Source: an uncultured Pelagibacteraceae bacterium (GTDB lineage Bacteria > Pseudomonadota > Alphaproteobacteria > Pelagibacterales > Pelagibacteraceae). From it: a stretch of 64,000 nt of DNA. The DNA is taken from NCBI GenBank assembly GCA_902566805.1, contig CACFKJ010000001.1, positions 7,325-71,324 of the forward strand, read 5' to 3'. Below, one piece after another: positions 1 to 64,000 of this stretch. The translations under genes were made by a program, and so were the position numbers. Positions within the stretch are counted from its first letter, which is position 1; each line of letters starts with the position of its first letter. The notes under the pieces were generated by a model. That model worked only from the letters and a program-made list of their open reading frames with translations. It did no database searches and was not told the DNA's origin.

Positions 1-1
1 A

Positions 2-1576
2 ATTACAGAAAATTTAAAAACAATTTTAGATATCCCTAGCAAACTTAAAGGGAACAATTTTCCAGAAGATATTGATATAAGAGGAGAAGTTTTTATAGAA
101 AATAAAGATTTTCAAAAAATAAAAGAAAATTTTGCAAACCCTAGAAACGCAGCATCTGGATCTTTAAGACAAAAAAATCCAAGTGAAACAAAAAAAATTC
201 CTCTTAAGTTTATAGCTTATACTTTTGGTTTTATTAAAAATTTTAAAATTATTAAACAGTCTGAATTTCTTGAATTTTTAAAAGAATGGGGTTTTAAAAC
301 AAGTAAATTTAATAAAATTATAGAAGGAACAAATAATTTGCAAAAAAATCATATAGAATTTGAAAAAATAAGATATGATTTAGATTACGATGTGGATGGT
401 TTAGTTTACAAAATAAATGATTTTAAATTGCAAGACAGACTTGGATTTGTTGCAAATGCACCAAGGTGGGCAATTGCACATAAATTTTCGGCAGATAGTT
501 CATTTTCTGAAATTTTAGATATTGATGTACAAGTTGGAAGAACAGGAGCATTAACACCAGTTGCAAAAATCAAACCTGTAAATATTGGAGGCGTTGTAGT
601 TTCTAATGCAACATTACATAATGAGGATGAAATAATCAGAAAAGATATAAGAATAGGTGATGCGGTTAAAGTGGAGAGGGCAGGTGATGTTATACCGCAT
701 GTTTTGTCTGTTGATATTTCTAAAAGAACCAACTACTCAAAAAAATATATTTTTCCAGAAAAATGTCCATCATGTGGTTCAAAAATAGTAAAAGAATTTA
801 ATTTAATCACAAAAAAATATGATGCTGTAAAAAGGTGTCCAAGCGAAGGATTTAAATGCCAGAAAATTGCTATTGAAAAAATTAAACATTTTGTCTCAAA
901 AGATGCTCTAAACATAGAGGGACTAGGTAAAAAAGTAGTTGAAAAATTTTGGGAATTAAAATTGATAAAACTTCCTCAGGATATATTCAGCTTAGATTAT
1001 AAAAAAATAGAATCTTTAGATGGCTGGGGAAAACTTTCAGTTGCTAATCTCAAATTTGCAATTGAGAATGCAAAAAAGATAAGTATGGAAAAATTTATAT
1101 ATTCTTTGGGTATTCGACATATTGGACAAGAAAACTCTAAGTTATTATCTAAATATTTTAAATCAGCAAAAAAATTTGTTGAAATAAATGAGGGATTTAA
1201 TTTTAACAATTTACTTAATATCGATGGAATGGGAGATACCCAGGTTAATTCATTGAAAAGATTTTTTGCTGACAGAACTAATAATTTGGTAGTGAATAAA
1301 TTAAATGAATATTTAGATGTTTCAAATCAACAAAATATTAAAACAGGTAAATTTCAAAATAAGACATTCATGATAACAGGAAAACTTGAAGGTATAAGTC
1401 GAGCAGAAGCAAAATCTTTAATTGAAAAAAATGCTGGTAGATTTGTAAGTAATGTGAGTAAAAAACTAAATTATTTAATTATCGGCCAAAACCCAACATC
1501 AAAAAAAGTAAAAAAAGCAAAGGAATTGAAAATACAAGTTATTGATCAAGATAAATGGCAAAAATTATTAAATTAG
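2..1576 (+). CDS. ligA: NAD-dependent DNA ligase (5'-truncated by window edge)
   Basis: Frame is open from nt 2 (ITENLKTI..IRGEVF..FANPRNAASGSLRQ); DGLVYK, PRWAIAHKF, QVGRTG, Zn finger CPSCG, HhH repeats and C-terminal BRCT. Confidence 0.97.
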   Translation: MTENLKTILDIPSKLKGNNFPEDIDIRGEVFIENKDFQKIKENFANPRNAASGSLRQKNPSETKKIPLKFIAYTFGFIKNFKIIKQSEFLEFLKEWGFKTSKFNKIIEGTNNLQKNHIEFEKIRYDLDYDVDGLVYKINDFKLQDRLGFVANAPRWAIAHKFSADSSFSEILDIDVQVGRTGALTPVAKIKPVNIGGVVVSNATLHNEDEIIRKDIRIGDAVKVERAGDVIPHVLSVDISKRTNYSKKYIFPEKCPSCGSKIVKEFNLITKKYDAVKRCPSEGFKCQKIAIEKIKHFVSKDALNIEGLGKKVVEKFWELKLIKLPQDIFSLDYKKIESLDGWGKLSVANLKFAIENAKKISMEKFIYSLGIRHIGQENSKLLSKYFKSAKKFVEINEGFNFNNLLNIDGMGDTQVNSLKRFFADRTNNLVVNKLNEYLDVSNQQNIKTGKFQNKTFMITGKLEGISRAEAKSLIEKNAGRFVSNVSKKLNYLIIGQNPTSKKVKKAKELKIQVIDQDKWQKLLN

Positions 1577-3280
1577 ATTTAATAACCACTTTCTTTCTTT
1601 ACGGTTAAGATATTTTGCTAATTTATTGTAAGTGTTTAAGTGATAATTGCTCAAATATTTTTTTTCTTTTTTATCTAAAAGTTTAAAATCTATTAAATCA
1701 ATATCAATAGGCGCATATGTTAAATTTTCAAAAAATATATTTTTTTTTTTTTTCTTTACATAAATTAAATTTTCTATCCTAATACCAAATTTATTTTCTT
1801 CATAATATCCTGGTTCGTTACTTAGTATCATTCCAGGTTTGAGTGGTATATTATTAAACTTAGAAATTGATTGAGGACCTTCGTGCACATTTAAATAATA
1901 ACCAACACCATGCCCAGTTCCATGAGAATAATCTAAATTTATTTTTTTCAAATATTTTCTTGCCTTTATATCAATCTTTTTTCCTGTATTAACTTTATTT
2001 AAATTTGTATTGATTACAGCAATATGTCCTTTAAGAACTCTAGTAAATCGATCCTTAATTTTTTTTGATGGTCTATTAAAACATAGTGTTCTAGTAACAT
2101 CCGTTGTTCCATATTTATATTGTCCACCTGAGTCACAAAGAAAAATATCATTTTTGAAAATTTTACGATTTGTTTTTTTATTAGCCTTATAATGAATAAT
2201 TGCACTATTTGGACCTGCGCCTGCAATTGTATTGAAACTTGGTGAAATATAGCTCTTATTTTTTTTTCTAAATTTTTCTAATTTTTTTTCAGCATATAAT
2301 TCAGTTATAACTTTTTTTTTATTATTTTTGATCCAATATAAAAATTTAGTTAAAGCTGCACCATCATATTCGTGAGCTTTGGTCATATTTTTTATTTCTG
2401 TACTATTTTTAATTGATTTCATTGAATAACAAGGGTCCACAAAAGATTTAAAATTAAATTTTGAGTTTATTAAAGACTGATGAAATACTGAACATGTTAA
2501 ATGGTCTATACAAAAGCTTTTACCTGATAAGATTTTAATAATTTTAAAAAAATCTTTAAATTCATAGAATTTTAAATTTTTATAATTTCTTAAGTATTTA
2601 ATTTTATTAACTTTTCTCTTTTCTGAAAATAAAATCAAATCATTATTTTTACTTACTATTAAGTTTGAATTTGGAATTGGACTGTAGGGATTATCGTTCC
2701 CTCTTAAATTTAATAGCCACGCAACATTCTCAGGAGCTGATACGAATATATTATCTATGCTATTTTTTTTTAATTCAGTAATTAGTCTTTTAATTTTAGA
2801 ATTTGTATTTTCACCAACAATTTCATTAGGCAGTGTATAAAAATAATTATCTTTGGTTTTCTTTTTTTTTACAGGATTAATTTGATCTATTAAATTTATA
2901 TGAATTGGTATTAAATTTGACTCGTTTCCAAAATATCTAAGCAAAGAAAGATTTGTGAATAATTTTGGATCAAAACCTAAATTTAGTTTTTTTTTGAATT
3001 TTTTTAATACATCTTTCGGGTTAGAATTAGGTATTTGAACTATTGAGAAATTTTTTCCAGATTGTTTTTTAGCTTGGATTGTATATCTGCCGTCTACAAA
3101 AAGTAAATTTTTATTAATCAAAATTATTGCCAATCCTGCAGATCCACTAAAATTTGTAATTTTTTTTAATCTATCTGGATTAGCGTATTCTGAGAAAAAT
3201 TCATCATTTTTAGGAATAATATAGCCATCCAAACTATTAGTTAAAATTAAATCTTTTAATTTTTTTAAAGTATGATTCAT
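1568..3280 (-). CDS. Xaa-Pro aminopeptidase (aminopeptidase P, M24B)
   Basis: DSGGQY, GTTDVTRT, HGTGHGVG..VHEGP, SNEPGYY, GIRIENL; start placed at ATG 3280, which overlaps the uvrD stop (ATGA). Confidence 0.92.
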   Translation of the reverse strand: MNHTLKKLKDLILTNSLDGYIIPKNDEFFSEYANPDRLKKITNFSGSAGLAIILINKNLLFVDGRYTIQAKKQSGKNFSIVQIPNSNPKDVLKKFKKKLNLGFDPKLFTNLSLLRYFGNESNLIPIHINLIDQINPVKKKKTKDNYFYTLPNEIVGENTNSKIKRLITELKKNSIDNIFVSAPENVAWLLNLRGNDNPYSPIPNSNLIVSKNNDLILFSEKRKVNKIKYLRNYKNLKFYEFKDFFKIIKILSGKSFCIDHLTCSVFHQSLINSKFNFKSFVDPCYSMKSIKNSTEIKNMTKAHEYDGAALTKFLYWIKNNKKKVITELYAEKKLEKFRKKNKSYISPSFNTIAGAGPNSAIIHYKANKKTNRKIFKNDIFLCDSGGQYKYGTTDVTRTLCFNRPSKKIKDRFTRVLKGHIAVINTNLNKVNTGKKIDIKARKYLKKINLDYSHGTGHGVGYYLNVHEGPQSISKFNNIPLKPGMILSNEPGYYEENKFGIRIENLIYVKKKKKNIFFENLTYAPIDIDLIDFKLLDKKEKKYLSNYHLNTYNKLAKYLNRKERKWLLNLI

Positions 3281-5313
3281 CGATTTGATTTTAATTTTTT
3301 TTGGTATCTTTTCCAACCAGGACTTTGTATTTCACCATCAAATTCAACATCTTGATTAAATTCAAAATCTTCTATTTGATCATGATTTATATGATTATTT
3401 TTTTTAAGGTTTTCTTCAGGTAATTCATCAATAAATCTTGAAGCTAAACAGTCAATCCAATCACCTTGATAAAATCTATTCATGGAAAATGATATATTTG
3501 CGATTTTCTTAGCTCTTGTAATTCCAACATAAGCTAATCTTCTTTCCTCTTCTAATCCTTTTTCACCTTTTTCTTCTATGGATTTTTGATGAGGAAAAAG
3601 TCCTTCTTCCCATCCTGGAAGAAAAACCACATCAAATTCCAAACCTTTAGAAGCATGCATACTCATTAAATTAATTTTGTCTCCTTCCCAATTTTTATCA
3701 ATTGAGGTTGCCAGAGAAACATGTTCTAAAAAACTTTCCAAATTATCAAAATCTTTCATTGCACTTAATAATTCTTTTATATTTTCTATTCTGTTTTCAT
3801 TTTCTAAATCTTTTTTATTTTTTAACATTTGACTATAGCCTGATTCGTCTAATATTATTTGAAGTAATTTTATATGACCTATTTTTTTATTTACAAAATC
3901 ATTTCTCCATTTTTCAATTTGATTTAACAATGTTATTAATCCTAATTTAGTTTTAGGTTTAATTTCATTTTTTTCTATTAATTTTTTAGCTGCAGCTTCT
4001 AAAGTTATTTTATTATTTTTTGCAAATTCATTAATTTGTTTTAAAGATGTTTCCCCAATAGATCTTTTAGGTACATTAATAATTCTCTCAAAAGAAAGAT
4101 CATCCTGATCTTGATGGACTATTTTTAAATAAGCAATACAATCTTTTATTTCAGCTCTTTCATAAAATTTAATTCCACCAATTATTCTATAAGGAAGGCC
4201 AATTTTTAAAAAACGTTCCTCAAATTCTCTTGTTTGAAAAATAGCTCTTACTAAGATTGCCATATTATTTAAAGAAAAGTCTTTTTTATATTTTTCAATC
4301 TTATCAGAGATATCTGTAGCTTCATCTTTAACACTTCTGTAGCAATTTAAAGATACTAGATCTCCATTCTCGCCATTAGTAAATAAATTTTTTCCTACTC
4401 TACTTTGGTTATTCTCAATTAATTTCGAAGCAACAGACAATATATTTTGTGTAGATCTATAATTTTTTTCTAACCTAATAATTTTAGTATTTTCATATAT
4501 CTTATCAAATTCTAAAAAATTTTTTATTTCAGCGCCTCTCCAACTGTAAATTGATTGATCATCATCGCCGACACAACTAATATTATTATGATACTTTGCA
4601 AGACTAAGAAGCCATTTACTTTGGATATGATTAGTATCTTGATATTCATCAACAAGAATATATTTAAAATTTTTTGAATATATTTCTTCAATATCTTTAT
4701 TTCTCTCAAATATTTTAACACAGTGTAATATTAAATCCCCAAAATCAGTTGAATTTAAATCAATCAACTTATTTTGGTAAATTTTATAAATCTCTAAAAA
4801 ATTTTTTTCTAAATGATCTCTTTTATTAAGAATAACATCATCAGGATACCATCCTTTATTTTTCCACCTATCTATTGTTGATAAAATTACATTCGGGGAA
4901 ATTTTTTTTATGTCTATATTTTCAGCTTTAGATATATTTTTTATTAATCTCAACTGATCATCTTGATCAATGATTGAAAAGTTTGATTTTAAACCAACTG
5001 CCTGAGCGTGTTTGCGTAAAATTTTAGCACTTATTGAATGAAAAGTTCCAAGCCACGATAGTCCAGTAGCTTCTTTGCCCAGTATTTTGCTAACTCTATT
5101 TTGCATTTCCTTTGCGGCTTTATTTGTAAATGTCACTGCCAAAATTTGATTTGGGAAAGCCCTTTTTTGCTTTATCATATATGCAATTCTTGAAGTTAAA
5201 ACCTTTGTTTTTCCAGAACCAGCACCAGCTACTATTAGAAGAGGCCCATCTATATATGAAACTGCTTCATTTTGTGCCTCATTAAGATCATTTAAATATT
5301 CCAAATTCAACAT
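3277..5313 (-). CDS. uvrD: UvrD/Rep/PcrA SF1 DNA helicase
   Basis: AGAGSGKT, VDEYQDTN, VGDDDQSIYSWRG, NYRS, HASKGLEF, EEERRLAYVGITRA. Confidence 0.95.
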   Translation of the reverse strand: MLNLEYLNDLNEAQNEAVSYIDGPLLIVAGAGSGKTKVLTSRIAYMIKQKRAFPNQILAVTFTNKAAKEMQNRVSKILGKEATGLSWLGTFHSISAKILRKHAQAVGLKSNFSIIDQDDQLRLIKNISKAENIDIKKISPNVILSTIDRWKNKGWYPDDVILNKRDHLEKNFLEIYKIYQNKLIDLNSTDFGDLILHCVKIFERNKDIEEIYSKNFKYILVDEYQDTNHIQSKWLLSLAKYHNNISCVGDDDQSIYSWRGAEIKNFLEFDKIYENTKIIRLEKNYRSTQNILSVASKLIENNQSRVGKNLFTNGENGDLVSLNCYRSVKDEATDISDKIEKYKKDFSLNNMAILVRAIFQTREFEERFLKIGLPYRIIGGIKFYERAEIKDCIAYLKIVHQDQDDLSFERIINVPKRSIGETSLKQINEFAKNNKITLEAAAKKLIEKNEIKPKTKLGLITLLNQIEKWRNDFVNKKIGHIKLLQIILDESGYSQMLKNKKDLENENRIENIKELLSAMKDFDNLESFLEHVSLATSIDKNWEGDKINLMSMHASKGLEFDVVFLPGWEEGLFPHQKSIEEKGEKGLEEERRLAYVGITRAKKIANISFSMNRFYQGDWIDCLASRFIDELPEENLKKNNHINHDQIEDFEFNQDVEFDGEIQSPGWKRYQKKLKSNR

Positions 5314-5348
5314 TTATAATTTTATAGTATAAGTCTTTATTAAATTTC

Positions 5349-6806
5349 ATGAAAAAATATATTAAAAATCTAAAAAAACTTTTTGTATATCAAAGGCTTA
5401 TTTTACTTTTTAATACGATAAAAGAAATAAAATTAACTAATTTTCAAATAATTTTTGCCGCATATGCAATAATTTTTTCAGCTTTTTTATTACTTTCAAT
5501 TCCAGGATTATTTAATTATGAAAAAAAAATAACTGAAATAGAAAATAAAATATCTCAAGAGTTTAAGTTATATATAAATAATATATCAGATGTTAAATAT
5601 CGTTTTATACCAGCCCCACATATAATCATTAAAACTAGTGAATTAAGATTATCAAAAGATCAAAATTTAAAAATAGCAGATCTTAATGATATTAAATTAT
5701 TTCTATCTTTATTTGAACTTTATAATAATCAAAATATTATGATAAAAAAAATATTAGTAAATAAAGCAAATTTTTATTTTAAGGATAATGATTTTTTTGT
5801 ATTTAATAATCATCTCCATAAGAATATAAATAAAGCAATAGAAATAAAAAACAGTAATTTCTTTTATGTAAATAAAAAAAATGAAGTTTCTACTATCTCG
5901 CCTATAAAAAATTTAAAATATTTTATTGACTTTCAAAACAAAGAAAAAAAATTTAAAATAAAAGGAAAATTATTCGACATTAATTATAATTTTAATTGGA
6001 ATAAAAATTACCAAAAACCAAATATTTCTGAAAGTTCAATTAAATTTAAAAATCCAAATATTAATATTTTAAACCAATTTGAAAAAAAAGAAGAAAATAA
6101 AACTAATGGAAAATCTAAGATAAATTTCTTAGATAATAAATTAAATATAATTTTTTCTAAAGAGAATAACTCATTAAGGTTTAAAACTGAAAAATTTAAT
6201 ACAATGATAAAAACTGATCTATATGGTGAAATAGAGCTTAATCCTTTTTACTTCAATATAAATTTAGTTTTAAAAAGGTATGATGCAATATCATTAATTC
6301 AAAATATTTTCTCTTACCTATATTCAATAAAAAGTTCTGTGCACGAAAATTTAAACGGAAAATTTAATTTAAAAATTAACAATAAAAATAATAAATTAAT
6401 AGAAAAAATAATTTTTGAATTTTTAACTGAAGAAGGAAAGATAAATATATTTGGTTCATCAGTAAATTTAAAAAAAATAGGTAAAATTAAATTTTCAAAC
6501 TTTGAATATATAGAAAGAATAGATAAGATTTATATTAAATCTAGAGCCGAACTAATAGTTTCCGATCAAAAACAATTTTATAGACGATTTCAGATACCAA
6601 AAGAAAATAGAAGAAATATTAATAAAATTTATTTCGAAATTGAGACAAATATTGATGATGGAACTTTCTATTTATTTAATTTAAATATTAATACAAAAAA
6701 GGATGCTGTTGATGAAAATTTTGTTTTAGAAAATCTATCAAATTATGAAGTAAACAATATACAACAACTAACAAAAATAATTAGAAATACATTTAACAAT
6801 GATTAA
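5349..6806 (+). CDS. Membrane-anchored hypothetical protein, AsmA-like
   Basis: N-terminal TM helix, then FIPAPHIII-type AsmA-like N-terminus and a beta-rich body; very K/N/I/F-rich. Confidence 0.55.
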
Positions 6807-8191
6807 CCCGGATTAATCATTTTTTTTGGATTAACAATTTTATTATAATTTTTTTCATCTATTAATCCAGACTTTAAAGCCTCGTGTTTTAATGTTGTTT
6901 TATTTTTTAATGCTTTTTTTGCAATCTTAGCAGCATTATCATATCCAATTTTAGGAGATAAAGCAGTTACAAGCATTAAAGAATTATCCAAATGTTCTTT
7001 AATTTTGTTTTTGTCTGCTTTTAATCCTTTTATACAAAATTTAGCAAAACTACTTGTGCTGTCTGACAAAATATGAATTGATTGAAGTATGTTATGTATT
7101 ATTAAAGGTTTAAATACATTTAATTCAAAATGTCCATGAGATCCGGCCATGGTAATTCCATTATGGTTTCCTATTACTTTGACACATACCATAGTAACCG
7201 CTTCACATTGTGTAGGGTTAACTTTCCCAGGCATTATTGAAGAACCAGGTTCATTTTCTGGTAAAATTAATTCCCCGTAACCAGCTCTAGGTCCAGATCC
7301 CAAGAACCTAATATCATTTGCTATTTTCATTAAGCAAACTGCTGTAGTATTAAGAGTTCCTGAAAAATTTACTATTGAATCATGAGCAGCAAGAGCGGCA
7401 AATTTATTTTTTGCAGGCTTAAATGGTAATTTTGAAATTTTTCTAATTTCATTTACAATTTTTTTATCAAAGTTTTTTTTAGTATTTATTCCTGTTCCTA
7501 CAGCTGTTCCACCTTGTGCAAGAAAATATATTTCATTTAATGCATTATTAATTCTTTCAATGCATTTTTCTAATTGAGATTGATATCCTGAAAATTCCTG
7601 TCCTAATGATAGTGGAGTAGCATCTTGTAAGTGTGTTCTACCTATTTTTACTATACTTTTAAATTTTTGTACCTTTTTTTTTAATTCGTTATTTAGCAGA
7701 GTTAACGAAGGAACTAGTGTTTCTTTTGTTTTTAAAGCAATAGCTATATGCATTGCAGTTGGAAAAACATCATTGGTAGACTGACTTTTATTTACATGAT
7801 CATTAGGATGAACTGGTTTCTTAGTTCCTTTTTTTCCACCCAATATTTCAATAGCTCTATTTGAAATTACTTCATTAACATTCATGTTTGTCTGAGTTCC
7901 AGAACCAGTCTGCCATACTTTTAAAGGAAAATTATCTTTAAGCTTTCCAATAATAACTTCATTTGATGCTTTAATAATTGCATTAGATATTTTTTTATCT
8001 AAGTCTCTATTTTTATAGTTCGTAATTGCTGCTGCTTTTTTAATTATTGCGATTGATTTAATTAATACTGGCCTTACCAAAAAATCTCCAATGTCAAAAT
8101 ATTTTTTTGATCTTTGGGTAGATGCTCCCCAATATTTATCAGCAGGGACATTAATAGAACCAATGCTATCAAATTCTTTTCTAAATTTCAT
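6803..8191 (-). CDS. fumC: Class II fumarate hydratase
   Basis: [33 protein letters not shown] signature. Confidence 0.98.
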
Positions 8192-8259
8192 AATTTTAAT
8201 TTGGATACAATCTAATAAATCTTATACAATACTTTGATTAAGAATCATATAGGAGCATT

Positions 8260-8631
8260 ATGACAAATTTTCAAAAAGTTGGATTATTCATGAAAACTTT
8301 TGGGCAAGAAGTAAAAACAAAGCCAAGTTTAAGTTCTGAAAAAATAAATAGCTTAAGAATTAATTTAATAAGTGAAGAATTGGAGGAGTTAAAGGAGGCA
8401 ATTAAAAATAACGATCTTAAAGAAACCATAGATGCGTTAACCGACATTTTATATGTAACTTATGGTGCAGGACATGCTTTTGGAGTTGATTTAGATAAAT
8501 GTTTTAATGAGGTTCAAAATTCAAATATGAGCAAGTTAGGAGAAGATGGAAAACCTATATATAATGATGCAGGAAAAGTAATGAAAGGCCCAAACTATTT
8601 TAAACCCAATTTATCAAAATTTATTAAATAA
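8260..8631 (+). CDS. MazG-like / PRA-PH nucleoside triphosphate pyrophosphohydrolase
   Basis: EELEELKEA..DALTDILYV..SNMSK..GKVMKGPNY; AGGAG RBS upstream. Confidence 0.85.
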   Translation: MTNFQKVGLFMKTFGQEVKTKPSLSSEKINSLRINLISEELEELKEAIKNNDLKETIDALTDILYVTYGAGHAFGVDLDKCFNEVQNSNMSKLGEDGKPIYNDAGKVMKGPNYFKPNLSKFIK

Positions 8632-8633
8632 TA

Positions 8634-9518
8634 TTAAAGCCAAATTGGTTTTATTATTTTAATTTTTGCATTACCGCAAACAAATTCAGAGTCATAATTA
8701 AAAATTTTTTCTTTAAATTTTAAAATAGCATAAGAGAATTTATTATTAATAACAATTTTTCCAATTTCTTTTTTTTCAAATGTTATAGTGTCTCCATCGT
8801 TAAAAGTTCCTTCAACTACATTTATAGCAAATAATCTTTTATTTAATTTGTCTTTTAAATTTATTCGAGCAGTATTTTCTTGGCCTACGTAACAACCTTT
8901 TTTAAAGTCTATTCCATTCAATTTATCAAAATTACATTCAATTCCAAAAATCTTATTTTGAAGTTGTTGAGTTTCTTTTGGGGGTATTCCTAAATTATGA
9001 CTATGTTGATAATATTCATCTATGTTTGATGATTTCAGTTTTAATTTTTTAAGTGATAAATATAACTTTTCAAGATTAATTATTAATCTAGCTCCCAATT
9101 CTGAAGTCCTAGGATCTAAAAAGATTGGATCATGATAGAAATTAACCGTATGACCTGCTTTATCCTTAGATCCACTTAATTCTAAAAACTTTTCTTTTGA
9201 AATAGACGCTACAACAAATTCATTGCTTAAATTTAAAATTTCAACTTTAGATCTAAGTTTATAAAGATTTAATTGCTTAAGCAATCCCTCAATATTTTTT
9301 TTTTCACAATCTAAAAAATATCCATTTTTATGTTTTATAATTATAAAATCATATAAGTACTTTCCTTGAGGTGTTAATAGTGAAGCAAAACAACTATTTG
9401 TTTCAGTAACTTTAAATATGTCATTAGAAATAAGATTTTGTAAAAACTCTGAAACATTTTCTCCATTAACATAAAGAATGCTCCTATCTTCTAAAATATA
9501 AACATTATTTTTATTCAT
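8634..9518 (-). CDS. ygfZ: Folate-binding Fe-S maturation protein YgfZ/GcvT-like
   Basis: KGCYVGQE signature, LTPQGK. Confidence 0.93.
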   Translation of the reverse strand: MNKNNVYILEDRSILYVNGENVSEFLQNLISNDIFKVTETNSCFASLLTPQGKYLYDFIIIKHKNGYFLDCEKKNIEGLLKQLNLYKLRSKVEILNLSNEFVVASISKEKFLELSGSKDKAGHTVNFYHDPIFLDPRTSELGARLIINLEKLYLSLKKLKLKSSNIDEYYQHSHNLGIPPKETQQLQNKIFGIECNFDKLNGIDFKKGCYVGQENTARINLKDKLNKRLFAINVVEGTFNDGDTITFEKKEIGKIVINNKFSYAILKFKEKIFNYDSEFVCGNAKIKIIKPIWL

Positions 9519-9561
9519 AATTGAATTCCGATTAATTATAATATAATAACTTTTCTACTAA

Positions 9562-10869
9562 ATGTTAGACCTAATAATCAAAAATGGACAATGTTATATT
9601 AACGGAAAGTTAGAAGATAAAGATATTGCTGTTAAAGAGGGTAAAATATTAAAAATTGGTAAAGTTTCAGAAGAAGCAAAAGAAGTTTATAATGCAAAAG
9701 GTCAAATAGTTTTACCTGGTTGCATAGATACACAAACTCATTTTCGAGAACCCGGCTCAACAGATACAGAAGATCTTCATTCAGGCAGCAGAGCTGCAGT
9801 GGCTGGAGGGATCACCGCAGTATTTGAAATGCCAAATACAAATCCACCAACTTCAAATATAAAAGAATTTCAGAGAAAATTAGATCTTGCAAAAAATAGA
9901 ATGTACTGCAATTACGCTTTCTATTTTGGCGCAACAGCAGATAACGTAGGCCAATTGGCAGAACTAAAAGATTTAAAAGGATGTTGTGGTATTAAATTGT
10001 TTGCTGGTTCTTCAACTGGTAATTTGTTAGTAGCAGACGAAAAAGATATAGATAAAGTATTTCAAAATAGTTCTAAGGTTGTAGCCGTTCACTCAGAGGA
10101 TGAAGAAATCTTAAATAAAAATAAAAAATTAATTAAAATTGGAAACGTACACTCCCATCCTGTTTGGAGAAGCGAAGAGTGCGCAATGTCTTCGACAAGA
10201 AGAATTGTTAGAATTGCTGAAAGACATAATAAGAAAGCCCATGTTCTTCATATTACTACAAAACAGGAGATAGATTTTTTATCACAACATAAAGAAAATA
10301 TTACTTTTGAAATTACTCCCCAACATTTAACAATCTATGCACCTGATTGTTACGATAAACTTGGAACATACTCTCAAATGAATCCTCCCATAAGGGATAA
10401 ATCTCATTACGATAGATTATGGTATGCAGTAAAGAATAATTTAAATGATACTATTGGATCAGACCATGCTCCACATTTAAAAGTTAATAAAGAAAAAGAA
10501 TATCCTAATTCACCATCAGGTATGCCAGGTGTTCAAACACTTATGCCAGTGATGTTAAACCATGTTAACAATGGGAAGTTATCTCTTGCTCAATTGATAA
10601 ATTTTGTATGTGAAAATCCTATTAAAATTTTTGGAATAAAGAATAAAGGATTTATTAAAGAAGATTATGATGCTGATTTTACAATTGTGGATATGAATAA
10701 AAAAATTGTTATAAAAAATGAAAATATTGAAAGTAAATGTGGATGGTCACCTTTCAATGGAGATGAGTTTAAAGGAACACCGGTAGCGACTATAATTGAC
10801 GGAAAAATAAAAATGAAAGATGGGGAAATTTTAGGTAACGCTGAAGGAAAACCTCTTTTATTTAATTAA
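9562..10869 (+). CDS. pyrC: Dihydroorotase
   Basis: THFREPG, EMPNTNP, HSEDE, HITT, MNPPIR, GSDHAPH. Confidence 0.9.
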   Translation: MLDLIIKNGQCYINGKLEDKDIAVKEGKILKIGKVSEEAKEVYNAKGQIVLPGCIDTQTHFREPGSTDTEDLHSGSRAAVAGGITAVFEMPNTNPPTSNIKEFQRKLDLAKNRMYCNYAFYFGATADNVGQLAELKDLKGCCGIKLFAGSSTGNLLVADEKDIDKVFQNSSKVVAVHSEDEEILNKNKKLIKIGNVHSHPVWRSEECAMSSTRRIVRIAERHNKKAHVLHITTKQEIDFLSQHKENITFEITPQHLTIYAPDCYDKLGTYSQMNPPIRDKSHYDRLWYAVKNNLNDTIGSDHAPHLKVNKEKEYPNSPSGMPGVQTLMPVMLNHVNNGKLSLAQLINFVCENPIKIFGIKNKGFIKEDYDADFTIVDMNKKIVIKNENIESKCGWSPFNGDEFKGTPVATIIDGKIKMKDGEILGNAEGKPLLFN

Positions 10870-10872
10870 TCT

Positions 10873-11205
10873 TTATATACTTTTGCCCGAATATGTATTT
10901 ACAAGAATAATTCCTATTATAATTATAAAAAGACCTAAAATTGTTTGCCAATTTAAAGTTTGTTTATAAAAAATATAACCCAAGATTGCTATTGAAAAAA
11001 TTCCTAATCCACTCCAGGTAGCATAAACAATTGCAATAGGAATTTTGTTAACAACAAATGTAAGTAAATAGAATGCAGACATATAGCAAATTGCAAGAAT
11101 TGAAGATGGAAGTAATTTACTAAAATTTTGAGTTACAGGTAATAGCATAGTTCCGGCTACTTCACATATAACTGCGCCAAATAAAAATAAATAAGTTTTG
11201 GTCAT
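10873..11205 (-). CDS. SMR family small multidrug transporter
   Basis: 4 TM, TM1 Glu (ICEVAGT), YATWSGLG. Confidence 0.88.
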   Translation of the reverse strand: MTKTYLFLFGAVICEVAGTMLLPVTQNFSKLLPSSILAICYMSAFYLLTFVVNKIPIAIVYATWSGLGIFSIAILGYIFYKQTLNWQTILGLFIIIIGIILVNTYSGKSI

Positions 11206-13100
11206 TGCTTAAGAATATTGTTTTTAATTAAGTCTTCTTTTATTTCATCTAAAATAGCTGGATCATCAATAGTTGCAGGCATTTTATATTCCTCTTTATC
11301 TGCTATTTTTCTTATTGTTCCCCTTAATATTTTTCCTGATCTAGTTTTGGGTAACCGCTTGATAACTATTACAACTTTAAATGCTGCAACTGGTCCAATT
11401 TTATCTCTTACCATTTGAATACATTCTTTTGAAATAGTATCTTCATCTTTTTTAACTCCGGCTTTTAAAACAACTAATCCTATAGGTATTTGTCCCTTTA
11501 ATTTATCTGAAATACCTAACACCGCACATTCTGCAACAGATTGATGTTCTGAAAGTACTTCTTCAATAGCTCCTGTTGAAAGTCTATGTCCTGCTACATT
11601 TATAATATCATCAGTTCTAGACATTATCCAAATATATCCATCTTCATCTATATGACCTGCATCATAAGTTTGATAATAACCTTTGTAATTTGTCATATAG
11701 TTTTCTTCATATCTTTGATCTGCGTTCCACAGTGTTGGAAATGTTCCCGGAGGAAGAGGGAGTTTGACTACTATATCTCCCATCTCATTTTCTTTTGCTA
11801 GAGTTTGATTTGGTTTAATTATTTTTACGTCATAACCGGGAACAGCTCTACATGCTGAGCCATATTTAGTTTTTTGCATCTCAATACCTGTACAATTTGA
11901 ACTTATCGCCCAGCTAGTTTCTGTCTGCCACCAATGATCAATTACTGGAACATTTAATAAATTCTCTGCCCACTTAATGGTGTCAGGGTCTGCTCTTTCT
12001 CCAGCAAGAAAAAGTGATTGAAATGAACTCAAATCGTATTTGGAAAAGAATTTACCTTCCGGATCTTCTTTTTTAATTGCTCTAAAAGCTGTTGGTGCTG
12101 TAAACAGGGATTTAACTTTATAATCAGAAATAATTTTCCAAAAAGCACCAGCATCTGGAGTACCAACTGGCTTTCCTTCAAAAAGTATAGTTGTACATCC
12201 TTTGAATAATGGTGCATAGACAATATAGGAATGACCAACTATCCAACCAATATCACTAGCAGACCACCATATATCGTCTTCATCAATATTATAGATATTT
12301 TTCATTGTCCATTTAAGCGCAACTATATGACCACCAATATCTCTTACAATTCCTTTTGGAACCCCGGTTGTTCCAGATGTGTAAAGTATATAAGCATATT
12401 CATTTGAACCCATTTCTACACAATCAACATCTTTTGCATTAGTTAATGATTCTTCCCAACTAATTTCTAATGGAGAATTTAATTTTACTTCATGACCCTT
12501 TCTTTGATAAAAAATAACTTTTTCCACTTTGTGTTTTGCAAGTTTTAATGCACCATCTACAAGAGGACGGTACTCAACAGTTCGACCAGGTTCAAAACCA
12601 CAAGATGCAGTAATCAAAATTTTAGCTTTACTATCATCTATTCTACTTGCAAGTTCGTTTGATGCAAAACCTCCGAATACGACTGAATGAATTGCTCCTA
12701 TCCTTCCACAAGCTAGCATCGCAATAACAGACTCTGGAATCATTGGCATGTAAATTATAACTCTGTCGCCTTTTTTTATCCCTTGTTCCTTTAGAGCTCC
12801 AGCGAATTTTGAAACTTTGTTTTTTAATTCTTTGTAAGAAAATTTTGCTTTATTTCCAGTTATTGGGCTATCATAAATTAAAGCAGTTTTATCACCTTTA
12901 CCTTGATCAATATGGAAGTCTAACGCATTATAGCAAGTATTGGTCTTTCCATCTTCAAACCATTTATAAAATGGAGGATTGGATTTATTTAATATTTTAG
13001 TTGGATTTTTAAACCAGAAAATATCTTTAGAAACATCCTCCCAGAACAATTCTGGATTTTTTATTGATTGCTCATAAATACTTTTATATTTATTTTCCAT
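11202..13100 (-). CDS. prpE: Propionyl-CoA synthetase / short-chain acyl-CoA ligase
   Basis: YTSGTTGVPKG, DHWWQTET, AGHRLSTG, LPKTRSGKILR. Confidence 0.85.
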   Translation of the reverse strand: MENKYKSIYEQSIKNPELFWEDVSKDIFWFKNPTKILNKSNPPFYKWFEDGKTNTCYNALDFHIDQGKGDKTALIYDSPITGNKAKFSYKELKNKVSKFAGALKEQGIKKGDRVIIYMPMIPESVIAMLACGRIGAIHSVVFGGFASNELASRIDDSKAKILITASCGFEPGRTVEYRPLVDGALKLAKHKVEKVIFYQRKGHEVKLNSPLEISWEESLTNAKDVDCVEMGSNEYAYILYTSGTTGVPKGIVRDIGGHIVALKWTMKNIYNIDEDDIWWSASDIGWIVGHSYIVYAPLFKGCTTILFEGKPVGTPDAGAFWKIISDYKVKSLFTAPTAFRAIKKEDPEGKFFSKYDLSSFQSLFLAGERADPDTIKWAENLLNVPVIDHWWQTETSWAISSNCTGIEMQKTKYGSACRAVPGYDVKIIKPNQTLAKENEMGDIVVKLPLPPGTFPTLWNADQRYEENYMTNYKGYYQTYDAGHIDEDGYIWIMSRTDDIINVAGHRLSTGAIEEVLSEHQSVAECAVLGISDKLKGQIPIGLVVLKAGVKKDEDTISKECIQMVRDKIGPVAAFKVVIVIKRLPKTRSGKILRGTIRKIADKEEYKMPATIDDPAILDEIKEDLIKNNILKQ

Positions 13101-13244
13101 ATTGATTTGTTTTAAAACCGTATTTTTAATGATTTTAACTAATGAATTGTATTTAATTTTAAAAAGTCAATAAAATCAATACAAATAAACTGCTAAAAAG
13201 TCTTCAATTAACTTATATAATTTGGTATCTAAGCAATTAACTGT

Positions 13245-13286
13245 GGTTCTATTGCGGAATAGAGCCTTAGTTTAAATTTAAACTAA
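13245..13286 (+). promoter_or_regulatory. Tandem hairpin and palindrome in proteorhodopsin 5' leader
   Basis: GGTTCTATT-gcgg-AATAGAGCC (13245-13266) followed by the perfect 20-bp palindrome TTAGTTTAAATTTAAACTAA (13267-13286), upstream of the GAGGGAG RBS. Confidence 0.5.
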
Positions 13287-13316
13287 AAAAAAACTAACTA
13301 AAAGAGGGAGTTTTTT

Positions 13317-14084
13317 ATGAAAAAACTAAAATTGTTTGCTCTTGCAGCTGTAGCCCTTATGGGTTTTTCAGGTGCAGCAAATGCAGAAACTGTCCTATTG
13401 GCGTCTGACGACTTTGTTGGAATTTCTTTTTGGGTAATTTCAATGGGTATGTTAGCTGCTACAGCCTTTTTCTTTTTAGAAAGAGGTTCAGTAGCCGCAG
13501 GCTGGAAAACATCAGTAACTGTGGCGGGACTTGTAACTGGTATTGCATTCATTCACTACATGTACATGAGAGGTGTTTGGGTTCAAACTGGTGATTCTCC
13601 AACAGTATACAGATACATTGATTGGTTAATTACAGTTCCATTACAGATGATAGAATTCTACTTAATTCTTGCAGCTGTAAGAAAAGTTGACGGAGGAATA
13701 TTCTGGAGACTTTTAATCGGATCTTTAGTAATGCTAATCGGTGGATACCTAGGTGAAGCTGGCTATATAAATGCTACGCTTGGATTTATAATTGGTATCG
13801 CTGGATGGATTTACATCTTATATGAAATATTCTCAGGAGAAGCTGGCAAAGCAGCTGCTAAAAGTGGTAACAAAGCATTAGTTACAGCTTTCAGTGCAAT
13901 GAGAATGATCGTAACAATTGGTTGGGCAATTTATCCACTAGGTTACATTTTTGGTTACCTAACAGGTGGAATAGATGCTAATTCACTAAACGTGATTTAC
14001 AACTTAGCAGACTTTATTAACAAGATCGCATTCGGTCTAGTTATTTGGGCTGCTGCGATGCAAGGTGCATCAAGATCTAGATAA
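13317..14084 (+). CDS. Proteorhodopsin, blue-absorbing type (Gln at tuning position 105)
   Basis: Signal peptide, YRYIDWLITVPLQMIEF (D97, Q105, E108 equivalents), ADFINK retinal Lys; strong RBS and codon usage typical of high expression. Confidence 0.97.
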   Translation: MKKLKLFALAAVALMGFSGAANAETVLLASDDFVGISFWVISMGMLAATAFFFLERGSVAAGWKTSVTVAGLVTGIAFIHYMYMRGVWVQTGDSPTVYRYIDWLITVPLQMIEFYLILAAVRKVDGGIFWRLLIGSLVMLIGGYLGEAGYINATLGFIIGIAGWIYILYEIFSGEAGKAAAKSGNKALVTAFSAMRMIVTIGWAIYPLGYIFGYLTGGIDANSLNVIYNLADFINKIAFGLVIWAAAMQGASRSR

Positions 14085-14100
14085 TATCTAAGATAATTTA

Positions 14101-14139
14101 AAAATAGGGCGAGTTTAGTTACTTGCCCTATTTTTTTTT
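14101..14139 (+). terminator. Rho-independent terminator after proteorhodopsin
   Basis: AAAATAGGGCGAGT-ttagtt-ACTTGCCCTATTTT followed by T run. Confidence 0.88.
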
Positions 14140-14156
14140 GTGATTATATAAAGTGA

Positions 14157-14476
<320 letters not shown>

Positions 14477-14477
<1 letters not shown>

Positions 14478-15493
14478 TGATTAACACAGATGTATTAATA
14501 ATTGGTGCCGGACCTACAGGTTTATTTGCTGCTCATCAAATTAATCTAATAGGTTTAAAATGTGAAATAGTTGACAATCTAGATAAAATCGGAGGTCAAT
14601 GTATTGAGTTATATCCAGATAAACCTATTTACGACATTCCGGCTGTTCCTGAATGTACCGGTGAAGAATTAACTAAAAACTTAATTAAACAGTTAAAACC
14701 TTTTGATATTAAATTTCATTTAAACGAGAGGGTTGATGAAGTTAAAAAAGTAAACGAAAAATGGGAAGTAAAAACAAACAAAGGAACAATGTTCACTACC
14801 CCAAATATTATAATTGCTGGAGGAGTGGGTTCTTTTGAGCCCAGAAAGTTTTCTCCAAAAGAATGTGAAAAATTTGAAAATAAATCTGTATTTTACTCTA
14901 TTAAAGATAAAAGTATTTTTAACGGTAAAAAAGTATCAATTTTTGGAGGTGGAGATAGCGCTTTAGATTGGGCAATAGAATTATCAAATACTTCTAGTGT
15001 AAATCTTATTCATAGAAGAGATGAGTTTAGAGCCGCTCAAGCCAGTGTGGATAAGGTCAAGGAGCTTGCAAATGAGGGTAAAATTAAATTATTAACAAAA
15101 TATCAACTTAAAAATGCGAATGGATCAGAAAAATTAGAAAGTATTGACATAATGCATGATGATAAAAATATAATAAATCTAAAGTCTGATTTTGTATTAG
15201 GCTTTTTTGGTTTAATAATGCAGCTTGGCCCAATAGCTAACTGGGGTTTAAATTTAAATAAAAAAACAATTGAAGTAGATACAGAAAAATTTGAAACAAA
15301 TCAAAAAGGAATTTATGCAATTGGTGATATATGTAATTATCCTGGAAAGTTGAAATTAATTTTATCAGGATTTCATGAAGGTGCTCTTGCAGCGAGAGCA
15401 TGCTTTAAATTGGCTAGACCTAATGAAAAATATCGGTTTGAATTTACTACAACATCATCAAATTTAAAAAGTAGACTAGGTATAAAAGAGTGA
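14477..15493 (+). CDS. Ferredoxin-NADP+ reductase, TrxB-like
   Basis: GAGPTG, YPDKPIYDIPA, GGGDSALD, GKLKLILSGF; no CxxC. Confidence 0.9.
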
Positions 15494-16119
15494 TCGAATT
15501 ATTTTCTGCTGATACCCCAAATGGAAAAAAAATAGGTATTATGTTAGAAGAAATTGGATTTGAATATAGAGTTACTAATGTTGATCTAGGAAAAGGCGAA
15601 CAATTTGAAGAGAAGTTTAGAAACATAAGTCCATTTAGCAAAATCCCAGTTATAATTGATCATGAAAACAACAATGAGGCTATTTTTGAATCAGGAGCAA
15701 TTCTTATGTATCTGGGTGAAAGAAGTAATAAATTTTATGATAAAGAAAACAGAAATAAAATTAATCAATGGTTAATGGCCCAAATGGGATATGTAGGACC
15801 CATAATAGGTCAGCATCATCAATTTCATCATTATAATCCTGGAAAAAGCAAATTCGGAGAAGAGAGATACTTTAAAATTTCAAAATCTATTTACAAAGAT
15901 TTAGATGAAAGGTTATCCCAATCTAAATATTTAGCAGGTGAAAATTATTCAATTGCAGATATTGCTACATGGCCATGGATAGCAAGACATGAGTGGCATG
16001 ATATAGGTTTAAAAAATTTTCAAAACTTAACCAGGTGGTATTTAGATATTGCTAAAAGAGAAGGAGTAATAAAAGGATATAATTTTATGAAAAAAGGAGA
16101 ACCTATTCCTCTTCCTTAA
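15490..16119 (+). CDS. Glutathione S-transferase (YfcG/YghU-like)
   Basis: TPNG, KIPVI, FESGAIL, YSIADIATWPW; GTG start overlapping upstream stop. Confidence 0.9.
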   Translation: MIELFSADTPNGKKIGIMLEEIGFEYRVTNVDLGKGEQFEEKFRNISPFSKIPVIIDHENNNEAIFESGAILMYLGERSNKFYDKENRNKINQWLMAQMGYVGPIIGQHHQFHHYNPGKSKFGEERYFKISKSIYKDLDERLSQSKYLAGENYSIADIATWPWIARHEWHDIGLKNFQNLTRWYLDIAKREGVIKGYNFMKKGEPIPLP

Positions 16120-16532
16120 TCGTCCGCGTAAACTTTTTCATTTTTTTCATGTTTTTCTTGAGCAGCAATACATAAAGTTGCGACTGGTCTTGCCATTAAT
16201 CTTTTCAAACCAATTGGTTCACCAGTTTCTTCACAAAAACCATAGGTTCCATCATTAATTTTTTTTAAAGCTGAGTCTATTTTAGATATCAGTTTAATTT
16301 GTCTATTAATTGCTCTAAGTTCTACATTTTTTTCCGTATAAGAACTTGCTTGGTCAACAATGTCTGCGGATGTACTATTGTCATCCAATGAACTATTAAA
16401 TAATGCATCATTACTACTTCTTTTCAAATCATTCTTCCAATCAAGAAGTTTTTTTTTAAAAAAAGCAAGATGCTTTGCACACATATATTTTTCTTTTTCT
16501 TTTGGGATATATGATTTTGAGATTTTGACCAT
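16116..16532 (-). CDS. dksA: RNA polymerase-binding factor DksA
   Basis: DIVDQA coiled-coil tip, YGFCEETGEPIGLKRLMARPVATLC (two-Cys alphaproteobacterial form). Confidence 0.95.
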   Translation of the reverse strand: MVKISKSYIPKEKEKYMCAKHLAFFKKKLLDWKNDLKRSSNDALFNSSLDDNSTSADIVDQASSYTEKNVELRAINRQIKLISKIDSALKKINDGTYGFCEETGEPIGLKRLMARPVATLCIAAQEKHEKNEKVYADD

Positions 16533-16610
16533 GGTCTAATTTTAATCGTGGTGAATATATTCATGAATTTAGGGGTGTCAAGAAAGCATTAATTGTATAA
16601 ATTAAGCAAA

Positions 16611-17909
16611 ATGGCCTTAAATAAAAAGAATATATTAAAATTATTTTACTTATTTCTTTCCACCCACTTATTTTTGTGGATATTGATTCCATCTTTTACA
16701 AACAATAATTTACCCCTTGATACTATAGAAGCACTTGCCTGGGGAAGCAATTTAGATTGGGGTTTTAATAAACATCCACCAATGAGTGCATTTTTCGTTG
16801 AGATTTTTTTTCAAATATTTGGATCTCAAGATTGGGCATATTATTTATTAAGTCAAATTTGTGTAATAATTTCTTTTTTTATTGTTTTTAAATTTGCTGA
16901 AGATTTTTTTGAAAATAAATTATTTTGTTTATTTTCTGTTTTGCTATTAGAAGGAATTTATTTTTATAATTTCACTACACCAGAATTCAATGTAAATGTT
17001 TGTTTAATGCCTTTCTGGGCATTAACAGTTTTATATTTATGGAAAGGTTTTAAAAATAATAAAACTACTTACTGGTTATTGTTTGGTTTATTTTCTGCAT
17101 TTGGATTTTTATCAAAATATTTATTTATGTATTTGGGATTAGCCATAGATATTTTTTTAGCCTATATGCTTTATAAGAAAAAAATTAATTTTAAATGCAT
17201 AATATCTTTAATTCCTTTTTTGATAGTTTTATTACCACATTTAATTTGGCTGACCGAAAATGATTATATTACAATTACATACGGTCTTCATCGAACTGGA
17301 GCAGAAGATCCAAATATTTTAAATCATATTAAACACCCTTTAATATTTTTGATAAAGCAAATAGGAATACTTTCACCTTTCATTTTGATGTTTTTATTTT
17401 TAAATAATAAATTAAAACTAAATTTAGATTTTCTTGATAATAAATTATTATTTTTAATTTCCATTACTATTCTTCCAATATTACTAGTTTGTTTAACTTC
17501 TATGTTTATGGGTGTAAAAATTAGAACTATGTGGATGTCACCATTTTATTTATTTTTTGGAGTTTTAGTTATTTATATTTTTCAATCTAAAATTGATTTG
17601 AGTAATTTAAGAGGATTTACCATTACATTTATTATTTTGTTTATTTTGTCACCATTTGCATATGCGTTTATATCACTTACTAAAACAGATAAGAGAACTG
17701 ATTATCAGGGAAAGGTAATTGCTGAAAAGGTTCAAAAAATATGGGAAAAAAAATATAATACTGAAATAAAATTTGTTTATGGAGATGAATGGATAGCAGG
17801 TAATTTATCATATCATTTAAAAACAAGACCAAAATGGAATGGAGGAGTTAAATGTTGCGTAATTTCAGATGGCACAAACAATGTAGAGTATATGGAGATA
17901 GTTAAATGA
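16611..17909 (+). CDS. GT39/ArnT-like polytopic lipid-linked glycosyltransferase
   Basis: DTIEALAWG..WGFNKHPP, GFLSKY, PHLIWL, many TM helices; ATG 16611 preferred over TTG 16593. Confidence 0.85.
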   Translation: MALNKKNILKLFYLFLSTHLFLWILIPSFTNNNLPLDTIEALAWGSNLDWGFNKHPPMSAFFVEIFFQIFGSQDWAYYLLSQICVIISFFIVFKFAEDFFENKLFCLFSVLLLEGIYFYNFTTPEFNVNVCLMPFWALTVLYLWKGFKNNKTTYWLLFGLFSAFGFLSKYLFMYLGLAIDIFLAYMLYKKKINFKCIISLIPFLIVLLPHLIWLTENDYITITYGLHRTGAEDPNILNHIKHPLIFLIKQIGILSPFILMFLFLNNKLKLNLDFLDNKLLFLISITILPILLVCLTSMFMGVKIRTMWMSPFYLFFGVLVIYIFQSKIDLSNLRGFTITFIILFILSPFAYAFISLTKTDKRTDYQGKVIAEKVQKIWEKKYNTEIKFVYGDEWIAGNLSYHLKTRPKWNGGVKCCVISDGTNNVEYMEIVK

Positions 17910-18031
17910 ACTTTCAGATTAGTGACAAATGGAAAAAAATATTATTTATTATAGCAATTGTTGCAGTGATTGAGTTTTCAGGTTTTGGTATAATCGCATC
18001 TTTATTTAGACTTTTAAGCTCAGCAAGCTAA
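17906..18031 (+). CDS. Small 41-aa membrane peptide (absent from ORF track)
   Basis: MNFQISDKWKKILFIIAIVAVIEFSGFGIIASLFRLLSSAS; ATGA overlap with the GT39 stop, GGAG upstream, fills the gap to the next gene. Confidence 0.65.
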   Translation: MNFQISDKWKKILFIIAIVAVIEFSGFGIIASLFRLLSSAS

Positions 18032-18038
18032 ATAAGAT

Positions 18039-19040
18039 ATGAATAATTTAGATAATATAATAAATTTTATAAATAAGGTTCCAAAGGCAGAACTACATTT
18101 ACATATTGAGGGAAGTTTGGAACCTGAGCTGATGTTTAAACTATCTAAAAGAAATAAAGTTGAGATCCCTTTCAAATCTGTAGAGGAAATTAAGTCTGCA
18201 TATAATTTTAAAAATTTAGACTCTTTTTTGAAAATTTATTATGAGGGATCGAATGTATTGATTACAGAAGAGGATTTTTTCGATCTTACATGGGAATACA
18301 TTTTAAGATGTAAGAATGATAACATAGTGCATACAGAAATATTTTTTGATCCCCAGTCACATACGGAAAGAGGAATAGAATTTGATGTAGTTATAAATGG
18401 AATTAATAAAGCTTTAAAAAAAGCAAATTCTGATTTTGGCATTACATCAAAAATTATAATGTGTTTTTTAAGACACTTAGACGAGGACCCTTGTTTTGAA
18501 GTTTTAAATCAAGCTCTAAAACATAAAGATAAAATTATTGGTGTTGGCCTAGACTCTTCAGAAAAAGGCAACCCACCTCAAAAATTTAAAAAATTGTTTG
18601 AAACAGCAATTCAAGAAGGTTTTTTGACAGTTGCACATGCTGGAGAAGAAGGTCCTCCAGAATATATTTGGGATAGTTTAAATTTACTCAAAGTAAAAAG
18701 AATTGATCATGGGGTTCAATGTTTAAGAGATGATAAGCTTGTAGAAACACTAAAACAAAAAAATATTCCTCTGACAGTCTGTCCTTTATCAAATATAAAA
18801 CTTTGTGTTTTCGAAAAACTTGAAAATCATAACTTAAAAAAAATGTTAGATAAAGGTTTGAGAGTAATGGTTAACTCAGATGATCCTGCATATTTTGGAG
18901 GGTACCTAAATAAAAATTTAATTGAAACTTCAAAAGCTCTCAATTTAAACATGGTAGATGTAAGAGTTTTAATTGAAAATTCTTTTAAATCATCATTTTT
19001 GGATGAAAATAGTAAAAATAATTGGCTGGGTAAGATATAA
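18039..19040 (+). CDS. Adenine deaminase (adenosine-deaminase fold, Pseudomonas PA0148-like)
   Basis: PKAELHLHIEG, FFDPQSH, HAGEEG, RIDHG, NSDDPAYFGG. Confidence 0.88.
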   Translation: MNNLDNIINFINKVPKAELHLHIEGSLEPELMFKLSKRNKVEIPFKSVEEIKSAYNFKNLDSFLKIYYEGSNVLITEEDFFDLTWEYILRCKNDNIVHTEIFFDPQSHTERGIEFDVVINGINKALKKANSDFGITSKIIMCFLRHLDEDPCFEVLNQALKHKDKIIGVGLDSSEKGNPPQKFKKLFETAIQEGFLTVAHAGEEGPPEYIWDSLNLLKVKRIDHGVQCLRDDKLVETLKQKNIPLTVCPLSNIKLCVFEKLENHNLKKMLDKGLRVMVNSDDPAYFGGYLNKNLIETSKALNLNMVDVRVLIENSFKSSFLDENSKNNWLGKI

Positions 19041-19054
19041 TTTAAAATATTTAG

Positions 19055-19924
19055 ATGAATATTAAAATTCTAATACCTGTTTTTAATGATTGGGAATCTC
19101 TAAATAAACTTTTAGAAGAAATAAACTTAATTATAAATGGATTAGGACACAATTTTTCAGTTTTAATTATAAATGATGCATCTACAGAAAGTAGGGCAGA
19201 AAATTTATTAAGTTTGGATAATTTTCAATCGGTCAAAGTAATTAATATGAATGAAAATAGAGGGCACGCGAGATGCAATGCTGCTGGTTTAAAATATATA
19301 TTAGAAAATGAGGATTTTGATTATGTAATTCCAATGGATGGAGATGGAGAAGATAGGCCAGAGGAGATAAAACAATTTATAGATAATTTAAATTATCATC
19401 CAAGCAAAGTAATTGTTGGTGAGAGAGTAAAAAGATCAGAAGGTATATTTTTTAGATTTTGCTATTTTGTTCATAAAATAATTACATTTGTTTTTACTGG
19501 ACAGTCTATAAAATTTGGAAATTATACATTTCTTCCAAAATTAATAGTTCAGAAAATGATTGATGAAAAAGCTACATGGAGCAGTTTCTCAGGATCTTTG
19601 GCAAAAATTGAAAAAGATAGAGCGACCATTCCATCAATAAGAGGGTCAAGATATTTTGGACCTACAAAAATGAATTTTAAAAGTTTACTTATTCATTCAC
19701 TATCAATAATCGGAGTTTTTAAAATTTCTTTAATTATAAGATCAATTTTATTTTCTTTAGTTTATTTTTTTCTTATTTCTGAAAATATTTCTATAATAAC
19801 ATTAGTACCTATATTTTTAATAATTATTCTTGTTATTTTAACTTTGTTAGTTTCTAAAAGAGAAAATATGGAAGAGTTCAATAATTCTCTTTCTAATATT
19901 AACAATATTGAGAAAATTAAATAA
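19055..19924 (+). CDS. GT2 polyprenol-phosphate glycosyltransferase
   Basis: IPVFND, INDAS, NRGH, MDGDGEDRPE, C-terminal TM helices. Confidence 0.87.
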   Translation: MNIKILIPVFNDWESLNKLLEEINLIINGLGHNFSVLIINDASTESRAENLLSLDNFQSVKVINMNENRGHARCNAAGLKYILENEDFDYVIPMDGDGEDRPEEIKQFIDNLNYHPSKVIVGERVKRSEGIFFRFCYFVHKIITFVFTGQSIKFGNYTFLPKLIVQKMIDEKATWSSFSGSLAKIEKDRATIPSIRGSRYFGPTKMNFKSLLIHSLSIIGVFKISLIIRSILFSLVYFFLISENISIITLVPIFLIIILVILTLLVSKRENMEEFNNSLSNINNIEKIK

Positions 19925-20377
19925 ATGAAAAAACTTATAATAATATTTTTAACCTTATTTTGGAGTAATATTTCTTTAGCGAATAATCTTAAAGTTGTCG
20001 ATGGAGATACAATAATATTAAATGGAGAAAAAATCCGTTTTTTAGGAATAGATACACCTGAGCTTAAACAGACTTGTTTGAATAATAATGATGTAGTGTA
20101 CTGCGGCAAGACAGCAAAAATTTTATTAGTAAATAAAATTGGCAACGAAACTCCCAAGTGTATTACTGAGGGAAAAGATCAATATAATAGAACATTGGCA
20201 GAATGTTTTGTAAATGGTGAAAGTTTATCAAAATATTTAGTGAGAAGTGGTTATGCTTTTGCTTATAGAAAATATTCAAGTAAGTTTATTGAAGATGAAG
20301 ATTTTGCAAAATCAAATAAAAATGGAATGTGGGCAATGAAATTTAAATATCCATGGGATTTTAGGAAGGGATTGTGA
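19925..20377 (+). CDS. Secreted thermonuclease (SNase family)
   Basis: Signal peptide, VVDGDT, RFLGIDTPE, DQYNRTLA, GMW..PWDFR. Confidence 0.92.
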   Translation: MKKLIIIFLTLFWSNISLANNLKVVDGDTIILNGEKIRFLGIDTPELKQTCLNNNDVVYCGKTAKILLVNKIGNETPKCITEGKDQYNRTLAECFVNGESLSKYLVRSGYAFAYRKYSSKFIEDEDFAKSNKNGMWAMKFKYPWDFRKGL

Positions 20378-21255
20378 GAAAAATTTTAGGAATTTTATTT
20401 TTTAGTTTACTAATATGTAATTATAGCTTTGCTGAGGCAGAAAAAGTACTTAAAGAAATAAAAAAAAACAAAGATATTGCTAGAGGATTTAATAAGGTTG
20501 ATGAATATGGTCAAAAAAATAAATGGAGAGTTGTAAATAAAAAAATATTAAAATCTGATAAAAATAAAAGAAAACATATTCTCAAAATTGTAGATAAAAG
20601 CAAAGGATACCCTGTAAGATTAGGTAATCAATCAATTAGGTTTGAAGTAAGAGCAGGAGATTCTTGGGGCTGGGACTCTAGAAATGATAGAGAAAGAGTA
20701 GAATTAATAATTTGCTGTTTTAACAAAACACATTGGAATGCTTGGTCTATATACTTACCTGAAGATTTTCCAATTATATTTCCTACAAAAGTTGCAATGG
20801 GTCAATTTCATAATGATGGAGATAATCCACCAGAATTTATGTTTCAAAATCAATATGATAAATACTCAAAGTCAAAGGCAGGAGGTTATTGGGTAACTCC
20901 AGCTGAAAGTATCAGTGACCATATTTCAAAAAAACTTTTAGATCAAAAAGATATGTTAGGAAAATGGAATGATATATTAATAAATGCAAAATGGACTCAT
21001 AAAGAAAATGGTTTTTTTAAGATTTGGATAAATGGAAAATTATTATACGAACATAAAGGAAAAACTCTTTTAAAAGGAGATGTCATAGAGCATCAATTAG
21101 GAATTTATAGATCATTTGTCTCAAGAACTGCTGGATCAGACCCAACCCAAATAGCTTATTATGATGAACTTAGATACGCAAGGTCTTGCAAAAAACTTAA
21201 ATTAAAAGATTTAGGTTATTCTTGTAAGGAAATAGAAGGTCAAAGTATAAAATGA
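20374..21255 (+). CDS. Secreted polysaccharide-lyase-like protein (heparin lyase I / Polysacc_lyase jelly-roll)
   Basis: Signal peptide, RFEVRAGD..RERVEL, WSIYLP, GQFH, GKWND..KIWING, LGIYR, YYDE. Confidence 0.72.
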   Translation: MRKILGILFFSLLICNYSFAEAEKVLKEIKKNKDIARGFNKVDEYGQKNKWRVVNKKILKSDKNKRKHILKIVDKSKGYPVRLGNQSIRFEVRAGDSWGWDSRNDRERVELIICCFNKTHWNAWSIYLPEDFPIIFPTKVAMGQFHNDGDNPPEFMFQNQYDKYSKSKAGGYWVTPAESISDHISKKLLDQKDMLGKWNDILINAKWTHKENGFFKIWINGKLLYEHKGKTLLKGDVIEHQLGIYRSFVSRTAGSDPTQIAYYDELRYARSCKKLKLKDLGYSCKEIEGQSIK

Positions 21256-21986
21256 AAAAAATTTTAATTTTTTTTATATTCATAATATCTTTATTCTATA
21301 TTTTATCAGAATTTGTTGGTGATCGAATTATTAAAGGAACTTTAGAAACCAATATTTCAAATGTTTTAGATAGAGAAACTGTTATTGAAAATTTAAAGAT
21401 AAATTATCGTAATGGAGATGCAGAAATTTATGGATTACAAATAAAGAATAAAAATTTTGAAGGCTATCTTTTAAATTTAGAAAAAGCTTACTTAAAATTA
21501 GATACATCATCAATTTTTAGCAACAATGTAGAAATTGAAAGTGTCATATTAGATGGAATAAAATTAAATTATTTTTTTAATATCCAATATACTAAGGTTA
21601 CTGACAATGTTAGATCTTTAGAAAAAACGTTAGAAACTGGAAGTGGCAAATCAACAAGCACAAAATATTTTAATATAAAAAAATTAATTGCAAAAAATAT
21701 TGTTTTATATGTAAATTCTGATGAACTAAAAATTAATAAAAATATTTCATTACAAAATTTAGAATTTGAAAATGTTGGAAATACTCCAAATAGCAAAAAC
21801 TATAAAACTATACTTCGAGATTTTGCCGAGCAAACAATTAAAACTGTTAAAAAAAAGGTTTTGTCTGGAAACTTACAAAATAAATTAAAAAATATTGATG
21901 AAGATCAAATTAAAGAAAAATTAAAAAAAAAATTGGATAAAAATAAAAATAAACTTAAGAATAAACTTAAAAAATTACTTAACTAA
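21252..21986 (+). CDS. Membrane-anchored hypothetical protein, AsmA-like N-terminus
   Basis: N-terminal TM, beta-rich region (VEIESVILDG), Lys-rich coiled C-terminus. Confidence 0.55.
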   Translation: MKKILIFFIFIISLFYILSEFVGDRIIKGTLETNISNVLDRETVIENLKINYRNGDAEIYGLQIKNKNFEGYLLNLEKAYLKLDTSSIFSNNVEIESVILDGIKLNYFFNIQYTKVTDNVRSLEKTLETGSGKSTSTKYFNIKKLIAKNIVLYVNSDELKINKNISLQNLEFENVGNTPNSKNYKTILRDFAEQTIKTVKKKVLSGNLQNKLKNIDEDQIKEKLKKKLDKNKNKLKNKLKKLLN

Positions 21987-22730
21987 ATGAAAAAAATTTT
22001 GTTCTTAATAGTTTTAAGTTTTATATATTCTAATATAGCGATCAGTAATGATTGGAAAGTAAAAAATAAGTGGAAAGTCTCTTGTGGTATCGTAGATAAA
22101 GAGTCATTAGTAGTTAATGGCAAACCTAAAATAAAATATAATAAAAAAGAATTTAAACTTGAAAGTGTCGTATTTAAACTTGATAAAGGAGATGTTGGTA
22201 GTTGCCCTACAGATAAAAAATCTGCCGGAGGTTATCCATATTCTGGAAGACAAGAAATTACACATAGATTACCAATAGGTAATACAATTTTTGAAACTGA
22301 TTTATTGATTGAAGGTGCTCCTGCCGCAAGATCAACAATTTTTCAAATTCATGATGGAAGAAATAAAGGAGCCCCTCCATCCTGGGTTGGTGTTGGAGGA
22401 GATTGGAAAATTAAACATAAATTTCCAAAAGGACAATGTTCTTCAGAAAATTGTAAAATGTTTAAATTTTTATATTTAGAACCAGGAGAAAAATATAGAT
22501 TTAAAGCTGAAATTAATTATCAAAAAAAAGCTAAATTTTTATCAGCAAAATATTATCTAAATGATGAATTGATTCTCCAGCATTTGGATGTGCCATTGTC
22601 TAAAAAAAATACTGATGGACCATATGGACCTAGTAAACCGTATATAAAGATTGGAATTTATAGAATTGGCGAAACAGGCACAACAAGCTATGCTTATAAT
22701 AATTTAATAATTAAAAATAAAAAGAAATGA
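21987..22730 (+). CDS. Secreted polysaccharide-lyase-like protein (PL7-like motifs)
   Basis: Signal peptide, RQEI, TIFQIH, PYIKIGIYR, resembling the R-E / QIH / YFKAGxY motifs of jelly-roll lyases. Confidence 0.6.
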   Translation: MKKILFLIVLSFIYSNIAISNDWKVKNKWKVSCGIVDKESLVVNGKPKIKYNKKEFKLESVVFKLDKGDVGSCPTDKKSAGGYPYSGRQEITHRLPIGNTIFETDLLIEGAPAARSTIFQIHDGRNKGAPPSWVGVGGDWKIKHKFPKGQCSSENCKMFKFLYLEPGEKYRFKAEINYQKKAKFLSAKYYLNDELILQHLDVPLSKKNTDGPYGPSKPYIKIGIYRIGETGTTSYAYNNLIIKNKKK

Positions 22731-23179
22731 TAAAGATAAGCTTACCTTCTAAAATTGCATTTATTTTATCTGCAGTAGCGTCAATTATATTATCAATTTT
22801 TTTTATTTATAAAGGCTTTTTAGCCTATGTTATTCAGAAAGAACTTTATGGAGGTGGAATAGATGCTTTGGTTGCTTCCAGATGGGGTCTAGCAGGAATG
22901 CTAATTTTTTTAACTTTTTTATTTTTATTCTTTACAAGAATTAAAGATTTAAAAAGTCAAAAAATTATTTTAACAGGCATTTTTACAGGTTGGACCAGTA
23001 TTTGCATTGTTTTAATAATTGTTACACCTGGTTCTTATTATTTCATCGCTTTAACTGGTATATCTGCCTTAATAACTTTAATTTCATCAAGAATATTGGT
23101 TAAAAAAATTCAAGATGAAAAACATGAGTTAACTGAAAAAGAAATTTATTTGTTACAGCAATTGGCAAAAAAAAAATAG
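22727..23179 (+). CDS. Hypothetical 4-TM membrane protein
   Basis: Four hydrophobic segments; ATGA-coupled to the upstream gene. Confidence 0.7.
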   Translation: MIKISLPSKIAFILSAVASIILSIFFIYKGFLAYVIQKELYGGGIDALVASRWGLAGMLIFLTFLFLFFTRIKDLKSQKIILTGIFTGWTSICIVLIIVTPGSYYFIALTGISALITLISSRILVKKIQDEKHELTEKEIYLLQQLAKKK

Positions 23180-23186
23180 TTTTCTA

Positions 23187-24467
23187 TTAAGTCGCTTTTA
23201 TCGTTGGTATAGAATAAAAATCAGATGTATCTATTTTTGAAGAATACTCACGTCTCATGTTCCATTTTTTGTGAACCCCAGCACTTGCAAGACTGAGAGT
23301 TGATCTACCATATCTATAATTAGTACTGTCGATAGATCTCATTAAACTATTTATTTTTTCATCTTTTTCATTTGAAAATAAATTTTTTTCCCCTACAGAA
23401 TTTGATAACCCTGTGAGCATTACTCCTGCTTTTTGGTAACGATATCCATTTTTGAAAATACTTTCCAAAATAGCTAATGCAGTCTTGGAGGTTTCGATGC
23501 TATTATTTGTTGCTATTGGAAAGTCAATAGTTTTTGAATTTGAATAATATCCAAAGTTTCTTTGAAAAGGACTTGTTCTTACGAATACAGTTATTGCTTT
23601 TGCGACTAAAGACTCTGATCTTATTTTTTCAGATGCATTTAAACAATAATTTACAACTGCCTCTTTTAGTTCTTGAAATCTTTCTATTCTTTTTCCAAAT
23701 GATCTTGATACAACGCAACTTTTTCTTTTTGTTGTGGTTGTTTCTAAATCAATACACGAAATACCCCTTAATTCCATTGCAGTTCTGGAACCTAAAACAT
23801 TAGAACTTTTTTTAATCCAAGTATTGGATTTATTTTTAAGTTGTTTAGCATTATAAATTCCGTGCTTATGATAAAATTTTGTAAGTTGCTTACCTACACC
23901 CCAGACATCATTAATTTCCACTTTTTCAAGTATTGGATCTAAATTTTCTATTCCTATTAAACTTGTAACACCTGATTGTTTTTTCTTTGCGATATGATTT
24001 GCAACTTTACTTAAAGTTTTTGTTTTAGCAATACCTATACTAGTTGGAATTCCAGTCCATTGTAAAACAGTTGACCTAATTTCTTTACCTACTTTTTCAA
24101 CTTCATCATCAGAAAAATTTGATAAATCTAAAAACGCTTCATCAATAGAATAAACTTCTATATCAGAATTAAATCGTTTAAGTGTTCTCATCACTCTTCT
24201 AGACATATCACCGTATAAAGAATAATTTGATGAAAAAACTTGAACATTATTTTTAACAATTATATCTTTTTCTTTAAAATAAGGTTCTCCCATTTTAATA
24301 CCCAAAGCTTTTGCTTCATTAGATCTTGAAATAATACAACCGTCATTATTGGATAAAACTACAACAGGTTTTTTTCTTATTTTTGGATTGAATAATCTTT
24401 CACATGAAACATAGAAAGAATTACAATCAACTAATGCTATTTTTTTAGTATACCGAGTGAATGACAT
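23187..24467 (-). CDS. umuC: Y-family DNA polymerase V catalytic subunit
   Basis: DCNSFYVSCE, SNNDGC, SSNYSLYGDMS, YSIDEAF, SRSFG, KAGV, WNMRRE. Confidence 0.94.
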   Translation of the reverse strand: MSFTRYTKKIALVDCNSFYVSCERLFNPKIRKKPVVVLSNNDGCIISRSNEAKALGIKMGEPYFKEKDIIVKNNVQVFSSNYSLYGDMSRRVMRTLKRFNSDIEVYSIDEAFLDLSNFSDDEVEKVGKEIRSTVLQWTGIPTSIGIAKTKTLSKVANHIAKKKQSGVTSLIGIENLDPILEKVEINDVWGVGKQLTKFYHKHGIYNAKQLKNKSNTWIKKSSNVLGSRTAMELRGISCIDLETTTTKRKSCVVSRSFGKRIERFQELKEAVVNYCLNASEKIRSESLVAKAITVFVRTSPFQRNFGYYSNSKTIDFPIATNNSIETSKTALAILESIFKNGYRYQKAGVMLTGLSNSVGEKNLFSNEKDEKINSLMRSIDSTNYRYGRSTLSLASAGVHKKWNMRREYSSKIDTSDFYSIPTIKAT

Positions 24468-24840
24468 AAGTTACAACCCCCCAAATAAAAACATCTTCTT
24501 CTTCATTAATTAAAATTTTATCTTCAATTCTTTTTGAACCTGATGTTAAAAATTGCCTACCATTTTCTTTAACAAAAGTTTTAACAACAAGCTCATCGTG
24601 AACATTTGCAATGACTGTTGAGAAATTTTTTGGTTTTAAGCTTTTATCAACAACCAATATATCTCCATCATTAATACCAACATCAACCATTGATTTGCCC
24701 TGGACTCTGATTACAAATGTTGCTGGAACATTTTTTATTAAATGAACATTTAGATCTATGTCTTCCTCAATATAATCTGTGGCAGGAGAGGGAAATCCCG
24801 CTCCAGCTTTGTGTAAGTAGTATGGCACTGTTAGCTTCAT
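24445..24840 (-). CDS. umuD: UmuD (S24 autopeptidase)
   Basis: AGFPSPA cleavage site, GKSM Ser, VVKT Lys, IWGVV; ATG 24840 preferred because the longer ORF runs through the LexA box. Confidence 0.92.
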   Translation of the reverse strand: MKLTVPYYLHKAGAGFPSPATDYIEEDIDLNVHLIKNVPATFVIRVQGKSMVDVGINDGDILVVDKSLKPKNFSTVIANVHDELVVKTFVKENGRQFLTSGSKRIEDKILINEEEDVFIWGVVTYVIHSVY

Positions 24841-24844
24841 AAAT

Positions 24845-24859
24845 GTTCTTATTTTGTTC
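24845..24859 (-). promoter_or_regulatory. Alphaproteobacterial LexA (SOS) box upstream of umuDC
   Basis: GTTC-TTATTTT-GTTC, exact GTTC-N7-GTTC, 4 nt from the umuD start. Confidence 0.88.
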
Positions 24860-24913
24860 TTATTAATATATGAGTTATGCAATAGTGTCAATCAGGTTGT
24901 ATTTTGAGTCTAG

Positions 24914-24935
24914 AAGTGAATCAAAAGTGAATCAA
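24914..24935. repeat. Tandem 11-bp direct repeat AAGTGAATCAA x2
   Basis: AAGTGAATCAA at 24914-24924 and 24925-24935; each copy contains GANTC. Confidence 0.8.
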
Positions 24936-24967
24936 AACGAGAACACTTAAACCACATTTTGTACCCT

Positions 24968-24976
24968 TGTGGATAA
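24968..24976 (-). promoter_or_regulatory. Consensus DnaA-box sequence
   Basis: TGTGGATAA is the reverse complement of TTATCCACA; single copy, function unproven. Confidence 0.45.
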
Positions 24977-25009
24977 CTTAAACCAGAGATAGTTTAGCCA
25001 ATATTAAAT

Positions 25010-25375
25010 ATGAAAAAATTAACGTGTCATTGCGGAGAAGTTGAAGCAGAAGTTAATGTTCCTGAAGAGGGATTTAAAAAAGTTATGCGTTGTAATTGCT
25101 CAATCTGTAAAAGAAAAGGATACATAATAGGAGTAGTTGGATCAGAAGATTTTAAAATAGTTAAAGGTGAAGATTTTTTAACACTTTATCAATTCAAAAC
25201 TAAAACTGCTCAACATTATTTTTGTAAAGTATGTGGCATACACACTCACAACAGACCCAGAATTAATCCAAAAATATACGGCGTAAATATAGCATGTGTT
25301 GAAGGCGTTAAACCATTTGCAATAAAAGATGTTCCAGTAAATGACGGAGAAAACCACCCACTTGATCAAAAATAA
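25010..25375 (+). CDS. GFA/CENP-V family Zn-binding protein
   Basis: CHCG..CNCSIC..FCKVCG. Confidence 0.9.
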   Translation: MKKLTCHCGEVEAEVNVPEEGFKKVMRCNCSICKRKGYIIGVVGSEDFKIVKGEDFLTLYQFKTKTAQHYFCKVCGIHTHNRPRINPKIYGVNIACVEGVKPFAIKDVPVNDGENHPLDQK

Positions 25376-26670
25376 TGAAAAAAATATTTTTAATTACTAT
25401 AATTTTAATGCTTAATTCAAATACTGTTTATGCAGTTACATTACTTGATGCAATTAAACTGACATTTAAAAATAATACAGAGTTAAATGCTGAACGTGAA
25501 AATATTAATGTTTCCAAAGAAGATTTAAATATATCTAAAGCTGATTACTTTCCATCATTAACGATTACAGGTTCTAAGAGCAATGAAGAGACAAACAAAC
25601 TTACTAATCAAGGAGGGGGAGATGCATCAATTTCAGATGTAGATCCTTTTACAACATCTATAAAATTAGAGCAAACATTAGTTGATTTTGGAAGAGGTGC
25701 AGAATATAAAAAAAATAAAATAGGAATTGATCTTGCGGAATCTAAATTATTAAAAAAAGAGCAGGACATAATCTATAAAGCAATTGAAACTTTTACAGGT
25801 TTAATTTTTGCTAGAGAGAAATTATCAATCAACCAAAGAAATTTAAATTTGTTGGAAAGACAAGTTGAAACTGACTCATTAAGATTAGAAAGAGGACAAA
25901 TTACAATCTCTGACTTAGCTCAGTCAGAATCATCATTAGCTGGAGCTAGGGCACAATATATTCAGGCTCAAAATGATGTAGTAACCAATAAATTAAATTA
26001 TGAAAATATTATTGGTAGTATCAATGAAATAAATGATTTAAATAAATCTCTTGAGGTGATAGTAGAAATACCTCAAAGTCTCAAAAGTGCTATTGATCTG
26101 TCCAAAGCCAATAACCCTGATATACAAATTGCAAAATATGAGTTAGATCAAACAGAAAAAGATATAAAAATTGCAAAGTCTGATCTTGCTCCTTCCGTCA
26201 CTTTATCGTTAGAAAGATCTTATTCTGATGATCTTAGCTCAACATACGATGAGAGAGAAAAAGATGTTTTAAAAGCTACAGTTAGTTGGCCTTTTTACTC
26301 TGGAGGATCAAATATAGCTAAAGTTAATAAAAATCAAAGTTTAAAAAATAGAAAAAAACTTTTATTAGATAATGCTATTAAATCAAATCAATCCAATGTG
26401 GCTAGTGCATGGTCAAATTTACAATCTTCAGAAAGCTTATTAACTTCTGTGAGGTCTCAAGTTAAAGCTGCGGAAATTGCAAACGAAGGAATCTCAGCAG
26501 AATACGAAAGAGGCTCAGGCAGAACTACTTTGGATGTAATTCAATCTAATGCTTTACTATTAAATGCACAGATATCCTTAGCGAATTCTGAAAGAAATTA
26601 TATTTTAGCACAATATAATCTGCTGAAATCTGTTGGCTTGTTAAATAGCACCTATCTAAAACTTAAGTAA
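25375..26670 (+). CDS. tolC: TolC family outer membrane channel
   Basis: Signal peptide, two OEP repeats (YFPSL / LAPSV, GQIT / GRTTLDV). Confidence 0.88.
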   Translation: MKKIFLITIILMLNSNTVYAVTLLDAIKLTFKNNTELNAERENINVSKEDLNISKADYFPSLTITGSKSNEETNKLTNQGGGDASISDVDPFTTSIKLEQTLVDFGRGAEYKKNKIGIDLAESKLLKKEQDIIYKAIETFTGLIFAREKLSINQRNLNLLERQVETDSLRLERGQITISDLAQSESSLAGARAQYIQAQNDVVTNKLNYENIIGSINEINDLNKSLEVIVEIPQSLKSAIDLSKANNPDIQIAKYELDQTEKDIKIAKSDLAPSVTLSLERSYSDDLSSTYDEREKDVLKATVSWPFYSGGSNIAKVNKNQSLKNRKKLLLDNAIKSNQSNVASAWSNLQSSESLLTSVRSQVKAAEIANEGISAEYERGSGRTTLDVIQSNALLLNAQISLANSERNYILAQYNLLKSVGLLNSTYLKLK

Positions 26671-26714
26671 ATTGAGCATTTTTAGTCTTTTTTTAATTAT
26701 TGTATTGCTAATGA

Positions 26715-26729
26715 GAACAAAATGTGTAC
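26715..26729 (+). promoter_or_regulatory. LexA (SOS) box upstream of recA
   Basis: GAAC-AAAATGT-GTAC, the GAAC-N7-GTAC form typical of alphaproteobacterial recA promoters. Confidence 0.85.
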
Positions 26730-26779
26730 ATTTAAATCAATGATTCGAGTGTTAAAAAACAAAAAAAAAGAGGCAAAAA

Positions 26780-27901
26780 ATGACAAAAAATAACTTAAAA
26801 GTGGTCAAATCCACAAAAGAGAAAGAATTGGAAAATAAAGAAAAAAATAAAGCGTTAGACGCAGCTATTAGCCAAATCACAGATACATTTGGAAAAGGCT
26901 CAGTAATGAAACTTGGTCAACAAAAAGCTATGGATGTTGAGTCAATTTCAACAGGATCTTTAAGTTTGGATCTTGCGCTTGGTATTGGTGGATTACCGAA
27001 AGGAAGAATTATTGAAATATATGGTCCAGAGTCTTCTGGTAAAACAACACTTGCTCTTCAAGTTGTTGCTGAAGCACAAAAAGCAGGTGGAATTTGTGGA
27101 TTTGTTGATGCAGAGCACGCTTTAGACCCAGTTTATGCTAAGAAATTAGGTGTAAATACTGAAGAATTGTTAATTTCTCAACCAGATACTGGTGAACAAG
27201 CTTTAGAAATTACTGATACATTAATTAAGTCTGGCTCAATGTCAGTTCTAGTTGTTGACTCAGTTGCAGCTTTAACACCAAGGGCAGAAATTGAAGGAGA
27301 TATGGGAGATCATCATGTTGGTCTTCAAGCTAGATTGATGAGCCAAGCTCTTAGGAAGCTAACAGGATCAATTTCAAGAACAAATACAATGGTTATTTTC
27401 ATTAATCAAATTAGAATGAAAATAGGTGTAATGTTCGGAAGTCCTGAAACTACATCAGGAGGTAATTCACTAAAATTTTATTCTTCAGTCAGAATGGATA
27501 TTAGAAGAATAGGAGCTATTAAAGATAAAGAACAAATTATTGGAAACTCTACAAGGGTAAAAGTAGTTAAAAATAAAGTTGCTCCTCCATTTAAAGTTGT
27601 AGAATTTGATTTGATGTATGGAAAAGGTATTAGCAAAACAGGAGAATTAATTGATCTTGGAGCAAAAGCTGAAATTGTTGAGAAGTCAGGCGCTTGGTAT
27701 GCTTACAAAGGTGAAAAAATAGGACAAGGAAAAGAGAATGCTAAACTTTATCTTGAGCAAAATCCTAAGGCAGCTGCTGAAATTGAGATGGCGATTAGAG
27801 AAAAAGCTGGTCTAATTTCAAAAAAAATTGAAGGAAACCCAATAGATGAGGATAAAGCAAAGCCTGAAATATCAGAAGAAAGTCCATCTAAAAAGAATTA
27901 A
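26780..27901 (+). CDS. recA: Recombinase A
   Basis: [33 protein letters not shown]; no intein. Confidence 0.99.
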
Positions 27902-27914
27902 CTTTTAGTTATCT

Positions 27915-27944
27915 AAAAAGGCGCTTAATTTAAGCGCCTTTTTT
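27915..27944 (+). terminator. Rho-independent terminator after recA
   Basis: AAAAAGGCGCTTA-att-TAAGCGCCTTTTTT. Confidence 0.9.
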
Positions 27945-27990
27945 CCCAACACAACCTAGACATAGAAAAAAAAAGCTGTATTTTAAAAGT

Positions 27991-30657
27991 ATGGCGGATA
28001 AATCATTAAATGAGATAAGAAATTCGTTTCTCAAATATTTTGAGAAAAATGGCCATACTATTGTTGAGTCTAGTAATTTAGTTCCAAATAATGATCCAAC
28101 TTTAATGTTTGCAAATTCAGGAATGGTACAATTTAAAAATGTATTTACAGGTTTAGAAAAAAGAGACTATTTAAGAGCTACGACTTCTCAAAAATGTGTT
28201 AGAGCAGGTGGAAAACATAATGACCTAGAAAATGTTGGATACACTCCAAGACATCACACTTTTTTTGAGATGCTGGGAAATTTTTCATTCGGAGACTATT
28301 TTAAAGAAAGCGCAATTGAACTTGCATGGAATCTAATAACAAAAAATTTTGGGTTAGATAAAAATAGGCTTTATTTCACAGTTTTTAATGAAGATGATGA
28401 AGCTTTTAATCTTTGGAAAAAAATAAGTGGTCTTGGAGAAAATAGAATAATTAAGATTTCTACATCTGATAATTTTTGGTCAATGGGCGAAACTGGACCA
28501 TGTGGACCATGTTCAGAAATATTTTATGATCATGGAGATCATTTAAAAGGTGGTTTACCTGGCACCAAAGAACAAGATGGTGATAGGTATATAGAAATTT
28601 GGAACCTGGTATTTATGCAATTTGAGCAAATTTCAAAAGATAAAAGAATTAATCTACCAAAACCATCAGTAGATACTGGTATGGGACTTGAAAGAATTGC
28701 AGCATTGCTTCAAGGAACACATGATAATTATAAAACAGATCATTTCTTAAAATTAATTAATTCAATCTCTGATGTAGTTAAGGTTAAACCAGAAGAAAAA
28801 AATTTATCTAGTTTTAGAGTAATTGCTGATCATTTAAGAGCAAGTTCATTTTTAATCGCGGAAGGAGTTTTACCTTCTAATGAAGGTAGAGGCTATGTTC
28901 TAAGAAGAATTATGAGAAGAGGCATGAGACATTCTCACTTATTAGGTTCAAAACAACCTATCTTCTTCAATATTTTTAAAACCTTAGTCGAAGAAATGTC
29001 AGGAAATTATCCAGAACTAATAAGAGCAGACTCTTTAATTAAAGAAACCTTGAGAATGGAAGAAGAAAAGTTTTTAGTATTACTTGATAGAGGAATGAAA
29101 ATTTTAAATGATGAAATTTTAAAATTTAAAAAAGTTTTACCTGGTGAAGTTGCATTTAAACTTTATGATACCTATGGATTCCCACTTGACCTAACTGAAG
29201 ATATTTTAAAAAGCAAATCCTTAACCTTAGATCATAAAAAATTTTCTGAGCTTATGAATAAAAGTAGAGAGTTAGCTAAAAAAAATTGGAAAGGTTCAGG
29301 TGATAGCTCTGTTGAAGAGATTTGGTTTAATATTAAAGATAAATTACAACCAACTGAATTTTTGGGTTATGCAACTAATCAAGCTGAGGGAGTCATTCTA
29401 TCTTTAATTAAAAAAGGAAAAGAAGTTGATGAATTAAAACTAGGTGATGAAGGAATGATTATACTTAATCAAACCCCTTTTTATGGAGAGTCAGGTGGAC
29501 AAGTAGGTGATACAGGAATAATTACCAATGGAAAGTTTAAATTTATTGTTAATGATGTTCAAAAAAAATTAGGCGATCTACATGTTCATTATGGAAAAGT
29601 TGAAAGTGGATCAATAGCATTAAAGGAAAATGTAGAAATGAAAATAGATGTTGTAAGAAGAAATAATATTAGAGCTTATCATTCTGCTACCCATCTACTA
29701 CATGAGTCTTTAAGAAGAGTTTTGGGAAAACATGTTACACAAAAAGGATCATTGGTAGCACCTGATAGACTGAGGTTTGATTTTAGCCACATGAAACCAA
29801 TTTCGGATGAAGAAATGAATAAAATTGAAAATCACGTGAATCAAATGGTTCAGACAAATTCAGATGTTAGAACAAGACTAATGACTCCAAAAGAAGCAGT
29901 GGATAATGGAGCTCTTGCTCTTTTTGGGGAAAAATATGGTGAAGAAGTTAGAGTTTTATCAATGGGCACGGAAGAAAGTAATTATTTTTCAACAGAGTTA
30001 TGCGGAGGAACACATGTTAAAAATACAGGTGATATTGGAAAATTTAAAATTGTAAGCCAATCATCTATAGCAGCAGGAATTAGAAGAATAGAAGCTTTAA
30101 GAGACAAGCAATTAGAAGAATATTTAACTAAAAAGGAAAAATTATCAGATTTATCAAATCAAAAAAATGAAGAATTGATAAAAAATATTTCTGAAGAGAT
30201 AAGACAACTTGGTGGTAAACCGAATGTAAATAATAATAATCAAAAGGATTTAATAAAAGATCTAACCAAGCAACTTGATAATCTTACTATTCAAAATATT
30301 TTAAATGATAAAACAAAGAATATTATAAAAGATGATTTAATAAATGGAACTAAAGTTAGATTTCAAAAAATAATTGATCTTCCACCAAAAGATTTAAGAA
30401 AATTAGTTGATAATGGAAAAAAAGAAATTGGAGAAGGTATTGTGATTATATTCGCTATTAAAGAAGATAAAGTGGGATTAGCAGTAGGTGTGACTGAAAA
30501 AATCAAAGATAAATTCGATGCAGTTAAATTTGCCAAAATTGGTTCAGAAATCGTAGGGGGCAATGGAGGAGGAGGAAGATCTGATTTTGCACAAGCTGGT
30601 GGAAATGATAAAAGTAAAATAGATGAAGCTTTTGAAAAGTTAAAATCTTTAATTTAG
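27991..30657 (+). CDS. alaS: Alanine--tRNA ligase
   Basis: [45 protein letters not shown]. Confidence 0.99.
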
Positions 30658-31863
30658 TTTTTTCTTTAAGTTGCCATCCAAAACGTCTAAAAATTGGTTA
30701 GTAGTTAGATATTTAGTAGATGGTCCAATTAAAATCGCTAGATCTTTTGTCATAGATCCAGACTCAACAGTTTCAACACATACTTTTTCTAAGTTTTTTA
30801 CAAACTTTTTTAAATCTTCATTGCCGTCAATTTTACCTCTGTGGTACAAGCCTCTTGCCCAAGCAAAGATTGAGGCAATTGGGTTAGTTGAGGTTTCTTT
30901 ACCTTGTTGATGCAACCTGTAGTGTCTTGTTACAGTCCCATGTGCAGCTTCAGACTCTATGGTTTTTCCATCTGGTGTCATTAGTACACTGGTCATTAAT
31001 CCAAGAGATCCAAATCCTTGTGCTACAGTATCTGATTGAACATCACCATCATAATTTTTACATGCCCAAATATAATTTCCATTCCACTTCATTGCACATG
31101 CAACCATGTCATCGATTAACCTATGTTCGTAGGTTATATTTCTTTCCTCAAATTTTTTTTTAAACTCTTGATCATAAACTTCTTCAAACAAATCTTTAAA
31201 TCTACCATCGTATTTTTTTAATATTGTATTTTTTGTTGATAAATAAACAGGCCATTTTCTATTAAGACCATAATTCATACATGCTCTTGCAAAATCTTTT
31301 ATCGATCTATCTAAATTATACATTGATAATGCAACACCTGGTCCAGGAAATTCAAATACTTCAAATTCTTTTTTTTCTTTTCCATCTTCAGATGTCCATT
31401 TCATTTCTAACTTTCCTTTGCCTGGTACCTTAAAGTCAGTGGCTCTATATTGATCTCCAAACGCATGTCTTCCAATACATATAGGATTTGTCCAACTAGG
31501 AACTAATTTGGGAACATTTTTGCAAATTATTGGTTCTCTAAAAACAGTACCTCCCAAAATATTTCTTATTGTTCCATTCGGAGATCTCCACATTTTTTTT
31601 AATTCAAATTCTTTTACTCTTAATTCATCAGGTGTAATTGTTGCACACTTTATTCCAACACCATTTTTTTTAATTGCATTAGCACATTCAATCGTTACTT
31701 GATCATTTGTTTTGTCTCTATTTTTTATACCAAGGTCATAGTATTCAATTCCTAAATCAAGATATGGGAGTATTAGCTTGTTTTTAATGAACTCCCAGAT
31801 AACCCTGGTCATTTCATCACCATCTAGCTCTACAATTGGATTTTTTACCTTTATTTTACTCAT
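30649..31863 (-). CDS. icd: NADP-dependent isocitrate dehydrogenase (type II)
   Basis: [42 protein letters not shown]. Confidence 0.98.
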
Positions 31864-31938
31864 TATTTAGATGTATCTTAATAATTGAATTTAGATAATT
31901 TATATACATATTAATCAAAAATTAGCAAATAAACGATT

Positions 31939-32586
31939 ATGACAAATACTATTTTACCAAAGATACATAACGAAGGATATAAATTTATTGTTATTTTTGT
32001 AATAGCTACAATAATTTTATATTTTATTCATGGGTTTTTAGGATTTGTAGGTCTTATTTTAACAATATGGTGTTATTACTTTTTTAGAGATCCTGAAAGA
32101 GTTTCTATAGGTGATGATAATTATTTAACAAGCCCAGCAGATGGAGTTGTTCTTCAAGTTTTAGAAACAAATGGACCCAAGGAACTAGGTTTAGAAAGTA
32201 AAAAATTTACAAAGATTAGTATTTTCATGAACGTATTTGATTGTCACGTTAATCGTTCACCTTGCTCAGGTACAGTTGAGGAAATTACTTATGTACCAGG
32301 GAAATTTTTTAATGCTTCATTGGATAAAGCAAGCGAAGATAATGAGAGAAATTATTATAAAATAAAAAGTAGCAAAGGAGAAGAAATAGTAGTTGTTCAA
32401 ATAGCGGGATTAATTGCAAGAAGAATTGTAACCGAAACTTCTAAAAATTCGGAATTAAATCAAGGATCAAGAATAGGAATGATAAGGTTTGGAAGTAGAG
32501 CTGATTTGTATTTTGAAAACTATAGTCCTCTTGTTAAAGTAAATCAAAAAACCATAGCAGGGGAAACTTTGATAGCAAAAAAATAA
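31939..32586 (+). CDS. psd: Phosphatidylserine decarboxylase proenzyme
   Basis: FFRDPER, SPADG, HVNRSP, RFGS cleavage motif. Confidence 0.95.
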   Translation: MTNTILPKIHNEGYKFIVIFVIATIILYFIHGFLGFVGLILTIWCYYFFRDPERVSIGDDNYLTSPADGVVLQVLETNGPKELGLESKKFTKISIFMNVFDCHVNRSPCSGTVEEITYVPGKFFNASLDKASEDNERNYYKIKSSKGEEIVVVQIAGLIARRIVTETSKNSELNQGSRIGMIRFGSRADLYFENYSPLVKVNQKTIAGETLIAKK

Positions 32587-32595
32587 AAATATTTT

Positions 32596-33393
32596 ATGGA
32601 ACAGCAAAAGAAAAATTTTAAAATAGTAACTTCGAAAAGAACAAGAGTAATTCTACCAAATATTTTTACTCTTGTTGGAGTTTGCATAGGTTTAAGTTCA
32701 ATTAAATTTGCATTCGATGGAAGATTTGAAATTTCTATATTTGCCATAATTATTGCTGCTATAATAGATGGTCTAGATGGAAGAATAGCTAGATTAATTA
32801 AAGGCGCATCAAAGGTAGGAAAAGAGCTGGATTCACTTACAGATGTAATAAGTTTTGGAGTTGCTCCAGCTTTTATAATGTATTTCTGGAAATTAAATGA
32901 ATTAGGCAGAGTAGGTTGGTTAATATGTTTAATTTATGTAGTTTGTGTAGCTCTTAGACTTGCAAGATTTAATGTGACTTCAGAAGCAGAACCATCATGG
33001 AGAGATAATTTTTTTGAAGGTATTCCTTCACCAGCCGGTGGTGTTCTGGTTTTAATTCCACTTGTATATAGCTTTAGCGAATTGAATATTTTTAGATTGA
33101 ATTACAACTTAGTTGTACCAATATTTTTTATAATTATTTCAGTTTTATTGATTAGTAAAATTCCCACTTATTCGCTTAAAAAAATAGCGGTGCCAAGAAG
33201 AATGACAATTTTTTTATTATTTGGAATAGTATTATATTTTGGTCTTTTATTAATCTATACTTTGAATACTATAGTAATTTCAGGAATGGTATATCTATTA
33301 GTAATTCCAGCTAGCGCTTTTCATTATTACTATACTAAGAAAAAATTTAAGACACAATTTGATGATAATGAAGAAGACGAAGATATATTATAA
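32596..33393 (+). CDS. pssA: CDP-diacylglycerol--serine O-phosphatidyltransferase
   Basis: DGLDGRIAR..GKELDSLTD, LRLARFN, FEGIPSP; follows psd. Confidence 0.92.
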   Translation: MEQQKKNFKIVTSKRTRVILPNIFTLVGVCIGLSSIKFAFDGRFEISIFAIIIAAIIDGLDGRIARLIKGASKVGKELDSLTDVISFGVAPAFIMYFWKLNELGRVGWLICLIYVVCVALRLARFNVTSEAEPSWRDNFFEGIPSPAGGVLVLIPLVYSFSELNIFRLNYNLVVPIFFIIISVLLISKIPTYSLKKIAVPRRMTIFLLFGIVLYFGLLLIYTLNTIVISGMVYLLVIPASAFHYYYTKKKFKTQFDDNEEDEDIL

Positions 33394-34305
33394 ATGAAAA
33401 AAAATGTTATAGTTTCCTTAGCAGATGCTAATTATTTTGATTTATTATTAGAACTCGTTGAATCAATAAAAAGTTTTAAAGAAAGCTCTGAAGTTGCAAT
33501 TTGTATACTCGATGCAGGTTTAACAAAAGAACAGTTAGAAATTTTGTCAAAAAAAGTAGATGAAATAAAAAAAGCTGAATGGGATATAGATGTTCCAGGA
33601 TATAAAGTTATGGGAAAGGAATGGTTAAAAAGTCAGGTTTCAAGAGCTTTTCTTCCAAAGTATTTTCCAAATTACAATAAATATCTATGGATTGATTGTG
33701 ATGCATGGGTACAAGACTGGTCTTCTATAGATTTATATTTTAAAGCTTGTGAGAATGGAAAGCTTGGCATTACTCAAACTATGGGTCCTGGTTATAAAAT
33801 AATGTCAAAAGTTAAATGGATATTCGGTAAAATAGCATTAATAAAGTCTCAAAATTTTAAGCATGCAATAAAATCAAAAATAGCATTGAACGAAGCTAGA
33901 AAACTAGCCTTTGCACCTCATATAAATATCGGAGTTTTTTCATTGGAGAAAGATTCTTTATGTTGGAGTAATTGGCAAAATAATTTAACAAAAACACTTA
34001 GCTCAGGACAAGTTTTTGGATCTGAAGGACTTGCAATAAATATGAGTGTTTATATTGATGAGATTGACACAGAATTTTTACCTTTAAATTGTAATTGGAT
34101 CGCAAGTAATTTGCTGCCAAAATTTAGCGAGTCTACAAATGCCTTTGTAGAACCTTATCTCCCTAACCACAAAATAGGAATAATGCATCTGGCAGCAGGC
34201 CTTTGGAAAGATGGAAAAGATATGAGAGTTAACAAAGATATCAAAATTGAAATAAAGACATTAGAAGATAAAACTATATTAAAAAGCTTAAGATATTTAA
34301 ATTAG
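33394..34305 (+). CDS. Glycosyltransferase, GT-A fold (GT8-like)
   Basis: ADANY, ILDAGL, YLWIDCD (DxD), NIGVF, IMHLA. Confidence 0.75.
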   Translation: MKKNVIVSLADANYFDLLLELVESIKSFKESSEVAICILDAGLTKEQLEILSKKVDEIKKAEWDIDVPGYKVMGKEWLKSQVSRAFLPKYFPNYNKYLWIDCDAWVQDWSSIDLYFKACENGKLGITQTMGPGYKIMSKVKWIFGKIALIKSQNFKHAIKSKIALNEARKLAFAPHINIGVFSLEKDSLCWSNWQNNLTKTLSSGQVFGSEGLAINMSVYIDEIDTEFLPLNCNWIASNLLPKFSESTNAFVEPYLPNHKIGIMHLAAGLWKDGKDMRVNKDIKIEIKTLEDKTILKSLRYLN

Positions 34306-34917
34306 TTGAAAAAAAATAAAATTTCAAAAAACTGGATCAATAAACAAAGACGAGATATTTATGTTAGAAAGTCAAAAATAGAAGGATACAGATCTAGAGC
34401 AGTATACAAGTTAGAGGAAATTAATAATAAATTTAAATTTTTAAAAAATGGATTATCTGTAGTTGACCTTGGAGCAGCACCTGGAAGTTGGTCACAGTTC
34501 ATGAGTAAAAACTATAAAAATATGAAAATTTTAGCAATTGATTTAAAAAAAATAGATAAAATAGATAATATATTTCAATTAAAGGGAGATTTTACAGAAA
34601 AAGATAATCAAAAAAAAATCAAAGAATATTTCAATGATAAAGTTGATCTAGTAGTTTCAGATATGGCAGCGAATACATCAGGAAATAAAAACTTAGATTC
34701 AATTGTAACTGGAGAACTTTGTCTCCAAGCTTTAGAATTTACAAAAAATATTATTAAAAAAGATGGACAATTTGTCTCAAAACTATTTATGGGAACGACA
34801 TTTAATGAAATAGTTAAATATTCGAAAGAAATTTTTGAAGAAATAAATATATTTAAGCCACCTGCAAGCAGAAAAGACTCTAAAGAGAATTTTCTTGTAT
34901 GTAAAAAGTTGAGATAG
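34306..34917 (+). CDS. rlmE: 23S rRNA Um2552 methyltransferase
   Basis: YRSRAVYKL, DLGAAPGSW, SDMA, KPPASRKDSKE; TTG start. Confidence 0.95.
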   Translation: MKKNKISKNWINKQRRDIYVRKSKIEGYRSRAVYKLEEINNKFKFLKNGLSVVDLGAAPGSWSQFMSKNYKNMKILAIDLKKIDKIDNIFQLKGDFTEKDNQKKIKEYFNDKVDLVVSDMAANTSGNKNLDSIVTGELCLQALEFTKNIIKKDGQFVSKLFMGTTFNEIVKYSKEIFEEINIFKPPASRKDSKENFLVCKKLR

Positions 34918-34971
34918 ATTTAATTAAACATTATTATAAATATATAATAAACTATACATTTAAAAATAAAT

Positions 34972-35403
34972 ATGAAATTTAGCTTAAAAATACTTCTAAT
35001 AATTTTCTTAATTTTTTCGGCACAAGCTTCAGAAAAAGATAATTTTTTTGATGAAGCAAAAAAAATGTTTGAAAATAAGAAATATGATGAATCTAAATTT
35101 CTATTTCAAAGAGACATAGTTTTTAATCCTAAGAATTCTTCTTCTTATTATTTTTTAGCAAAAATCTTTGAAATAGAGGAAAATGAAACTGAAACTGAAA
35201 AAAACTTAAATACTGCTTTGCTTTTAGAACCAGGAAATGAAAAAGCCTTATACATGTTGATAAATATTAAATTAAAAAAATCTGATTTTTCTAAAGTCAA
35301 AGAATTATCAGATGATTTTAAGATTATATGCTCAACTCTATGTGATAAAATAAGTTCAATAAATGAAAGATTAAAAGATTTCCAAGAGAAAAATGAATCT
35401 TAA
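34972..35403 (+). CDS. Exported TPR-repeat protein
   Basis: Signal peptide, TPR-like helices (FNPKNSSSYYFLA, LEPGNEKALY). Confidence 0.7.
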   Translation: MKFSLKILLIIFLIFSAQASEKDNFFDEAKKMFENKKYDESKFLFQRDIVFNPKNSSSYYFLAKIFEIEENETETEKNLNTALLLEPGNEKALYMLINIKLKKSDFSKVKELSDDFKIICSTLCDKISSINERLKDFQEKNES

Positions 35404-35457
35404 ATCGTTAAGTTTATTTTATAAGACCTAAAATGATAAGTACAATTTTGTTTGGTT

Positions 35458-36234
35458 ATGATATCGAAAATAAAAAGAATTCTTTTAAAAAAAAATAAAT
35501 CAAAAATTATTTGTTTAACATCTTATTCAAAAAATTTTGCTTCAATTGTCGACAAGTATTCAGATATAATTTTAGTCGGAGATTCTCTTGGATCTGTTTT
35601 ATATAATTATAATTCAACTAGACATGTAACGCTTAAAAATATGATTGATCATTCTAAAAGTGTGAGAATGGGTGTTAGTAAAAGTTTAATGGTAGTTGAT
35701 ATGCCTTATAAATCTTACAGCAACAAATCAGAAGCTCTAAAAAATGCTAAAAAAATTATTAAATATACTAAATGTGATGCAGTTAAGCTTGAGGGAGGTC
35801 AAAAAATTAAAAATATTGTAAAACATTTAATTAAAAATAAAGTTTCTGTGATGGGACATCTGGGTATTTTACCACAAAGTATGGTAGGAAAATTTAAGTC
35901 TAAAGGTAAAACTGAAAAAGAAAAAAATACGCTTATTAAAGACTCTAAAATTTTGGAGTCGCTGGGTGTCTTTGCAATAGTTTTGGAATGTGTAAATTCA
36001 AATACAGCAAAAAAAATAACTAATTCCATAAAAATTCCAACAATTGGAATAGGATCTTCTTTTCACTGCGATGGTCAAATTCTTGTAACAGATGATTTAC
36101 TTGGTTTGAATGAAACTAAAATCAAATTTGTTAAAAAGTTTATAAATATTCGCAAAAATATAGAACAGGGTATTAAAAAATTTAAATTTGAGGTAATTAA
36201 CAAAAAATATCCATCAAAAAAATATTCTTACTAA
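35458..36234 (+). CDS. panB: 3-methyl-2-oxobutanoate hydroxymethyltransferase
   Basis: LVGDSLG, VDMP, VKLEGG, GHLGILPQ, IGIG..DGQILV. Confidence 0.95.
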   Translation: MISKIKRILLKKNKSKIICLTSYSKNFASIVDKYSDIILVGDSLGSVLYNYNSTRHVTLKNMIDHSKSVRMGVSKSLMVVDMPYKSYSNKSEALKNAKKIIKYTKCDAVKLEGGQKIKNIVKHLIKNKVSVMGHLGILPQSMVGKFKSKGKTEKEKNTLIKDSKILESLGVFAIVLECVNSNTAKKITNSIKIPTIGIGSSFHCDGQILVTDDLLGLNETKIKFVKKFINIRKNIEQGIKKFKFEVINKKYPSKKYSY

Positions 36235-36842
36235 AAGAATTTTTTAAATCCTTCATTAATTTCAATAATATTTAAATCATTTAATCCACCAATAATTAGT
36301 TGAAGAGCTACTATTAAAATTACAAAAAGACCTAAATAACCAAACCATTGATGTTTTTTTATTTGTTCTGCAAAATATCTTGCTAGAGTGACTACAAGAG
36401 CAACTGATAAAACTAAACCAAAAATCATTAAATTAAAATTGTCTTTTGCTGCGGCTACAACACCTATAACATTATCGAAACTTAAAGTAATATCGGCAAA
36501 CAGAACTTTATAAACACTTTGAATATAAGAAGGTTCTTTTGATACTTTAGTTGGTGATTTAATTTTTTTTAAATTGAATAAATCACGTCTTAAGTCGTTT
36601 ACAATCCAAATTAAAAGTAAACCTCCTAAAATTTTAACATAAGCAAAACCAAATAAGTATGATGCAAAAAAAGCAAATATAATTCTGAATATTAATGCTC
36701 CGCAAACTCCCCATAGTATTATTTGATTTCTATGTTTCGGAGCAAAGTTTGCAGCTATCATTCCGATTATAATGGCATTATCTGCTGCCATTATTACATC
36801 AATAAATATAATTTGTATTAAGACTATAGATTGTTCAAACAA
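36231..36842 (-). CDS. TerC/YjbE family membrane protein
   Basis: DVIMAADNAIII, ADITLSFDNVIGV; TTG start. Confidence 0.85.
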   Translation of the reverse strand: MFEQSIVLIQIIFIDVIMAADNAIIIGMIAANFAPKHRNQIILWGVCGALIFRIIFAFFASYLFGFAYVKILGGLLLIWIVNDLRRDLFNLKKIKSPTKVSKEPSYIQSVYKVLFADITLSFDNVIGVVAAAKDNFNLMIFGLVLSVALVVTLARYFAEQIKKHQWFGYLGLFVILIVALQLIIGGLNDLNIIEINEGFKKFF

Positions 36843-37016
36843 AATATTTTCATTTTATATAATATTTTTTCATTTTCAATAATTACTATCCAAAATGAGC
36901 CTTTTTAGCCCTACAAATAAACTCTTTTAAAGATTACAACAAAATGATTGTTTTAAAAATATATATTCAAACTATCGTTAACCTTATGTTTAATTTTTAA
37001 ACAGAAGGGAACAATA

Positions 37017-38468
37017 ATGAGTAAATCTAAAAAATTATACAATAAAGATTTAGCTCCAACTCCTAGTTCACAAAAAAAATGGGGATGGTTCGAAATTTTT
37101 AACGTATGGGCAAATGATGTTCAAAGTTTATTCGGATATACTTTAGCAGCATCATTATTTCTTGCGTCAGGTTTAAACGGTTGGGCTGTATTTCTTGCAT
37201 TGATACTAGCTGGATTTTTTATAATGTGGTTAGTGAATCTTTCAGGATCACCAAGTGTTAAACATGGAATTCCATACCCAGTATTTGCTAGAGTTAGTAT
37301 GGGTGTTTTTGGAGCCAATTTTCCTGCAATGGCAAGAGGACTTGTTGCAATGTTTTGGTATGGAGCACAAACGTATGCTGCCTCAACAGCTGTAGCACTA
37401 TTAATAACAGGATTAACAGGTAATGAAGGTGAAGTAATGTTTTTAGGAATGACTGGAGTAATGTGGGTGTCATTCATATTTGTTTCTGCTTTCCAAGTTT
37501 ACTTGTTTTGGCAAGGTATTGATTTAGTAAAAAGATTTCTAAACTTTGCTGGTCCTGCAGTATATGTAGTAATGGTTCTTTTGATGCTAGTAATATGGTC
37601 AAAAGCAGGTGGCAATCTTTTATCTGAAGTAGGAAATATTTTTTCAGGCGGTGAACGTTCAGGTGGTTTCGAAGGCTTAGGATCATTTGGTGCATTCTTG
37701 GCAGTATTTTCGATTATGGTTGGATATTTTGCTGCAGTAGTAATTAACTTTGGTGACTTTGCAAGGTTTGTTAAAAATGAAAAAGAGATGAAGAAAGGTA
37801 ATCTATGGGGATTAGTAGGTAACGTAGTTTTCTTCTCTTTTATAACTTTAATGATCACTGGAGGAACAATTTCTATATTTGGAGAATATGTAGCAAATCC
37901 TACAGATATGGTAGCTAGAGTTGATAACTTAGGATTAACTGTTATTGCAGCATTTGCATTTTTTGCAGCAACAGTTGGTATTAATATGGTTGCAAACTTT
38001 ATACCTCCTGCGTACGATCTAGCTAACTTAATGCCAAGTAAAATTAATTTTAGAACAGGTGGTTTAATTACTGCAGGTTGTGGATTTATAGTTGGTGGAT
38101 TATGGGTTTCAGTAATTACTCAAATGGGAATATTTCCATTTGTAAATACTCTAGGAGCAATTCTTGCACCAGTTTTTGGTATTATGATTACTGATTACTA
38201 TATCATCAAAAAAGAAAAACTTAGCGTAAGTGATTTATTTTCTGACTCTCCTAGAGGTAAATATCATTACGAAGGTGGCTTTAACAAAAAAGGAATGATA
38301 GCTTGGATACTTTCAGGTTACATTGCTGTAGGTAGTGTTTGGCCAAATATTCTTTTCTTGGGATTAGGAGACTTCTTTGCCAATTTAGGTGGAGGAGGAG
38401 GATATGCTTGGATAATAGGTGCTGCATTAGGAGCTGTTATTCATTTAGCAATATCTAATAGAAATTAA
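37017..38468 (+). CDS. NCS1 nucleobase/allantoin:cation symporter
   Basis: About 12 TM, HGIPYPVFAR..FG, NFGDFARF, NMVAN; adjacent to allantoin genes; strong RBS. Confidence 0.9.
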   Translation: MSKSKKLYNKDLAPTPSSQKKWGWFEIFNVWANDVQSLFGYTLAASLFLASGLNGWAVFLALILAGFFIMWLVNLSGSPSVKHGIPYPVFARVSMGVFGANFPAMARGLVAMFWYGAQTYAASTAVALLITGLTGNEGEVMFLGMTGVMWVSFIFVSAFQVYLFWQGIDLVKRFLNFAGPAVYVVMVLLMLVIWSKAGGNLLSEVGNIFSGGERSGGFEGLGSFGAFLAVFSIMVGYFAAVVINFGDFARFVKNEKEMKKGNLWGLVGNVVFFSFITLMITGGTISIFGEYVANPTDMVARVDNLGLTVIAAFAFFAATVGINMVANFIPPAYDLANLMPSKINFRTGGLITAGCGFIVGGLWVSVITQMGIFPFVNTLGAILAPVFGIMITDYYIIKKEKLSVSDLFSDSPRGKYHYEGGFNKKGMIAWILSGYIAVGSVWPNILFLGLGDFFANLGGGGGYAWIIGAALGAVIHLAISNRN

Positions 38469-38490
38469 TAAAACATTTAATTTAAAATAT

Positions 38491-38521
38491 AAGACCCGTC
38501 GCTTTTACAGCGGCGGGTTTT
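38491..38521. terminator. Terminator hairpin between convergent NCS1 and allA
   Basis: AAGACCCGTCGCT-tttac-AGCGGCGGGTTTT. Confidence 0.8.
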
Positions 38522-39014
38522 AAAAATTTAGAATAATTTCCTCTTTATCTAATTCTTCGATAACTAAATTGTTTCCAGGTCCTTTTCTATCTACAACAAG
38601 AAAATTCATATTCTCTGTAGAAATCAAAGGAAAATGCCAAGTACCTGGATTATAATTCACTCCTAAACCTTTTGGAATTACAAAGGATTCAATCTTGTTT
38701 AAATCTGGCTTGTCACCCTGTGGTGCCACAAGAACTATAAATGTAGTTTCTTTCATTGGTATGAATGCTTGACTTCCAAGAGGATGTTTTTCCATCATAT
38801 CAATTTTCATTGGGAATGTTCGTTTAATAGCAGAAAAAATGCTAATTGTAGTTTCTCCATTATCATTTTTAGTGTCTAAATTTGCTATATTATCATATCT
38901 TTTTGCGTAACCATTATTAATACCAATCGGTTTCAAACCATTTGTTGAAATAATATCACCAAATTTTAAAAAATTTTTATTATTTATTTCAATTGGTGTT
39001 ATATTTTTTTTCAT
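38520..39014 (-). CDS. allA: Ureidoglycolate lyase
   Basis: FGDII, MMEKHPLGSQAFIP, GVNYNPGTWH, VVDRKG..NL. Confidence 0.93.
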   Translation of the reverse strand: MKKNITPIEINNKNFLKFGDIISTNGLKPIGINNGYAKRYDNIANLDTKNDNGETTISIFSAIKRTFPMKIDMMEKHPLGSQAFIPMKETTFIVLVAPQGDKPDLNKIESFVIPKGLGVNYNPGTWHFPLISTENMNFLVVDRKGPGNNLVIEELDKEEIILNF

Positions 39015-40006
39015 TTATCAACCTTACCAAATAATCTTACTCTAGAAATCCCACCATCTGGGAAAATATTTATTTTAATAAAATTTATTTTTTTATTTCT
39101 CATAAATTTATTTTTAAAATTGTGCTTTCTATTTGCGTATAATTTTGATTTATTTATAAGAAAATTCCAATTTTTAGATTTATTAATAAGATTTTTGTTA
39201 GATATGCTTTTATCAATATAAGCCGCTTGAATAGAGCATTTATCAGGAAAATTCCCTTTAAAATGATGAGTATCAATTTGTATTTTATTTATTTTTCCTG
39301 GCGCAGCACATTTAATTATTAACCAATCAAAATTTTTTCCTCTGCTTCTCCTTGTTTCCCAACCATCGCCCATATTTTTTCCTATTCCTGGAGCCAATAT
39401 ATTTTCAGCTCTTCCAAAATGCTCATCGTTACATACTATTGGAACTGCTCCATTTAAAACCGAGGTAAGGTTTACAATATTTTTTCCAAACTTTTTATTT
39501 AGTTTCATAGATCCATAAACTCTTAGTCTTGCAACACCTCCGTCTGGAAAAATATTTAATTTTAGATGAGAAAATATATTTTTATTTTTTACATTAAAAA
39601 AATGATGACTATTTGCTCTTGTAGTAGATTTTTTAACAATAGTGGTCCACTTCGTCTTTTTATTAAAAATATTTTTTTTGCTAAAACAAGCGTCTATAGA
39701 AATCTTAGAAGGATGATTTCCTGAAAAATATGATGTATCCACATCTATTTTGTGTATTCTTCCTGGTTTTCCAAGTTTTAAAATTAAATAATCGTGACCT
39801 TTGCCTCTTTTTCTTCTAGTTTCCCATCCATCCATCCATTTTCCATTCTTATCAAATACACCTTCTTTAAAAATTGGTGGCCATGGATTGATAATTCTTC
39901 TAGCAGGAGCAAAAAATTCATCAGTTTTATATATTATTTTTGAACCTAATCGTGATTGAGCAAGATCAATTAATCCATTTAAAAAAACATTTTTTTTTTT
40001 AATCAT
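39011..40006 (-). CDS. alc: Allantoicase
   Basis: Two repeats of DGWETRR..IFPDGG(V/I)(A/S)R. Confidence 0.95.
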   Translation of the reverse strand: MIKKKNVFLNGLIDLAQSRLGSKIIYKTDEFFAPARRIINPWPPIFKEGVFDKNGKWMDGWETRRKRGKGHDYLILKLGKPGRIHKIDVDTSYFSGNHPSKISIDACFSKKNIFNKKTKWTTIVKKSTTRANSHHFFNVKNKNIFSHLKLNIFPDGGVARLRVYGSMKLNKKFGKNIVNLTSVLNGAVPIVCNDEHFGRAENILAPGIGKNMGDGWETRRSRGKNFDWLIIKCAAPGKINKIQIDTHHFKGNFPDKCSIQAAYIDKSISNKNLINKSKNWNFLINKSKLYANRKHNFKNKFMRNKKINFIKINIFPDGGISRVRLFGKVDK

Positions 40007-40012
40007 TTTAAT

Positions 40013-40921
40013 TTAAATATTTGAGTAATTTTTTATCCAATGCTTAGCAATATCTACTCTTTTGCAAATCCAAACATTTTTTTTAAATTTTAAAACATAA
40101 TTTAAAAATTTTTTAAGTGATTGAATTCTTCCTGGTCTTCCTATTAATCTACAGTGCAATCCTACAGACATCATCTTAGGACTGCTTTTTCCTTCTTCGT
40201 ACAGAGCATCAAAACTATCCTTTAGGTAATTATAAAACTGTTCACCGCTGTTAAATCCTTGGTTTGTTGCAAATCTCATATCATTATTATCTAAAGTATA
40301 AGGAATAATTAACTGTTTTTTTTTGTTTCTATATTCCCAGTATGGTAAATCATCACTGTAAGAATCACTATCATACAGAAATCCACCTTCATTTATTACA
40401 AGATCTCTTGTATTGGGACTGCATCTTCCAGTATACCAACCTAACGGTCTTTGTCCAAAAATTTTTTTTATTATTTTTATTGAAAGTTGCATATGTTTTT
40501 TCTCAGTAGATTTTTTAATATTTTGATAATCTATCCATCTCCATCCATGTGATGCAACTTCGTAATTACCATTTTTAATTGCTTTACAAATTTCTGGGTT
40601 TCTCTCTAAGGCCATAGCCACTCCGAATATAGTTATTGGAATTTTTTTTTCTTTGAATAATTTATGAAGTCTCCAAAAACCTCTTCTTGATCCATATTCA
40701 TAAATTGACTCCATATTTATATGCCTTCCTTTTATTGGTTTGGCACCAATTATTTCAGAGAGAAATGATTCAGAGTATTTATCTCCATGCAATACGCAAT
40801 TCTCAGCTCCCTCCTCGTAGTTAAGTACTATTTGTAATGCAAGCCTTGCTTTATTTGGCCAAACAACTTTAAAGTTTTTTGAACCATAGCCAATTATATT
40901 TCTTGGATAATTTTTTGGCAT
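40013..40921 (-). CDS. puuE: Allantoinase PuuE (polysaccharide deacetylase fold)
   Basis: NYEEGAE..HGD..SE, ESIYEYGSR, HGWRW, GWYTGR, GLHCRLIGRPGR. Confidence 0.94.
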   Translation of the reverse strand: MPKNYPRNIIGYGSKNFKVVWPNKARLALQIVLNYEEGAENCVLHGDKYSESFLSEIIGAKPIKGRHINMESIYEYGSRRGFWRLHKLFKEKKIPITIFGVAMALERNPEICKAIKNGNYEVASHGWRWIDYQNIKKSTEKKHMQLSIKIIKKIFGQRPLGWYTGRCSPNTRDLVINEGGFLYDSDSYSDDLPYWEYRNKKKQLIIPYTLDNNDMRFATNQGFNSGEQFYNYLKDSFDALYEEGKSSPKMMSVGLHCRLIGRPGRIQSLKKFLNYVLKFKKNVWICKRVDIAKHWIKNYSNI

Positions 40922-40923
40922 TA

Positions 40924-41697
40924 TTATTTAAATTTTTTCATTTTATTTAACGGTTTTAGTTCGAGCTTGTTAGATACAAGAGTTTGTTTAATAGATCTTG
41001 CAGTTGCAAGAGAACTTTTATTATCTCCATGTATACAAATTGAGTCAATTTCACAAGGAATTTGTTTTCCTGAAAGACAGTTTAGTGCTTGATTCTGAAC
41101 CATCTTTAAAACGTGCAATTTACATATATCTGGATCAACAATAAGAGCGTTGTCTTTTTTCCTTGATACCAAATTTCCGTCGTCTTCATAATTTCTATCT
41201 GCAAAAATTTCACACGCTACTTTCATTTCCAGTTTATTTGCAGCTTGTTGCATTTTGGATCCTGTTGGCACCAAATAGATTAAATCTTTATTAATTCCTT
41301 TTATTGTCTCTGCAATAGTTGTTGCAAGCTCAATGTCTTCACATGCCATATTATTTAGAGCACCGTGTGGTTTAATATGAGTGACATTTTCACCATTATT
41401 TGACGCTATTTTTTGTAAAATTTCATATTGATCTATTATTAATCTTTTTATTTCATCTGAACTTAAATTCATTCTTTTTCTTCCAAAGTTATCAGGATCT
41501 TTAAAAGATGGGTGAGCCCCTATACTTACTCCGTTATGCTTTGATATTTTAATGACTTCTTTCATAGTGTCTTCGTCACCCGCATGATATCCACAGGCCA
41601 CGCTGGCAGAATTAACTATTCCTAGTAATTCAGGGTCATTTTTATTTGAGTGCAATTTAGATTTTTCACCTAAATCACAATTGATATTAATTTCCAT
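40924..41697 (-). CDS. pxpA: 5-oxoprolinase subunit A (LamB/YcsF)
   Basis: NCDLGE, ACGYHAGD, GAHPS, HIKPHGAL, EIFADR, CIHGD; ATG 41697 preferred. Confidence 0.9.
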   Translation of the reverse strand: MEININCDLGEKSKLHSNKNDPELLGIVNSASVACGYHAGDEDTMKEVIKISKHNGVSIGAHPSFKDPDNFGRKRMNLSSDEIKRLIIDQYEILQKIASNNGENVTHIKPHGALNNMACEDIELATTIAETIKGINKDLIYLVPTGSKMQQAANKLEMKVACEIFADRNYEDDGNLVSRKKDNALIVDPDICKLHVLKMVQNQALNCLSGKQIPCEIDSICIHGDNKSSLATARSIKQTLVSNKLELKPLNKMKKFK

Positions 41698-41725
41698 ATT
41701 ATTAATACTACTAGTATAACATGTC

Positions 41726-42400
41726 ATGATAAAAAAAATATCAAATCTTGGAGACTCCGCATTATATTGCGATTTTGGTGACGAAGTTAATCAATTAATA
41801 AATTCGAGAGTAATAAAAGTTTTTAAAAATTTAAGAAAAAATATGATTAAAGGTGTAACTAATATTACACCATCTTACAACAAATTAATTATTTCGTTTG
41901 ATTTAGATATTATCAATTTTGAACAACTGAAGGAAAAAATAACCCTAATGAAAATACAGGATATCGAGGAAGATGGTACAAAAGTAGTTGAGATACCAAT
42001 ATGTATAGATGAGGAATTTTCTCTAGATTTAAGCAGAATATCAAAAAAATTAAATATTGATGAAAATGATGTAATTAAGGTTTTCCTTTCTAAAGAATAT
42101 TTTTGTTATATGACAGGATTTATTGCTGGAATGCCCTTTATGGGTGATATCAATAAAAATTTAAGACTGAATAGATTAGAAACTCCAAGAGTAAAAGTAC
42201 CAAAAGGATCTGTTGGTATCACAGAACAATTTTGCAATATATATACCTATGAGAGTCCAGGAGGATGGAATGTTATAGGCAATACTCCTTCAAAAATTTT
42301 TGATAAATTTAATTTTAACAATCCATTAAAAATAAAGCCCGGGGACAAAGTTATTTTTTATCAAATAAATAAAAAAAAATATTTAAATTGGAATGAATAA
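41726..42400 (+). CDS. pxpB: 5-oxoprolinase subunit B (AHS1/KipI-like)
   Basis: LGDSAL, PSY, GFIAGMP, PRVKVPKGSVG, SPGGWNVIG. Confidence 0.88.
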   Translation: MIKKISNLGDSALYCDFGDEVNQLINSRVIKVFKNLRKNMIKGVTNITPSYNKLIISFDLDIINFEQLKEKITLMKIQDIEEDGTKVVEIPICIDEEFSLDLSRISKKLNIDENDVIKVFLSKEYFCYMTGFIAGMPFMGDINKNLRLNRLETPRVKVPKGSVGITEQFCNIYTYESPGGWNVIGNTPSKIFDKFNFNNPLKIKPGDKVIFYQINKKKYLNWNE

Positions 42401-43343
42401 AAAAGCTTATTTTGAAATTTTAAGACCGGGAATTAATTCTACGTTACAAGATATAGGAAGACAAAATCAATACCATATAGGTATACCATTTAGTGGCGCT
42501 ATGGATAAAAGAAACTATCTAATAGGCAATCAACTAGTATCAAATAAATTAGAAAAACCTGTTATTGAATTTGCTTTTCAAGGTCCTAGACTTAAATTGA
42601 AATTTGGCGAAGTAACTTGTGCGATTACTGGGAACGTATCTTTTAATATTATTAAAAAAAATAAGACGCTAACTGGTCAATGTTATGAAACCTTTAATAT
42701 AGGCATGGATGATGAAATTGATATTTTATCAACAAATAAATCAGTTTATGGATATTTAGCAGTTAATAACGGTTTTGAAGGAGAAAGTTTTTGGGGAAGC
42801 TATTCAGTAAATACTAAAGCAAAAATAGGATCTAATAATGGAGAAAAGTTTTCTAAAAATGAAAAGATATATTTAGCTGATAACAAATGTATATCTAATA
42901 AAAAAAAAATAAGTTATATAAATTCTAAAATCGAATACATAAGAGTTTTAGAGGGTACAAATTTTAATTATTTTTCAAAAGAAGCTACCAAAATTTTTTT
43001 TAATAATAAATTTATTGTGTCTAAACTTTCAGATAGAATGGGCATGCGACTTGAGGGTCTTAAAATAGAGAATAAAGTTAGTACTAATATTAAATCAGAA
43101 GGATTAATAAAAGGAGTTATACAGGTACCTGCAGATGGCAAACCTATAATAATGTTATCTGATCATGGAACAATTGGAGGATACCCTAAAATAGCCGTAG
43201 TTATATCGGCTGACTATGATAGAATTGTCCAATCTGTCCCTGGATCAAATATTAAATTTAAATTAGTCAATTTATCTGAAGCAGAAAATTTATATAAACT
43301 TTATAATATGGAAACACAAAATATTTTAAGTCAAATTAGATGA
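42393..43343 (+). CDS. pxpC: 5-oxoprolinase subunit C (AHS2/KipA-like)
   Basis: LQDIGR, SGAMD, SDRMGMRL, QVPADGKPII..TIGGYPKI. Confidence 0.88.
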   Translation: MNKKAYFEILRPGINSTLQDIGRQNQYHIGIPFSGAMDKRNYLIGNQLVSNKLEKPVIEFAFQGPRLKLKFGEVTCAITGNVSFNIIKKNKTLTGQCYETFNIGMDDEIDILSTNKSVYGYLAVNNGFEGESFWGSYSVNTKAKIGSNNGEKFSKNEKIYLADNKCISNKKKISYINSKIEYIRVLEGTNFNYFSKEATKIFFNNKFIVSKLSDRMGMRLEGLKIENKVSTNIKSEGLIKGVIQVPADGKPIIMLSDHGTIGGYPKIAVVISADYDRIVQSVPGSNIKFKLVNLSEAENLYKLYNMETQNILSQIR

Positions 43344-44206
43344 ATTTTATTTTAAAAACACCTGGTCCACTTTTAGTTTTTCTAGGAGCTTGCTGTCTTA
43401 GTTTTGGAGGATTAATAGTTAAATCTTTTGAAGGTTCAACTTTGTGGCAAATATTATTTTGGAGATCAATTTTTTTTTCAATTACTATATTATTATTTCT
43501 AGTTTTTACTTATAAATTAAAATTTATAAATTCCATTTTTAAATCTGGAATTCCAGGTTTGCTTGGAGGTTTTATATTATCTCTTGGATACGCAGGTTAT
43601 GTATTTGCTATGTATAATACCACTGTTGCTAATGCTAATTTTATAATTCAAACTCAAACTATATTTTTAGCAATCTTTGGATATTTTTTTCTTAAGGAAA
43701 AAATAAATAAATTAACTCTAGCATCAATAGTTTTGGCTTTTGCCGGTATATTTTTGATGCTTGGAAATTCTTTAACACCTGGACAAATAGAAGGGAATAT
43801 AGCTGCATTTATAATGCCCATATCTTTTGCAGTATTAATTTTGATTGTAAGAAAATATCCGAATATAGATATGATACCCTTACAATTAATCGCAGGTATT
43901 GGAGCGTTATTAATTGGATATATAATGTCGCCTAAAATTATAATTTCTTCCCATGATATTTTTTTGGGATTTATTGCGGGTTTTTTTCAAGTGGGATTTG
44001 GTTTTATATTAATTACTATTGGAGCAAGAACTACTGCAGCAGCACTAGTGGGTATCATTATGCTAACTGAAGCTGTACTTGGACCTCTCTGGGCATGGTT
44101 ATTCATTAGTGAAAAACCACCAATAGTTGTTTTGATAGGAGGATCCATAGTCATTGGAGCAGTTCTACTTCAACTTGCTAACCGCAAAGTAGAAAAAAAA
44201 ATTTAA
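43340..44206 (+). CDS. DMT/EamA transporter
   Basis: 10 TM, duplicated EamA (FFLKE, LTEAVLGPLW). Confidence 0.88.
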   Translation: MNFILKTPGPLLVFLGACCLSFGGLIVKSFEGSTLWQILFWRSIFFSITILLFLVFTYKLKFINSIFKSGIPGLLGGFILSLGYAGYVFAMYNTTVANANFIIQTQTIFLAIFGYFFLKEKINKLTLASIVLAFAGIFLMLGNSLTPGQIEGNIAAFIMPISFAVLILIVRKYPNIDMIPLQLIAGIGALLIGYIMSPKIIISSHDIFLGFIAGFFQVGFGFILITIGARTTAAALVGIIMLTEAVLGPLWAWLFISEKPPIVVLIGGSIVIGAVLLQLANRKVEKKI

Positions 44207-44246
44207 TTAGATTAAAAAAAAATTTTAAATTATGTTATTATGACGC

Positions 44247-44423
44247 ATGTCTTTAATTAAAGACCTATCAAAAGAAAAAAAGCAAATAGACCTTCAAATA
44301 AGAAAAATAACAAAAAAAAGAATGAATGATAGAACGTCGGACTCCTGGTTAAACTTGAGACAGTTGAAGAAAAAAAAACTGTCACTTAAAGATAAGCTCA
44401 GTTTGATATCTAAAAAACATTAA
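44247..44423 (+). CDS. Small coiled-coil protein, DUF465/YdcH-like (58 aa, absent from ORF track)
   Basis: MSLIKDLSKEKKQIDLQIRKITKKRMNDRTSDSWLNLRQLKKKKLSLKDKLSLISKKH; the LKKKKLxLKD motif is typical of DUF465. Confidence 0.7.
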   Translation: MSLIKDLSKEKKQIDLQIRKITKKRMNDRTSDSWLNLRQLKKKKLSLKDKLSLISKKH

Positions 44424-44490
44424 TTTTTTTTGATAATTATTTGACGTAGATCTAATATAAAACTATTAATTTAGTTAAGCCCAAATATTA

Positions 44491-45732
44491 ATGAAAATAG
44501 CAGTTATAGGATCAGGAATTGCTGGTTTAAGTGCAGCATATTATTTATCAAAAAATCACGAAGTTGATTTATTTGAAAAAGAGGATCATTTTGGAGGTCA
44601 TTCTTATACTGTTGAGATTTCTAATAAAGAGGACAATCCAATTAATGTAGATATAGGATTTATTGTTTTTAATCACTTAACTTATCCAAATCTAATAAAT
44701 TTTTTTAAGGAAAATGAGATTGAGATAGAAAAAAGCAATATGTCTTTTTCGGTATCAGTCAAAGACACTTTAATAGAATACTGTGGAAATGGATTAAAAG
44801 GAATTTTTAGCAATAAATCAAATTTATTAAATTTTAAATTTATAAAAATGTTTATTGAAATAATAAAATTTTATAAAAATAATGAGAATTACAATTTAAG
44901 TGATGAAAAAATTACTCTAGGAGAATATTTAAAAAAACAAAAACTATCAAAATTTTTTATTGAATATCATTTAATACCAATGGTTGCTGCTATTTGGTCT
45001 ATGCCACCAGATGATGCAAAAAAAATGCCTTTAAAATTTTTTATTAAATTTTTTCAAAATCATGGATTATTTAAATTAAAAAATAGACCTCAATGGTATA
45101 CAGTAAAAAATCGAAGCAAAACTTATGTTAAAAAAGTTTTGACAAAAATAAGTGGAGAATATTTTAAGAATTACAGTGTAAATAAGATTAAAAGAGGTTC
45201 ATCGGGAGTTCAAGTTTATTATGGTGAACAGAATGAATTTTTTATTTATGATAAAGCAGTTATAGCAACACATGCAGATGAAGCACTTAAAATTATAGAG
45301 AATCCAAGTGAGGATGAATTTAATATTCTTTCAAATTTTTCTTATAAAAAAAATTATGCTTACGTTCATTCTGATGAAAACTTAATGCCAAAAAATAAAA
45401 AGGTTTGGTCATCTTGGAACTCAATAGTAGATAAACATAACTCAAATAATAATGCAGTAACATATTGGCTTAATCTTTTGCAGAATCTTAAAACTAATAA
45501 AAATATTTTTTTAACTCTAAATCCAATTTTTAAAATTAAAAAAAATAAAATTTACAAAAAAGTAGTTTTTACACATCCATATTATAATCAAAAAGTATTA
45601 GATAATCAAAAAAAATTAAATAAAATTCAAAATAAAAATAATTTACTTTTTTGTGGTAGTTATTTTGGATATGGTTTCCACGAAGATGGAATAAAGTCAT
45701 CTTTAGAAATGATTAATTATTTAAATGATTAA
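44491..45732 (+). CDS. FAD-dependent oxidoreductase, amine-oxidase-like (UfaD-like fatty acyl desaturase candidate)
   Basis: GSGIAG, GGHS, VDIGFIVFN..TYPNL, SNMSFS, AIWS, WSSWN, GYGFHEDG. Confidence 0.85.
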   Translation: MKIAVIGSGIAGLSAAYYLSKNHEVDLFEKEDHFGGHSYTVEISNKEDNPINVDIGFIVFNHLTYPNLINFFKENEIEIEKSNMSFSVSVKDTLIEYCGNGLKGIFSNKSNLLNFKFIKMFIEIIKFYKNNENYNLSDEKITLGEYLKKQKLSKFFIEYHLIPMVAAIWSMPPDDAKKMPLKFFIKFFQNHGLFKLKNRPQWYTVKNRSKTYVKKVLTKISGEYFKNYSVNKIKRGSSGVQVYYGEQNEFFIYDKAVIATHADEALKIIENPSEDEFNILSNFSYKKNYAYVHSDENLMPKNKKVWSSWNSIVDKHNSNNNAVTYWLNLLQNLKTNKNIFLTLNPIFKIKKNKIYKKVVFTHPYYNQKVLDNQKKLNKIQNKNNLLFCGSYFGYGFHEDGIKSSLEMINYLND

Positions 45733-46495
45733 AGAATCTTTTATTTATAATGGTCAAGTTGTTCACAAAAGGTTTAAACCAAAACAACATTTTTTTAAAT
45801 ACAATGTATTTTCTCTTCTTTTAGATCTATCCGAAATTGATGAATTAGATAAAAAAATTTCGTTCTTTTCATACAATAAATTTAATTTGATTAGTTTTTT
45901 TGATAAAGATCATGGTGAAAGAAATGGTAGTTCATTAGTAGAGTGGGTAAAATTTAATTTAAAAAAAACTGGAATAGATACAATTAAAATTAAAATAAAA
46001 ATATTATGTTATCCAAGGATATTTGGATATGTATTCAATCCGTTAAGTATTTTTTTTGTTTATGATAGAAATTCAAAATTAATTGCTATTTTGTATGAGG
46101 TAAAAAATACTTTTGGTGAGCAACATACTTATGTATTTAAAACATCCTCATATAATAAAAATATAGAAAATAATTGTGAAAAAAAATTTTACGTTTCGCC
46201 TTTTATGGACCTTTCATCAAAATATTTTTTTAAGATTCTTGATCCAAATAAGAAATTATCAATCATAATTAACCAAGAAGATAATCAAGGAAAACTTTTA
46301 TACGCATCCCAAGATGGTATTAGAAGCGAATTAACATCAAAAAACCTAGTTTTTTCATATCTTAGACATCCATTGATGACTTTTAAAATAATATCAGCGA
46401 TACATTTTGAGGCATTAAGATTATGGATGAAAGGAATTAAATTAGTAAAAAAAGAAAAAAAAATTAAAAATAACATAAGTATTGAAACAAAATGA
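45725..46495 (+). CDS. DUF1365 family protein (UfaO-like candidate)
   Basis: HKRFKP, PRIFGYVFNPLS, EVKNTFGE, KKFYVSPF, IHFEALRLW. Confidence 0.88.
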   Translation: MIKESFIYNGQVVHKRFKPKQHFFKYNVFSLLLDLSEIDELDKKISFFSYNKFNLISFFDKDHGERNGSSLVEWVKFNLKKTGIDTIKIKIKILCYPRIFGYVFNPLSIFFVYDRNSKLIAILYEVKNTFGEQHTYVFKTSSYNKNIENNCEKKFYVSPFMDLSSKYFFKILDPNKKLSIIINQEDNQGKLLYASQDGIRSELTSKNLVFSYLRHPLMTFKIISAIHFEALRLWMKGIKLVKKEKKIKNNISIETK

Positions 46496-47670
46496 TTTTA
46501 AATTTAGTTGCTGAAAAAATTGTTTTTAAAGCACTTAAAAGTATAAAGCATGGAAGAATCAACTTAACCAATTTTAATGGATCTAAATTTGTCTTTGGAA
46601 AAGAAGATGACAGATTAGCAGCAAGTATTAAAGTTAAAAATCCTGGGTTAATGGGAACCATTATTAATAAGGGCAGTATTGGGTTGGCGGAAGCCTATAT
46701 AAAGAATGATTTTGAAACAGATAATCTATCTAACTTAATAGAAATAACTGCAAAAAATATTAAAACAGTTCATAAATTTTCTGGAATATTTGATTTTAAA
46801 TTTATTAATTTTATTAAAAATGTATTTAATAAAAATACAAAAAAAAAGAGCAAAGAAAATATTTCCAAACATTATGATTTAGGAAATGAATTTTTTTCTT
46901 TATGGCTAGATAATACACTTACATATTCTAGTGCAATTTTTAATAACGAGAAAAGTGATTTAGAAGAAGCACAATTAAATAAATATAAAAAATTATGTGA
47001 ATTAATAAAACCAGCGCCTGGAAATAAGATGTTAGAGATTGGTTGTGGCTGGGGTGGCTACGCTGAATATGTTGGTAGAAATTACGATATTAAATTGGAT
47101 TGTATAACAATTTCTCAAAAACAATATGATTTTGCGAAAGAGCGTATTTATAGAAATGGTCTTAATGAGAAAATAAATATTCAATTGTTAGACTACAGAG
47201 ATGTCAAAAATAAATATAATTCTATTGCATCAATTGAAATGATTGAAGCGGTTGGTGAAAATTATTTAAAAGGTTATTTTAAAAAAATTAAAGATAGTCT
47301 TTTGCATAATGGTACTGCAGCTATTCAAGCAATTACAATTGATGATAAATATTATGATAGATATAAAAGTAAAACAGATTTTATTCAAAAATATATTTTT
47401 CCAGGTGGATTTTTACCATGTAAAAGAGAAATTTTAAAACTTAGCGATGAAAATCAATTAAAATTTGAAAAATGTAATTCATATGGTCTACATTATTCAA
47501 ACACATTAAGTATTTGGAGAGAAGAATTTCTTAAAAAATGGGAAGATATATCAAAACAAGGATTTGATAGAAATTTTAAAAGGATGTGGGATTTTTATCT
47601 TTCATATTGTGAGGCTGGATTTAAATCAAAAAATATTGATTTAATTCAATTCTCATTATGCAATAAGTAG
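46492..47670 (+). CDS. cfa: Cyclopropane-fatty-acyl-phospholipid synthase family SAM methyltransferase (UfaM-like candidate)
   Basis: NISKHYDLGNEFF, TYSSA, LEIGCGWG, SIEMIEAVG, YIFPGG, YCEAGF. Confidence 0.9.
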   Translation: MILNLVAEKIVFKALKSIKHGRINLTNFNGSKFVFGKEDDRLAASIKVKNPGLMGTIINKGSIGLAEAYIKNDFETDNLSNLIEITAKNIKTVHKFSGIFDFKFINFIKNVFNKNTKKKSKENISKHYDLGNEFFSLWLDNTLTYSSAIFNNEKSDLEEAQLNKYKKLCELIKPAPGNKMLEIGCGWGGYAEYVGRNYDIKLDCITISQKQYDFAKERIYRNGLNEKINIQLLDYRDVKNKYNSIASIEMIEAVGENYLKGYFKKIKDSLLHNGTAAIQAITIDDKYYDRYKSKTDFIQKYIFPGGFLPCKREILKLSDENQLKFEKCNSYGLHYSNTLSIWREEFLKKWEDISKQGFDRNFKRMWDFYLSYCEAGFKSKNIDLIQFSLCNK

Positions 47671-48204
47671 ATGATAATGAAAAAAATATTTGCATTTCTC
47701 TCATTATTTTTGTTATTAAGTTGTACAGGAAATAAAATGAAACCTGAAGACTTTAAAAATAAAAAACCAAGATTAATTATTGAAGAATATTTATCAGGAA
47801 ACGTTAAAGCCTGGGGTATTTTGCAAAATAGATCAGGAAAAGTAACTAGGCAATTTTCTGCAGATTTAAATGGGAAATGGGATGGAAAACAACTTATTCT
47901 AGATGAAAAATTTAATTGGAGTGATGGAGAAATACAAAATAGGAAATGGATCATAAATAAAATTGACGAACATAACTATGAAGGAACAGCAGAAGATGTA
48001 ATTGGAAAGGCTAGAGGATTTTCATATGGACCTATATTTAAATTTGAATACGTTTTACTAGTCCCAGTAAAAGGTAGAAATATTAAAATAACTTTCGATG
48101 ATTGGATATTCATGCAAGATGACAAGGTTGCTATAAATAGAGCAACAATGACAAAATTTGGAATAAAGGTTGCAGAATTAACAGTAATGTTCCTTAAAGA
48201 TTAG
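47671..48204 (+). CDS. DUF3833 family lipoprotein
   Basis: Lipobox LLLSC, AWG..QNRSG, LDEKF, FDDW, KFGI. Confidence 0.85.
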   Translation: MIMKKIFAFLSLFLLLSCTGNKMKPEDFKNKKPRLIIEEYLSGNVKAWGILQNRSGKVTRQFSADLNGKWDGKQLILDEKFNWSDGEIQNRKWIINKIDEHNYEGTAEDVIGKARGFSYGPIFKFEYVLLVPVKGRNIKITFDDWIFMQDDKVAINRATMTKFGIKVAELTVMFLKD

Positions 48205-48956
48205 CGTTTTTGAAATTTGGTAAGTTTTTTAACTAAGTAAAAATACAATTTGCTTGGAAAAAAACTAAATAATTTAAGAGTCAATGTTAATTCTTTTGGA
48301 AAATGTATTTCGAATATTTTTTTGTTTATTAAACCTTTGTAGATTTCATCTGCTGCAAATTCCGGTGTTTTTAAAAATGGCATTTTAAAATCGTTCTTAT
48401 CAGTCATAGGTGTCTTTATGAAACCTGGAGAAACTAGACATACTCGTACATTATATCTTCCAAAATCAAAATATAAACTTTCAGCCAAATTATTGAGCGC
48501 AGATTTAGATGGTCCATAGCCAGTAGAATTTGGTAATCCTCTATATCCTGCAATTGAGGAAACAATAGTAATTATTCCATCCATCTTATTTTTAAAATGT
48601 TGTTCTACAGCTTTAATACTATTTACCGTTCCGAAAAAATTAACCTTGAAAACATTTTCGATCTGTTCTAAATCAATATCTTTCTCTGTTTTTGGGTTCC
48701 ACGTTCCTGTAGAAAAAAAACAAATATCTATATCTCCATAGTGGTTCTTAATTTGATCAAACACTTCTTTACATTTGACTTTATCAGTCACGTCTAAAGG
48801 AAAAGATTTAATATTCTCATTTGATTCGGATATTTCATTTAATAAATTTTCCCTTCTAGCAGAGATTGCAACTTGCCAACCATTATCTGCAAATTTTAAT
48901 GCTAAAGCTTTCCCAATCCCGCTACTAGCTCCTGTTATCCAGATTACTTTTTTCAT
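48201..48956 (-). CDS. Short-chain dehydrogenase/reductase
   Basis: TGASSGIG, SSIAGYRGLP, YGPSK, PGFIKTPMT. Confidence 0.92.
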   Translation of the reverse strand: MKKVIWITGASSGIGKALALKFADNGWQVAISARRENLLNEISESNENIKSFPLDVTDKVKCKEVFDQIKNHYGDIDICFFSTGTWNPKTEKDIDLEQIENVFKVNFFGTVNSIKAVEQHFKNKMDGIITIVSSIAGYRGLPNSTGYGPSKSALNNLAESLYFDFGRYNVRVCLVSPGFIKTPMTDKNDFKMPFLKTPEFAADEIYKGLINKKIFEIHFPKELTLTLKLFSFFPSKLYFYLVKKLTKFQKR

Positions 48957-49025
48957 ATAATGAAACTATATCATATTTACATAGTTATATTTATGTATAA
49001 ATTATTTTTAAAATAGTATTCATAT

Positions 49026-50129
49026 ATGAACGATGTTGTAATTATTGGAGGTGGCATTATAGGCGCAGCCACTGCATATTTTCTATCTAAGGAAGGTAGA
49101 AAGGTAAAAGTAATTGAGAGAGATCCCACATATAAAAATGCTTCATTTCCTTTGTCTTTAGGAGGTTTCAGAAGACAATTCTTTCAAAAAGAAAATATTC
49201 ATTTAGGTAAGTTTGCAAGAGAATTTATATTAAATTTACCCGAAACTTTAAAGACGGAAAAAAATCCAAATCCCACTGCCAGCATGGTTCCAAATGGCTA
49301 TTTACTGTTATTTGGACCAGAACATGCAGAGGAGCAATATAGAGCTTTGAAAAATCATGTTGAATGTGATGCAGGAACTAAAAATGTTAAAGGGTCTGAG
49401 ATTTCAAAAATTTTCAAATATATTAATAACGAGGGCATAGAAACAGCAACATATACAGATACAAAAATTGAGGGTTGGATCGATCCATATCTATTACATA
49501 ATGCTCTTAAAAATAAAGCAATAGACTTAGGTGCTGAATTTATTAAGGGCAATGTTAAAAGTTTAAATGAAATAAAAGCGAATACTATTATTTCAGCAGC
49601 GGGTTGTTGGACAAACGAACTATTGCAGGATATTCCTGTTTTTCCTCAAAAGCATACTGTCTTCCGAGTAAAATGTCCTAAACATTATCCAGATATGCCT
49701 CTTACAGGAGATTTAACAACAGGAGTTTATTGGAGGCCAGAAGGTAAAGAATATTTGGCGGGTTCCCCAATTTCAAAATGGGATGCAGAAGATCTAGAGC
49801 CTGAATGGAATGATTTTGAAGAACTAGTATGGCCAGCTCTTGCAAAAAGAATACCTGATTTTGAACAATTAAAATTAACAGGAGGTTGGGCTGGTTATTA
49901 TGATTGTAATAAATTAGATAATAATGCAGTTGTTGGAAAACATCCAGCTTATGAAAACGTATATTTAGCCACTGGTTTTACAGGAAGAGGGTTGATGCAA
50001 GCACCTGGAATTGGAAGAGCATTAACCGAATTAATAACAACTGGATCTTACCAAACTATAGATATATCTTGTTTTGCAGTAGAAAGGGTTCTAAAAAAAG
50101 AACAAAGACTAGAACCTTACGTATTGTAA
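49026..50129 (+). CDS. FAD-dependent oxidoreductase (DAO / sarcosine oxidase / FOXRED1-like)
   Basis: GGGIIG, SLGGFRRQF, EGWIDPY, WAGYYD..DNNAVVG, GFTGRGLMQAP. Confidence 0.85.
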   Translation: MNDVVIIGGGIIGAATAYFLSKEGRKVKVIERDPTYKNASFPLSLGGFRRQFFQKENIHLGKFAREFILNLPETLKTEKNPNPTASMVPNGYLLLFGPEHAEEQYRALKNHVECDAGTKNVKGSEISKIFKYINNEGIETATYTDTKIEGWIDPYLLHNALKNKAIDLGAEFIKGNVKSLNEIKANTIISAAGCWTNELLQDIPVFPQKHTVFRVKCPKHYPDMPLTGDLTTGVYWRPEGKEYLAGSPISKWDAEDLEPEWNDFEELVWPALAKRIPDFEQLKLTGGWAGYYDCNKLDNNAVVGKHPAYENVYLATGFTGRGLMQAPGIGRALTELITTGSYQTIDISCFAVERVLKKEQRLEPYVL

Positions 50130-50131
50130 AT

Positions 50132-50824
50132 ATGAAAGTATATAATATTTTTCCATTAACAATCTATCAATCAAAAATTGAAATTGAAGAAAATGAAAAA
50201 AAAAAATTAATTTCATTAATCAAAGATATGAAAGTTAATAGTAAGAATTTAGAATATTACAATAAAGTAGGTTCATGGACAGGTGATACACAAGGGTTTG
50301 AAAATTTACATCATAATCCTGATTTCATTAATTTTCATAAGGAAGTTAAAAAAAAAATTATTGAATATTTAAATGTTTTAAATATAGATCAAAACCAATT
50401 AGATATATATGTACAAAGATCTTGGGCTACAATATCTGAGGGAAAAGAACATATAGATAAACATAGCCATTTACAGTCACATATATCTTTTGCATATTAT
50501 TTAAAAAAATCAAAAGGAGATTCAAAAATAAATTTTTATGATGACAAAAGACACAATGAATTAATCCCAGGCTTATTTGAATCTCCAACTGCAAATAAAA
50601 GAAAAATTTTAAAAAAAATTGATCTTCATAATTCGTCAAGTATTTCCATAGATCCCGATGAAGGAGATATAGTTATTTTCCCTTCCAAAACTCCACACAG
50701 TACACAACCAAACGTAACAAATAATGAGAGAATTTCAATTTCAGCAGATATAACTCTAATTGCAAGAGACTCTGAATTGCTAGAACATCTTACTCCACCG
50801 ATTTCAAATTGGCAAAAAATTTAA
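50132..50824 (+). CDS. Putative 2OG-Fe(II) oxygenase (TIGR02466-like)
   Basis: SWAT..HSH..ISFAYY, EGDIVIFPS..HS..RISIS; ATG 50132 preferred. Confidence 0.75.
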   Translation: MKVYNIFPLTIYQSKIEIEENEKKKLISLIKDMKVNSKNLEYYNKVGSWTGDTQGFENLHHNPDFINFHKEVKKKIIEYLNVLNIDQNQLDIYVQRSWATISEGKEHIDKHSHLQSHISFAYYLKKSKGDSKINFYDDKRHNELIPGLFESPTANKRKILKKIDLHNSSSISIDPDEGDIVIFPSKTPHSTQPNVTNNERISISADITLIARDSELLEHLTPPISNWQKI

Positions 50825-50846
50825 AATTTATATTGAATATTTATTC

Positions 50847-53621
50847 TTAGGCTCTTCTTACTTCTGCTTTATTTTTTTCAGTTTCAACTTCAGTTTTAAA
50901 CATATTCGAAATTTTTTGAACTTCTACCGAAGAAACTTTATATTCCGCACATTTAGTTTCCTCATCTTTACCATGTCCAGTTACCATGTTAACCATATGT
51001 TCTGGAAAGTGGAATGTTGTGAAGACTATACCTTCTTTTACTTTATCAGTTACCTCTACTTTTAAAGATACTTCACCTCTCCCAGAATAAAGTCTTGCAA
51101 CATCTCCTGAATTAAGTTCTCTGTATTTAGCATCATTAGGATGTACTAGAAGCACATCTTCATCAACAATATCAATATTATTTGTTCTTCTAGTCATTGT
51201 AGCTGCGTTATAGTGTTGTAATACTCTGCTTGTTGTTAGTATCAGTGGATAATCTTTTTTATTATTCGCAATTTCAGTACTTTCTTTCCAATCAAAGTAT
51301 TTAATTCTTCCTTTTCCTAGTTTAAATTCTTTTTCGTGAAGGATTTTTGTATCTGTCCCATCTTCTTTTACTGGCCATTGCAATCCTAGTTTACCAAGTC
51401 TTTCTCTAGTTATACCTTTGAAGAAAGGCACTATATCTGCAATTTCCTCTAATACTTGATCAGCATCATATGTTGGTTGATTGTATCCAAGCTTTTGCAT
51501 CATTTCGGTTACAATCACTCCATCAGGTTTTGTGCCTGGCAAAGGTTCAGCAGCTTTATTAACTCGCTGTACTCTTCTTTCTGTATTTGTAAATGTACCA
51601 TCTTTTTCTAAAAAAGTTGTACCTGGCAATACCACATCAGCGTGCTTTGCTGTTTCACTTAGAAATATTTCTTGTACGACTAATAAATCTAAAGCATTCA
51701 TTGCTTGAGCTACGTGTGCACTATTAGGGTCTGTCTGAACAACATCCTCACCAATAATCCAAAGAGCTTTTACTTCTTTGTTTATTGCGGCATCAAATAT
51801 TTCGGGGATTTTTAAACCTGCCTTAGTTGGATGAACAACACCATATTTTTCAGTATAAAAATCTTGAACTTTTTTTTCAGCTACTGGAAAATAACCAGCA
51901 CCTTGATGGGGTTGGCACCCCATATCCGCAGCGCCTTGAACATTATTTTGTCCTCTTAAAGGGTTAACTCCAACTCCTCTTCTTCCTATATTTCCTGTTA
52001 TCATTGCTAGATCTGCAATTAGCATGACTGTTTTAGAGCCTTGTTCATGCTCTGTCACACCAAGACCATGAAATTCCATTGAATTTTTTGCAGTCGCATA
52101 CGCAATTGCTGCTTCTTTAACTTGTTGCTTGTCCACACCTGCTACTTTAGCTAAATGATTTATGTCTAATTTTTTAATTCCTTCAACAAAATTTTCAAAT
52201 CCTTCTGTTCTATTTAAAATAAAATCTTCTTTATATAGTTTTGAAGTAACAATAAAATAAAGCATCATGTTTAATACGGCAACGTTGGTGCCAGGTCTAA
52301 GTCTAATATGGTAATCTGCAAGTTTGGCCAGATCTGTTGTTATTGGATCCAAAACAATAAGTTTTTTCCCTTTCATTACTTGCTGTTTAATTTTTGCTCC
52401 AGTTACAGGATGAGCATTTGTTGGGTTTGCTCCAATTACTAAAAATAAATCAGCATGATAAATATCCTCAGTTGAATTAGTTGCTGCTCCAGTTCCAAAT
52501 GTTTGCTGCATTCCCCATGCAGTTGGTGAATGACAAATTCTAGCACAACAGTCTATATTATTAGTTCCAATTACAGCTCTTATCATTTTTTGGAAAACAT
52601 AATTTTCCTCATTAGTACATCTTGCAGATGAAATACCTGCTATAGCATCTGGTCCATTTTCTTTTTTAATTTTATTTAATTTATTTTTTATAAATTCATA
52701 TGCCTCATCCCAAGAAGACTCTACAAATTTTCCATTTCTTTTAATTAAAGGTGTTTTTAATCTGTCTTTATGATCATAAAATCCAAAAGCGTACCTTCCT
52801 TTTAAACAAGTATGTCCAGCATTAACTTCAGTTTCTTTTGGAGTATCAATCGAAACTACTTTTCCATCTTTAATAGACGCTTCTAAATTACATCCTACTC
52901 CACAGTAAGAACAAGTCGTTCTAACTTTCTTGTCATAATCTGCTGATTTTGAAGCGAACACATCTGATATGGCATCGGTCGGACAGGTATGTGCACATGC
53001 ACCACAAGAAACGCACGATGAGTCTCCAAATAGCATATCATTATCCGTCGTAATCCTAGATTCAAAACCTCTCCCACTCATAGTTAAAACAAAAGATCCT
53101 TGTATCTCATCACAAGCTCTTACGCATCTTCCACAATTAATACAATTATCTAGATTCATTCTCATGTAAGAATGAGAAGTATCTTTTGGTATACCATTAT
53201 TTTGTTTTGGATTATTATATCTGTGTTCCTTGATACCAAGATCATTTGCAACATCTTGAAGTTCACAGTTATTATTAACTTCACAAGTACCACAATTCAT
53301 TGGGTGATCTGTTAAAACTAATTCAACTATATTTTTTCTTAATTTTTTTAATTCATCATTTGTTGTAAATATATGTTGGCCCTCACCAACAGGTGTATGA
53401 CAAGAAGCTACCACTTTAGTTGGACCATCTTTTTCTAAAGCAACTTCAACTGAACATATTCTACACGCACCGTATGGGGCTAAATTAGGATCATCACATA
53501 ATGTAGGAACTTTTTTTTCACCTAAATAGCTTTTAACAAATTTTAATATTGATGTATGATTTGGACCTATTTCATGAGGTTTACCATCTATATAAGCAAT
53601 TTTTCTTTTTTCTGAACTCAT
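50847..53621 (-). CDS. fdhF: NAD-dependent formate dehydrogenase alpha subunit (Mo/W-bisPGD, Cys ligand)
   Basis: N-terminal Fe-S domains (CINCGRCVRAC, CVSCGACAHTCP), CSYCGVGC, ARICH, RGQNNVQG. Confidence 0.95.
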   Translation of the reverse strand: MSSEKRKIAYIDGKPHEIGPNHTSILKFVKSYLGEKKVPTLCDDPNLAPYGACRICSVEVALEKDGPTKVVASCHTPVGEGQHIFTTNDELKKLRKNIVELVLTDHPMNCGTCEVNNNCELQDVANDLGIKEHRYNNPKQNNGIPKDTSHSYMRMNLDNCINCGRCVRACDEIQGSFVLTMSGRGFESRITTDNDMLFGDSSCVSCGACAHTCPTDAISDVFASKSADYDKKVRTTCSYCGVGCNLEASIKDGKVVSIDTPKETEVNAGHTCLKGRYAFGFYDHKDRLKTPLIKRNGKFVESSWDEAYEFIKNKLNKIKKENGPDAIAGISSARCTNEENYVFQKMIRAVIGTNNIDCCARICHSPTAWGMQQTFGTGAATNSTEDIYHADLFLVIGANPTNAHPVTGAKIKQQVMKGKKLIVLDPITTDLAKLADYHIRLRPGTNVAVLNMMLYFIVTSKLYKEDFILNRTEGFENFVEGIKKLDINHLAKVAGVDKQQVKEAAIAYATAKNSMEFHGLGVTEHEQGSKTVMLIADLAMITGNIGRRGVGVNPLRGQNNVQGAADMGCQPHQGAGYFPVAEKKVQDFYTEKYGVVHPTKAGLKIPEIFDAAINKEVKALWIIGEDVVQTDPNSAHVAQAMNALDLLVVQEIFLSETAKHADVVLPGTTFLEKDGTFTNTERRVQRVNKAAEPLPGTKPDGVIVTEMMQKLGYNQPTYDADQVLEEIADIVPFFKGITRERLGKLGLQWPVKEDGTDTKILHEKEFKLGKGRIKYFDWKESTEIANNKKDYPLILTTSRVLQHYNAATMTRRTNNIDIVDEDVLLVHPNDAKYRELNSGDVARLYSGRGEVSLKVEVTDKVKEGIVFTTFHFPEHMVNMVTGHGKDEETKCAEYKVSSVEVQKISNMFKTEVETEKNKAEVRRA

Positions 53622-55279
53622 TAATTTTCTTTTATAATATCATTTTTTAATTCGTCACCAAAATACTTTAAAATATTCATAATAGGAACAGGAATTGCTC
53701 CACATAAAGCACAAAGACATCCTTTTTTCATAGTAATAAGAAGCTCATTTAGTAACTTTAAGGGAATTTTTGCAGATTTATTCTTTACTTGGTCGAACAT
53801 CTCTTTTCCTCTATAAGACCCAAGTCTTCCAGGAAAACATTTTCCACATGATTCTTCTGCTGAAAATTCAAAAAGATGATGAATATAATCAATCATATTA
53901 AATTCTTCTGGTATACTTACAACACTGGCATGTCCAAGCATAAAACCCGCTGAAGTAAACTCTTGAAAATCTAAATTTAGATTATCTATTTCATTAGTAG
54001 GTACTACACCACCTAGTGGACCACCTATCTGAAATGCTTTAACTGGTTTTTTAAGTCCTCCTCCAAATTCATAAAATATTTTTTTCATTGAAGTACACAT
54101 ATCAACTTCATAAACACCAGGCTTATTAAAAAAACTATCTAAACAAACTAGTTTAGTACCAGCAGATTTTTTATTTCCTATTGCTGAAAACTTTTCTGCA
54201 CCATTAATTAAAATCCCACTTGCTGCAGCTAAAGTTTCAACATTGTTAACAACAGTTGGTTTTTTATATAATCCTTCAGTAACTGGAAATGGTGGTCTAA
54301 CATCTACTTCTGCTCTTCTACCTTCTATAGAAGCTATCAAAGCAGTTTCTTCTCCACAGATATATGCTCCTTGTCCAATACAAATATTTAAATCAAAAGA
54401 AAAACCTGAACCTAATATATTCTTTCCAAGTAAACCTGCTTCTTTTAATGAATTAATTGATCCATTAAGTGCTTCAATTGATTTAGGGTATTCACCTCTA
54501 ATATATAGAACACCTTCGTCACTTCCAATTACAAATCCACAAATAATCATTCCAAAAATTACTTTTAGAGGCTGATCTTCTAATAAGTATCTATCAGAAA
54601 ATGCACCAGAGTCTCCTTCATCAGCATTACAAATTACATATTTTTTTTCAGATTTTGCTTTACTACAAAAATCCCATTTCATTCCAGTAGGAAATCCAGC
54701 CCCACCTCTTCCAGAAAGATTAGATGATAATAGTGATTTTATAATATCTTTTTTTTCATGTTTTAAAAATTTACTTAAATTGTCTTTAAACTTTTCAATA
54801 TTAGATAATTTATCATCCATTAAAAAACTTGTTGTTGCATAACTTTTTGATATAAATTTTTCTTGAATAATTTCATCACCTTTTACTATTTGATCAATTT
54901 TTTGAATATCATTACCAGCGTAATTTTCACCATCATAATGAAAAGCATGATTTTCATAACAATAACCCAAGCAGAACATTTCTCCAACTTTATCATCCCC
55001 AAGTTTTTCTTGTAATTTCTTTTTAAGATTTTTCTGTGTGCCAGCGCACATGCAAGCACTTCCATTACATACAAAAGCTTTTTTTGATCTATGTTCAGGT
55101 CTTAAAAACTCATAAAAACTTTCAGCTCCATAAATTGTTGAGACACCAACATTATATTTGTCTGCTAGTTCTTTAAAACCTTCTCCATTTTTAGAATTAA
55201 TAGATCTTTCAGAAAGTTTTTGAAACAGATTATCTTTTAATCCTATTCTTCCTGATAATTTACTAATATTTTTAGACAT
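53621..55279 (-). CDS. Formate dehydrogenase NADH-binding subunit (NuoE-like + NuoF-like fusion)
   Basis: N-terminal CNGSAC..CLGYC; GRGGAGFP, CNADEGD, YICGEETAL, ESCGKCFPGR. Confidence 0.9.
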   Translation of the reverse strand: MSKNISKLSGRIGLKDNLFQKLSERSINSKNGEGFKELADKYNVGVSTIYGAESFYEFLRPEHRSKKAFVCNGSACMCAGTQKNLKKKLQEKLGDDKVGEMFCLGYCYENHAFHYDGENYAGNDIQKIDQIVKGDEIIQEKFISKSYATTSFLMDDKLSNIEKFKDNLSKFLKHEKKDIIKSLLSSNLSGRGGAGFPTGMKWDFCSKAKSEKKYVICNADEGDSGAFSDRYLLEDQPLKVIFGMIICGFVIGSDEGVLYIRGEYPKSIEALNGSINSLKEAGLLGKNILGSGFSFDLNICIGQGAYICGEETALIASIEGRRAEVDVRPPFPVTEGLYKKPTVVNNVETLAAASGILINGAEKFSAIGNKKSAGTKLVCLDSFFNKPGVYEVDMCTSMKKIFYEFGGGLKKPVKAFQIGGPLGGVVPTNEIDNLNLDFQEFTSAGFMLGHASVVSIPEEFNMIDYIHHLFEFSAEESCGKCFPGRLGSYRGKEMFDQVKNKSAKIPLKLLNELLITMKKGCLCALCGAIPVPIMNILKYFGDELKNDIIKEN

Positions 55280-55285
55280 TAAGTT

Positions 55286-56122
55286 TTATAATATAATTCT
55301 ATCTTTATTGGTGTAAATATTAAAACTGTTGTTTTTTACAAACCCCAAAATTGTCATACCAAATCTTTTTGCCAGGTCTATAGCAAGACTTGTTGGCGCA
55401 CCAACGCCTGCCATAATGCCAATATTTGACATTAATCCCTTTTGAACTAATTCAAAGTTAAGTCTGCCTGAACAAGCAATAAATTGAGAATGATTATCAA
55501 TTAATTTTTTTTTTTGAGTGAAGCCAATTAATTTATCTAGAGCGTTATGTCTTCCTACATCTTCTCTTGTTGCGATTACATTTCCTGACTCATCAATTAA
55601 GCAGCTCGCATGTATTCCTCCAGTTTTAGAAAATTCTGATTGTTCTTTTGATAGTAGATCTGGAGATTTCATAATTATATTTTTTTTTATTTTAGGAAAA
55701 GATAAGTTTAATTTTTCTTTTTTTGCTATTTCAACTGTATCAAGAGAGGTTTTGCCACAAACACCACAAGATGAGTTTGTTACAAAATTTCTTTTTAATT
55801 TATTTATATCAACATTTTCACTTTTGTTTATTTTTGCTATAATTTTATTTTGTATGTTGTAATCACCAACTTTATCCCCAGCTTTTTCAATAGTATCAAT
55901 TTCAGATATATCCTCTATTATTCTTTCGTTAAATAGAAACCCAGCTAAAAGATCTTCATCATGCCCAGGAGTTCTCATTGTTATTGATATATTTTCATTT
56001 ATCCATTTACCATTTTTCTGAAATTGCAAGTTCATCTCCAGAGGTTCTTCAACTGAAATTAAATCTTTAATTTCCTCTACATTATTATCTTTGTATTTTG
56101 TAATATTATATTTAATGTCCAT
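55286..56122 (-). CDS. fdhD: FDH sulfurtransferase FdhD
   Basis: MRTPG, SSCGVCG, TGGIHA, REDVGRHNALDKLIG. Confidence 0.95.
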   Translation of the reverse strand: MDIKYNITKYKDNNVEEIKDLISVEEPLEMNLQFQKNGKWINENISITMRTPGHDEDLLAGFLFNERIIEDISEIDTIEKAGDKVGDYNIQNKIIAKINKSENVDINKLKRNFVTNSSCGVCGKTSLDTVEIAKKEKLNLSFPKIKKNIIMKSPDLLSKEQSEFSKTGGIHASCLIDESGNVIATREDVGRHNALDKLIGFTQKKKLIDNHSQFIACSGRLNFELVQKGLMSNIGIMAGVGAPTSLAIDLAKRFGMTILGFVKNNSFNIYTNKDRIIL

Positions 56123-56587
56123 TTAAATAGGATATTTCTTTTTTAAAATAAATCGATTTAAAATTATACCAAAAAACAGAATAATAATTGATCCACATAT
56201 AATTGGATTAATTAAATATTCAAAAGATACCCCTCCCATTATTACTATAATAGGATTTCCTCCAGCAGGAGGATGAGTTATATTGAAAATAATCATCAAG
56301 CTAACACCTAAACCTACTGCGAGTGGTAGTAAAATGTAAAGTGGTAAGGGAATAAAGTTTAAGCAAAAAATACCAATCAGAGAAGTTACTAAGTGACCAA
56401 AAAAAATATTTTTTGGTTGTGCGAATGGACTTTCAGGATATCCATATAACAGTACCATAGATGAACCAAAAGAAGCTATCAGAAATATTCCAAAAATTGT
56501 TTTATATGTCAAAAAAGTAAGCACACCAATCGTAATAGCCGAAAACAATCCAGCAAAAAAAGATTTTTTTAAATCATCTTTATTCAT
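56123..56587 (-). CDS. HPP family membrane protein
   Basis: ASFGSS..PESPFAQP..GH, THPPAGG. Confidence 0.9.
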   Translation of the reverse strand: MNKDDLKKSFFAGLFSAITIGVLTFLTYKTIFGIFLIASFGSSMVLLYGYPESPFAQPKNIFFGHLVTSLIGIFCLNFIPLPLYILLPLAVGLGVSLMIIFNITHPPAGGNPIIVIMGGVSFEYLINPIICGSIIILFFGIILNRFILKKKYPI

Positions 56588-56591
56588 TTAA

Positions 56592-56987
56592 TTATCGTAA
56601 AGCTTTTATTAGTGCTTTAAAAGGTAATTTTAAGCATTCTTTCCTAGATATATTTTTTTCACTGAACAATCTGTTAAAGGTTGACCATTCTCCTGGAAAT
56701 TTCAAAGTTTTATCTTCAAAAAAATTATCAGCTATGTTTGTTATTTTTTTTATATTATTTATAGATTTATTTATCGATTTTCTTGACAACAGACTTACTG
56801 CAGCCTGGCAATATATGCATGATTTACATTGATATCCAAAATCTAAAATTTTATCTTTTTCAATTTTTATTGAAATTTGCATTTCATCTCCACATAAGGG
56901 ATTTTTATGTTTAGATGAATGGGTACAATTTTTGATAATTTTATTATTTTCAGTATTTGAAGCTATTTTTAAAATTTCTAAATCCAT
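56592..56987 (-). CDS. SufU/IscU (NifU-N)-like protein
   Basis: NPLCGD, SCIYCQA, RKECL. Confidence 0.82.
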   Translation of the reverse strand: MDLEILKIASNTENNKIIKNCTHSSKHKNPLCGDEMQISIKIEKDKILDFGYQCKSCIYCQAAVSLLSRKSINKSINNIKKITNIADNFFEDKTLKFPGEWSTFNRLFSEKNISRKECLKLPFKALIKALR

Positions 56988-57031
56988 TAAATATTCTTTA
57001 TTTAAAAAATTAATGATTTATATTTGTTTTC

Positions 57032-57646
57032 ATGGGCGAAAACAACATCTTAGCGACAATATTAGCCGGAGGTAAATCCAGAAGATTTGGAACAGATAAA
57101 AGTTTAGCAAAATTAGGAAATAAATCGCTTATAGATCATACAATAAGTAAAATAGAAAAAAATTTTTCAGAAATATTAATCGTCTCAAATAAGCAAATAA
57201 TCGATCAAAAAAAAAAAAATATAAATATTATTGAAGATTGTTTGCCAGGCCAACTTGGTCCACTAGTTGGTGTTTTATCAGCAATGAAATGGATAAAAAA
57301 AAATAGTAAAAATTATAATTGGGTTGCTACTTTTCCTTGTGATACACCTTTTTTTGATGATAAAATATTTTTTCATTTACAAAAAAAATCAAAAAAAAAA
57401 GATAATAAATTATATTTTTTTAAAACAGGTGAAAAAAGACATAATATATTTGGTTTATGGTCATTAGAATTAATAAATATATTAGAAGAAGATATAAAAA
57501 AAAATTTTAGAAAAGTTGAAACTTGGGCAAATAAAATAGGATTAGAATTAATTGAAATCGATGCAAAACAAGATGATACTTTTTTAAATATAAACACAAA
57601 AGATGATTTAGAAAAAGCTGAAAATAAATTAAAAGTAATAAAATGA
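57032..57646 (+). CDS. mobA: Molybdenum cofactor guanylyltransferase
   Basis: LAGGKSRRFG.DK, GPLVG, PCDTPF, FLNINT. Confidence 0.93.
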   Translation: MGENNILATILAGGKSRRFGTDKSLAKLGNKSLIDHTISKIEKNFSEILIVSNKQIIDQKKKNINIIEDCLPGQLGPLVGVLSAMKWIKKNSKNYNWVATFPCDTPFFDDKIFFHLQKKSKKKDNKLYFFKTGEKRHNIFGLWSLELINILEEDIKKNFRKVETWANKIGLELIEIDAKQDDTFLNINTKDDLEKAENKLKVIK

Positions 57647-58896
57647 TTTCTTATAGTAAAGCCCTAAATATATTAAAAAAAAATAAGATATTAATTAAGT
57701 CGGAAACTGTTTTATCCAAAGATTCAGTTGGTAGAGTTTCATCTAATAATATTTACTCTCCTTGCAATTATCCATCAGCAGACAATACAGCGTTTGATGG
57801 TTTTGCTATTAATTCTTTAGATACAAAAGATTTGAGCATTAAAAAAAAAAGAAAATTTAAAATAATAAAAACTTTAGCCGCAGGAGATAATCCAAATATT
57901 AAAAAAGTTAAAAAATTTAGTGTAATTGAGGTAATGACAGGGGCAATAATTAACAAACCTTTTAACTCGGTTATACCTATTGAAACTATAAAGTTTTATC
58001 CCAATAAAGGGAAACCAAATTTTATCATTGTAGATAAAAAAATAAAAAAATATGAACACTTAAGATTCAAAGGGTCTGATTATAAAAAAGGTGAAAAGAT
58101 TATAAGCAAAGGAGAAATTATAAAACCAAGTCACATTTTAGCTTTTAAGACGCTAGGTATAAAAAAATTATCAGTAAAGAAAATTCCTAAAATAATTTTT
58201 TATTCTACTGGGAACGAAATTACTAATAAATTAAATGTACCTAATTGGAAAATAAGAAATTCAAACAGTTATTATCTCAGATCCTTTTTAAAGAATATTC
58301 CAATATCTTTTAAGGAGCAAAATATACTAAGAGATAATGGTGAAAAAAAATTTAAAAATGAGATTAAACAAAATATTAAATTAAAGACAGATATAGTAAT
58401 TACATCAGGTGCTGTTTCTGCGGGTAAATTTGATTATGTTCCAAAAGTTATCAAAGATTTTAAAATCAAAAAAATGTTTAAAGGTGTATCCATAAGACCA
58501 GGAAAACCAATAATGTTTGCAAAATTTAAAAAAAAATTGATATTTTTTGGCTTACCAGGTAATCCAATTTCATCAGCAGCTTGTTTTAGATTTTTTGTAT
58601 TACCTTTTGTTTTTGCGTCATTAAACCTAAATTCTGATAAGAATTTTTATGCCATATTAAAAAAAAAATTTGTTAAAAAAAAATCATTTACAAGGTTTAT
58701 AAAAGGTAAGATTTCTTTTTCAAATTCAGGTTTAATTACTTTTGAGGTTCTTAAAGGGCAGGAGTCGTATAGAATAAATCCTTTTACTAAAACAAACGCA
58801 TGGGGTCTTTTTCCAAATACTAAAAGTATTTTTAAAAAAGGAGATTTACTAGAATGTTATTCACCATCTGGCATTAATGAACTATTAATAAAGTAA
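57643..58896 (+). CDS. moeA: Molybdopterin molybdotransferase
   Basis: AFDGFA, MTGA, STGNE, SGAVSAGKFD, RPGKP, GLPGNP. Confidence 0.94.
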   Translation: MISYSKALNILKKNKILIKSETVLSKDSVGRVSSNNIYSPCNYPSADNTAFDGFAINSLDTKDLSIKKKRKFKIIKTLAAGDNPNIKKVKKFSVIEVMTGAIINKPFNSVIPIETIKFYPNKGKPNFIIVDKKIKKYEHLRFKGSDYKKGEKIISKGEIIKPSHILAFKTLGIKKLSVKKIPKIIFYSTGNEITNKLNVPNWKIRNSNSYYLRSFLKNIPISFKEQNILRDNGEKKFKNEIKQNIKLKTDIVITSGAVSAGKFDYVPKVIKDFKIKKMFKGVSIRPGKPIMFAKFKKKLIFFGLPGNPISSAACFRFFVLPFVFASLNLNSDKNFYAILKKKFVKKKSFTRFIKGKISFSNSGLITFEVLKGQESYRINPFTKTNAWGLFPNTKSIFKKGDLLECYSPSGINELLIK

Positions 58897-58940
58897 TTTT
58901 TTTTTGTTGAGTAAAATTATATTAGGTATTAAGTTCTCGC

Positions 58941-59846
58941 ATGCCTGATATAAAAAATCCCAAATTTGCAATCCCAATTGTTTTATTTGCAGGTCTATTT
59001 TGGTCATTTGGTCCATATGTTGTTAGACATATAAGCGAAGCTCATACAGTTCCATGGCAGTATTTATTTACTAGAGGATTGGTGATATTTATCTTATTAA
59101 ATATCTATCTATTCTTAGAAGAAGGAATTGAATTTTACAAAAATTACCTAAAAATTGGTTTATCAGGTTTAATTGGTGGTATCGGTTTAGGAATAGCCAT
59201 GACAACATTTATTTGGTCGATAACAAATACATCAGCAGCAATAACTCTTTTATGTTTAGCAGCAATGCCATTTATAACGGCATTACTTGGATTTTTATTT
59301 CTTAAGGAAAATATTTCAACTAGTGTATGGGTTTCCATATTTATTTCTACAATCGGAATTATTATTATGGCATTCGGAAATAACAATTCAGGTTCATTTT
59401 TCGGATTTATTTTTGGAATGCTTTCATCCTTAGGTTTTGCAGTTTTTTCAGTGAGTCTTAGATGGAGAAAGGATACTCCAAAATTTACTACAGTTGCAAT
59501 TGCAGGTTTATTTTGTGTTTTACTCTCTGGGATAATAATTCTTTCTAGCGAAAGTAGTTTTCTATCATCAGGAAAAAATCAATCTTTATTTGCAACACAT
59601 GGCACACTAGTATGTTGTGGTCTTATACTTTATTCAATTGGTTCAAAACATATTCCAGCTGCAGAATTAACATTGTTATCTTTAACTGAAGTTATAGGTG
59701 GAATATTTTGGGTTTGGTTACCTTGGTTAGGAATTAATGAAATCCCTTCAACAAATACAATTATTGGTGGTTTCTTTATTTTTATAGCTTTATTTTATTA
59801 TAGTTTGATTATGAAAACTAATAAAAGATTCATAGGACTAAATTAA
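58941..59846 (+). CDS. DMT/EamA transporter
   Basis: 10 TM, duplicated EamA (FLFLKE, LSLTEVIGG). Confidence 0.88.
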   Translation: MPDIKNPKFAIPIVLFAGLFWSFGPYVVRHISEAHTVPWQYLFTRGLVIFILLNIYLFLEEGIEFYKNYLKIGLSGLIGGIGLGIAMTTFIWSITNTSAAITLLCLAAMPFITALLGFLFLKENISTSVWVSIFISTIGIIIMAFGNNNSGSFFGFIFGMLSSLGFAVFSVSLRWRKDTPKFTTVAIAGLFCVLLSGIIILSSESSFLSSGKNQSLFATHGTLVCCGLILYSIGSKHIPAAELTLLSLTEVIGGIFWVWLPWLGINEIPSTNTIIGGFFIFIALFYYSLIMKTNKRFIGLN

Positions 59847-59852
59847 AACTTT

Positions 59853-61070
59853 ATGGAGAGACCAGATTTTTTTAAGCTTGAGAATGGCGAAAAAGTAAAA
59901 TTACCATTTACCGACAAAGAATATCAAAATAGATTATCTAAACTAAGAACAGTTATGTCAAACCAAGGTATGGATATGGTAATCTTAACTTCAATGCATA
60001 ACATTGCCTATTATACAGGTTTTATTTATTGTTCCTTTGGACGTCCTTATGGATGTCTAGTGACAGAAAACAAAATTGTAACAATTTCAGCAAATATTGA
60101 TGCAAGTCAACCATGGAGAAGATCACATTGTGAAAACATAATTTATACTGATTGGAAAAGAGACAATTTCTTAAAAGCAATTGTATCAATTATTGGCAGA
60201 GATGAACCTCCAAAAACCATAGGTATTGAAAATGATCACATAACTTTAGAAATAAAAAACAAATTAAACTCTATTTTTCCTGATTCAATTTTTAAAAATA
60301 TTGCAAATCATTTAATGAAATTACGAATGATTAAATCTGATGAAGAAATCGAAATTATTAAAAACGGAGCACGAATTGCTGATTTAGGAGCAGAAGAAAT
60401 TGTAAAAAATATAAAGCCAGGTCAAACAGAAATTGAAATTGCAATTGCTGGAAGAGATCGGATGGAAAGAGAGATTGCCAAAACATATCCCAATGCAGAA
60501 TATATGGATACATGGGTATGGTTCCAGTCGGGAATTAATACAGATGGCGCACACAACCCAAAGACAAATAGAGCTTTGAAAAAAGGAGATATTTTATCTT
60601 TAAATACATTTCCCATGATATCGGGGTATTACACAGCTCTTGAGAGAACTTTGTTTGCTGAAGAGATTGATGACGATTCACTTAAAGCTTGGGAAGCAAA
60701 TGTAAAAGTACATAAAAGAGGGTTAGAATTAATTAAACCTGGTGTTAAATGTTCTGAAGTTTGCGAGGAACTAAACGATTTATTTGCTCAACTAGAATAC
60801 CTTCAGTATAGAACTTTTGGTTATGGGCACTCATTTGGAATGTTATCACACTTTTATGGAAGGGAGGCAGGTCTAGAACTTAGAGAAGATATTGACACAA
60901 TTCTTGAAAAAAATATGGTTATTTCAATGGAACCAATGATAATGATACCAGAAGGAAAACCAGGAGCTGGCGGATACAGAGAACATGACATTCTGATTAT
61001 TACTGACAAAAGTGCTGAGAATATTACAAAATTTCCATTTGGACCTGAAAATAATATAATAAAAAATTAA
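59853..61070 (+). CDS. Creatinase (creatine amidinohydrolase)
   Basis: Near-identical blocks to Pseudomonas creatinase as I recall it: YCSFGRPY, QPWRR, YTDW, DTWVWFQSGINTDGAHNP, YYTALERT, GREAGLELREDI, GGYREHD. Confidence 0.93.
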   Translation: MERPDFFKLENGEKVKLPFTDKEYQNRLSKLRTVMSNQGMDMVILTSMHNIAYYTGFIYCSFGRPYGCLVTENKIVTISANIDASQPWRRSHCENIIYTDWKRDNFLKAIVSIIGRDEPPKTIGIENDHITLEIKNKLNSIFPDSIFKNIANHLMKLRMIKSDEEIEIIKNGARIADLGAEEIVKNIKPGQTEIEIAIAGRDRMEREIAKTYPNAEYMDTWVWFQSGINTDGAHNPKTNRALKKGDILSLNTFPMISGYYTALERTLFAEEIDDDSLKAWEANVKVHKRGLELIKPGVKCSEVCEELNDLFAQLEYLQYRTFGYGHSFGMLSHFYGREAGLELREDIDTILEKNMVISMEPMIMIPEGKPGAGGYREHDILIITDKSAENITKFPFGPENNIIKN

Positions 61071-62182
61071 TGCCTGAAAAAGTAAAAGTAAATAGTTGGA
61101 ATGAATGGGATCCGTTGAAACACGTGATTGTAGGAAGAGCTGATGGTACTTGTATTCCAGCACCAGAACCAGCTTTGGATGCAAAAGTACCAGAAGACTC
61201 CGATATGAGAGGTCAATACGGCCCAAGAACCAAAGATACAGTGGATAAAGCAAATGAACTTTTGGATAACTTTTCCTCAATTTTAGAAAAACGTGGAATA
61301 AAAGTAGATCGACCAACTCCAATTAATTTTAACCAAACAACCTCAACACCAGATTGGAAAGCTGAAACAATGTTCGGTTGCATGCCACCGAGAGATGTTC
61401 TGTTAACAGTTGGAAACGAAATTTTAGAAGCAACAATGAGTTATAGATGCAGATGGTTTGAATATCTTTGCTATAGACCTCTATTAAAAAAATATTATAA
61501 CGAAGATCCAAACATGAGACATGAGGCAGCTCCTAAGCCAAGACTAACTGATGCTGATTATAGGAAAGATTATTTATCGGATAAAATTGGAGTTCAAAAA
61601 AGACTTGAATGGACAGAAAAAAAGTTCTTTGTAACAACAGAGGAGGAGCCACTGTTTGATGCAGCTGATATTTTAAGATTTGGAAAAGATTTAGTCGTAC
61701 AACACGGATTTACAACAAATTTAAAAGGTATTGATTGGATAAAAAGACATTACAAAGATCACAGGGTTCATGCAGTTAACTTCCCAGGTGATCCATATCC
61801 TATTCATATAGATGCAACTTTTACACCTATTAAGGAAGGTTTAATAATAAACAATCCACAAAGAAGACTACCAAAGGAACAAAGAAAACTATTTGAAAAT
61901 AATGGCTGGAAAATTGTAGACTCGGCTCAACCTGCTCATAATTCACCACCACCGCTTTGTTATTCTTCAGTATGGCTTTCTATGAATGTTCTTGTGCTAG
62001 ATCCTAAGACAGTATGCGTTGAGAAAAGTGAAGTCTACCAAGCAGAGCAATTAGATAAATTAGGAATGGAAGTTATTCCAGTTGAACTTAGAGAAGCTTA
62101 TGCATTCGGAGGAGGACTTCATTGTTGCACTGCTGATGTTTATAGAGAAGGTGTTTTAAAAGATTATTTTCCTAAACAGTAA
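61070..62182 (+). CDS. Amidinotransferase (glycine amidinotransferase/AGAT-like)
   Basis: SWNEWDPL, MPPRD, FDAAD (Asp), IHIDATF (His), GGGLHCCT (Cys). Confidence 0.9.
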   Translation: MPEKVKVNSWNEWDPLKHVIVGRADGTCIPAPEPALDAKVPEDSDMRGQYGPRTKDTVDKANELLDNFSSILEKRGIKVDRPTPINFNQTTSTPDWKAETMFGCMPPRDVLLTVGNEILEATMSYRCRWFEYLCYRPLLKKYYNEDPNMRHEAAPKPRLTDADYRKDYLSDKIGVQKRLEWTEKKFFVTTEEEPLFDAADILRFGKDLVVQHGFTTNLKGIDWIKRHYKDHRVHAVNFPGDPYPIHIDATFTPIKEGLIINNPQRRLPKEQRKLFENNGWKIVDSAQPAHNSPPPLCYSSVWLSMNVLVLDPKTVCVEKSEVYQAEQLDKLGMEVIPVELREAYAFGGGLHCCTADVYREGVLKDYFPKQ

Positions 62183-62410
62183 TTAATTTGGATTTTGTTT
62201 TAAGAATTCAATATATTTTATAACTTCTTCATAATTTTCGTCAGGTATATCTTTATAACTAGCATTAAACTTGCTTTTTACACATATGGCCACATGTGCA
62301 TATGCATTTCTTCCTTTTGGATGATTTGGATGGTCAGGTAATTGACCTTGTAAATAATCACCAGCTTCCTGAATAATTTTCCAAAGTTTACTTGCGTTTT
62401 CTTTGTTCAT
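62183..62410 (-). CDS. Small conserved hypothetical protein (75 aa), ORF6C-like C-terminus
   Basis: ATG 62410; HPKGRNAYAHV..KFNASYKDIPDENYEEVIKYI. Confidence 0.7.
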   Translation of the reverse strand: MNKENASKLWKIIQEAGDYLQGQLPDHPNHPKGRNAYAHVAICVKSKFNASYKDIPDENYEEVIKYIEFLKQNPN

Positions 62411-62417
62411 ACATTTC

Positions 62418-64000
62418 TTAATTTCCAAGCGCTTCTTTTGCCTCTTCAACTGTATAGTTTGTTCCATATTGTTTGTTATAAGCTGCAACAGCTTCGGCAA
62501 AACTACCATAGCCTAATCCTTGTGCAGCAGCTTCTAAATCTGTAGAAACACCAACTGATGCTGCTAAAGCAATACTATCAGCAACTGTTTGTAAATCAGT
62601 CCCTAAACTTTTTGCAATTGATGCTGCCTCGAATGAACCAACTTGACTTAGTAAATCAACTCCTCTTGTAATATCGCCCCAATTAGATGTAGAACCAATT
62701 ACAGCTGCACCTTCCCAGTAACTCGCATATTCTTGTGCGGACATATTTGTTCCATATTGATAATTTGTTAGATGTGTTAGATTTTCAAAATTAGCATTAT
62801 CTCTAATTAATTTTATAGTGTTTGCATCAAGTAAATTTCCATAATTAGATATTTGGCTTTCAACTGCAAGTTTAACATAGTTGTCTAATGTTATTGAAAA
62901 TTCCTGATTTAACCAAGAGTCTAAATTAAAGCCTTTTATTGAATTTTTGACGATTTGAGAAATTTCATTCATCGACTCATTTATTTCAAAAGTAGATTTA
63001 TCAATCATTGTACTGAAATTATTGATAGCTAACTGCGCTTTTAGATCCTGTATATTTTCAGCAGATAATTTGATTAAATTACCTTTTTTATCTTTGATAT
63101 TATCTGTCGGAATTTGACCTCTCCAAGAATTGGCCCAATCTTCAGTTTTCCAATTTTTCATATTGTTAATATTATTAAATGACATTGCTACTGATTTAAT
63201 ATCAAATCCATCACTTTCAAATTTAACAAGATATTCTTCAACAGGATAATTATTGTATATTAGATTTAAAATTGAACTTTGTAATTTTTTATTATCAATT
63301 TCTTTCTGTTTTTTTAAACTTAATGAAGCCATAGCCAATGTATCTTTAACATTATCTGATAAAGTTTCTATCTCTATGTGACTTAAGTCATGAGTATAAT
63401 TTTTTTTTATTAGATTTTTTTCAAAATCCTTTATTGCAGTATTTATAAATTGATTACTATCAATTACAGTTAATAAATCTTTACGGGTACAATTGTAATT
63501 ACAATTTTCAATTATACTTAAAGACGATTCAAACATTTCTTTTACTATTTTATAAGGCTTTGAAATGCTATTATTTATTATTGATAATCTTTGCAAAATA
63601 TTTTTAATTTTCGTAATATTTTTTTTTAAATCTTTTTCAAAATCTTTTTGGGTGATTCTTTTTTCACTTTTATTTTCAATAGTTTTTATAAAAGTACTGT
63701 AGTATTTTTTGAAACTATTGCTAAGTTTTTTAATTTCTTTCTGGTTTTTATTTAATTTGTTAGCGGATCTTATTCCTTTTGATAAAAATTCATACATATG
63801 CATGTATTTTCTTAAAGCTTGCTCAATATCATCATTATTAGTCAGGCCAATAGATTTTCGCATAGATATTCTAGCTTGATTTAGCGTATACAAAGTTTTA
63901 ATTTTTTTTTTTGTTTTTTTATTTATGTTTGGGTAGTTAGCTTTAAATCGATCAATAAATTTTTTATCATCTTTAAGTTTTTGCATATAGAAAACTTCAA
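62418..64000 (-). CDS. Large hypothetical protein (5'-truncated by window edge) with repeated NxQYGTN motif at C-terminus
   Basis: Frame stays open past 63986 (..EVFYMQ); Lys-rich helical N-part, Ala-rich C-terminus. Confidence 0.75.
   Translation of the reverse strand, partial: EVFYMQKLKDDKKFIDRFKANYPNINKKTKKKIKTLYTLNQARISMRKSIGLTNNDDIEQALRKYMHMYEFLSKGIRSANKLNKNQKEIKKLSNSFKKYYSTFIKTIENKSEKRITQKDFEKDLKKNITKIKNILQRLSIINNSISKPYKIVKEMFESSLSIIENCNYNCTRKDLLTVIDSNQFINTAIKDFEKNLIKKNYTHDLSHIEIETLSDNVKDTLAMASLSLKKQKEIDNKKLQSSILNLIYNNYPVEEYLVKFESDGFDIKSVAMSFNNINNMKNWKTEDWANSWRGQIPTDNIKDKKGNLIKLSAENIQDLKAQLAINNFSTMIDKSTFEINESMNEISQIVKNSIKGFNLDSWLNQEFSITLDNYVKLAVESQISNYGNLLDANTIKLIRDNANFENLTHLTNYQYGTNMSAQEYASYWEGAAVIGSTSNWGDITRGVDLLSQVGSFEAASIAKSLGTDLQTVADSIALAASVGVSTDLEAAAQGLGYGSFAEAVAAYNKQYGTNYTVEEAKEALGN

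Follow-up and report, generated by a model that had tools for sequence, protein, structure and literature searches.

An amidinotransferase with an optional creatinase and an EamA-family transporter in Pelagibacter: a candidate route for salvaging amidino groups

We analyzed a stretch of 64,000 nucleotides (hereafter the window) whose host was placed in Pelagibacter (SAR11), the context already proposed by an earlier reading of the letters alone (hereafter the sequence-only reading); the genome is 74% complete. Three co-directional open reading frames of 301, 405 and 370 aa lie on the + strand at 58941..62182:

57032..58896, +, mobA-moeA, formate dehydrogenase region, context (MoeA family matches; mobA by synteny)
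58941..59846, +, EamA/DMT-family membrane transporter (DMT), 301 aa (PF00892, E=2.8e-19)
59853..61070, +, creatinase (creatine amidinohydrolase), 405 aa, optional in the block (533.6 bits to 1CHM)
61068..61072, +, TAATG stop/start overlap of creatinase and amidinotransferase (sequence)
61070..62182, +, AGAT-type amidinotransferase (AT), 370 aa, core gene (289 bits to human AGAT)

The transporter stop ends at 59846 and the creatinase ATG starts at 59853, leaving a 6-bp gap, and the final base of the creatinase TAA (61068-61070) is the first base of the AT start. This layout and the identities of the three products agree with the sequence-only reading. A gap of 44 bp separates the transporter from mobA-moeA on the same strand, which does not imply co-transcription; mobA is named by synteny with SAR11_0684-0685 as given in the available part of PMC3160333. 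An Rfam scan found neither a guanidine riboswitch nor any other family near the block, the promoter scan stayed at the shuffle level (35 found, 30.9 expected) and the terminator scan around the block yielded nothing exceeding chance. Contigs of RNA runs from relatives span DMT-creatinase, creatinase-AT and DMT-AT; they come from small-share runs (at most 0.09 of words present) and are no proof of a single transcript.

The best PDB matches of the second protein are solved creatinases (1CHM, 533.6 bits; 7YTO, 507; 1KP0, 491); the top prolidase match reaches 93 bits. The alignment revealed that SFGR, DGAHN, YTALER, YGREAG and SMEP, which we take to be the active-site motifs with catalytic roles, are identical between this protein and the solved creatinases. 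Judged by its sequence, the protein is a true creatinase of predicted activity. It thereby resembles the Pseudomonas putida pathway, in which creatinase (EC 3.5.3.3) is followed by sarcosine oxidase and the urea passes to urease, and a sarcosine oxidase is also encoded elsewhere in the Pelagibacter genome. The two differ in that urease and urea carboxylase were not found in five genomes, and in that the Pelagibacter creatinase, here coupled to an amidinotransferase, is an optional gene.

The AT matched human AGAT best in the PDB (289 bits), followed by SxtG (221), HsvA (204) and StrB1 (173). Single-sequence structure prediction reached a pLDDT of only 35, and the alignment-based model (pLDDT 95) was used. 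This predicted structure, a five-fold beta-beta-alpha-beta fold, presents a TM-score of 0.91 to 4JDW (rmsd 1.8, 41% identity) and of 0.86-0.92 to amidinotransferases, relative to ~0.6 to ADI/DDAH. The triad C352/H246/D197 corresponds to Cys407/His303/Asp254 of vertebrate AGAT/GATM (EC 2.1.4.1; 1JDW, 4JDW), whose Asp170, Asp305, Arg322, Ser354 and Ser355 are all retained (D109/D248 and R265/S299/S300 in the AT). The Cys-His-Asp triad and the two guanidinium-binding Asp are kept in 118-119 of the 119 clade members. In contrast, Asn300/Met302 are replaced by Y243/I245 and Trp352-Met353 by C297-Y298. The clade-specific flap, DPYPIH, with Y243 in 118/119 members, does not identify the AT as an EC 2.1.4.1 enzyme: it has neither Asn300/Met302 of vertebrate AGAT nor Phe245/Ser247 of CyrA, the roles of these positions being taken from PMC4887976 and PMC3684758. 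The apparent invariance of the pocket across the clade suggests one selected substrate. The AT also differs from vertebrate AGAT in that it sits with a degradative creatinase, in that no creatine kinase or GAMT was found and in that its acceptor is predicted only.

CyrA/AoaA, AmtA, SxtG, StrB1 and HsvA belong to the same enzyme family (31-38% identity to SxtG, HsvA and StrB1), but their flaps differ from that of the AT clade (DIFPS in CyrA, DMHPM in AmtA). The sequence-only reading noted that bacterial AGAT-type enzymes usually sit in secondary-metabolite clusters. The AT clade does not follow this pattern: it is conserved among marine Alphaproteobacteria in the manner of a housekeeping gene, and it is mostly a stand-alone gene in the Roseobacter-type family (41/201 genomes). 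The same reading was right that no biosynthetic cluster is adjacent, and none appears in the window map or among the neighbours of clade members in the loci read. We considered whether a one-residue insertion before R108-D109 marks an N-methyl pocket and rejected this, SxtG having the same insertion. Many AT homologues are misannotated at NCBI as 'serine/threonine protein kinase'. Viral contigs gave no relatives of the AT, and plasmids no member exceeding 56% identity.

The transporter belongs to the EamA family (PF00892 in two stretches), a family in which many proteins are exporters. It scores under every NCBIfam cut-off, its sole PDB match is weak (LicB, E=9e-5) and no characterised close relative was found. 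It lies immediately 5' of the AT or of the creatinase in 77 of 80 Pelagibacteraceae loci. In genome G004, the DMT and a threonine aldolase remain at the locus and the AT is absent there; G477 and G549 gave no DMT orthologue, and the AT copies of family f2 and of Roseobacter-type genomes have no such DMT nearby. Unrelated EamA genes also lie next to AT copies of the second type and next to a homologue in Photobacterium; EamA genes are common anyway. The genes around the nearest match of the DMT were uninformative, as is, on creatine uptake, the available part of the PMC11485210 ligand list, whose sole creatine-type entry is phosphocreatine.

We further analyzed the distribution of these genes. 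The AT is present in 121/124 genomes of the genus and the creatinase in 73/124, never without the AT; the 48 AT-bearing genomes (of 121) that lack creatinase contradict the idea of one fixed three-gene system. In a draw of 201 genomes of the family, all 76 creatinase-bearing genomes also carry the AT, and their coordinates place creatinase directly 5' of it in 74. Among the 80 Pelagibacteraceae loci we counted 24 with DMT-creatinase-AT and 53 with DMT-AT; two are truncated on their 5' side and one is arranged differently. DMT-AT is the usual form without creatinase, and DMT and AT are linked in 77/80. This conserved arrangement is not due to chance. Overall, creatinase adjoins the AT in ~80 genomes and in four arrangements:

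Pelagibacter: creatinase 5' of AT
G667: order of creatinase and AT reversed
G477: AT and creatinase with arginase and ornithine cyclodeaminase
G549/G550/G648: creatinase and AT convergent

In a quick tree, the starred branches require at least three changes. The genes are adjacent in 4 of the 29 Roseobacter-type genomes with both (~0.04 expected), which probably represents two events; their co-occurrence across the 201 Roseobacter-type genomes is not enriched (29/41 vs 107/160; Fisher p=0.71). The single AT copy of G004 lies within a BHMT-like/dimethylglycine-dehydrogenase-like (betaine-demethylation) operon, whose G000 version has no AT. We observed soxB in 124/125 AT genomes and the AT in 1/55 soxB-less genomes, an association confounded by lineage. 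Threonine aldolase follows the AT in 48/80 loci, and the genes 3' of the AT vary otherwise; threonine aldolase is absent at the present locus and tblastn found none in the genome, which is 74% complete. Other neighbours of the AT include agmatinase-type hydrolase and polyamine-type ABC genes (G1108, G477, G662), TauD-like and thiamine-pyrophosphate enzymes (G779, G027) and, in family f2, a divergently oriented, related arginine/opine ABC system. The AT is near-universal in Pelagibacter, the commonest bacteria of the ocean, but occurs only sporadically among Roseobacter-type genomes; so far it has received no more than a database label.

In the type strain, HTCC1062, pepQ/creatinase, gatM and threonine aldolase are already annotated (C134_0686-0689), by KEGG labels only, in the part of PMC3870248 Table S2 available to us, where all three products were detected as proteins. 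Gene names and order match our locus, and orthology is taken from them; unlike the HTCC1062 cluster, the present locus has no threonine aldolase. According to the same partial source, GatM stood at 1.44 (q=0.006), creatinase at 0.89 (q=0.023) and ArgF at 0.81 in N-limited relative to replete stationary cells; the GatM shift is small, with 0.99 in exponential phase and no mRNA change. The supplements of PMC5069961 contain no rows for the transporter, creatinase or AT genes. The field study PMC9321204 reports 13C3,15N1-creatine from labelled betaine in seawater incubations, which its authors ascribed either to a sarcosine-to-creatine enzyme not yet identified or to creatinase acting reversibly; its Table S2 places the 13C3,15N1 trend in the northern experiment only.

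We searched five genomes for enzymes that would act on guanidino nitrogen. Urease, urea carboxylase, AstB and phosphagen kinase (PF00217) were each found in 0/5 genomes, four of these being 96-100% complete; no arginine deiminase was found in the searched genomes, and argG is present in 5/5. None of the four ureohydrolases scored passed the NCBIfam cut-off for arginase, an absence that is not secure. The literature, as far as PMC8437039 and a PMC3870248 table were accessible, labels SAR11 speB1 as arginase. Its presumed counterpart in G000 scores 202 bits as agmatinase vs 105 as arginase, matches an agmatinase best in the PDB and adjoins bis(guanidino)azanonane synthase. An agmatine deiminase family gene in one genome (G004) may release amidino nitrogen. 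G000 has 12 PF08241 matches, and the two checked against the PDB did not match GAMT; the K00542 (GAMT) label is not in the accessible part of the HTCC1062 table (PMC3870248). As the five genomes yielded neither urease nor urea carboxylase, and no deiminase or clear arginase either, the AT is the only detected means of keeping amidino nitrogen.

Taken together, the catabolic or salvage role that the sequence-only reading proposed is the most probable one: we consider it likely that the AT salvages amidino groups onto ornithine, whatever the donor. It is suggested by the enzymes missing from the five genomes alongside argG, by the rise of GatM and fall of creatinase under N-limitation in HTCC1062 and by the reversibility of amidino transfer in this family, shown for AmtA (PMC4887976). 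More tentatively, the donor would be a guanidino compound taken up by the cell, with creatine as the best candidate. Nothing singles out guanidinoacetate, the donor first proposed, and the neighbours favour creatine or sarcosine at least equally; creatine appears the likeliest. Creatine salvage is suggested by the nested distribution, by creatinase adjacency in four arrangements, by the AT copy in the betaine operon and by the association with soxB. Creatine and ornithine would yield arginine and sarcosine, the sarcosine oxidase of the cell would turn sarcosine into glycine and one-carbon energy, and the arginine so formed would bypass the ArgF-ArgG-ArgH steps. Creatinase would be an overflow branch supplying sarcosine beyond arginine demand, with the amidino nitrogen lost as urea. 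The claim that no urease is needed would thus apply to the AT branch and fail for creatinase, which loses two N as urea. The capture of two N as arginine would be limited, arginine representing about 4.7% of encoded protein nitrogen, and capped near arginine demand because no route freeing arginine nitrogen as ammonium was found. The donor, the direction and the role of the transporter are inferred. The creatine label of PMC9321204 would be accounted for, since a reversible creatine AT would yield it. Possible, and a little less probable again, is the fuller identification of the AT as a GAMT-free arginine:sarcosine (creatine:ornithine) amidinotransferase, the sarcosine-to-creatine enzyme of PMC9321204, which retains creatine nitrogen in urease-less SAR11.

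Several observations count against creatine as donor. To our knowledge, neither creatine nor sarcosine is a substrate of vertebrate AGAT, and N-methylation would presumably remove a hydrogen bond near Asp170. The lack of AT-creatinase enrichment in the Roseobacter-type family, the varied neighbours and the small proteomic shift also weigh against it, and the isotope label can arise by other paths, for instance from glycine and a labelled methyl group of SAM when the community is mixed. The DMT persisting without the AT in G004 speaks against amidino salvage with an imported donor.

If the AT salvages amidino groups, guanidino nitrogen would be retained in a urease-less cell, creatine-type compounds would join the glycine sources of SAR11, and betaine, creatine and arginine pools would be linked. 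If sarcosine is the partner, the reaction would be new and a candidate answer to the open question of PMC9321204. As little nitrogen would be gained (about 5% of protein nitrogen), the benefit may lie just as much in glycine, one-carbon energy and the ATP saved.

Alternatively, a canonical arginine:glycine enzyme might run in reverse, from guanidinoacetate and ornithine to glycine and arginine, with creatinase treating creatine separately. We regard this as rather unlikely. The closest solved relative is indeed AGAT, the aromatic Y243 at the Asn300 position is reminiscent of Phe245 in CyrA, which is strictly an arginine:glycine enzyme (PMC4887976, PMC3684758), the threonine aldolase so frequent 3' of the AT yields glycine, and the presence of both creatinase and arginase beside the AT of G477 fits a second substrate. 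However, we found no seawater source of guanidinoacetate for SAR11 in the literature, the sarcosine-derived creatine label and the betaine-operon copy are left unexplained, and the flap is unlike CyrA too (I245 vs S247).

Slightly more doubtful is the forward direction, in which arginine would serve sarcosine or glycine as donor and release ornithine for carbon or polyamines, while the guanidino product would leave through the DMT or be split by creatinase; AT and creatinase would then amount to an arginase with sarcosine recycling. The exporter function of many EamA proteins, the lack of an arginase past the cut-off in the four scored ureohydrolases and the arginine/opine ABC system of f2 fit this scheme, which also explains the creatine label directly. 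SAR11 furthermore takes up arginine by means of a 32 pM binder (PMC11485210). Yet the scheme wastes nitrogen, and N limitation raises the AT and lowers creatinase; the 48 creatinase-less genomes would consume glycine or sarcosine, the bypass would be redundant beside the true arginase of G477, and neither a GAMT label nor a phosphagen kinase was found for use of the product.

Still less probable is another guanidine/amine pair (agmatine/putrescine as in HsvA, taurocyamine/taurine, homoarginine/lysine) or a broad enzyme, creatinase being one of several nearby guanidino hydrolases. Agmatinase-type, polyamine-type, TauD-like and ectoine-hydrolase-like genes do adjoin the AT, SAR11 enzymes are reported to be multifunctional (PMC8437039) and in a bioRxiv paper gatm is assigned to the taurine-to-taurocyamine step solely by its KEGG label. 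But each such neighbour occurs in 1-3 genomes, the f2 ABC system excepted, compared with ~80 for creatinase, and the fixed pocket points instead to a single substrate. Finally, purely positional linkage, with the enzymes inserted at a variable site behind an unrelated transporter, is very improbable: the AT-less DMT of G004, the AT copies without a nearby DMT or orthologue and the varied 3' genes fit it, but it is opposed by the EamA genes beside second-type and Photobacterium copies, common as such genes are, and by the linkage of DMT and AT in 77/80 loci.

We found that three adjacent genes of this SAR11 window encode a transporter, a creatinase and an AGAT-type amidinotransferase (AT):

58941-59846, + strand: gene 1, EamA/DMT-family transporter (DMT), by family match
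59853-61070, + strand: gene 2, creatinase, 533.6 bits to 1CHM
61070-62182, + strand: gene 3, AT, 289 bits to human AGAT

The 6-bp gap between DMT and creatinase and the TAATG overlap between creatinase and AT, both described in the sequence-only reading, were found in the window sequence. The block begins 44 bp from the upstream mobA-moeA of the formate dehydrogenase region and is bordered at its 3' end by a small convergent ORF. The nearest named loci are Pelagibacteraceae throughout, which identifies the genome carrying the window (G000, 74% complete) as SAR11. Family and PDB comparisons assigned the transporter to EamA/DMT and found no close characterized relative. In the PDB comparison, the best prolidase reached only 93 bits against gene 2, which is thus predicted to be a true creatinase, and human AGAT was the nearest match of the AT.

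We modeled the AT structure from a 58-row alignment (pLDDT 95). The model superimposes on 4JDW with a TM of 0.91, against only ~0.6 for ADI/DDAH, and alignment to AGAT shows that the triad (C352, H246, D197), the guanidinium aspartates (D109, D248) and R265/S299/S300 are retained. In the specificity flap, DPYPIH, the residues Y243 and I245 are present in 118 of 119 relatives of at least 70% identity. According to studies of AGAT, CyrA and AmtA, these flap positions govern specificity (PMC4887976, PMC3684758). The AT flap is unlike all three (human AGAT, CyrA and AmtA) there, and the acceptor is therefore not readable from sequence. One candidate structural sign for creatine was dismissed as common to SxtG; no other structural feature supports creatine. 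Many NCBI homologue records name the AT 'serine/threonine protein kinase', a name that we rejected and that would hide it from text searches. A few Pelagibacter genomes (G004:C4:97954-99054, G027:C22, G777:C6:14144-15244, G779:C4:59082-60182) carry a second, longer-branched AT type of 75-77% identity, whose neighbors often include EamA, 2-oxoglutarate dioxygenase and luciferase-like genes. A single metagenome record, P0201 (722 aa), reads as an AT fused to threonine aldolase, which may be due to a lost stop codon or to misassembly.

In a first draw of 61 genomes, AT was present in 51 and creatinase in 14, adjoining AT in 12 of these 14. One genome (G006, 68% complete) gave an incomplete creatinase match and no AT, and another (G039) carried the two genes on separate contigs. 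In a 201-genome family draw, whose counts take in the unpublished G780, AT was found in 121/124 Pelagibacter genomes and 3/76 others, and creatinase in 73/124 and 2/76, respectively. With G000 included, all 76 creatinase genomes carry AT, with creatinase directly upstream in 74. Across 80 loci, the order was DMT-AT in 53 and DMT-creatinase-AT in 24, with threonine aldolase next in 48. These counts indicate a core of DMT and AT, creatinase being optional. The proposal that the three genes form one unit thus holds for their adjacency but not as a fixed set, since 53 of the 80 loci have DMT-AT without creatinase. Beyond SAR11 the AT clade is rare (six other matches besides G413 in a 401-genome class draw). 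In a Roseobacter-type family, so labeled from homologue names, AT occurs in 41/201 genomes at 75-82% identity and mostly stands alone (neighbors of 32 of the 41 genomes). In Photobacterium sp. DA100 (L194), the genes close to a 55% identical homologue include an AraC regulator, a sodium:solute symporter and an EamA-like gene, a set that looks like an uptake module.

We propose that the cell would import a small guanidino compound and that the AT would carry its amidino group, via C352, onto ornithine, yielding arginine and a glycine precursor. This transfer, whatever the donor, is moderately favored. Creatine ranks first as donor, although only tentatively. DMT and AT would then form a complete unit, with creatinase as an overflow branch nested within it. 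Creatine also suits the AT copy in a betaine operon: in G004 the sole AT lies inside a BHMT-like/dimethylglycine-dehydrogenase-like operon (the same operon lacks AT in G000). The DMT of G004 remains, without AT, at the usual site. No N-methylated substrate is known for AGAT, which counts against creatine. Creatine further suits a field label: PMC9321204 reports 13C3,15N1-creatine from labeled betaine and proposes either that creatinase is reversible or that an enzyme yet to be identified turns sarcosine into creatine. The same label would arise from a reversible creatine AT, as it could by other routes. Creatine is a marine solute from phytoplankton and animals (PMC11366302), and SAR11 creatinase is described as an Ia core gene that feeds glycine (PMC3686209). 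The sequence-only reading had the same direction of transfer, onto ornithine, which stays plausible; its donor, guanidinoacetate, giving glycine and arginine, now ranks behind creatine and appears unlikely. As to GAMT, G000 has 12 methyltransferase matches, of which two were compared with the PDB and neither matched GAMT, and the GAMT label K00542 is absent from the table of the type strain HTCC1062.

Urease was found in none of five genomes searched beyond the window (G000, G013, G004, G037, G038), and PMC8437039 gives it as absent from both of its strains. Urea carboxylase, AstB, arginine deiminase and phosphagen kinase were not found in G000, G013, G413, G004 and G037. Without urease or urea carboxylase, creatinase by itself would lose the amidino nitrogen, whereas the AT would retain it in the form of arginine. 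Amidino nitrogen makes up 4.7% of the protein nitrogen encoded by 898 ORFs (unweighted). Unless arginine is recycled, this share sets an upper limit to the gain and reduces the nitrogen benefit first envisaged. Each arginine made de novo from ornithine takes about four high-energy phosphates as well as two nitrogen atoms. Forward use of arginine by the AT is slightly less probable than the guanidinoacetate route. Agmatine deiminase was present in one of five genomes, and argG and soxB in all five. SoxB occurs in 124/125 AT genomes and AT in 1/55 genomes without soxB, a pattern confounded by lineage. The four ureohydrolases scored were agmatinase-like, but in published figures speB1 of SAR11 is marked as an arginase (PMC8437039). 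At G000:C9, loci L190 and L025, an agmatinase-type gene stands in one row with a decarboxylase and a 1,9-bis(guanidino)-5-aza-nonane synthase (579 bits, above cut-off), which suggests a homospermidine route; the agmatinase-type gene seems to be the 'speB1 arginase' of SAR11 papers.

HTCC1062 has the same gene order by name (C134_0687 creatinase, 0688 gatM, 0689 threonine aldolase), and all three were seen as proteins (PMC3870248 Table S2). The same table gives stationary-phase nitrogen-limited/replete ratios of 1.44 for GatM (q=0.006), 0.89 for creatinase (q=0.023), 0.81 for ArgF, 0.56 for ArgE and 1.61 for the arginine binder, and no change in exponential phase or mRNA. This small shift fits a nitrogen-keeping AT branch. 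The literature searched, with most subscription papers outside reach, held no functional study of the AT enzyme. We consider the block to be real, conserved and expressed, made of known enzyme families whose combined function is a prediction.

Taken together, the neighborhoods of the AT are those of guanidino-compound and methylamine breakdown, and creatinase is the commonest partner. Some neighbors point in other directions: an arginine/opine ABC system in 9/9 loci examined of a separate AT-bearing family (f2), a urease cluster (G619), an agmatinase-type hydrolase with polyamine-type ABC genes (G1108) and TauD-like genes (G779). Other guanidine/amine pairs appear improbable, behind forward use. 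Four arrangements place creatinase next to the AT: that of the Pelagibacter operon, the reverse order in G667, one alongside arginase and ornithine cyclodeaminase in G477, and a convergent one in G549/G550/G648. On a quick tree of 107 rows, this adjacency changes eight times, at least three changes being forced by starred branches. In Roseobacter-type genomes with both genes it occurs in 4/29 against ~0.04 expected, probably representing two events, and genome-wide co-occurrence in that family is not enriched (P = 0.71). Positional linkage is a very improbable explanation.

Several other features of the window were observed. The small ORF (62183-62464, - strand; ~75-93 aa) is conserved and matched nothing in Pfam and NCBIfam searches; several relatives also have it next to the AT, in one orientation or the other. 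Another ORF (62418-63998, - strand; >520 aa), alanine-rich in its C-terminal part, had no Pfam match. Comparison of 50847-58896 with loci L027-L106 shows that, in place of the molybdenum formate dehydrogenase and mobA-moeA genes, many relatives have an NAD-dependent formate dehydrogenase at this site and retain the HPP and NifU-like genes. A gene run at 36900-44206 resembles purine/allantoin use with 5-oxoprolinase-like subunits, the source of a partial urea carboxylase match. The stretch 13317-14084 resembles what we take to be proteorhodopsin, and the Rfam sRNA SAR11_0636 lies at 24895-24984, adjoining umuD/umuC-like genes.
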